Assembly (NCBI GenBank): GCA_026016245.1
Contig: CP061211.1
Span: 360,001 to 392,000 of the forward strand
DNA length: 32,000 nucleotides
Source of the DNA: Candidatus Pacearchaeota archaeon
Lineage (GTDB): Archaea > Nanobdellota > Nanobdellia > Pacearchaeales > UBA284
Reading direction: 5' to 3'
Below are positions 1 to 32,000 of this stretch, piece after piece (position 1 is the stretch's first letter; each line of letters starts with the position of its first letter). The notes beneath the pieces were generated by a model. That model had not been told where the DNA came from and searched no databases. It was given only the letters and a program-made list of their open reading frames with translations. A program made the translations under genes and the position numbers.

Positions 1-370
1 TTATAAATTCCTTCATATAACTTTTAAATCCTTCTTTACCTTCATAAATTTCAACTCTTTGTTCTTCTTTTGGTTTTTTTTCTAAAGAAAGAAGTCTAGG
101 TAAAATCTCTTTAACCAAATTTTCTTTTTCTTGAAGATTTTTTAATAATGTTCTAGGATTTGCTGCTCTAAAATATTTTTTTCCAGATTTAATAACATAA
201 CTAACAAGACCTTTGTTGATAAGTCGTTTTAGGGTATCATACACATAGGGTCTATATAATGTGGTTTTATGGGCAATCTCTGTTGCTGTTGACTGACCTA
301 ATTCAATTAAGTTTAAATAAATTTTAATTTCATTATTACTTAAACCAACTTTTCTAAGTTGTTCTTCCAT
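1..370 (-). CDS. TrmB-like winged-helix transcriptional regulator (partial; 3' end runs off the left window edge)
   Basis: Absent from the ORF track because no stop lies inside the window. My translation from the ATG at 370-368 gives MEEQLRKVGLSNNEIKIYLNLIELGQSTATEIAHKTTLYRPYVYDTLKRLINKGLVSYVIKSGKKYFRAANP... This matches the TrmB-family N-terminal HTH pattern (GLSxxExKxYxxLxxxGxxTAxEIA...VYxxLxxLxxKGLV). Confidence 0.65.
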   Translation of the reverse strand, partial: MEEQLRKVGLSNNEIKIYLNLIELGQSTATEIAHKTTLYRPYVYDTLKRLINKGLVSYVIKSGKKYFRAANPRTLLKNLQEKENLVKEILPRLLSLEKKPKEEQRVEIYEGKEGFKSYMKEFI

Positions 371-420
371 ATAATAATTAATTTTTTTCTCTTTAAAAAA
401 GTTGTCATTTTTAAAACGAC

Positions 421-434
421 AAAGATTTATATAC
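421..434 (+). promoter_or_regulatory. BRE/TATA-like element for the radical SAM gene
   Basis: aaagatttatatac ends 22 nt upstream of the ATG at 456. Confidence 0.4.
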
Positions 435-455
435 TGAAAAGCTTGTTACTCAAAA

Positions 456-1859
456 ATGAGGATTTGTGTAATAGCACCAAGGACAGGCAAGGAATTATCC
501 AGGCAAGTTCCTATAATAAGAGAACCTTTAGGTGCTTGTTGTATATCAGCTTATTTAAAAAAATATGGTTATGAATCTAAAGTGATACACCAAGTAGAGA
601 TGGTTGATGATGACGTTTTATATAAAGTTAAAGAATTCAAAGCAGATATTGTCGGTATTTCAACATGGTCATATAATTTCAATGCTGGCAAAAGAATAGC
701 AAAATTAATTAAATCTAGATATAAAGATATTCCAATAATTTTCGGTGGTGATCATGTTACAGCCTGTCCTGAAGTTGTAAAAGGAGATTGCATAGATTAT
801 GTGGTGATTGGTGAAGGTGAAACCACAATGTTAGAATTAGTTAAAGCCTTAGAGGGTAAGAGAGATATAAATTCTGTAGATGGCATAGCTTATTATAAAA
901 ATAAAGAAATTAAATTAACAAAATCAAGAAAAAGAATTAGAAATTTAGATGAATTGCCTTTTCCTGATAGAGAAGACTTGCCAATGGAAAAATATAGGGC
1001 TACTAAGCATGATTGTAGTCTTGTTTATCCTCCTGGACAGCAAATAGGAACTCAACATACTTCAAGAGGTTGCAGATATAAGTGTACTTTCTGTTCTACA
1101 CCAGTAACTTGGCCAGGAATGTGGGTTGCTAGATCTGCTAAAAATGTAGTGGATGAAACAGAAGATTTGTTGGACAACCACAATGTCAAAAGTATTTTCT
1201 TTTGTGATGAGGATTTTATGTGTAATATTGAAAGGATATATCAAATATGTGATGAGATTAAAAAAAGAAACCTTAAATTTAACTGGCTTTGTTTTTCAAA
1301 AGTTACTGATGTAAACAAAGATATCTTAAAAGCTATGAAAGATGCTGGTTGTACAAGAGTATTTTATGGAATAGAAAGTTGTGATAATATAACATTAAAA
1401 AAATTACATAAAGGCACAAATTTAAAGAAGATAATAAAGACATTTGAAATAACCGAAGAAATTGGACTTGATGTTTGGGGCACTTATATGGCGGGATACC
1501 CATGGGAAGATGAAAAGACTCTTCTAAAGTCACTAGGAAAACTAAAGGAAATGCCCATAGATTACTTATATCTTACTTTTTTAACTCCTTTTCCAGGTAC
1601 AGAAATTTATAAATATTGCAAAGAGAATAATTTGTTGCTTAATGAAAATTTTGATGATTATGATTGTAGTAAACCTATAATAAAAACACAAATTCCACCT
1701 AACAGATTACAAAAAATTCTATCAGAGTTTGAATATGAATTTTATACTAGTAATAGTTATATGTTGAGAGCTCACGAAAAGATAGAAAAAAATCCGCGAC
1801 TTAAAGAAATATATAATAAATTTTTTAAAAATATGGTAAAAGAGTTAAATAAAATCTAA
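456..1859 (+). CDS. B12-binding domain radical SAM protein (class B rSAM)
   Basis: 467-aa ORF. The N-terminal Rossmann-like region (ADIVGISTW...IPIIFGGDHVT) is typical of the cobalamin-binding domain. It is followed by the CxxxCxxC radical SAM cluster motif SRGCRYKCTFCS. Confidence 0.85.
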   Translation: MRICVIAPRTGKELSRQVPIIREPLGACCISAYLKKYGYESKVIHQVEMVDDDVLYKVKEFKADIVGISTWSYNFNAGKRIAKLIKSRYKDIPIIFGGDHVTACPEVVKGDCIDYVVIGEGETTMLELVKALEGKRDINSVDGIAYYKNKEIKLTKSRKRIRNLDELPFPDREDLPMEKYRATKHDCSLVYPPGQQIGTQHTSRGCRYKCTFCSTPVTWPGMWVARSAKNVVDETEDLLDNHNVKSIFFCDEDFMCNIERIYQICDEIKKRNLKFNWLCFSKVTDVNKDILKAMKDAGCTRVFYGIESCDNITLKKLHKGTNLKKIIKTFEITEEIGLDVWGTYMAGYPWEDEKTLLKSLGKLKEMPIDYLYLTFLTPFPGTEIYKYCKENNLLLNENFDDYDCSKPIIKTQIPPNRLQKILSEFEYEFYTSNSYMLRAHEKIEKNPRLKEIYNKFFKNMVKELNKI

Positions 1860-2533
1860 GATTTTTCTAGAATTTGTGCTTTAATATCTTGTTCTTTGCA
1901 AAGTTTGACAAATTTTTCTGCATCACTCCTTGAGCCAACTATTGCGCCATAATGCATTGGAATAGCAAGAGTTGGTTTTATTATTGAAGCTGCTTTTGCA
2001 GCTTCTTCTGCATTCATTGTGTAAGTGCCCCCTATAGGCAGGAAGATTATGAATGTGTTTCCTTTTTTTGCATAACCTGTTAATTTTTCCATTTCCTTGA
2101 TTATATCAGTATCACCAGCATGATAAATAACTAGGTTATCTGTCTGTATGATGTAACCAACCCATCCTTCTGATTTGGGATGAAATTTCTTATTAGGGTT
2201 GTAAGCTTCTATAGCCCTTATCTTAATACTATCAGCTGCTATTTCCATGCCTGGCTCTATTAATTCAAGTCTAATTTTTTCTCCTAACCTAGCTATCTTA
2301 CTCTGGCTGTCTGCTGTGCATATAATTATTGTCCCATCCTTCACTATTTTTTGAATATCTTGCTGAGAACAGTGATCATAGTGGCTATGTGTGATAAGAA
2401 TGAAATCTGCTTTTTCTGATTTCTCTTTTGTAGTTGTTAATTGATAAGGATCTATATAAATGACTTTTTCTTCTGTATTAATCTTGACTGTTGAGTGCCC
2501 AAGCCATTCTATATTTGTGGAATTGATTTTCAT
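1856..2533 (-). CDS. MBL-fold metal-dependent hydrolase (UPF0173-like)
   Basis: 225-aa ORF with the metallo-beta-lactamase HxHxDH motif (ILITHSHYDH) and downstream His/Asp ligands (YHAGDT, PMHYG). Its stop overlaps the convergent rSAM stop by 4 nt. Confidence 0.8.
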   Translation of the reverse strand: MKINSTNIEWLGHSTVKINTEEKVIYIDPYQLTTTKEKSEKADFILITHSHYDHCSQQDIQKIVKDGTIIICTADSQSKIARLGEKIRLELIEPGMEIAADSIKIRAIEAYNPNKKFHPKSEGWVGYIIQTDNLVIYHAGDTDIIKEMEKLTGYAKKGNTFIIFLPIGGTYTMNAEEAAKAASIIKPTLAIPMHYGAIVGSRSDAEKFVKLCKEQDIKAQILEKS

Positions 2534-2547
2534 TTTTTCTTTTGTTT

Positions 2548-3843
2548 TTATGGCTTGTATCTCGCCATAGTTCTTGGGAAAGGAATCGCATCTCTGATAT
2601 GTTCAAGTTTACAGAGCCATGAAATAACTCGTTCAACACCAAGGCCAAAACCAGAGTGTGGAATGCTTCCGTAACGTCTAGTATCAAGATAAAATTTATA
2701 ATTTTCAACTTTCTCCCCAGCTGCTTTGAGTGATTTGATAAGTTCTTTGATATTTGTATCTCTTTCACTCCCTCCAATTAGCTCGCCATAACCTTCTGGA
2801 GCAAGCAAGTCAAAGCAACGAGCTGTTTTTGGATTTTTCTTATCTCGAGGCTTATAAAAAGCCATGATCTCTTTTGGATAATGTGTAACAAAAACTGGTG
2901 TATCAAAAAGTTCTGTTAGTCTGTCTTCTTCTATTGTCCTTAAATCCTTACCCCAAGAAATTTTCATCTTCTTTTTTTCTTTGAGAAGCTTGAGAGCCTG
3001 ATCATAGGTTATTCTCGGCCATTTTTTCTTTATAGCTGTCTGTAAGGATTTTGTATCTCGTTTTAATACTTCTAGTTCATGTTTATTTTTTTCAAGAACT
3101 CTTTTTATTATATGCTTAACAAGACCCTCTGAAAAATCAATAAGATTATCAAGGTTAAACCATGCTGCTTCTACTTCAGCATGCCAGTATTCTGCTAAAT
3201 GTCTTGAGGTTTTTGATCTCTCAGCTCTGAAGCTTGGTGCTATGGTATAAAGTTTTTCAAGGCTAAACATTCCTGCTTCAGCATAAAACTGCCATGTTTG
3301 AGTTAGGTAAAGTGGCTTTCCAAAAAAATCTACTTTAAATTGTGAAGGGCCTGCTTCAGCTGCTCCACTTGTTAGAATAGGAGATTGAAACTCATAAAAT
3401 CCTTTGCTTCTACAGTATTCATGTATTGCTCTGAAAACAGTGCTTCTTACTTTTAGTGAGGATTGCATCTTTGGATCCCTAAGCCATAGATGACGCCAAT
3501 CAAGAAGAAGCTCTGGACTGAGATACTGCTTTCTAACTGGAATAGGATATTTTTCTGCAATGTGGATTATATTTAATCTGGATATTAAAAGTTCATAACC
3601 AGTTGGAGCTCTTTTATCCTGTCTTAAAATTCCAGAGATTTCTATGCTACTTTCTATGGTTAGTTTGTTGGCATCTTTCCATGTTTTTGATTTTTCTTCA
3701 ATTATGCACTGGATAATATTGCTAGAATCCCTGAGGACAATGAAAATCTTGTCTTTTAATTTTCTAAGCTGATAAACCCAACCTCTAAGATCTACTGTTC
3801 CTCTTTTTTTATCAAGTGCTTGCTGCACCGAAATAAACCTCAT
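2548..3843 (-). CDS. asnS: Asparagine--tRNA ligase (class IIb)
   Basis: 431 aa. N-terminal OB fold (VDLRGWVYQLR), motif 2 SFRAERSKTSRHLAEYWHAEVEAAW and motif 3 GFGLGVERVISWL. The AsnRS-specific C-terminal block LAPEGYGELIGGSERD...YLDTRRYGSIPHSGFGLGVERV...FPRT closely resembles archaeal and bacterial AsnRS rather than AspRS. Confidence 0.9.
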   Translation of the reverse strand: MRFISVQQALDKKRGTVDLRGWVYQLRKLKDKIFIVLRDSSNIIQCIIEEKSKTWKDANKLTIESSIEISGILRQDKRAPTGYELLISRLNIIHIAEKYPIPVRKQYLSPELLLDWRHLWLRDPKMQSSLKVRSTVFRAIHEYCRSKGFYEFQSPILTSGAAEAGPSQFKVDFFGKPLYLTQTWQFYAEAGMFSLEKLYTIAPSFRAERSKTSRHLAEYWHAEVEAAWFNLDNLIDFSEGLVKHIIKRVLEKNKHELEVLKRDTKSLQTAIKKKWPRITYDQALKLLKEKKKMKISWGKDLRTIEEDRLTELFDTPVFVTHYPKEIMAFYKPRDKKNPKTARCFDLLAPEGYGELIGGSERDTNIKELIKSLKAAGEKVENYKFYLDTRRYGSIPHSGFGLGVERVISWLCKLEHIRDAIPFPRTMARYKP

Positions 3844-3862
3844 AAATGTAAAAGATAAAGAA

Positions 3863-3878
3863 GATATTTAAAGTTTTT
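3863..3878 (-). promoter_or_regulatory. BRE/TATA-like element for asnS
   Basis: The minus strand reads aaaaactttaaatatc. The TTTAAA centre lies about 26 nt from the ATG at 3843. Confidence 0.45.
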
Positions 3879-3890
3879 GAGTTTATTTGT

Positions 3891-5336
3891 TTATTCTTCA
3901 GGTTCACCCATTACTAGAAGAGAATTTGAAGAAACTACCTTTCTCATGTCTTTTTTATTGATATAACTAACAACTGCTTTTGGAATTGTTATTGTGCCTA
4001 CTGGAACTACCTTGCTATAGATAATGTAAGAAACAACTCTTTCTTCTCCAGGCATCAAATCTCCAAATTTCCAGAAAAGAGTGTTTTTCTCAATTTTATC
4101 AGGTTTAGAAGCTCCGAATCTCTCATAAATCTTAAGCATGTGAGGAAGCCTATCAGTACATTTAACATTGGTGATTTGTTGGCCAATATTCTTGACCAAC
4201 AATACTAGTTTAATAGCAAATTCCCCGCCTTTTGTTTGAATCTTGAAAGCTTTTTTCTTTACAATAAGTCTTGGTCTTTTAACAAGATAAATTCCTACTG
4301 CTACGATAATGATTAGAATAAGAATTATTATTGGAATTGTATAATCAGTATGAATCTCAACACTAAAAGATTCTCCTGGTTCAAGTTCTCTTTGCCATTT
4401 CATGCTTACGATTGCACCTGAAGGCTCCTCAGATGTTGGGGGAATACTTGAAGAAGTAAATCCATGCTCAAATTTGTTCTTGATTATTTCTATTGTAACA
4501 AACTTTGGACTATTACCCTCATTTTTCTTTGTTATAGTCTTAGTAAAACCAAAGAAAGTGAATTTGCTACTCTCATCTGTTTTTATGCTCGTGATTTCTT
4601 CTAGTGTAATTATTTTCTTCACAACATGCTCATATTCATCATTAATTAAAAATTTCAATTCAGCTTCATAATCACCTGCTTTTGATGTCTTTAGTTTTCC
4701 TGTATCAAGCTCTAGTTCTATTTTTTGCGAAGATTTTGGTTCAAGGGAAAAAGTTTGTTCTGTTGTAGAAAATTCTGATTCAAAAGTAAATTGGATTTCC
4801 CCAAGATTAATATTTTCTTTATTTTTAACATCAAAAACCAAGACAGAATCATCTCTAGCTATGCTGGTAGGAACATCTGCACTTATAATTTTTTCAAGAG
4901 ATAATATTTTTATGGTAAAACTATCTTCAATCACTCCTGTCCTATCTGCCTTGAGATAATATTGTACTTTACATGTTCCTTCTCCACATCTCTCTTTTAA
5001 AATATCATAAGGGAGCAGGATTACAGTAAATGTAGTTTCTAGACCAGCTGGGACACTTTGGGTAGAAGCTGGTCCAAGTGAGGCTTCTAATAGAGTATAT
5101 ATCTTAAAAAAATCATCATAATTATTAGGATTTTTAATCGTGACATTATATTCTGCTGGAATATTTACTTCTTCCATTGTCACAACATCATAAATTGCTA
5201 CTTTCTCAATAATCAAAGTATTATTTTGAGCCTGAATAAAAGGCAGAGAGAATAGTAAAATTGTAAAAACCAAATAGAATAAAGTCATTTTTTTCATATC
5301 TTGTGTAAGTTTGATTTCTTTAAATATTTTTTGCAT
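3891..5336 (-). CDS. Membrane protein: signal peptide, beta-rich ectodomain, one TM helix, C-terminal DUF11/CARDB-like domain
   Basis: 481-aa ORF starting 2 nt after the rad50 stop. Signal-like N-terminus (MTLFYLVFTILLFSLPFIQAQ) and a TM helix IPIIILILIIIVAVGIYLV followed by KRPR. The C-terminal segment VKNIGQQITNVKCTDRLP...WKFGDLMPGEERVVSYIIY resembles the archaeal conserved repeat (DUF11-type) beta-sandwich. Function unknown. Confidence 0.6.
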   Translation of the reverse strand: MQKIFKEIKLTQDMKKMTLFYLVFTILLFSLPFIQAQNNTLIIEKVAIYDVVTMEEVNIPAEYNVTIKNPNNYDDFFKIYTLLEASLGPASTQSVPAGLETTFTVILLPYDILKERCGEGTCKVQYYLKADRTGVIEDSFTIKILSLEKIISADVPTSIARDDSVLVFDVKNKENINLGEIQFTFESEFSTTEQTFSLEPKSSQKIELELDTGKLKTSKAGDYEAELKFLINDEYEHVVKKIITLEEITSIKTDESSKFTFFGFTKTITKKNEGNSPKFVTIEIIKNKFEHGFTSSSIPPTSEEPSGAIVSMKWQRELEPGESFSVEIHTDYTIPIIILILIIIVAVGIYLVKRPRLIVKKKAFKIQTKGGEFAIKLVLLVKNIGQQITNVKCTDRLPHMLKIYERFGASKPDKIEKNTLFWKFGDLMPGEERVVSYIIYSKVVPVGTITIPKAVVSYINKKDMRKVVSSNSLLVMGEPEE

Positions 5337-5338
5337 TT

Positions 5339-7390
5339 TTATACAACATGACTGATATGATTCTGTTTTTTGAAATTTATAACATGCTCTACAAAAGATT
5401 CTACTTTTGATTCATGACTGACAAGAATAAGCTGTTCAGTTTTTAGCTCATGCAATACATTTCTCATCTTATCCAGCTGTTCTGTTGAAAAACCATCAGT
5501 TGGCTCATCCAATATCAATAAATTACGTGTTTTTATTTTACTAAGCATGGAATTAATCACCTGGTTCAAGGAAAGCCTATATGCTAATGCAAGAGCTGTT
5601 TTTTCGCCGCCACTCAGGTAATTATAATTAATCTCATAACCTCCTTGCTCTATGATTGGCGTAAATTCAGGGTCAATCCTTGCATCTAAGTTTGGGTCAT
5701 CTACAAGCATCATAAACCATTTCCTGAACAAAGCATTAAATTCAGCATTAAGTTTCAACATCACTTGTTTTTCCATCATCTCAACAACGACAGAAAAATT
5801 CTCTGTCAAAAAGTTTTCAAATTTTTGTAATTCTATTAATTTTTGAGCTACTTTTTCCTTATCCCAAATTTCTTTTTTTATCTCACTAATTTCCTGTTTA
5901 ATATCTGCCAAGCCTTGTTCAAAACCAGCTTTTTCCATCAACAGAATTTTTTCTTTTCTCTGCATATCCTCTAAGATTTCCAGGGTTTTTTCATGCTCTT
6001 TCTCCATATTTTTATATTTTTTAATCATCTCTGTCTCAAACTCCTTTATTTTTTCTAATCCAGATATTTTTTTTCTTATATCAGTTTTAGAATTAGAAAT
6101 CTTTAGTTTTCTTACGCCTCTCTCCTGAAGTTCTTTTAGTTTAAGTTCTAGAGTAAGGGCTTTTTTTTCTTCTTCAGCTATTTTTTTTAGTTCTGACTCT
6201 ATTTTTTCTATATCTTTTTTTAATTCTTCAAGAGAGGGCTTTTTTCTTTGAAGCTCTTTTTCTATCTTTTCTAGTTCCTGATTTATATCTGTCACAATAT
6301 GATCGCGATGGCTTGATTCTACTTTCTGCTTACACACTGGACAGAATTTAAGTTTTGAGATTCTTCCTAGATCTTCTAGAAATTTTTCTTTTTTGACTGT
6401 AAGCATTGTGATTTGCCTGTCAATAATTTTTTCGTTGTCTCTTCCATTCTTCAATAAAATCTCATTCTCAAATTTTATCTTTGCTAGATTCTTTTTAACA
6501 GGGCTTTTTATTTCTGATTTGAACTGTTTTATTGTCTTATCTAACTCTTGCTCCTCTTTTTCAAGTTCCTGGAGCTTAGTATTTTTTTCTTTAAGTTCTG
6601 TTTCTATTCCTGTTATTTTTATTTTTGTCTTGTTTAGAATATCAATATTTTTCTGCTCTTCTTTTAGTTTATCTTTCAAATCTCTGATTTTTTGCTGCAA
6701 TTTTGACAAGGAGGGTTTTGTTATTTCAACTTTTCTAACCAAGTCTTTTCCTGACTCTATTTTCTTTTTTAATTGCTCTTTTTTGAAAGGAAGATCAATA
6801 AGTCGGCCTTCTTTTTCTTTTTTCTTTTCCTTGATTTCAGAAACAAATATCTCACTATTGTTTAGAATTCTTTTATATTTGTCAATATCAAAAACTTTTC
6901 TTAGTGTATCAAGTCTAGATTCATTTTCCTCAAGCATGATTCTTTTCATCTCTTCTTGAGGTGTATAAACAGTATATCTGTAAATAAGATTCTTTTTCTT
7001 TAAAAGAGAAGAGGGATAGTTTAATATCCCTAAAATAAAACTTTTCAATTCTGTAGCTGTAAGCTCTTTCTTTTTCCCATCAACCATAAGGATAGCATTT
7101 GATTGGGCCACTGAATTTTTTGACCTCTTTAAATTCCTTCTTATCATTATCTCATGTTTCCCTATACTAATCTCTAGCTCAACATAACCTTCCTTTTTTC
7201 CATTCCTCAAAATTGATGAGCCATCCATGATTCCTCTTTGAAGTCCAAAAAGAGCGAATTCTATAGCAAAAAGAACAGTACTTTTTCCAGAACCTATATC
7301 TCCACTTAATAAAACCTTTCCTTTAGGAAGAGTGATTGTTTCATCAAGATAGCTTCTTATGTTATGTAGCTCTATTTTTTTGATTATCAT
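5339..7390 (-). CDS. rad50: DNA double-strand break repair ATPase Rad50 (compact, 683 aa)
   Basis: Walker A GDIGSGKST, long K/E-rich coiled coil, and a central zinc hook CPVC (nt 6332-6343, aa 350-353). ABC signature LSGGEKTALALAYRL, Walker B LLILDEPT and H-loop LVSHE. The ATG lies 1 nt after the mre11 stop. Confidence 0.9.
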   Translation of the reverse strand: MIIKKIELHNIRSYLDETITLPKGKVLLSGDIGSGKSTVLFAIEFALFGLQRGIMDGSSILRNGKKEGYVELEISIGKHEIMIRRNLKRSKNSVAQSNAILMVDGKKKELTATELKSFILGILNYPSSLLKKKNLIYRYTVYTPQEEMKRIMLEENESRLDTLRKVFDIDKYKRILNNSEIFVSEIKEKKKEKEGRLIDLPFKKEQLKKKIESGKDLVRKVEITKPSLSKLQQKIRDLKDKLKEEQKNIDILNKTKIKITGIETELKEKNTKLQELEKEEQELDKTIKQFKSEIKSPVKKNLAKIKFENEILLKNGRDNEKIIDRQITMLTVKKEKFLEDLGRISKLKFCPVCKQKVESSHRDHIVTDINQELEKIEKELQRKKPSLEELKKDIEKIESELKKIAEEEKKALTLELKLKELQERGVRKLKISNSKTDIRKKISGLEKIKEFETEMIKKYKNMEKEHEKTLEILEDMQRKEKILLMEKAGFEQGLADIKQEISEIKKEIWDKEKVAQKLIELQKFENFLTENFSVVVEMMEKQVMLKLNAEFNALFRKWFMMLVDDPNLDARIDPEFTPIIEQGGYEINYNYLSGGEKTALALAYRLSLNQVINSMLSKIKTRNLLILDEPTDGFSTEQLDKMRNVLHELKTEQLILVSHESKVESFVEHVINFKKQNHISHVV

Positions 7391-7391
7391 T

Positions 7392-8621
7392 TTATTTCCA
7401 CAACTCCTCTAGTTTTAGGGCTTTGACAGCTTCCTTTGTAAGCCTTGACGTGAAGATGGATGTAGTTTCTCCTTCTAACTTTTCAATATTAAATATCCTG
7501 AAAAAAGAGGGAAATTTATCTTTGTCTTTTTCTGTGATTATATTTTCTTTTATTGCTGTAATTAGTGAAGCCTTCTCTATTTCCTCTATATTTTTTGTTT
7601 CAATTGCCTGTATTTTTATTTCAAATTCCTTGCTGCTTAGTTTTGAAGTGTTCCTAAGTAAAATATAAGCCCCAATCTCTCCTGCTTTTTCTTCCAAGCT
7701 CATGAAATCAAGTTCTGAAGGTTTTCCTTCCTCTAAGATGCCAGAAATTCTAAGAGTGATGATAGCATCTTTCAGATTATTTTTTTTAAATTCGCTGAGA
7801 ATTTTTTCTTTCAGTGATTGTGGATTTTCCTTGTTTGCATTAATATCTAGATTTATCACTTTTTTTAGGTTTATGGAAACTTTCTTTATACTTTCCTTTT
7901 CTCCATTCTTTTTTTCGATAATCAGAAAATTAGATGTGTGTTGTCGTTCAAGCTCATTAAAATTGCAAGGGAAAAGAGAGCCAGGATAGACAGCTATTTT
8001 TTCTTGATTATATATTTTAGGGGAGTGTATATGGCCTAAAGCATAATAATCAAAACCAAGGGGCAGGTCTTTGATAGACAAAGCATCTATTTTATCAGTC
8101 AGAGATTGGGAAAGAAGTTCGAAAACAGAAGTATGTAACAAAAGGATACTGTAGATATTTTTTTCTTTTTTTAATAAAGAAATTTTCTCATTTAGTTTTT
8201 TAAAATAATCTCTATGTTCATTGATTTCTTTCTGTTCAAACCCTCCTTTTTTGCCAGCTATTCCATAAAGTAGTACATTTCCTTGAATAATTTCTTCTCT
8301 TTGAGATAGATCTACACAAAGACCAGCTTTATCAAGAACAGAAATCATGTTCTTCCCACTAACACTGTAATCGTGAGAGCCAGGAACAACATAACAAATT
8401 ATTCCTTTTTCTTTTATTTTTCTAAGTTTTTCTGCCACTGTTTTTAATATTTCAATTGATGGGACAGCTGTATCGAAAAGATCACCCACAATAAGAAGGA
8501 AGTCAACACATTCAGAAATGCATTTATTAATAGCTTTTTCAAATGCCTCTATATTCAAAGCCCTCATGTTGGGCTGTCGCCATGAACCAAGATGGCAATC
8601 AGCGATGTGAGCAAATTTCAT
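7392..8621 (-). CDS. mre11: DNA double-strand break repair nuclease Mre11
   Basis: Calcineurin-like phosphoesterase motifs in canonical order: HIADCHLG, GDLFD, PGSHD, LLLHT, GHIH. Immediately upstream of rad50. Confidence 0.9.
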   Translation of the reverse strand: MKFAHIADCHLGSWRQPNMRALNIEAFEKAINKCISECVDFLLIVGDLFDTAVPSIEILKTVAEKLRKIKEKGIICYVVPGSHDYSVSGKNMISVLDKAGLCVDLSQREEIIQGNVLLYGIAGKKGGFEQKEINEHRDYFKKLNEKISLLKKEKNIYSILLLHTSVFELLSQSLTDKIDALSIKDLPLGFDYYALGHIHSPKIYNQEKIAVYPGSLFPCNFNELERQHTSNFLIIEKKNGEKESIKKVSINLKKVINLDINANKENPQSLKEKILSEFKKNNLKDAIITLRISGILEEGKPSELDFMSLEEKAGEIGAYILLRNTSKLSSKEFEIKIQAIETKNIEEIEKASLITAIKENIITEKDKDKFPSFFRIFNIEKLEGETTSIFTSRLTKEAVKALKLEELWK

Positions 8622-8683
8622 TTTCTTCTTTTTACCCTAGCCTTAAAAATATAATAAACAAAACTAAATAAATTTATGTAAGT

Positions 8684-8893
8684 TTATGGGCTTGGAGGTG
8701 GGAGAGGTTTAAATTTTGGTTTGGGAATGAATTCTTTCTTGACTCTTAATTCTTCTATGACTTTGGCTGCTTTTTCAACCTCTTCCCTCTTATAACCTGC
8801 ATTCAAGAGGCTTTTCTTAGCATCCTCAAGAGTTTCGCCTCTTTCTAGAGCATTCCTTAAAGCTGCTATTAAATCTTCTTCAGCCATTTTCAA
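8684..8893 (-). CDS. Small hypothetical protein (helical, Pro-rich tail)
   Basis: The track ORF starts at a TTG that overlaps the RNase J stop (TTGA). An ATG at 8887 (MAEEDLIAALRNALERGETLEDAKK...) is the more likely start, 2 nt after the RNase J stop. C-terminus KPKFKPLPPPSP. No family recognised. Confidence 0.45.
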   Translation of the reverse strand: MKMAEEDLIAALRNALERGETLEDAKKSLLNAGYKREEVEKAAKVIEELRVKKEFIPKPKFKPLPPPSP

Positions 8894-10221
8894 ATTAAGT
8901 TTAATTTTTGACCATTCTGCAGGATATGAACATTTTTTCCTACTCTATAACCCATCTCTGTTGCCAATTCTGCAAGAGCACTTAATTTTGGTAAGTCAGC
9001 ATGTGCGGGAATTACATGTCGTGGTTGTAACATATCAATCATATCCCTTATATCCTCTCTACCACAATGCCCGCTGACATGAACATCTGTAAAAATTCTA
9101 ACTCCCCTGGCTTTTAATTTCTTTTCCAGCTGTTTTCTATTAGCTACATTTATAGGATTAGGAATTATGCTAGAGGAAAATATAACATGGTCTCTTGATA
9201 AGAATTTGAAAGGTAACACCCCTCTAACCATCCTGTCAAGTATCGAGCCTGGTTCACCTTGATGACCTGTACAAACAAGCATATATTTTGTCCTGTCTTT
9301 AGAAACTTTTTTCAGTGCTCTCTCAACTTGTGTTCTATAACTAAGAAGCTTGATATCTTTCATAAAAGGAACTAGCTTAACTCTTGAAGCAGCTGAAACA
9401 TATCTATGTAAAGACCTGCCTAAAAACAATATTCTTCGGCCAAGTTGTTTTCCACAATCAACAATACTCTTAAGTCTAGCAATATGGCTCGAAAAAGTTG
9501 TTACAATGATACAAGCATCCTGGTTAGCAGTAGTGAGCAAAACATCTTCTAGCAATCCTCTAGCAATCTTCTCACTAGGAGTTTTTCTTTCATGATCAGC
9601 ATAAACAGAATCTATAATCAGAGCAAGAATTCCCTCATTAGCAAGCTCTTTAAGTCTTTTGTAGTTTGGTTTTTTTCCTAAGATTGGAGAATTGTCAAAT
9701 TTAAAGTCATTAGCATAAACTATAGCCCCTTTTGGAGTGTGCAAAACTATGAGAGCTGTCTGTAAAGTTGAATGTGTTATATTAATAAATTCAATCTTGT
9801 GATCTTTCTTGCCTCTTACTGTAAAAGAAGAATTAGGAGTCACTGCCCTTATTTTATTTGTAAATTTAGCTTCCCTATCACGAATCAAGGATTTTAGAAC
9901 TTCTACGGTGAAAGGAGTAGCTATAACCTCTGCTTTATAACGGTGAGCAGTATAAGGAACAGCCCCGACATGATCAAGATGAGCATGACTAACAAGAATT
10001 GCCCTAACTTTATTTTGTATATCTTTCAAAACAAGATCATTAGGAATAGCATCTATCTGCCTCAGCTTTTTTTCTGTATAAGGAGTCTTCTTGTCTTCTA
10101 TTTCAACTATCGGCGGTAAATATAGGCCAGAATCAAAAATAAAAGCATCATCTCCAATCTCAATAGCTGTCATATTCTTTCCTATTTCACTATAGCCACC
10201 AACTGCATGTAATTTTATCAT
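8890..10221 (-). CDS. rnj: Archaeal RNase J (MBL / beta-CASP ribonuclease)
   Basis: 443 aa. HxHxDH motif VSHAHLDHVGAVP, beta-CASP-type downstream motifs (TGHQGEPGS, HVSGH) and an overall length typical of archaeal RNase J. Confidence 0.8.
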   Translation of the reverse strand: MIKLHAVGGYSEIGKNMTAIEIGDDAFIFDSGLYLPPIVEIEDKKTPYTEKKLRQIDAIPNDLVLKDIQNKVRAILVSHAHLDHVGAVPYTAHRYKAEVIATPFTVEVLKSLIRDREAKFTNKIRAVTPNSSFTVRGKKDHKIEFINITHSTLQTALIVLHTPKGAIVYANDFKFDNSPILGKKPNYKRLKELANEGILALIIDSVYADHERKTPSEKIARGLLEDVLLTTANQDACIIVTTFSSHIARLKSIVDCGKQLGRRILFLGRSLHRYVSAASRVKLVPFMKDIKLLSYRTQVERALKKVSKDRTKYMLVCTGHQGEPGSILDRMVRGVLPFKFLSRDHVIFSSSIIPNPINVANRKQLEKKLKARGVRIFTDVHVSGHCGREDIRDMIDMLQPRHVIPAHADLPKLSALAELATEMGYRVGKNVHILQNGQKLNLI

Positions 10222-10355
10222 TTTTTCTTTTTAATAAAATAAGAAGAGAAGGTTAATTTATAATCCTTCGCACAAGAACAAAAAAATATATTTTGTTACT
10301 TAAAAGTAGCACAAAAGGAAAGATTTAAATAATAGTTTTTCTTTATAAAAAAACA

Positions 10356-11279
10356 ATGAATGGGAATTGGTGGAGATGGTTGGCGTTGTTTGCATTAGTA
10401 GGATGCCTCGGATGTGCGACAAAGTATGCAAAAAAACCAGAAACAATAGAAGAAGCAGATGAAATAAAAAAAGAAAAAAGAATTAATATAGATGATATTA
10501 GAATAATCAGCCCCAACTTGGCTGAAAAACTTGATCCAGAAATAAAAAAGAAAATTCAAGGTTTAGAAGAATCCGAACTTCTTAATTCTTCATCATTAGA
10601 ATTCAAAACAGATTCTGTTTCAGTTCAACTCATGAAAGATGCACATTCAGGTATCGCAACTATAGAAATTCTAAAGTTAAAGAGAAAGCCTTATAAGGAT
10701 CTTGATGAAGATAACATAAGTTTTTTGACAATACTTGGACATTATCACTACTTCCATGATGAACATGATAAAGCTTTAGAAAATTTTTATCAGGTTTTGA
10801 ATGAATGCAAAGAGAGAAAGGTTAGTATTGGGGGGATAGTTTTTAGAGAAATCGCTAAATGCTATAGAGAAAAGAAAGACTATCAGAAAGCGAATACATA
10901 CTGCTTAAGAGCATGTGAAGAGGATGAAAAATTAATTAATAGCCAAGACAAAGCAGAACAAAAAGAAGGAAAAAAAGAGCTGTGTACTGATTATCTTATA
11001 TCCTACAAAATTTTATCTTTGCAAGGAAAAGGAAAAGAAGCAGAAGAAATAAAAGAAAAATGTATTAATTTATCAAAAGAAATTGAAGAAATTAAAGGAA
11101 AAAAAATTCTCCTTTCAATTTATGCATTTGATTGGCAATTCTACAAAGATAAAAATCCAGAACTTTCAGAAGAACATAAAGTCAAAGCAGATTCTTTGTA
11201 TGAAGAAATAAGAAATGACTATGATAGAAGATTAAGAGGAATGTTTGGTTTAGACAAAGATAGCGGGAACGGAAATTAA
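10356..11279 (+). CDS. Putative lipoprotein with TPR-like helical repeats
   Basis: N-terminus MNGNWWRWLALFALVGCLGC carries a lipobox-like LVGC. The mid-region has TPR-like pairs (KALENFYQVLNE..., IAKCYREKKDYQKANTYCLRA). Confidence 0.55.
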   Translation: MNGNWWRWLALFALVGCLGCATKYAKKPETIEEADEIKKEKRINIDDIRIISPNLAEKLDPEIKKKIQGLEESELLNSSSLEFKTDSVSVQLMKDAHSGIATIEILKLKRKPYKDLDEDNISFLTILGHYHYFHDEHDKALENFYQVLNECKERKVSIGGIVFREIAKCYREKKDYQKANTYCLRACEEDEKLINSQDKAEQKEGKKELCTDYLISYKILSLQGKGKEAEEIKEKCINLSKEIEEIKGKKILLSIYAFDWQFYKDKNPELSEEHKVKADSLYEEIRNDYDRRLRGMFGLDKDSGNGN

Positions 11280-12299
11280 ATCTTTTGCTGTACTTGTATC
11301 TTTAGGTTGTATTACCTCAGAATTCTCAGACTTGATTGAAGTTCCTATATCTAAAAAAGCCATCAACGCATCACCTAAATTTTCTAGATTAAAACCTGTT
11401 CTTAGTGGACAGATATCATAATAACTTTTCTCTGAACCATCAACTAAGAACTTACCTTCAAAAATACAATAATCCCTATTTTTCTTTTTTATTAAAGTCC
11501 TTTCTTTTGTTTCAAATGCAACAGCTCTGGAAACTATGCTAAAATAAAGAGGATTTCCCTCCTTATCTTCAGGATAAAAAGCAAGATAAGCCTTAAAATC
11601 TTTATTTTTATCTGCTTCAGGAGTTATATTTCTTTGATAACTTAATTTTAAATCTGAGCTTTCTAAGAACAAATAATCATCGCTAGTTTCATGTTGTAAA
11701 CCAATAAAAGATCCTCCTTGATTAAGTAAAATCCAATTCTGATCTTTTTCAAAATTTATTTCAGCACCAGAAATAACTATTTTTTTAGAATCAATTCTGT
11801 CTATTATTCTTCCTATCCATCCTGGCTTATCTTTTTTAGTAACAGGATAGATAAGTTTTCCTCCCCCAATATATCCTGCATCATTAATCTGCAGCTCTTT
11901 TGGAGTTAAAAATTTTATTGTGCGAAATTCATAAAATAATGGGCGAAAAGCATTATTTAGAGTATTTGCTGCACGAGGACCATAATCAATAGATGCATCT
12001 TCCACAGCTTGTATACAAATAGGAAAGTTAGTATCAAAATCACCAGTATAATAGAAATAATTATCTTTGTATGCAAAGCCACATCCTTTAAGAGATGCTT
12101 TGAATCTAAAATTGACATCTATTTGTGCTGGCCAAGTTCCTGCCTTCTCAAAAGTCAACCCAAGATTTCCATTCGGTAAACCATTCGGTAAAACTTTCAT
12201 TTTAGCGAAAGCTGCACTTGCTAGACTTAGATTGAACAATAAAACTAATACTAAGAATATCAAAAGCAATTTTGATTTCATTTTATATCTCAACAACAA
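11250..12299 (-). CDS. Secreted hypothetical protein
   Basis: The track start at 12299 is a TTG. The ATG at 12281 (MKSKLLLIFLVLVLLFNLSLASAAFA, a Sec-type signal peptide) lies 1 nt after the stop of the upstream pilin-like gene, so 11250..12281 is my preferred model. No family recognised. Confidence 0.6.
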   Translation of the reverse strand: MLLRYKMKSKLLLIFLVLVLLFNLSLASAAFAKMKVLPNGLPNGNLGLTFEKAGTWPAQIDVNFRFKASLKGCGFAYKDNYFYYTGDFDTNFPICIQAVEDASIDYGPRAANTLNNAFRPLFYEFRTIKFLTPKELQINDAGYIGGGKLIYPVTKKDKPGWIGRIIDRIDSKKIVISGAEINFEKDQNWILLNQGGSFIGLQHETSDDYLFLESSDLKLSYQRNITPEADKNKDFKAYLAFYPEDKEGNPLYFSIVSRAVAFETKERTLIKKKNRDYCIFEGKFLVDGSEKSYYDICPLRTGFNLENLGDALMAFLDIGTSIKSENSEVIQPKDTSTAKDLISVPAIFV

Positions 12300-13023
12300 A
12301 CCTCCAAGTTATATTTTTATCATCAAACTTTATATCTTTATCTGTGATTAAAAACCATATATGCTCTGGTTCAAAAATATCTTTTGTTATTGGAACTGCT
12401 TTAATCGTAACATTATTCACTGTAGCAATTTCATCAATACAAGCCACACAAAGAGACCCTGGCTTTTTTTCATAATCTTCAACAACCTGGTCTGAAACAT
12501 CAAGTAATTTAACAACGGGAGCTTCAACACTTGTTGTAAAACTCTCTAATCTTGCTGTTGCCATACCTTTTTTAATTGTTATAGGACAATCAAACAAAAC
12601 ATCAACATTTTCTGTTATTTGTGAATTTATAGAACATTCCTCAGACATTATATCATAATCTTCTAAAGTAAAACAATCATTAATATTATCATCGAGATAT
12701 TTATCCAATTCATTAGCAACTATATCAACAGAAGGAACTAAACTCTGCTCAGCTTTCCAATAATAAGCTGTTTGTTCATCAAGGAAATTTATACTTTCAA
12801 CACCCTCAAGATTATAATAGCCAGCTTGTTTTCCTAAAAATAAAATTCCTTCCTTGGTCTTTAGCTCAAAACACTCGCCAAGATAGGATTTTACTGTTGC
12901 AACATCATTCTCACTTAATTCAACACCTGGAAAACCTCTCTGGAAGAAGATGACAAGAACAATTAAGGCCACGATAACTATTGCGATAATAATGAATAAA
13001 GTAACCTGCCCTCTTTTTTGCAT
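12283..13023 (-). CDS. Protein with class III (prepilin-type) signal peptide; paralog of 30322..31146
   Basis: N-terminus MQKRGQVTLFIIIAIVIVALIVLVIFF has a short basic leader, then RG|Q, then a hydrophobic helix, as in archaeal type IV pilin-like precursors. It shares KRGQVTLFIIIAIVI and the LGxQAGYY block with the 274-aa protein at 30322..31146. Confidence 0.65.
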   Translation of the reverse strand: MQKRGQVTLFIIIAIVIVALIVLVIFFQRGFPGVELSENDVATVKSYLGECFELKTKEGILFLGKQAGYYNLEGVESINFLDEQTAYYWKAEQSLVPSVDIVANELDKYLDDNINDCFTLEDYDIMSEECSINSQITENVDVLFDCPITIKKGMATARLESFTTSVEAPVVKLLDVSDQVVEDYEKKPGSLCVACIDEIATVNNVTIKAVPITKDIFEPEHIWFLITDKDIKFDDKNITWRFVVEI

Positions 13024-13062
13024 GATTCTATATGTTTTTTTAATTTAAAAAAGTTTCTTTAG

Positions 13063-13075
13063 AAAATTTTAAAAG
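13063..13075 (+). promoter_or_regulatory. TATA-like element for tRNA-Phe
   Basis: aaaattttaaaag. The TTTAAA centre lies about 28 nt upstream of the mature 5' end at 13099. Confidence 0.4.
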
Positions 13076-13098
13076 CAAAAACAGCATGATTCATTAGA

Positions 13099-13172
13099 GG
13101 GAAAGTAGCTCAGCCTGGGAGAGCACGTGACTGAAGATCACGGTGTCCGGGGTTCAAATCCCCGCTTTCCCA
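13099..13172 (+). tRNA. tRNA-Phe (anticodon GAA)
   Basis: Hand-folded cloverleaf: acceptor GGGAAAG/CTTTCCC, D arm GCTC-AGCCTGGGA-GAGC, anticodon arm CGTGA-CTGAAGA-TCACG, variable loop GTGTC, T arm CGGGG-TTCAAAT-CCCCG, discriminator A. 74 nt, no encoded CCA, no intron. Confidence 0.9.
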
Positions 13173-13184
13173 TTTAAATAAAAA

Positions 13185-13508
13185 ATGAAAAAAGAAATTG
13201 TTTTTATCTTCTTGATTTTAGGTCTGATAATGGTTAGTGGAATAAGCTGCCAAGATAAAGCGAAAATTCTTGAATCAGCATGTAGGCAAGCATGTTATCA
13301 AGCTCTTAATGAGGGAAAAGACTTGAGTGAAGGACCTTGTCTTCTTGATCCAATGCCTGAAGACAATAACTGGGTTTGTGACATTGCTCATGACCCAAGA
13401 CAGCCAGTAGATAATGAAATGCAAAATCAGTGTGATGCCTGGAATAATGGAACAGCAAAACACTTTATTGAACTAACTCCAGAATGTGAATTTATAGCAG
13501 CTTATTAA
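13185..13508 (+). CDS. Small secreted cysteine-rich protein (possible lipoprotein)
   Basis: 107 aa. Signal peptide MKKEIVFIFLILGLIMVSGISC, and a mature part with 7 further Cys (ACRQACYQ, GPCLLD, WVCDIAHDPRQP, NQCDAW, PECEF). Starts 13 nt after tRNA-Phe. Confidence 0.55.
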   Translation: MKKEIVFIFLILGLIMVSGISCQDKAKILESACRQACYQALNEGKDLSEGPCLLDPMPEDNNWVCDIAHDPRQPVDNEMQNQCDAWNNGTAKHFIELTPECEFIAAY

Positions 13509-13563
13509 GAAGAAAGTTTTATAAAACTTCAAAACTTAAAAGCAATAGAATAAAAAGAGGAAA

Positions 13564-14121
13564 ATGAAAAACAAAAAAGCAGCTTTTGAGATGTCTATAA
13601 CCACTATAATTATCATAGTAATTGGTGTAGTTATGCTAATTTTTGGTATGGTGTTCGTAAGAACAATTATGTGTGGGGCTTTGAATATAGCAGCAACTAC
13701 TCTAGAAGGCGCTCAAGGAGAAATTAACAAACTTTTTGGTGAACAAGCAGGGGAAGAGGTAGTATGTATGGGCACTAAAGGTACTATGGATATAATACCA
13801 AACAGATACAATGTAGTAGGATGTGGTTTTAGCCCTGACATAAATAAGGACTTTGAATATACATTTACTATTGAAAGTGCATTTATAGTAGGCACAAATC
13901 AAGATATAAAAAATGAAGTAAAAACTTGGATTCCAGAGACATTGACAGGAACAGTAAAGGCTGGACCTGGAGAAACATCTTATGCTACTTTTGGTATACA
14001 CCCCCCAAAAGATGCTCAGCATGCAATCATAGTAATTAAGCCCACTATAAACGGTGTGGATAAAACAAAAATGAGGTTTGAAGTCAGAAGAGTTGGCTGG
14101 CTACAACAGACAGTTTGTTAA
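13564..14121 (+). CDS. Candidate pilin-like protein (class III-type N-terminus)
   Basis: 185 aa. MKNKKAAFEMSITTIIIIVIGVVMLIFGMVFV has a basic leader, a small residue, then a long hydrophobic helix with an early Glu. Preceded by the SD-like AAGAGG at 13555-13560. Confidence 0.5.
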   Translation: MKNKKAAFEMSITTIIIIVIGVVMLIFGMVFVRTIMCGALNIAATTLEGAQGEINKLFGEQAGEEVVCMGTKGTMDIIPNRYNVVGCGFSPDINKDFEYTFTIESAFIVGTNQDIKNEVKTWIPETLTGTVKAGPGETSYATFGIHPPKDAQHAIIVIKPTINGVDKTKMRFEVRRVGWLQQTVC

Positions 14122-14160
14122 TAAATAAATTTTTAAGTTATTCTTTCTTTTTTAAATAAG

Positions 14161-15558
14161 ATGTTGAAACTATATAATACCCTAACAAGGAAAAAAGAGG
14201 CATTCAAGCCAATCAGAGATGGTTATGTTGGCTTGTATACTTGTGGTCCTACTGTTTATGATTATGCTCACATAGGAAATTTCAGAGCATATATAGCAAG
14301 TGATGTTCTTAAAAAATATCTTCTATATAAAGGTCTTAAAGTCAAGCATGTGATGAATCTTACTGATGTGGATGATAAAACAATAGCAAAATCACAGAAA
14401 GAAAATATTCCTATAAAACAACTGACAGATAAATACATCAAGGCTTTTTTTAAAGATCTCAAAGCCCTGAATATCTCAGAAGCAGATATTTTTCCGAGAG
14501 CAACTGAACATATTAAAGAGATGGTAGAACTTGTGAAAAAGCTTCTTGCCATAAATATTGCATACAAAAGTGAGGATGGGATTTATTATGATATTAAGAA
14601 GTTTAAGGGTTATGGAAAACTGTCGCATTTTAAAATTGGCAAGCTAAAGACAGGAGCAAGAATAAGAGCTGATTTATATGAGAAACATGAAGCAAGGGAT
14701 TTTGCTTTATGGAAATTCTGGACTAAAGAGGATGGAAATGTTTTCTGGAAAACAGAGATTGGAAAAGGTAGACCAGGATGGCATATAGAATGTTCAGCCA
14801 TGTCTATGAAATATCTTGGAGAGCATTTTGATATTCATACAGGCGGTACAGATCTAATATTTCCGCATCATGAAAACGAGATTGCTCAGAGTGAGGTTGC
14901 GACAGGAAAAAAATTCGTGAATTTTTGGATCCATAATGAATGGCTTCTTGTTGAGGGAAAAAAGATGTCAAAATCATTAGGCAATTACTATACCCTAAGA
15001 GATTTGTTAAAAAAAAGATATAATGCAAGAGCAATAAGATACTTGTTAATAACCACACATTATAGACAGCAGCTTAATTTCACATTCAAAGGATTAGAAG
15101 CAGCAAAACAAGCTATAAAGAGACTTGATGAATTCATGTTAAAATTACAGAGAACAAAAAAAGGTGAGAATGAAGCAAAAATTAAAAAATTGATAGAGAG
15201 AATAAAAGAAGATTTTGAAAAAGCTCTTGATGATGATCTTGACATAACAAAAGCCTTGGCCTCATTATTTGTTTTTGTTCGTGAAATTAATAAAGCTATG
15301 GATAAAAATAAATTAAGTGAGGAAAATGCAAGAAAAATTCATAATTTAATGCTAAAATTTAATTCTGTTCTTGGATTAGGGCTTGATAAAGTTCAAAAGA
15401 TAAGAATTCCAGAGAAAATTAAAAAATTGATGAAAGAAAGGGAAGAGGCAAGGAAAAAGAAAAATTTCAAGAAAGCAGATAAAATTAGAGAACAGATTAA
15501 AAAAGAAGGGTATATTATTGAGGATACTCTTGATGGGCCACAGATAAAGGAAATATAA
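14161..15558 (+). CDS. cysS: Cysteine--tRNA ligase
   Basis: 465 aa. HIGH-type motif YAHIGNFR, KMSKS motif GKKMSKSLGN and a Zn-binding WHIECS block. Full-length C-terminus (ADKIREQIKKEGYIIEDTLDGPQ). Confidence 0.95.
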   Translation: MLKLYNTLTRKKEAFKPIRDGYVGLYTCGPTVYDYAHIGNFRAYIASDVLKKYLLYKGLKVKHVMNLTDVDDKTIAKSQKENIPIKQLTDKYIKAFFKDLKALNISEADIFPRATEHIKEMVELVKKLLAINIAYKSEDGIYYDIKKFKGYGKLSHFKIGKLKTGARIRADLYEKHEARDFALWKFWTKEDGNVFWKTEIGKGRPGWHIECSAMSMKYLGEHFDIHTGGTDLIFPHHENEIAQSEVATGKKFVNFWIHNEWLLVEGKKMSKSLGNYYTLRDLLKKRYNARAIRYLLITTHYRQQLNFTFKGLEAAKQAIKRLDEFMLKLQRTKKGENEAKIKKLIERIKEDFEKALDDDLDITKALASLFVFVREINKAMDKNKLSEENARKIHNLMLKFNSVLGLGLDKVQKIRIPEKIKKLMKEREEARKKKNFKKADKIREQIKKEGYIIEDTLDGPQIKEI

Positions 15559-15562
15559 CTGA

Positions 15563-16333
15563 ATGAGGTATGCTAGCACTTATTCTTACTTCATCTCCTT
15601 CTATACCAACAAAATATGTCCCTTTTTTCTGGCCATTCTCTTCAACCCCCATGAAAAAATAAGGCAATTCCCCTTGAGGAAAGAAAGTTATATAATAAGT
15701 TCTTTGTCCCTTAAAGAAGTTGAGAAAGATTTTGCAGTGGATAGTTCAGGATTTTCTACTTCAAGATTTGCAAGATGGTTTGATTATAAGTGGGGTAAGG
15801 AAAGAAAATATAAAATTTGGTTAAAGGCCCATCTAATTTCTGGAACTAAAACAAATATTGTTACAGGAGTTAAAATTACAGAAGGAAACAGAAATGATAG
15901 CCCTCAACTAAAAGGTCTTGTTAAGAAAACAGCAGAGAACTTTAATATTTCAGAAGTAAGCGGGGATAAAGCCTATTGTGGAAAAGAGAATTTTAAAGTT
16001 ATAGCAAAATGTGGTGGAATTCCTTTTATCCCTTTTAAGAAAAATGTTACAGGAAAAAGAGGAGGTTCTGATATTTGGAAAAAAATGTATCATTTCTTTA
16101 TGTATAATCAAATGGAATTTTTAGAACATTATCACAAGCGTTCAAACTCAGAAACAGTTTTTCATATGATTAAAACCAAATTTAGTGGAGAGATTAAAAG
16201 CAAAAAACAAACAGCACAAGTGAATGAATTGTTGATTAAGGTCTTGTGTCATAATATTTGCTGCGTAATCCAAGAAGTTTGTGAATTGGGTATTAAGGCA
16301 AAATTTAAATTAGAGGAACCTATTAGAATATGA
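15563..16333 (+). mobile_element. IS5-like DDE transposase remnant (5'-truncated, catalytic domain only)
   Basis: DDE triad context: FAVDSSGF (D), VSGDKAY (D), HKRSNSETVFHMIKTKF (E). The first ~50 codons of the track ORF are low-complexity and unconvincing. There is no room for the usual N-terminal DNA-binding region because cysS ends at 15558. Confidence 0.7.
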
Positions 16334-17118
16334 TGAAAAACGAAAAGAATCTCCCAATATCAACAGAATGGCTTCTTGATTCAATTGGACAAACTGGGAG
16401 AGGTTTGATTAGTGATGTTTTTATGGTTTATTGTCCAAAAACACATAGCAAGGGGACTGGATTTCTTTATAAAAGCGGATATGTAATTACAAACTGGCAT
16501 GTTATTAACGATTGTTCTGAAAAAGAGATTATTTTAATCTCAAATAAGGGGGAGGAAATAAAAGTTTTAGAATTAATTTCAGATAAAGATATTGATTTAG
16601 CAGCATTAAAGCCAGAAAAAAAATTACAAGGAGGTCTTGAAATAGACAACTCAAGCGAAATTAAACCAGGAGTTCAAATTTCAACTTGGGGTCATCCTTT
16701 AGAATATCCTGGTCCCGCACCTTTATTATCTGTTGGCTATATTTCTGGATTTAGGGACCACTATGAAACTAAAACATCACAAATGATTAAACATATTGTA
16801 GTTAATGGGGCATTTAATCCTGGAAATTCTGGTGGGCCCCTCTTTATTTCTGGAGAGAAAAAAGTAATTGGAGTAGTAGTTAGCAAGCATGCCCCTATGA
16901 ATTCTTTTCTGAATTCAGCATTGGAGGCTCTATCTAAAACAAAGGGTGGTTTTGTTTACACTGCAACAGATGGAGAAGGAAACAAGAAAGAATTCATGGA
17001 AGCCCATCTAGTTGCTGAATTATTGAAGCACCAGAGAAAATTAACTCAAGTTATGATTGGAGAAGCAATAGACCGTTCTGAATTAATAAATTTTCTCAAG
17101 AAGAATAATATTGAATAA
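16330..17118 (+). CDS. Trypsin-like (S1/S1C) serine protease, no signal peptide, no PDZ
   Basis: 262 aa. Catalytic triad contexts YVITNWHV (His), DIDLAALK (Asp), NPGNSGGPLF (Ser). The ATG overlaps the transposase stop (ATGA). Confidence 0.8.
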   Translation: MMKNEKNLPISTEWLLDSIGQTGRGLISDVFMVYCPKTHSKGTGFLYKSGYVITNWHVINDCSEKEIILISNKGEEIKVLELISDKDIDLAALKPEKKLQGGLEIDNSSEIKPGVQISTWGHPLEYPGPAPLLSVGYISGFRDHYETKTSQMIKHIVVNGAFNPGNSGGPLFISGEKKVIGVVVSKHAPMNSFLNSALEALSKTKGGFVYTATDGEGNKKEFMEAHLVAELLKHQRKLTQVMIGEAIDRSELINFLKKNNIE

Positions 17119-17173
17119 GCTATCTGTTTAATAAGTCGAACGATTTAATTACTTTTTAAACAAAGCCGGGCAT

Positions 17174-17187
17174 TAAGTTTTAAAACA
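17174..17187 (+). promoter_or_regulatory. BRE/TATA-like element for the NFACT-R / r-protein operon
   Basis: taagttttaaaaca. The TTTAAA centre lies about 25 nt from the ATG at 17207. Confidence 0.45.
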
Positions 17188-17206
17188 TTATTTTCTTTAA
17201 TTAAGT

Positions 17207-17764
17207 ATGAAATATAGATGGTTTTACACTTCAAGAAACAAGTTAGTATTGGCAGGAAAAAATGCTCAGCAAAATGAACAATTAGTTAAAAAAGCAGAGA
17301 AAAAAGCTATCATCCTGCATACTAAAGCTCCTGGAAGCCCTTTTTGCATACTAAAGGGAAAGATTACTGCGCAGGATATCAGAGAAGCTGCTATTTTTTG
17401 TGCTTGTTTTAGCCAGGGATGGAAAAAGAAGAAGAAAGAGATGGAGGTTCATGTTTTCAAAGGAGAGCAGATTTTGAAAGAGAAAAGACAGAAAGCTGGA
17501 ACTTTTAGTGTTCTCGGCAGAGTTCAGAAAGCAAGAATAAAATTACAGCTCGGAATTAAAATTCAAAAAAAGAAAATTAGGGCAGTTCCTATAATCCAAA
17601 AAACCAGATATTTAATTTTTCTTAGACCTGGAAAAATTCCTAAAGAAAAAACTGCTGGAAAAATAAAAGAAATTTTAGAAAAGAAAAGATATAAATTCAC
17701 TAGGGAAGAAATTTTACAGGCAATTCCATCAGGAGGTTTTTTAATAAAAGAAATTAAAAAATGA
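17207..17764 (+). CDS. Stand-alone NFACT-R / DUF814 domain protein
   Basis: 185 aa. YTSRNKLVLAGKNAQQNEQLVKK...ILHTKAPGSPFCILKG matches the DUF814 pattern (G.n..eNe.L......d...Ha....gS.hvil). Basic C-terminal half. Confidence 0.7.
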   Translation: MKYRWFYTSRNKLVLAGKNAQQNEQLVKKAEKKAIILHTKAPGSPFCILKGKITAQDIREAAIFCACFSQGWKKKKKEMEVHVFKGEQILKEKRQKAGTFSVLGRVQKARIKLQLGIKIQKKKIRAVPIIQKTRYLIFLRPGKIPKEKTAGKIKEILEKKRYKFTREEILQAIPSGGFLIKEIKK

Positions 17765-18012
17765 TCATTTCTTTTCAAATAGGAAAACAAGGCCTGACAA
17801 AGAATTTTCTTGATAATCTTGAAAAAACATTTAAAAAGCACGATTTAATTAAAGTATCTGTATTAAAGACAGCAACACGAGACAAGAAAGAATTAAAGAA
17901 AATAGCTCAAGAGATATGTTCTGAGCTTAAAAAGAGAAAAAATAAAGATTTTACAGCCAAAATTGTTGGCTTTACTATGTTCATAAAAAAATGGCGAAAA
18001 TTAAGAAAATAA
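17761..18012 (+). CDS. YhbY-like CRM/CRS1 RNA-binding protein
   Basis: 83 aa. FQIGKQGLTKNFLDNLEKTFKKHDLIKVSVL is the CRM-domain signature. ATGA overlap with the upstream gene. Confidence 0.8.
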   Translation: MIISFQIGKQGLTKNFLDNLEKTFKKHDLIKVSVLKTATRDKKELKKIAQEICSELKKRKNKDFTAKIVGFTMFIKKWRKLRK

Positions 18013-18428
18013 CCCTAAGGGAAATCCCAGCAGAAGTGTTTATAGAAGCACTAGCCACAAGATTCAAGGCAATGGATGAATTCAAGATGCCTGATTGGGC
18101 CACTTTTGTTAAGACAGGGATGGCAAAAATGAGGCCACCTGAAAGAGATGACTGGTGGTATATAAGAGCAGCTAGCATTCTTAGGGCAGTATATCTTTCT
18201 GGTGTAGTAGGTGTATCAAGATTAAGGGTAAAATATGGTTCAAGAAAAGAAAGAGGAGCAAGACCTAAAAAATTTTATAATGCAAGTGGAAAAATTATTA
18301 GAACAATACTCCAACAGGGAACAAAAGCCGGATTTATAGAGCATATAAAAGAAAAAAGAACTGGAAGAAAACTAACAAAAAAAGGCAAAGAATTTCTTGA
18401 AGCTCTCGCAGCAGAATTAAAAAAATAA
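17991..18428 (+). CDS. rps19e: 30S ribosomal protein eS19
   Basis: 145 aa. MPDWATFVKTGMAKMRPPERDDWWYIRAASILRAVYL...GVSRLRVKYG are conserved eS19 blocks. Overlaps the yhbY-like gene by 22 nt. Confidence 0.9.
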   Translation: MAKIKKITLREIPAEVFIEALATRFKAMDEFKMPDWATFVKTGMAKMRPPERDDWWYIRAASILRAVYLSGVVGVSRLRVKYGSRKERGARPKKFYNASGKIIRTILQQGTKAGFIEHIKEKRTGRKLTKKGKEFLEALAAELKK

Positions 18429-18438
18429 AAATCAAAAA

Positions 18439-18669
18439 ATGGCAAAAAATAAACCATTGTCAAAAAAATTAAGATTAGGAAAGCAGAAAAAACGTACGAG
18501 ATGGACTCCTTTCTGGGTTATTCCTAAAGCTCTTGGCAAAGGTAAAAGAGTTCATCCTTCAAGACTAACAAGAGTAAAACGTTCATGGAGAAGAACCAAG
18601 ATAAAAAGAAGTATCAAAAGACGAGAGAAAAGGAAAATAAAACCTGGAAAAATAAAGAGAAAGTTCTAA
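18439..18669 (+). CDS. rpl39e: 50S ribosomal protein eL39 with basic C-terminal extension
   Basis: NKPLSKKLRLGKQKKRTRWTPFWVIPKA...HPSRLTRVKRSWRRTKIK matches the eL39 core. About 20 extra K/R-rich residues follow (RSIKRREKRKIKPGKIKRKF). Confidence 0.85.
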   Translation: MAKNKPLSKKLRLGKQKKRTRWTPFWVIPKALGKGKRVHPSRLTRVKRSWRRTKIKRSIKRREKRKIKPGKIKRKF

Positions 18670-18670
18670 A

Positions 18671-19246
18671 ATGGCAAAAGCAAAAAAGGAAGAGAAGAAG
18701 GAAGAAAAAATTTATACTATTCCATTAAAAAAAGAATGGTTAAAAACTCCAAGACATAAAAGAGCTAAAAAAGCTATGAAAGCAATAAAAGAATTCATGG
18801 TGAGACATATGAAAGTTCCTGATCGAGATATAAATAAAGTTAAGATTGATAGGTGGATAAATGAGGCTGTATGGTTGCGTGGAATAAAAAAGCCTCCTCA
18901 AAAAATCATTGTTAAAGCTATAAAAGATTCTGAAGGGAATGTTAAGGTAGAATTTCAAGGATTACCCCCTGGATTTAAGGTTGAGGAAGAAAAGCTAAAG
19001 AAGAAAATAGAAAAGACAAGGACTAGAGAAAAGAAAAAAGAGGAAGAGAAGAAAAAGAAGAAGGAAGTTAAAAAGAAAAAGGAACCTGAAGAGAAGACTG
19101 AGGAAGAAAAAAAAGAGGAAGAGGAAAGAAAGGAAAAAGAGAAGGCACTACATAAAGAAATATCAACAATGAAGAAAAAACCAAAATTTATTGAAAAACC
19201 AAAACAACCTCAACCAGTTATACAAAGAAAAGCTCTTGAAAAATAA
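18671..19246 (+). CDS. rpl31e: 50S ribosomal protein eL31 with long K/E-rich C-terminal extension
   Basis: The core IYTIPLKKEWLKTPRHKRAKKAMKAIKEFMVRHMKV...VKIDRWINEAVWLRGIKKPPQKIIVKA is eL31. Residues ~97-191 are an added K/E-rich tail. Confidence 0.85.
   Translation: MAKAKKEEKKEEKIYTIPLKKEWLKTPRHKRAKKAMKAIKEFMVRHMKVPDRDINKVKIDRWINEAVWLRGIKKPPQKIIVKAIKDSEGNVKVEFQGLPPGFKVEEEKLKKKIEKTRTREKKKEEEKKKKKEVKKKKEPEEKTEEEKKEEEERKEKEKALHKEISTMKKKPKFIEKPKQPQPVIQRKALEK
18977..19150 (+). repeat. Low-complexity polypurine tract (encodes the K/E tail of eL31)
   Basis: About 170 nt almost entirely A/G on the + strand (gaggaagaaaagctaaagaagaaaatagaaaag...gaggaaagaaaggaaaaagagaagg). Confidence 0.8.
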
Positions 19247-19254
19247 CTAATAAA

Positions 19255-19635
19255 TTAGATTTCTCCATGATCTTTTTTAAGAATTTCTACTAGCCTATCT
19301 TTTTTATTGTATAAACTTTTGACTATATCAGTTTTGCTGGGTCCCCCCTTCGTATGAATATATGGTATTGGATATTTTTTTAGCGCTTTGTGAATATAAT
19401 AACCAAATGTATTTTTTTTGTCAGGCACCCCTATAACAATCTTAGATTTTTTAACATACTTACAGATTTTGTGTCCTTTACTATCTTGGGGAGCATGATA
19501 CACTTTTTTAAACCCAAGAACTGGCCCTAAACCTTCATAAGTATCTCTAGCTGTCCTGCCTAGAATCAAAGTGATATCAATCTCATATGTTTCAAAGATT
19601 TGTTTTAAAATTATTGTTTCTATAGTTTCTTGCAT
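19255..19635 (-). CDS. Hypothetical protein
   Basis: 126-aa ORF with an ATG start, filling the gap between rpl31e and cbf5. No motif recognised. Confidence 0.45.
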   Translation of the reverse strand: MQETIETIILKQIFETYEIDITLILGRTARDTYEGLGPVLGFKKVYHAPQDSKGHKICKYVKKSKIVIGVPDKKNTFGYYIHKALKKYPIPYIHTKGGPSKTDIVKSLYNKKDRLVEILKKDHGEI

Positions 19636-19663
19636 TTTCCCTTAGCCTCAAAATAACATACAT

Positions 19664-19679
19664 AAAGTATTTAAAAAAA
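19664..19679 (+). promoter_or_regulatory. BRE/TATA-like element for cbf5
   Basis: aaagtatttaaaaaaa. The TTTAAA centre lies about 25 nt from the ATG at 19698. Confidence 0.45.
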
Positions 19680-19697
19680 TTTTTCCATATCATTATC

Positions 19698-20495
19698 ATG
19701 GAAAAAGTCATGATTATTCTAGACAAGCCAGCAGGTAAAACATCATTCCAAGTATGTGATGCTGTAAGAAAAAAACTCAAAGCAAGAAAGGCAGGCCATG
19801 CTGGTACTCTAGATCCTAATGTAACTGGTATCTTGCTCATAGCTTTAAATCGCGCAACAAAATTAATGCCTTTATTAGAAAGATTAAATAAAGAGTATGA
19901 AGGAAGAGCACATCTTCATAAAGACACCACAATAAAAAAAATAAAATCAACGATCAAAAAGAAATTTCTTGGAAAAATTAAACAACTGCCGCCAAGAAAA
20001 TCAAGAGTAAAGAGGCAAGAAAGGGAAAGGACAATCTATGAATTTAAAATCACGAAAAAGAAGGATAGAAATTTCAATTTCAAAGTTAAATGTGAGGCTG
20101 GAACATATATAAGAAAGTTAATTCATGATCTCGGTCAAGAGCTAAAGGTTGGAGCTCAGATGACACAACTCAGAAGAATAAGACAAGGTCCTTTTTCAAT
20201 AAGACAAGCAACAAAAATTGAAAAATTAACCAAGAAAAATATAATCCCTGCAGAAAAACTAATTTCAAAAGTTTCAGCAATAATTTCCATAACAAAGAAT
20301 GCTAAAGAAAAATTAAGACAAGGAAAATTTCTAGAAGCAAAAGATATTAAGAGAATTAAGGGAAAATTTGAGAAAGAGAAAGTGGTGGCTGCTTTTTCTG
20401 GTAAAGATGTTATTGCTCTTGTAAAACCTTTTTTCAATTCTAGTAAAATTAGAAAACAAAAAGATAAGGTATTAAAGCCAAAAAGAATTATTTGA
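19698..20495 (+). CDS. cbf5: tRNA/rRNA pseudouridine synthase, Cbf5/TruB family (short form)
   Basis: ILDKPAGKTSFQV...KAGHAGTLDPNVTGILLIAL contains the catalytic Asp. The KVTG-like spacing and the QLPPRKSRVKRQERERTIY block resemble archaeal Cbf5. The C-terminal PUA-like region is short. 265 aa. Confidence 0.8.
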   Translation: MEKVMIILDKPAGKTSFQVCDAVRKKLKARKAGHAGTLDPNVTGILLIALNRATKLMPLLERLNKEYEGRAHLHKDTTIKKIKSTIKKKFLGKIKQLPPRKSRVKRQERERTIYEFKITKKKDRNFNFKVKCEAGTYIRKLIHDLGQELKVGAQMTQLRRIRQGPFSIRQATKIEKLTKKNIIPAEKLISKVSAIISITKNAKEKLRQGKFLEAKDIKRIKGKFEKEKVVAAFSGKDVIALVKPFFNSSKIRKQKDKVLKPKRII

Positions 20496-21045
20496 ATTCT
20501 ATTGAGTTTATATTATGGGGCGCTTTTTCAAATGTGCTATATTTATCTAAAGCCTCATTATGAACTTTTCCTTTAACATCAATTCTTCTGTATCCAAAAA
20601 AGAAATCTGCTTTTATTTCTTTTTTATTCTTAAGATTAATTTTTAAACTATCCATTATCCAGTATTTCATTTTATTCCAAAAAAAAGTCATTTCATCTAT
20701 ATCTTTAAATGAAATAATGTAAGGTGCTCCATCGATTTTAGCTTTTATGCTTTTAAAATTAAGAAATCTCCCACTAGTGCCCTTACTTTGGGGATAAGGG
20801 TTAAAATATTCAAATGTTAAATCATTAACAAAAATTGATTTTCCATTAGTAGTTATTACTGTAGCATCAAAGTCTCTTACTCCTTCGTAGACTTCTTCAT
20901 AATATTTATTTGGATATTCTTCTCTTATTAACTTAAATTCTCGTCCATCTTCTATTTTATATGTTTCCTGGGCATTTACAATAGAAGCAAGCCCAAAAAA
21001 GAGTACTGGTAATAAATTTCTAATATTCATATTTTTTATACTCAT
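20488..21045 (-). CDS. Secreted hypothetical protein
   Basis: Signal peptide MNIRNLLPVLFFGLASIVNAQ. The second ATG at 21030 is favoured by promoter spacing. No family recognised. Confidence 0.55.
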   Translation of the reverse strand: MSIKNMNIRNLLPVLFFGLASIVNAQETYKIEDGREFKLIREEYPNKYYEEVYEGVRDFDATVITTNGKSIFVNDLTFEYFNPYPQSKGTSGRFLNFKSIKAKIDGAPYIISFKDIDEMTFFWNKMKYWIMDSLKINLKNKKEIKADFFFGYRRIDVKGKVHNEALDKYSTFEKAPHNINSIEFK

Positions 21046-21046
21046 T

Positions 21047-21063
21047 AAAAGTTTTTAAAGTTT
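21047..21063. promoter_or_regulatory. Shared central TATA box of a divergent gene pair
   Basis: aaaagtttttaaagttt. The TTTAAA core at 21054-21059 lies 24-27 nt from both the minus ATG at 21030 and the plus ATG at 21081. Confidence 0.45.
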
Positions 21064-21080
21064 ACTTTCTTGACTTAAAA

Positions 21081-21653
21081 ATGAGGGAGTTTATTTATTT
21101 TTCAAAAAAAGCTCGAACAAGCGGAGCATTTAAGGAATTGATGTCTGCTGGAAGATTAGATATAGCGTGCCATGTTATTATTATGACCTTCTTTGTTTCA
21201 AATGCTATAAGAAAGAATGTTAAACTGCATTTATTTTTTTATGGCCCTCCTGATCCTCCAAAACATCTTGAGATAATGAATCCAGAAATAATAAGTAAGA
21301 AAGACATTAGTGGATTAATTAAAAGAATGTTGTATAAATACAAGAAAAACAAGAAGAATGAGGCATTACCTGGGTGCTGGATTGAAAAGAAATCTTTCCA
21401 AGGTTTTGTAGAAGAGTTAAGTGAGCAAGATAGAAATATTTATCTGCTTGATCCAAAAGGTGAGGACATAAGAAAAGTTGAGATAGATAAAAATTCTGTT
21501 TTTATCTTTGGTGATCATGAAGGAATACCAAAACAAGAATTAAGAAGGATAAAGAATAAAGTTAAAAAAATATCTATAGGAAATATTGCATATTTTTCAA
21601 GCCAGGTTATTGCCATAGTTCAGAACGAGCTTGACAGAAGAGGAATTGATTAA
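21081..21653 (+). CDS. trmY: tRNA (pseudouridine54-N1)-methyltransferase TrmY (SPOUT, DUF358)
   Basis: MREFIYFSKKARTSG...GRLDIACHVIIMTFFVSNAIRKNV...YGPPDPPK...NIYLLDPKGEDI...FIFGDHEGI...VIAIVQNELD parallels the Methanocaldococcus TrmY sequence block by block. Confidence 0.8.
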   Translation: MREFIYFSKKARTSGAFKELMSAGRLDIACHVIIMTFFVSNAIRKNVKLHLFFYGPPDPPKHLEIMNPEIISKKDISGLIKRMLYKYKKNKKNEALPGCWIEKKSFQGFVEELSEQDRNIYLLDPKGEDIRKVEIDKNSVFIFGDHEGIPKQELRRIKNKVKKISIGNIAYFSSQVIAIVQNELDRRGID

Positions 21654-21665
21654 ATATTTAAATGA
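21652..21665 (+). promoter_or_regulatory. BRE/TATA-like element for lysS
   Basis: aaatatttaaatga. The TTTAAA centre lies about 24 nt from the ATG at 21684. Confidence 0.45.
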
Positions 21666-21683
21666 TTTTTTCTTATTCAAATT

Positions 21684-23156
21684 ATGGGTCGTGAAGAGCA
21701 GATAATAAAAGAGCGTGAAAGAAAACTTGGTGAATTGAGAGAAAAGGGGATTAATCCTTATAGACATAAATATAATGTTAAGAATTATGCTTCTCAGATT
21801 TTGAAAAAATATTCCAAGCTAAAGCCAGGACAGAAAACAAAAGATAAGGTTAGTGTTGCTGGTCGTGTCTTGTCAGTAAGAATACATGGCAAGATAAATT
21901 TTGCCCACTTACTGGATTCAACTGGCAAGATTCAGATAGGTTTGGAAGAAAGTACATCTGGAAAAGAGCTTAATAATTTTTTCAAGAAATATATTGATTT
22001 TGGTGATATTATTGGTTGTGAGGGGATAGTTTTCAAAACAACCAGAGGAGAAGTGACAGTACTTGTAACAAAACTTGACTTGCTTACAAAATCTTTGATG
22101 CCTCTTCCTGAGAAATGGCATGGTTTGAAAGACAAGGAGGAAAGATACAGAAAAAGATATCTTGATCTTATAATGAATCCAAAAGTCAAGGAAGTTTTTC
22201 TGAAAAGAAGTAGGATTATCAAAGCAATGAGGGAATTCCTTATCAAGAATGGTTTTATTGAAGTTGAAACCCCTATATTACAGCCAATTTATGGAGGAAC
22301 TAATGCAAGGCCTTTTGAAACAAGATTAGAGGCCTTAAAAATAAAGCTCTATTTGAGAATTAGTAATGAACTTTATCTAAAAAGACTATTAGTTGGGGGT
22401 TATGACAAGATTTTTGAATTCAGTCCTGATTTTAGAAATGAGGGTATTGACAAGTTACATAATCCAGAATTCTTGCAAATGGAAACAATGTGGACTTATG
22501 CTGACTATAAAGATAATATGAAATTCTGTGAGGATATGATTTCTTATATAACAAAAAAAGTTCTTGGAACCACAAAAATAAATTATCAAGGCAAGAAGAT
22601 TGATCTTGGAAAATGGCAGAGATTAAGTTTTCTTGAAGCCCTGAAGAAGCATACAGGAGAGGATTTTGATACAGATAACGAGAATAAAGCAAGGAAGCTA
22701 GCTTTAAAGATGAAGGTTGATGTTTCTGGATGTGAGAATTATGGAGAAATTCTGAATAGGGTTTTCGAAGAAAAAGTTGAACCTAACCTAATACAGCCAA
22801 CAATAATATATGATTATCCTGCTTCTATAAGTGGGCTTGCCAAAATAAAAGAAGATGATCCTAGATGGGCAGAAAGATTTGAGCCTTTTATTAATGGATG
22901 GGAAATGGGAAATAGTTATAGTGAAGGGAATGATCCTAAAAAGTTAGAAGAGTTTTGGAAAAAGGCTGAGGCTGCTTTCAGAAAAGGTAGGGTAGAGGAA
23001 CAGAGATTAGATACTGATTTTGTTAGAGCTTTAAAATACGGAATGCCTCCTGCAAGTGGATTAGGAATTGGTGTAGGCAGACTTATAATGCTGATAACAG
23101 ATTCACCAAGTATCAGAGATGTTATATTCTTCCCATTCATGAGACCTGAAAAGTAA
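21684..23156 (+). CDS. lysS: Lysine--tRNA ligase, class II
   Basis: 490 aa. OB-fold N-domain (VSVAGRVLSVRIHGKINFAHL), motif 2 FRNEGIDKLHNPEFLQMETMWTYADY and motif 3 GLGIGVGRLIMLITD. Confidence 0.95.
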   Translation: MGREEQIIKERERKLGELREKGINPYRHKYNVKNYASQILKKYSKLKPGQKTKDKVSVAGRVLSVRIHGKINFAHLLDSTGKIQIGLEESTSGKELNNFFKKYIDFGDIIGCEGIVFKTTRGEVTVLVTKLDLLTKSLMPLPEKWHGLKDKEERYRKRYLDLIMNPKVKEVFLKRSRIIKAMREFLIKNGFIEVETPILQPIYGGTNARPFETRLEALKIKLYLRISNELYLKRLLVGGYDKIFEFSPDFRNEGIDKLHNPEFLQMETMWTYADYKDNMKFCEDMISYITKKVLGTTKINYQGKKIDLGKWQRLSFLEALKKHTGEDFDTDNENKARKLALKMKVDVSGCENYGEILNRVFEEKVEPNLIQPTIIYDYPASISGLAKIKEDDPRWAERFEPFINGWEMGNSYSEGNDPKKLEEFWKKAEAAFRKGRVEEQRLDTDFVRALKYGMPPASGLGIGVGRLIMLITDSPSIRDVIFFPFMRPEK

Positions 23157-23206
23157 GGTTTATAAAATAAAGAAAATAAATACCGATATAAAAAGGAGGA
23201 AAAAAT

Positions 23207-23371
23207 ATGGCAGAAAAAAAGAAATATCAAGCAAGATGTATGAGATGCAAAAAACAAGTAGATGTCAAGGATCCAGAAGAAGTTGAAATAAAAAAAGGCA
23301 CATGGGCAGTCAAAGGCAAGTGTGTAGTTTGTGGAACCAAAGTTTATAGGATCATTGGAAAAAAGAAATAA
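23207..23371 (+). CDS. Small zinc-ribbon protein (DUF5679-like), below ORF-track size cutoff
   Basis: My translation: MAEKKKYQARCMRCKKQVDVKDPEEVEIKKGTWAVKGKCVVCGTKVYRIIGKKK. Two CxxC pairs. A strong SD (AAGGAGG, 23194-23200) lies 6 nt upstream of the ATG. Confidence 0.6.
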   Translation: MAEKKKYQARCMRCKKQVDVKDPEEVEIKKGTWAVKGKCVVCGTKVYRIIGKKK

Positions 23372-23392
23372 GATTTTTCTGAACTTGTAAGA

Positions 23393-23560
23393 ATGGTAGA
23401 AATCGTGATAAAATCAAAAATCAAGGAAGTTATAAAAGAATTGAGAGTTTCAGCTAACCTTGCAGAAACTCTTAACAAAAAAGTAGGGGAAATTTTAAAG
23501 AAAGCTGAGGAGAGAGCAAAAGCAAATCATAGAACTACAGTGATGCCCCAGGACCTCTAA
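23393..23560 (+). CDS. Small histone-fold-like protein (DUF1931-like), below ORF-track size cutoff
   Basis: My translation: MVEIVIKSKIKEVIKELRVSANLAETLNKKVGEILKKAEERAKANHRTTVMPQDL. The ending AEERAKANxRxTVMPxDL is the pattern I associate with DUF1931. Confidence 0.5.
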   Translation: MVEIVIKSKIKEVIKELRVSANLAETLNKKVGEILKKAEERAKANHRTTVMPQDL

Positions 23561-23867
23561 GTAAGTGGGGCATAATAAGAGCTTTTATTTCTTCTGTTAG
23601 CCTCATTCTATTGATACAGTACATTTTTATATCTTCTTGGCTTGTTTTTCTTATTGCTTCGTCATGAAAATATGAAGCATTATTTGCATACTGTAAACAG
23701 CTGACAAGGCTATCATAATTCTTCTCCATCATAGGTTTTGTGACAGTTCTTAAACATAAATCTCCTGTAGTAACTAACTTTTTTACTTCTGGTTCTTTTT
23801 CTAAAAGATTCATAAAATCTTTGTCATATTCAGATTCTATGGGTAAATCCTCTAATTCCATTTTCAA
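23535..23867 (-). CDS. Hypothetical protein
   Basis: The track start is a TTG. The ATG at 23861 (MELEDLPIESEYDK...) sits 22 nt from the shared TATA box. The 3' end overlaps the convergent small ORF by 26 nt. No family recognised. Confidence 0.4.
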   Translation of the reverse strand: MKMELEDLPIESEYDKDFMNLLEKEPEVKKLVTTGDLCLRTVTKPMMEKNYDSLVSCLQYANNASYFHDEAIRKTSQEDIKMYCINRMRLTEEIKALIMPHLLRGPGASL

Positions 23868-23874
23868 ATTATCT

Positions 23875-23893
23875 GAAAAACCTTTAAATATAT
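23875..23893. promoter_or_regulatory. Shared central TATA box of the divergent pair hjc / 23861 ORF
   Basis: gaaaaacctttaaatatat. The TTTAAA core at 23883-23888 lies 24-27 nt from the minus ATG at 23861 and the plus ATG at 23912. Confidence 0.45.
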
Positions 23894-23911
23894 TGTTGTA
23901 CTAAAAAGAAT

Positions 23912-24295
23912 ATGAATAAGAAAAGAGGAAGTGATGCTGAAAGAGAACTTTTGCATTTATTAAGTCAGCAAGGTTTTTCTGTTGCAAGAGTTGCTGGCAG
24001 TGGAATGATTTCTGAAACTAGCTGTGATTTATTTGCTGGAAATGGTAAGAAGAAGTATGCCATAGAAGTAAAAATTTCCTCAAGTCATAAAAAATATTTG
24101 AGAAAAGAACAAATATCAGAACTCATAAAATTTGCAAAGAATTTTGGTCTAAATCCTGTTGTTGCAATCAAATTTTTGAGAAAAGGTTGGTGGTTCATAA
24201 CGCCAAATAAGATAGACAAGACAGAGAAAGGCCTAGTAATCTCATTTGATGATATAAAGAAACAAGGAAAGAGTTTTGATAAATTTGTTAAATAA
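23912..24295 (+). CDS. hjc: Holliday junction resolvase Hjc
   Basis: 127 aa. KRGSDAERELLHLLSQQGFSVARVAGSG...DLFAGNGKKKYAIEVK...PVVAIKFLRKGWWF parallels Pyrococcus Hjc, including the catalytic E..D..EVK residues. Confidence 0.9.
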   Translation: MNKKRGSDAERELLHLLSQQGFSVARVAGSGMISETSCDLFAGNGKKKYAIEVKISSSHKKYLRKEQISELIKFAKNFGLNPVVAIKFLRKGWWFITPNKIDKTEKGLVISFDDIKKQGKSFDKFVK

Positions 24296-24296
24296 T

Positions 24297-24310
24297 AAGG
24301 TTTTAAAATA
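24297..24310 (+). promoter_or_regulatory. TATA-like element for tRNA-Trp
   Basis: aaggttttaaaata. The TTTAAA centre lies about 26 nt upstream of the mature tRNA 5' end at 24331. Confidence 0.45.
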
Positions 24311-24330
24311 ACTTATTCTTGAGCATACTA

Positions 24331-24401
24331 GGGGCCATAGTTCAATGGTAAAACAGCCGCCTCCAGAGCGGCAGTCGGGGGTTCGAGTCCCTCTGGCCCC
24401 A
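24331..24401 (+). tRNA. tRNA-Trp (anticodon CCA), intron-less
   Basis: Acceptor GGGGCCA/TGGCCCC, anticodon arm GCCGC-CTCCAGA-GCGGC, T arm GGGGG-TTCGAGT-CCCTC (one G-U pair), discriminator A. 71 nt, D stem with one mismatch, no encoded CCA. Confidence 0.85.
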
Positions 24402-24410
24402 TTTTTTTCT
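24402..24410 (+). terminator. Oligo-T tract after tRNA-Trp
   Basis: A TTTTTTT run directly follows the discriminator base. Archaeal RNA polymerase terminates at oligo-T. Confidence 0.4.
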
Positions 24411-24498
24411 GATATATTAAACGTAAAAGAAAAAACAACGAAGGAGATAAATAGAAAATTAACTTATTTATTAACAACAATTTTCATTAACAATAGAA

Positions 24499-27400
24499 TC
24501 ACAAAGGAGGAACTTCAAAAGGATCTATGATTGTTGTGCATACATCTGCTTCTGGACTTCCACCAGGATAATTCTCCCATTCATCTACACACTTGATATA
24601 GTATAAATGATCAAGCTGCCAATAAGCTGCATGGATTGTTTCATTATTGCCGGTCATTGCTGTTCCATCACTGAAATTATAATTGCATGCAGTTGAAGTG
24701 CTTGTTCCATAAACACAAGTACTATTTTCATCTGTTTCAATAATTAGATAATCCCCAATAGTTGTGTCATGATACATTCTGATAACTATTGGATCATCTT
24801 CATCCAGCAATGTATAGAATTTTGTAAAGTTTATTGCTTCCATATACCATTGATCCCTGCATCTAGCCCATAGAGTATGAAGCATGCCTATTTTTGTTGC
24901 ATTAAGAGTTTCATTGTGCCTTCCTTGGTGTATTGTGTTCATTACTTCATCTATGTAATACATCTCATCCCAGCTTGGTGGGGTCTTAGGACCATTTCCT
25001 TGATAAGTCTTGTATTTACATTCAGTTGATCGTGGCTCGCTTGTTACTTCAATTTCAGGCTGTCTGTCATAAGTTCTTTCATCCATTTCTGGCCTTATCA
25101 CAGTGATATTATATCCAGGCATTGTCATGAAAGAATAACTTAAAGTGTCTTCCTCTAACATAATATTTCCTGCATTATCTTCACATCTTATCATGAAGTT
25201 AAAGATTTTTGTTACATTGTATAAACCATTCTCCTCAAGCTGTTGTTGCATCTCAGGAGGCATCTCACTCCATTCAAGGCTCTCATAACCCTTGGATAAA
25301 TCAAGGTCTAGTTCACAGTGAGTACATTTTACATTAGTTAGATGTATACAATCAGAAGGATAACATTGGCCAAATATTACACTTGAATTTTCATTTGGTT
25401 TTTCTCTAAAGTATTTCATTTCTTCATAACTAGTAGTGTAGTTCATTGTTTTATCACTGTATTTACAATTTCCTAACTCATCTAGCCAGAATGTTGCTGT
25501 TAGATTCTTCCAATCATCATTTACAACAGCTTTATTTTCAGGATCAATATGTGCTATGACAGGAGGCAATTGATCTGGCTTTTCCTCTAGTCTAAATTGC
25601 ACATAATTTTGATCATAACTTGCTCCATGGGGAATATCACAAGCATTATTACATTTTATGAAAATTCTATGTTCTTGATCTCGAGTTATTTCTCCTGGTA
25701 GCATTATAGTTGTATATTGCCATCCTGGTACTCCGGCAGACTGCATAGGATAATAATTTTCTTCAAAATCATCCATCTCAGAAAATTCAGCTTCTCTTGT
25801 GTCAAGAATCCATCTACACTGAGCTGGTTTGTCTGTTGTCAGATTAATTAATATCATTTTTGTATTAAATGGAATCTCCCCAATATCTGTTCTTATATTT
25901 CCTTGACTGATTTCTGCTGGTATTGAGTTTACAAGTTCACCATTAATATACCACTCAATAAAACCTTTATTCATTCCCACTAATCCAAGTTCCTCACACT
26001 CGCCAGGAATACAATTATATTGATCACCTTTTTCAGTTGGAACAGCAATACAAGTTCCTAAAACAGCACATCTTTCTTTAGTGCATATTCTATAAGGATC
26101 TTCATTACAACTTATACAAGCATCTGTTCCAGGCAATGGTTTTTCTGCTGAACAAGAACCCATAATATCATATCCTTCAGCGCCACCAGAAGTTAATCTA
26201 AATGCCTTGATAGTTGCAGATGTACATGACAAAATATTAGCTACCATCTCAGGAATAGTCATAGCAAACACTGCTTCTGATTTTTGAAGATCATCTTGCG
26301 CAGCTTCTAACTCCTTATCTATTTCTATATATTCCTCTTCACCAAGCTCCTCTTTTTTTCCTGCAAGATCTTTTCTTGCTTCAACAATAGCTTCAATCTG
26401 CTCATTAATTTTTTTGGTTTTTAAATCTGGATCCTCTATGCCTTTGATTGTCTCTAAAGTACTTGCTATTGAACCATATCCTGCGTCAGTTAGATGTTTT
26501 TTCGCACCATCTATAAATTTATTAGCATTTTGCTTGTCCCATAACCAATGTCTTCCTATGCATACAGAAAGTCTTCCTAAAGTTCCTGGTTTTTTTACTC
26601 TTTCTCTCTCAGCTTCTTTTTGTTTACAACAATATTCTCCTTCTTTTAGACCTTTGATAGGAATTATGCTGTTAGGAAGACATTTTTCTGTTTCTTCTTC
26701 CCTTGACTTTACTATGATGCCATCCTTATCTCCGCATGTTACTGTTATACAGCATTGAATATTATCTGGGCCTGGGCAAAGATTTGGCTTACAATCTTCT
26801 GTTTCTACTACATCAGTATCAACACAGCTATAATCTGCGCCCCTTTGAGAACATATAGAATTTATATCAATAGCGCAGCATAGTAATTTTTCTATTTTTA
26901 AAATACATTCTGTTCCTGGGGTTATTCCTAAATTTTTAAGAGCATTATTATGCCATAGAAGTTTGTCATCACATGTTAATTGGCATCTTCCTAATCCTCT
27001 CTCTTCACAAAGATGTTTTGATGGTTTAGGTGGGAGTCCTGATGGGGCTGTTGATGGTGTTGGTGTTTTTTCTAGTTCGCTTCTTATACCTTCTTTTTCA
27101 TTGCGATGTTTCTGCCAGCTAAAGTATCCTGTGAAAGATTTAATGGCATGAGCTGTTCCTGGTAAACCAGTATCAGTGGCTAATGCACCTTCTCCTTCTT
27201 CTTTGAGTTCTCTTTTATAATTTTCAAGATCTGTTTCTAGGGCTTCTATCCTTGGAATTAAATCTCTCCTACCTATATCCTCGGCTACTTGCTTATAAGC
27301 TCTTATTTCAATCAATTCTCCTTCTATATTTTGAAGTTCAGCAGCTACTTTAGATTCTTCAGCTCCAGCTCTTCCCACAGGTATTGGTGGTTTAGTTATA

Positions 27401-27930
27401 GCACTACCAATAATACTTCCTTCAGTGCATCCTATACCATGACCCTTAGTAATTAAACTGAATAATCCTCTTGGTAAGCCGCCGCCCATAGTTCCTGCAG
27501 AACATACTTTGCATTCTACTTGAATATAACATAATTTTTTTTGGTCTTCTTTTGAAAAATATTTCCTCAAAAGCCCCCAGCTATGCCAGGCTGCTCCAAA
27601 AGAAACTACAAATTTTTTGTTATGGATTTTCCCTATTTTGTTATTATCACAATCTAATCCCCACCACCAAATCTCTACAATCTTATTTGAAAAAAAGTTT
27701 GTACTTACAGGGATAGTAGCTCCTTCTCTAGATTCAAATTCACATCTCAAATTAAGGGGTTCATTTAATTTTACAGGATCATATTTTATTCTAAAATCTA
27801 AGCTGGGGCCTGTGCTTTTTGTTGGTGCTATTTCTGTTTGGCCTAAAACAAAAGTAAATAATGATAAAATTATTAGAACCACTGCTATGGTTATTGCAAA
27901 GATTTTTATTGTGTTATTTTTATTTTTCAT
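24499..27930 (-). CDS. Giant secreted cysteine-rich multidomain protein (1143 aa), unknown family
   Basis: N-terminal basic stretch plus hydrophobic helix (IKIFAITIAVVLIILSLFTFVLG). 47 Cys by hand count, including three CC doublets. Two K/E-rich coiled-coil segments (aa ~190-250 and ~500-555) and a P/T/S linker KTPTPSTAPSGLPPKPSK. Four degenerate C-terminal repeats. ATGA overlap with the upstream gene. Confidence 0.75.
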   Translation of the reverse strand: MKNKNNTIKIFAITIAVVLIILSLFTFVLGQTEIAPTKSTGPSLDFRIKYDPVKLNEPLNLRCEFESREGATIPVSTNFFSNKIVEIWWWGLDCDNNKIGKIHNKKFVVSFGAAWHSWGLLRKYFSKEDQKKLCYIQVECKVCSAGTMGGGLPRGLFSLITKGHGIGCTEGSIIGSAITKPPIPVGRAGAEESKVAAELQNIEGELIEIRAYKQVAEDIGRRDLIPRIEALETDLENYKRELKEEGEGALATDTGLPGTAHAIKSFTGYFSWQKHRNEKEGIRSELEKTPTPSTAPSGLPPKPSKHLCEERGLGRCQLTCDDKLLWHNNALKNLGITPGTECILKIEKLLCCAIDINSICSQRGADYSCVDTDVVETEDCKPNLCPGPDNIQCCITVTCGDKDGIIVKSREEETEKCLPNSIIPIKGLKEGEYCCKQKEAERERVKKPGTLGRLSVCIGRHWLWDKQNANKFIDGAKKHLTDAGYGSIASTLETIKGIEDPDLKTKKINEQIEAIVEARKDLAGKKEELGEEEYIEIDKELEAAQDDLQKSEAVFAMTIPEMVANILSCTSATIKAFRLTSGGAEGYDIMGSCSAEKPLPGTDACISCNEDPYRICTKERCAVLGTCIAVPTEKGDQYNCIPGECEELGLVGMNKGFIEWYINGELVNSIPAEISQGNIRTDIGEIPFNTKMILINLTTDKPAQCRWILDTREAEFSEMDDFEENYYPMQSAGVPGWQYTTIMLPGEITRDQEHRIFIKCNNACDIPHGASYDQNYVQFRLEEKPDQLPPVIAHIDPENKAVVNDDWKNLTATFWLDELGNCKYSDKTMNYTTSYEEMKYFREKPNENSSVIFGQCYPSDCIHLTNVKCTHCELDLDLSKGYESLEWSEMPPEMQQQLEENGLYNVTKIFNFMIRCEDNAGNIMLEEDTLSYSFMTMPGYNITVIRPEMDERTYDRQPEIEVTSEPRSTECKYKTYQGNGPKTPPSWDEMYYIDEVMNTIHQGRHNETLNATKIGMLHTLWARCRDQWYMEAINFTKFYTLLDEDDPIVIRMYHDTTIGDYLIIETDENSTCVYGTSTSTACNYNFSDGTAMTGNNETIHAAYWQLDHLYYIKCVDEWENYPGGSPEADVCTTIIDPFEVPPL

Positions 27931-28169
27931 TTTATTTTTTCTCCCAGCGCTCTTTCAACTTTTTCTACTACCGCATCTATTTCCTTTTGAAGTTCTTCCT
28001 GCTTTTTTTCTAATTCTACCCTTTTGAGGCTGTCTTTGTAAGCTGATATTTGGTATTGTTGTTCATTTATTTTGTTTTGATATGGTGGGACAGCTATGTT
28101 ATAAACTATAACTCCACCAACAATAGCTCCTACTATAGCTCCTGTAACATATTTTACTAAATCTGACAT
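27927..28169 (-). CDS. Glycine-zipper membrane-anchored coiled-coil protein (80 aa)
   Basis: MSDLVKYVTGAIVGAIVGGVIVYNIAVPPYQNKINEQQ... has an N-terminal GxxxGxxxG helix followed by a heptad-like K/E/Q-rich tail. Paralog of the next gene upstream. Confidence 0.65.
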   Translation of the reverse strand: MSDLVKYVTGAIVGAIVGGVIVYNIAVPPYQNKINEQQYQISAYKDSLKRVELEKKQEELQKEIDAVVEKVERALGEKIK

Positions 28170-28176
28170 TTTTATT

Positions 28177-28485
28177 TTATTCCTTTTCTAATTCTTTTTT
28201 TATTTTGTCTTTTTCTTTATAATGCTTTTCCCAACTAAATCCTTGTGACTCTGCTTCTTTTAGCAGTTCTCCAAATTCTTTTTGATTTTCTTCTGCTTCC
28301 TGCGTTATAAATTCAAGACACAGTTTACTTAGAGCTTTATTTTTTTCTTTAAGTTGAGATTTTTCTGCTTTTAAAAAATTTATTTTACTTTGATACATTG
28401 GTTCAGCTATACCATAATAAACTATAACTCCACCAACAACAGCACCTACCACGCCTCCTATGACATATTTTATTATATCTTTCAT
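28177..28485 (-). CDS. Glycine-zipper membrane-anchored coiled-coil protein (102 aa)
   Basis: Trimmed from track ORF 28177..28563 to the ATG at 28485 (MKDIIKYVIGGVVGAVVGGVIVYYGIAEPMYQSKINF...). That ATG lies 1 nt after the stop of the 607-aa gene and aligns with the start of the 80-aa paralog. Confidence 0.6.
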   Translation of the reverse strand: MKDIIKYVIGGVVGAVVGGVIVYYGIAEPMYQSKINFLKAEKSQLKEKNKALSKLCLEFITQEAEENQKEFGELLKEAESQGFSWEKHYKEKDKIKKELEKE

Positions 28486-28486
28486 C

Positions 28487-30310
28487 TTAACTTCCACCCC
28501 CTTGTTCTCCGCCTTGCTGTTCTCCGCCTTCACTACCGAAGACAGCTCCAGTTGCTTTATCAATAACAGTCTCTGTCACTTTTCCGCTTAAAGCATTCCA
28601 GGCTGCTCCCATAAGTTTGCCATTTATTATCCATAGTGGAGCATAAATTGCGTAAGCTTTTCCTCTGTCAGCTAAACATTTTAAAAAGTTAGTATTTTGA
28701 GGCAGCCAGCATGCTGGTTGCGTTTTGCCCCATGTTTTACAATAAACTAGTGTTGTGAATGTACATTCTGGAATAATAAGACTTATTCTATCTCCTAATG
28801 CAAGTCCTGGCCAGAACCAAGCAAATGTTCCTAGCTTAGTTCCGAAACCTGCTTCTTGGAATTGACAATCACCTTTACTATAACATTCTGCTCTTGTACA
28901 TAAATTCCATATAGCATCTCCTCCTCCGCCACATTCAGTACATTTACTTTCAGCAAGTCCTGGAGGATAGATAGGATCACAAGAGCCTACTGGTGTTCCA
29001 AGACCTACTCTTCCCATATCTTCATGATAAATACAATCACCATAATCACCAGACTCACATTTTTCTTTATTACAATAATCACCAAACCAGCTTGCCCACA
29101 TTCTTCCTGTTGGGAATGGGAAAGATGCTGGTCCTAGAAAATCACCAACTTCATTACCAAAACCAAACAAGGCTTTTGAAGCTCCACACTGAGAACAGTT
29201 TTGCCATTTATTTTCTTTGACTGTTCCATGTATTAGGGCAGGAGCCTCTCCTCCCATCTCACATAATTTTTGCCTGTCTGCTCCTAAACCTTCAATACCT
29301 ATATCACCAAAAGAGCAATGAAGGATTTGGTTTTGCAGGCCTGTTGATCTTTCTTGCATTCTCTCGTCTCCGTATTGAGTGTAGAAATTATAACATATTG
29401 AAGTTCCACTAAGTAATGTTGTTCCTTCTATAGTGGGAGCTTCATTCACTTTTGGGGCATAATCTGAAATTTCCTGGCTGCCTAATGAGCCTTCAATAAT
29501 ACATGTTGTGTCCTTACAATAAACATTTCCCAAGATATCTTTTGTACATAGGGCATGAGGATAATTACAATTGCCAGATTCATCTGTACCAGGATCACTC
29601 CATATTTCTTCTTGATTTCCTTGGCTGTCATACCAATAAATATCTGTTTCAGTTCCTGGAAGCTTGCCACATTCAGAATAGAAATTAGTTTCCACAGCAC
29701 AGTCTGCTACATCTCTACAATAATATCCTCCTTGTAAAGGCACGAAGTTTCCTTCTTGGCAATCTCTTCTTGGGCCATAACCACACTCTCCTCCTCCTAA
29801 AACACAACAGCCAAGATCTGTTGGCGAGCCTACTTTTTTACATTCTATCTGGCTTGTTATATCATCTCTAAATTCCATCATCTCTAGATCATAACCTAGA
29901 GCAAGAGTCAAATTTTCACATTGTCTGAATTGTAAAACTTCTGCCTTAACTCCTTGAGCAATTATACAACAGCCTGGTTTACATTGAGGAATTGATTCTA
30001 AAGGAGATGGATCAGGAACTCCATTCATAGCTCTACATTCTGCAGCTTGCTTATTTCTCAAACAAGGTTCTGCCTTGTTTTTTGGTATACAAGTTTGTGG
30101 CTTACATTCAGGAATATTACTACAATCATAAGGAGGGCCTGTATAAAACCTTCCTGGACATTCAGTTCTTGTTGTCTGAACACATTGCTGTCCTGTTCCA
30201 GTATCAAGACAGCATCCTTCCTGCTCTTGTGCTTGAACTTCTTGTGATGAGACAGTAAATAGTATTATAATCATCAAAATTGTTATGATTATTGCAAATA
30301 TTTTTTTCAT
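28487..30310 (-). CDS. Secreted cysteine-rich protein (607 aa), unknown family
   Basis: Sec-type signal peptide MKKIFAIIITILMIIILFTVSSQEVQAQ. 43 Cys by hand count, including three GCC-initiated modules. Gly/Gln/Glu tail GSEGGEQQGGEQGGGS. Confidence 0.75.
   Translation of the reverse strand: MKKIFAIIITILMIIILFTVSSQEVQAQEQEGCCLDTGTGQQCVQTTRTECPGRFYTGPPYDCSNIPECKPQTCIPKNKAEPCLRNKQAAECRAMNGVPDPSPLESIPQCKPGCCIIAQGVKAEVLQFRQCENLTLALGYDLEMMEFRDDITSQIECKKVGSPTDLGCCVLGGGECGYGPRRDCQEGNFVPLQGGYYCRDVADCAVETNFYSECGKLPGTETDIYWYDSQGNQEEIWSDPGTDESGNCNYPHALCTKDILGNVYCKDTTCIIEGSLGSQEISDYAPKVNEAPTIEGTTLLSGTSICYNFYTQYGDERMQERSTGLQNQILHCSFGDIGIEGLGADRQKLCEMGGEAPALIHGTVKENKWQNCSQCGASKALFGFGNEVGDFLGPASFPFPTGRMWASWFGDYCNKEKCESGDYGDCIYHEDMGRVGLGTPVGSCDPIYPPGLAESKCTECGGGGDAIWNLCTRAECYSKGDCQFQEAGFGTKLGTFAWFWPGLALGDRISLIIPECTFTTLVYCKTWGKTQPACWLPQNTNFLKCLADRGKAYAIYAPLWIINGKLMGAAWNALSGKVTETVIDKATGAVFGSEGGEQQGGEQGGGS
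28501..28530. repeat. Two tandem copies of a 15-nt unit (encodes GGEQ-QGGEQ)
   Basis: cttgttctccgcctt / gctgttctccgcctt, 13 of 15 identical, a GC-rich pocket at the 3' end of the 607-aa gene. Confidence 0.8.
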
Positions 30311-30321
30311 TTTTTTCTTTT

Positions 30322-31146
30322 TTATGTTCTGTCTACTGCAAAATTAAATTTATATGGGAATTCTCCTATTCTGTGAGGAACAGATTCTAGTATGAAGACT
30401 ATCTGATCTTTGTTGATACTTCGAGCATCTCTGCTAATGTATTGAAGTGTGTAAGGATCATTCCATGTCTCTTCATCCCATTTTAAACCTTCATAATTAC
30501 AATCTACTTGAGTTTCACAATCAACAATCCTATTAGCTGTATACCATAAATTTCCTAAAGGAACAGTGAGAGTGGCTGGAATCTGGTTGATTGTCTGCTC
30601 AGCTTCTGCCCTCGCTGTCTGCTTGCTTATTTTTATAGGCCAATCAACATTAATCATTATGGAATCGGGATTTATCGTTGCTGTCATCTTTCTTTCTCCA
30701 GGTTCAACATTCATATTTCTTTTGAAGGAAGCAAAATTATTAAGGCAAGAATCAATTTCAGCATAACCTTCTCTTTCAAGAAAAAGAGAGAATTGCTCCT
30801 CTATCTGGGTTTCACTTGGAAGTTTATTTATTCTTTGTTTTGCAGCATCTTTGTACATAACAACAATATAACTGTTTCCTGCAAAATCTAATCTTTCTAA
30901 TCCAGTAGTATCATAATAGCCTGCTTGTAAACCTATCCTCTCAAAAGCAGGATAACTTGTAGCAAGAACACAGTCATAAACAGCATCTCTAAGTGATTCT
31001 GCTTGGCTTGCTAAAAAGGATTCTGTTTGTTGTTGGGACATGAATAAAGTTGAGATAGTGGGCCAGAAAATAAGGCCAAGAACTACAACTGCTATGATGA
31101 CAATGGCGATAATAATGAATAAGGTAACCTGTCCTCTTTTATCCAT
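30322..31146 (-). CDS. Protein with class III (prepilin-type) signal peptide; first gene of the surface operon
   Basis: MDKRGQVTLFIIIAIVIIAVVVLGLIFW has a basic leader, RG|Q and a hydrophobic helix. Paralog of 12283..13023 (shared IGLQAGYY/LGKQAGYY block and conserved Cys positions). Confidence 0.7.
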   Translation of the reverse strand: MDKRGQVTLFIIIAIVIIAVVVLGLIFWPTISTLFMSQQQTESFLASQAESLRDAVYDCVLATSYPAFERIGLQAGYYDTTGLERLDFAGNSYIVVMYKDAAKQRINKLPSETQIEEQFSLFLEREGYAEIDSCLNNFASFKRNMNVEPGERKMTATINPDSIMINVDWPIKISKQTARAEAEQTINQIPATLTVPLGNLWYTANRIVDCETQVDCNYEGLKWDEETWNDPYTLQYISRDARSINKDQIVFILESVPHRIGEFPYKFNFAVDRT

Positions 31147-31164
31147 GTTTTAAATAACAAATCT

Positions 31165-31180
31165 GATATTTATAAAGTTT
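31165..31180 (-). promoter_or_regulatory. BRE/TATA-like element for the five-gene surface operon
   Basis: The minus strand reads aaactttataaatatc, ending 18 nt upstream of the ATG at 31146. Confidence 0.4.
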
Positions 31181-31214
31181 ATTCTATTATTCGTTTTTAT
31201 CCCTCTTTTTGAGC

Positions 31215-31970
31215 TTATTCTTCTTCTTCTACTCTCGGTGCAAGAACAAAACTTAACTCTACTCCCTCCTTATTTACAAAATCAAATCTTGCAGGATAAT
31301 CGTTTGAGAAATTAACAATGACTTTATCTGAGAGTTTTGATGCTTTTGCAAATTTGGCAAGATAGTCTAGACTGTATTTTGCTTTTGAATTTTCTTTTGC
31401 TTGAATTTTTATCTCATCACTGTTAAATTCTGTCTTGGCTGAATTTAAGGTTCCTTTTGCCTCTATCAAAAAAAGATCTTCTGAAGCATTTAGAGAGCAA
31501 GAATCAGCGACTATTGAGGCATCATTTATTGATTCTGCGAAACTTTTTGCATCTAATTCTATCTTGGCTGAAAAATTAAGACTTGGAATCTGTTTTTCTT
31601 CTGCTTCTACATTTATAAGAGCAAGACTGAAAGCTCTTTTTGATTTTTCTCTGATTCTTAGCTTGATAGTATTATCTTTTCTCTCTATTATTAGACTTGA
31701 ACTAAATGCAACACGTCTTAATACTTGTTTAAAATCTTCCAGGTTTATACCAAGTTCTTCATCCTTATCTATTTCAAATTGTGAAAAAGCTTTAGCTGGA
31801 ATCTTCAGAGAGATTAGAGCTACATTAGCAGGATCTATTGCTGTTATTTCAAAACCATTTTTGTTTATTTTTGCTTTAACCTCTAAAACTAATTCACTAA
31901 GTAAAGAGATACTATCAGCAAGAAGCTTTGGATTGTCTAATTTGAGTAACATAAGTGAGTGAGAATTCAA
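31215..31970 (-). CDS. pcn: DNA polymerase sliding clamp PCNA
   Basis: About 250 aa. LLADSISLLSELVLEVKAKINKNGFEITAIDPANVALISLKIP..F..FEIDKDEELGINLEDFKQVLRRV parallels archaeal PCNA. Acidic C-terminus. The track start is a TTG. The ATG 18 nt downstream (about 31952, MLLKLDNPK...) fits the TATA spacing better. Confidence 0.9.
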   Translation of the reverse strand: MNSHSLMLLKLDNPKLLADSISLLSELVLEVKAKINKNGFEITAIDPANVALISLKIPAKAFSQFEIDKDEELGINLEDFKQVLRRVAFSSSLIIERKDNTIKLRIREKSKRAFSLALINVEAEEKQIPSLNFSAKIELDAKSFAESINDASIVADSCSLNASEDLFLIEAKGTLNSAKTEFNSDEIKIQAKENSKAKYSLDYLAKFAKASKLSDKVIVNFSNDYPARFDFVNKEGVELSFVLAPRVEEEE

Positions 31971-32000
31971 AAGTTTTTAAAGTTTGTTGTGCTTCTTATT

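Follow-up and report, generated by a model that had tools for sequence, protein, structure and literature searches.

A candidate envelope complex of Pacearchaeota combining a cysteine-rich, Ig-like surface module with a pilin-like partner

We propose that a gene cluster of a Candidatus Pacearchaeota MAG encodes a complex that is exported to the envelope and serves as a coat or for attachment, together with a pilin-like partner of its own, a reading to which we give about an even chance. Five genes, ORF1 to ORF5, make up the cluster, and its conserved core is not these five but ORF1, ORF2 and residues 561-1143 of ORF5 (hereafter O5C). Sequence comparisons suggest that the module is new, an envelope complex not described before whose proteins lie outside characterised families. 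The host is a reduced DPANN archaeon, in agreement with an earlier note on this DNA, which had supposed a reduced and probably symbiotic archaeon.

In the window, the whole stretch of 32,000 nucleotides analysed, the genes lie together on the minus strand: ORF1 (274 aa, 30322-31146), ORF2 (607 aa, 28487-30310), ORF3 (102 aa counted from the ATG, 28177-28485), ORF4 (80 aa, 27927-28169, overlapping the start of ORF5 by 4 nt) and ORF5 (1143 aa, 24499-27930). The spacers obtained from the ORF coordinates are 11, 1, 7 and -4 nt from ORF1 to ORF5; positions and spacers alike agree with the earlier note, as do the cysteine counts of 43 in ORF2 (7.1%) and 47 in ORF5 (4.1%), compared with 0.3-1.5% in most cytoplasmic proteins of the window. 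A sigma-70 promoter scan is uninformative for archaeal DNA, and the TATA-box-like element already remarked on ahead of ORF1 (TTTATAAA, 31169-31176, minus strand) was read directly from the sequence; it lies 23-30 nt upstream of the ORF1 ATG, so that the transcript would be leaderless or carry a very short leader. An oligo-T run (TTTTTTCTTTT, about 24425-24437, minus strand), situated ~65 nt downstream of the ORF5 stop, is plausibly a transcription stop of archaeal type ending the five-gene unit, and the next feature is a tRNA-Trp gene on the opposite strand (24331-24401). The tight spacers, the single TATA-like box and the single downstream oligo-T run suggest that the five genes are co-transcribed. 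In each of the five proteins a single segment, the N-terminal one, is strongly hydrophobic, and judging from their N-terminal signals the proteins are probably exported. No characterised family had been recognised for any of the five proteins, and searches of Pfam, NCBIfam, PHROGs, PADLOC and PDB sequences gave no match to one; nothing was significant in PHROGs, where ORF4 had a sub-threshold match (E 3e-4) to a function-less family.

Conserved co-occurrence in related genomes, set beforehand as a test, was found for ORF1, ORF2 and O5C and not for the five genes as a unit. The order PCNA, ORF1, ORF2, none to five small genes and O5C recurs in 13 of 13 independent genomes labelled Pacearchaeota or Woesearchaeota, with the trio adjoining PCNA and primase in all of them. 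Across these genomes the homologues of the trio share 28-78% identity; they diverge in step with PCNA and primase, without hypervariability. The genes of the cluster are real and under purifying selection. In a distant lineage (L020) an ORF1-like gene, a gene for a 30-Cys protein and an O5C-like gene stand in this order, again beside PCNA and primase. That these genes code for the envelope glycoproteins of a virus or mobile element integrated in the genome, and not for a cellular system, is scarcely credible to us. The genes for cysteine-rich, secreted, glycoprotein-like products do adjoin PCNA, primase and Hjc, a Cas4-like gene is present in one relative (L004) and a DDE transposase is encoded elsewhere in the window; in every genome examined, however, the locus sits in one place, flanked by single-copy PCNA/primase on one side and by tRNA synthetase or ribosomal genes on the other, and neither a significant PHROG match, a BFVD fold match nor a composition break at the locus was seen. 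The fixed housekeeping position and the housekeeping-like divergence bring a viral or mobile-element origin close to refutation.

The single-chain state of ORF2 and O5C, the tandem duplication of the module and its wide spread are visible only from the relatives and not from the window. In 32 O5C-family representatives (~1000-1380 aa) the N-terminal part is a complete ORF2-type domain, with E values down to 3e-142, and the whole of ORF2 corresponds to the N-terminal half of fused relatives of ~1250 aa. Because they form a single chain in many relatives, ORF2 and O5C are two halves of one unit. The fused form is encoded by at least 552 metagenomic loci, and the module is extremely widespread and often tandemly duplicated. 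At a crude hydropathy threshold the fused relatives have one to four hydrophobic linker segments, and in fused and split relatives alike the two ectodomains are separated by hydrophobic segments rich in GxxxG.

ORF2, for which 62 homologues were collected, starts with a Sec-type signal (VQA↓QEQEG), followed by a Cys-rich, beta-rich ectodomain (residues ~30-480) with three GCC-x-C units and a C-x2-C…C-x4-C 'knot' (~457-482), then a C-terminal region (489-559) that is helical and of weak hydrophobicity, and finally a G/Q/E tail that is disordered; the C-terminal segment TFAWFWPGLALG is rich in Gly and aromatics. Across 42 homologues 31 cysteines are invariant. The fold of the AF2 model (mean pLDDT 79) had no match in PDB or among the viral models of BFVD, pore-formers and fusogens included. 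Many distant homologues possess a strong C-terminal TM helix and a KK tail, both absent from the clade of the window.

ORF5 is divided into a lineage-specific N-terminal half (residues 1-560; 26251-27930, minus strand) and the conserved domain O5C (with the stop codon, 24499-26250, minus strand). The former opens with a signal peptide and a 6-Cys domain of low confidence; these are followed by a helical hairpin (191-249, from AF2 secondary structure), a helix carrying an ORF3-like motif (272-288), the P/T/S linker KTPTPSTAPSGLPPKPSK (~289-306), a region of 16 Cys (306-440) in which three 'CC' units occur and, in the AF2 model, long helices (450-581). The coiled-coil or helical segments and the P/T/S linker that had been described for ORF5 are thereby borne out, but the supposed N-terminal anchor looks like a cleavable Sec signal instead of a permanent one, the putative cleavage sites being, as judged by eye, VLG↓Q here and LNA↓Q and VLA↓D in relatives. 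Homology of the relatives to ORF5 begins only at ~370-590, and in L008 the N-terminal module is split into separate genes of 282 and 183/205 aa.

O5C has homologues in 735 cluster representatives (E<=1e-3). Its AF2 model, with a pLDDT mostly of 75-94 across ~650-1143 and lower in the knot region, has a helix ahead of the Cys knot (C605-C645), the knot itself and, arranged in tandem, four to five beta-sandwich domains of Ig-like type; the C-terminal end, IIDPFEVPPL, is conserved. About 20 cysteines are invariant and 12 N-X-S/T sequons are present, the whole of ORF5 having 13 vs 7 expected. Foldseek returned 215 PDB matches at E<=1e-3, and the best 50 of the 215, all multi-domain beta-sandwich proteins, comprise Ig/FN3/cadherin ectodomains, the D. 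radiodurans HPI S-layer (8cka) and Bap and RTX adhesins; as modelled, O5C would be an Ig-like array resembling adhesins, cadherins and an S-layer protein. The 'four C-terminal repeats' noticed before hold as a Cys/aromatic motif, C-x-[YW] ... aromatic-x-h-x-C-x-[DN], at ORF5 residues 705-762, 822-918, 971-1026 and 1072-1116, but not as sequence repeats, one pair only having BLAST significance. Distant O5C homologues have a strong TM segment ~45 aa ahead of the knot, which is weak in the ORF5 of the window.

ORF1 (N-terminus MDKRGQVTLFIIIAIVII) is formed by a short basic leader, MDKRG, followed by Q6, a 20-residue hydrophobic helix and a globular domain of ~240 aa. The class III prepilin-type N-terminus claimed for it recurs in the family: 112 of 128 ORF1-like ORFs fit a [G/A]-x-hydrophobic run, a pattern which itself sets position -1 to G or A, and among these 112 position -2 is K/R in 103 and position +1 is Q in 111. 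The nearly invariant [K/R]-[G/A]-Q with its hydrophobic stretch backs the class III reading, and ORF1 had no match in Pfam, NCBIfam or PDB, pilin, archaellin and DUF361-type models included. An ORF1 homologue lies directly upstream of the ORF2-type gene in 13/13 genomes, and of the 117 ORF2-type genes in the 80 metagenomic loci retained, 109 are preceded on their own strand by an ORF1-type gene whose end is no more than 1 kb away (median gap 2 nt). Where ORF2-type genes are duplicated in tandem, each has an ORF1 copy of its own. Members of the ORF1 family also precede unrelated secreted proteins, both in the window (12283-13023 ahead of 11250-12299) and in L021 (625 aa ahead of 2440 aa). We propose that ORF1 is a dedicated partner or tether for ORF2/ORF5, gene adjacency being what points to a physical contact.

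The same arrangement might be explained by ORF1 being a minor type IV pilin and ORF2/ORF5 the large non-pilin adhesin at the tip of a pilus or pseudopilus whose machinery is encoded elsewhere. The N-terminus of ORF1 is like that of euryarchaeal pilins in its near-invariant [K/R]-G↓Q and hydrophobic stretch, each large secreted partner has a single ORF1, archaeal pilus loci combine minor pilins of 250-550 aa with PilY-like large proteins (PMC4858521), and some Woesearchaeota express archaellins, which implies prepilin peptidases in the wider clade (PMC11606122). We nevertheless consider this explanation unlikely: no pilus ATPase, platform protein, prepilin peptidase or major-pilin gene was found in the window, where the earlier note too had seen none of the first three, or within ~10 kb in eight neighbourhoods of relatives annotated with Pfam, a published survey reports that DPANN genomes lack type IV pilus components (10.1101/2020.05.14.094862), and many of the family's proteins span the membrane with TM helices of their own, a poor fit to fibre-tip cargo.

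ORF3 and ORF4 are paralogues, as had been claimed (43% identity over 79 aa, E 4e-14), ORF3 having an N-terminal glycine-zipper TM helix, GGVVGAVVGGVIV, and a coiled-coil tail, and ORF4 combining a coiled coil with a TM helix of the glycine-zipper kind. The C-terminal motif of ORF3, FSWEKHYKEKDKIKKELEK, reappears in ORF5 at 270-288 and is common to the ORF5 N-terminal module in two genomes. A TTG start would give a 128-aa form of ORF3 overlapping ORF2; the alignment with the homologue of the closest relative, L007, begins at residue 3-4 of the version that starts with ATG. Homologues of ORF3 occur only in L007 and, weakly, in L008, and small TM plus coiled-coil genes only in 4 of 5 loci with a long ORF5, an association based on a few closely related genomes and with L014 as an exception. 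ORF3, ORF4 and ORF5 residues 1-560 are recent lineage-specific additions, and because they are restricted to the closest relatives they cannot be general assembly or anchoring parts, the role formerly given to ORF3 and ORF4. Glycine zippers favour homo-oligomeric membrane channels. Purely by analogy, the helices of ORF3/ORF4, and the G/A-rich linkers of fused relatives, might oligomerise as a channel or membrane-active element, a host-contact pore or membrane bridge acting as a metabolite conduit while the Cys-rich and Ig-like ectodomains grip the host envelope. The GxxxG-rich segments, the aromatic and Gly-rich C-terminal segment of ORF2, the abundance of module loci in lineages of minimal metabolism and the strong host attachment of Pacearchaeota (10.1101/2020.05.14.094862) would suit such a pore, which is however quite improbable given that the ORF2 model resembles no pore-former or fusogen in PDB or BFVD, that in the window ORF2 and ORF5 themselves carry degenerate versions of the hydrophobic helices, and that ORF3/ORF4 are recent and narrowly distributed.

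In the coat or attachment complex that we propose, the core would be a two-part surface protein, heavily cross-linked through cysteines, made of ORF2 and the C-terminal 580 residues of ORF5. Both proteins would leave the cell via their Sec signals and fold outside the membrane, the conserved cysteines of ORF2 and O5C most simply forming disulfides, although the C-x2-C…C-x4-C knot could hold a metal instead; O5C would expose a row of four to five Ig-like domains that could be glycosylated, as suggested by the model and the sequons. ORF1, from the same transcript and in an apparent 1:1 gene coupling with the ORF2/ORF5 unit, would keep its class III-type helix membrane-embedded or as part of a short stub of pilin type, with the globular domain docking the unit onto the cell. 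In this Pacearchaeota lineage the ancestral TM helices, namely the ORF2 C-terminal TM with its KK tail and, in O5C, the hairpin rich in G/A that precedes the knot, would have decayed, and ORF3, ORF4 and the matching coiled-coil N-terminal extension of ORF5 are probably replacement tethers. Strong host attachment has been reported for Pacearchaeota (10.1101/2020.05.14.094862), whose lineage-specific families are described as function-less, yet largely membrane-bound or extracellular (PMC8204110). The earlier note had thought of host attachment, an appendage or an S-layer substitute; the complex may constitute the outer coat and/or the host-attachment surface of the cell.

The S-layer of Sulfolobales has two components, a SlaA canopy and a SlaB membrane stalk of coiled coil and beta-sandwich, and archaeal S-layer proteins are usually Cys-poor. 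For this reason, and because Woesearchaeota transcriptomes contain expressed, separately annotated 'S-layer protein genes' (PMC11606122), the complex may not be the main lattice. Like archaeal S-layers, the module has adjacent co-oriented genes for exported proteins, coiled-coil or helical and membrane-tether elements, and one protein with tandem Ig-like domains and many N-glycosylation sequons; the HPI S-layer is among the Foldseek matches of O5C. The S-layer proteins proposed for DPANN archaea, such as MJ1_0160 of Nanobdella and NEQ300 of N. equitans, were compared by description. They are of ~1000 aa and contain ~5 Ig-like folds, and they are not homologous to S-layers already known (10.1101/2023.10.27.564410). 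Unlike S-layers, the module has no sequence homology to them, an extreme Cys content, an unmatched ORF2 fold, a pilin-like third partner and a different polarity, with N-terminal signals and, in relatives, an internal TM hairpin.

Type IV pilin-like proteins with class III signal peptides include archaeal pilins and minor pilins, FlaF/FlaG and the sugar-binding proteins of the Sulfolobus bindosome. ORF1 shares with them a short, basic leader closed by G/A, the Q in position +1, a hydrophobic helix of ~20 residues and a globular domain, and differs from known pilins in matching no model and having no assembly genes nearby, its prepilin-type cleavage being a prediction. There are precedents for proteins of this kind as tethers in the envelope or as surface assemblies other than filaments: FlaF binds the S-layer (PMC4425475), and minor pilins have been found with PilY-like partners (PMC4858521). 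As in bacterial minor-pilin/PilY1 operons, a pilin-like gene stands directly upstream of a large secreted non-pilin, apparently with translational coupling, but these belong to another domain of life, share no homology and have four or five pilin-like genes instead of one, and in most relatives of the window's module the large protein is itself membrane-embedded. By analogy only, as a surface protein of a parasite or symbiont, ORF2 recalls the Cys-rich variant-specific surface proteins that coat Giardia: it starts with a signal peptide and is extremely rich in Cys, CxxC and CC units among them, and many of its homologues end in a TM helix and a few basic residues. It has no homology to these proteins, and instead of forming a large variable family it is single- to few-copy, conserved and always paired with O5C and ORF1.

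The tightly packed set of five minus-strand genes, which an earlier note had read from the sequence alone as a candidate cell-surface operon, is real. The open reading frames ORF1 to ORF5 lie where that note had placed them, at 24499-31146, and the spacers of 11, 1, 7 and -4 nt were reproduced, with TTTATAAA 23-30 nt 5' of the ORF1 ATG and an oligo-T run 3' of the ORF5 stop, before a convergent tRNA-Trp; a sigma-70 promoter scan (22 sites against 25.7 expected) was uninformative. In NCBI, ORF5 (1143 aa) is IB618_02265 and ORF2 (607 aa) is IB618_02280, both on a 710,724-bp contig of a Pacearchaeota MAG. Logan run DRR463595 holds the same contig as the window, whose G+C content is 28-39% and which also encodes Rad50/Mre11, several aminoacyl-tRNA synthetases, ribosomal proteins, Hjc and PCNA. 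Each of the five proteins carries one hydrophobic segment, at its N-terminus. The 43 cysteines of ORF2, the 47 of ORF5 and the paralogy of ORF3 and ORF4 were confirmed, and an AF2 model of ORF5 bears out its proposed layout of helical segments, a P/T/S linker and a beta-rich C-terminal region. The four repeats claimed for ORF5 stood only in part: the motif C-x-[YW] … aromatic-x-h-x-C-x-[DN] does recur, but BLAST self-comparison found no internal repeats, and the repetition is at motif level only. For ORF3, an in-frame upstream TTG (28177-28563) would give an alternative form of 128 aa overlapping ORF2 over its final 77 nt; the ATG, whose 102-aa product fits the homologue in the closest relative, L007, better, is the predicted start.

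The conserved unit is smaller than the five genes which the earlier note had taken to function together, and comprises three: ORF1, ORF2 and O5C, the C-terminal part of ORF5 (residues 561-1143). We found 62 homologues of ORF2 at 28-74% identity, with 31 invariant cysteines in common; those labelled with an organism, a minority, are Pacearchaeota except for one Aenigmatarchaeota. The DNA around the homologues was fetched and annotated with BLAST, and in 13 of 13 independent genomes the order is the same, with genes for a 788-aa-like protein, a Cys-rich 784-aa-like protein and a fused PriS-PriL primase on one side, divergent from PCNA, which is followed by ORF1, ORF2, none to five small genes and O5C. 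Furthermore, PCNA and primase of a more distant lineage (L020) are likewise accompanied by an ORF1-like gene, a 472-aa gene with 30 Cys and an O5C-like gene. The identities of ORF1/ORF2/O5C (77/72/78% in L007; 32/29/30% in L004) parallel those of PCNA/primase (86/82% and 40/48%, respectively), and therefore these proteins are not hypervariable surface antigens. We thus describe a three-family module with deep and strict synteny. An origin of the proteins as viral or mobile-element glycoproteins is essentially excluded because the chromosomal context is conserved; PHROGs gave no significant match for any of the five.

Just past the right end of the window, three genes divergent from PCNA (31215-31970) occupy positions 1691-7879 of the fetched locus L001. 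The first encodes the fused PriS-PriL-type primase (470 aa), the second a Cys-rich protein of 784 aa (47 Cys) that contains six 'CC' repeat units and has a TM helix at its C-terminus, and the third a protein of 788 aa which, like the 784-aa protein, ends in CC…C-KK-P-T and a TM tail. All three are as syntenic as the module, across the genomes as well as in the majority of metagenomic loci that have sufficient flanking sequence, and they may form part of one envelope system with it.

ORF2 and O5C correspond to the two halves of a single protein. A word-indexed homologue search with full-length ORF5 retrieved ORF5 itself alone, its coiled-coil and low-complexity words having probably crowded out the true relatives. 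The exhaustive search gave 735 cluster representatives at E<=1e-3, with homology limited to the C-terminal ~580 residues. Among the O5C relatives listed, at least 32 have an N-terminal half that aligns with the whole ORF2 profile (E as low as 3e-142); these fused proteins are about 1000-1380 aa long and contain 56-78 Cys. The fusion in relatives leads us to conclude that ORF2 and O5C act as one. The knot of ORF2, a C-x2-C…C-x4-C motif at profile positions 443-490, matches the knot of O5C, and thus the motif C-x2-C…C-T-x3-C-x4-G-x-C has been duplicated. Scanning for loci of the fused family with a tighter alignment, the first one being too diverse, yielded at least 552 metagenomic loci encoding the fused form, 80 of which were kept. 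Their typical layout is primase divergent from PCNA, followed by ORF1, fused ORF2-O5C, ORF1', ORF2', O5C' and, further on, Hjc, that is, tandem modules with an ORF1 for each. Tandem duplication of ORF2/O5C is seen in many genomes (L018 17422-21622; L022-L101), typically as one fused and then one split copy, with up to three fused copies in L033; upstream of the second pair of L018 an ORF1-like gene was looked for and none was detected. One fused relative of 1137 aa and 60 Cys (P0203, MBW6442434.1) lies on a 147-kb contig deposited as 'Patescibacteria group bacterium', which means that either the contig is from DPANN and was mis-binned or the gene has been transferred to CPR bacteria.

The third member, ORF1 (274 aa), begins with MDKRG followed by QVTLFIIIAIVIIAVVVLGLIF and shows the class III motif, namely a basic leader ending in G/A and a hydrophobic stretch of ~20 residues. 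In 13 of 14 aligned orthologues position -1 is G/A and +1 is Q, and across leaders of 4 to 13 residues [K/R]-[G/A]-Q and the hydrophobic run are kept. The pattern, which itself fixes -1 as G/A, is matched by 112 of 128 metagenomic family members, with K/R at -2 in 103 of these 112 and Q at +1 in 111. By its sequence, this combination is a class III or prepilin-type signature; euryarchaeal pilins typically have Q at +1. Searched against Pfam and NCBIfam, ORF1 gave no match at E<=1 to a pilin, archaellin or DUF361-type model, and its family profile had no PDB sequence relative. The link with ORF2 is close, as 109 of the 117 ORF2-type genes with sufficient upstream sequence are preceded on their strand by an ORF1-type gene whose end is no more than 1 kb away (median gap 2 nt). 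A search with a concatenated ORF1 and O5C profile returned O5C relatives and some ORF1-like proteins of ~620 aa, and no ORF1 orthologues. That ORF1 might be a Cys protease or thiol oxidoreductase was considered and rejected, because it has two invariant Cys only, without CxxC and without an invariant His, and because the partners of ORF1-family proteins are not always Cys-rich.

One rival reading of the module is a pilus-tip adhesin, to which both the prepilin-type N-terminus of ORF1 and its gene neighbourhood are relevant. The 32-kb window contains no assembly ATPase, platform protein or prepilin peptidase, in agreement with the earlier note, and no pilus ATPase, platform protein or A24 prepilin peptidase was found among the Pfam-annotated genes within ~10 kb in nine loci (L001, L002, L004, L006, L007, L008 and L019-L021). 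A survey found type IV pilus components missing from DPANN genomes (10.1101/2020.05.14.094862), and archaellin expression has been reported in Woesearchaeota (PMC11606122). Paralogues of ORF1 also precede other secreted proteins, as in L007 (249 aa before 616 aa) and L021 (625 aa before 2440 aa). The window itself holds a paralogous mini-module on the minus strand, where the gene for a 246-aa ORF1-like protein starting with MQKRGQVTLFIIIAIVIV (12283-13023), 25% identical to ORF1, runs 17 nt into the 5' end of the gene for a 349-aa signal-peptide protein of no known family (11250-12299); in L006, L007 and L021, too, a secreted protein is encoded after an ORF1-like gene. Another candidate class-III-signal protein, of 185 aa (MKNKKAAFEMSITTIIIIVIGVVMLIFG; 13564-14121, plus strand) and with no family match, adjoins tRNA-Phe and a 107-aa signal-peptide protein with 7 Cys (13185-13508).

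The membrane anchoring of the module differs between lineages. In many distant homologues of ORF2 the C-terminus is formed by a strong TM helix and a KK tail, whereas ORF2 of the window clade has weakly hydrophobic helices and a G/Q/E tail instead. Distant O5C homologues and fused proteins carry G/A-rich (GxxxG-type) hydrophobic helices, of which the last lies ~45 residues before the knot, and the equivalent helix of ORF5 in the window (559-581) is only weakly hydrophobic. Homologues of ORF3/ORF4 were found only in L007 and, weakly, in L008. Small TM and coiled-coil genes are present in four of five loci with an ORF5 above 900 aa and in none of eight with a short ORF5, separate genes encode the N-terminal module of ORF5 in L008, and the C-terminal motif of ORF3 recurs in that module in both the window and L007. 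Given the weak hydrophobicity compared with the strong helices of distant relatives, the window lineage appears to have lost its built-in membrane helices, and to have gained ORF3/ORF4 and the coiled-coil N-terminal extension of ORF5. The idea that ORF3/ORF4 arose from the G/A-rich linker helices seen in fused proteins was rejected, as no homology could be detected.

The statement that the proteins belong to no characterised family was borne out, since none of the five exceeds curated cut-offs in Pfam or NCBIfam; distant relatives and paralogues likewise lack a Pfam domain or other match above such cut-offs. PADLOC defence models gave two weak coiled-coil matches for ORF4 (E 1e-3 and 5e-3) and none for the other four, and PDB sequence searches with single proteins and family profiles returned nothing significant. 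The known S-layer families (SlaA/SlaB, S_layer_N/C, DUF1608 etc.) gave no Pfam, NCBIfam or PDB sequence match to ORF2, ORF5 or the profiles. In the ORF2 model (mean pLDDT 79), a signal helix precedes an ectodomain rich in beta structure and laden with Cys, after which come a helical C-terminal region and a disordered tail. Foldseek retrieved no match for it in PDB or BFVD (E<=1e-3), and thus the predicted fold is without match in these databases; ORF2 has no recognisable fusogen (class II/fusexin) or viral glycoprotein fold, and no PHROG match. For ORF5 (mean pLDDT 70, confident from about 650 to 1143), the AF2 model shows O5C as four to five beta-sandwich domains. Of its 215 PDB matches at E<=1e-3, the best 50 are all multi-domain beta-sandwich proteins, mostly Ig/FN3/cadherin ectodomains, and the matches include the D. 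radiodurans HPI S-layer (8cka, E 4.6e-9) and Bap and RTX adhesins. The modelled O5C is thus an Ig-like array. It contains 12 N-X-S/T sequons (residues 696-1096), the whole of ORF5 having 13 against 7 expected, and ORF2 has 2. Few stretches of O5C are as well conserved in the Pacearchaeota clade as the extreme C-terminus of ORF5 (1131-1143; window 24502-24540), C-T-x-I-I-x-P-[FY]-E-V-P-x-L, and this suggests that it is a signal for docking or processing; no motif of the sortase or archaeosortase type was recognised in it.

Two further observations concern the rest of the window. A DDE transposase (15563-16333; PF01609, E 6e-23) lies between CysRS and a trypsin-like protease, whose start it overlaps by 4 nt, a mobile element amid the housekeeping genes of a very small genome. 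Directly 3' of Rad50/Mre11, the minus strand (3891-5336) encodes a signal-peptide protein of 481 aa, which has a TM helix late in its sequence and no more than a faint Ig-like match and is predicted to be another uncharacterised envelope protein.

Pacearchaeota and Woesearchaeota are abundant and uncultured, with a minimal metabolism, and are thought to live attached to hosts; to our knowledge, nothing is known of their envelope or mode of attachment. We propose that the module is an archaeal exported surface complex of uncharacterised families in an undescribed arrangement, and our literature searches found no description of it. Both halves, ORF2 and O5C, would be exported and their conserved cysteines would form disulfide bonds; ORF1 would dock the ORF2/O5C unit, ORF3/ORF4 may act as tethers, and the whole would serve as a coat and/or host-attachment surface. 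A host-contact pore is a rival to this coat or attachment surface. Going beyond either, it is conceivable, though we hold it to be quite improbable, that ORF1 and ORF2-O5C are the signature host-interaction machine of Pacearchaeota and Woesearchaeota, a disulfide-locked two-ectodomain membrane protein which, with glycine-zipper helices and a private pilin-like subunit, grips the host envelope and forms a feeding conduit or fusion site; rather than a passive coat, it would then be an apparatus for cell-cell contact of a new archaeal class. In this analysis three orphan families become one defined module, whose gene order and chromosomal address, next to PCNA and primase, are fixed; it gives experimenters a concrete conserved target and can be used as a marker locus. 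For the lineage-specific families of Pacearchaeota no function is predicted, and their proteins are often located in the membrane or outside the cell (PMC8204110); the proteins reported from a Pacearchaeota metaproteome are IF-2 alpha, pyruvate kinase and others given as 'hypothetical proteins' (PMC11537232). Among DPANN no S-layer protein has been determined, the candidates being of ~1000 aa with about 5 Ig-like folds (10.1101/2023.10.27.564410).

Unlike type IV pilus and archaellum-type systems, the module has no assembly genes near ORF1, either in the window or among the Pfam-annotated genes within ~10 kb in relatives. ORF1 falls outside known pilin and archaellin family models, although it shares with type IV pilin-like proteins a class III-type N-terminus. 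With regard to S-layer glycoproteins, ORF2 and ORF5 are without sequence homology to the known families, but O5C resembles them, as far as sequence and model indicate, in its tandem Ig-like/beta-sandwich domains with many sequons and in its predicted export.
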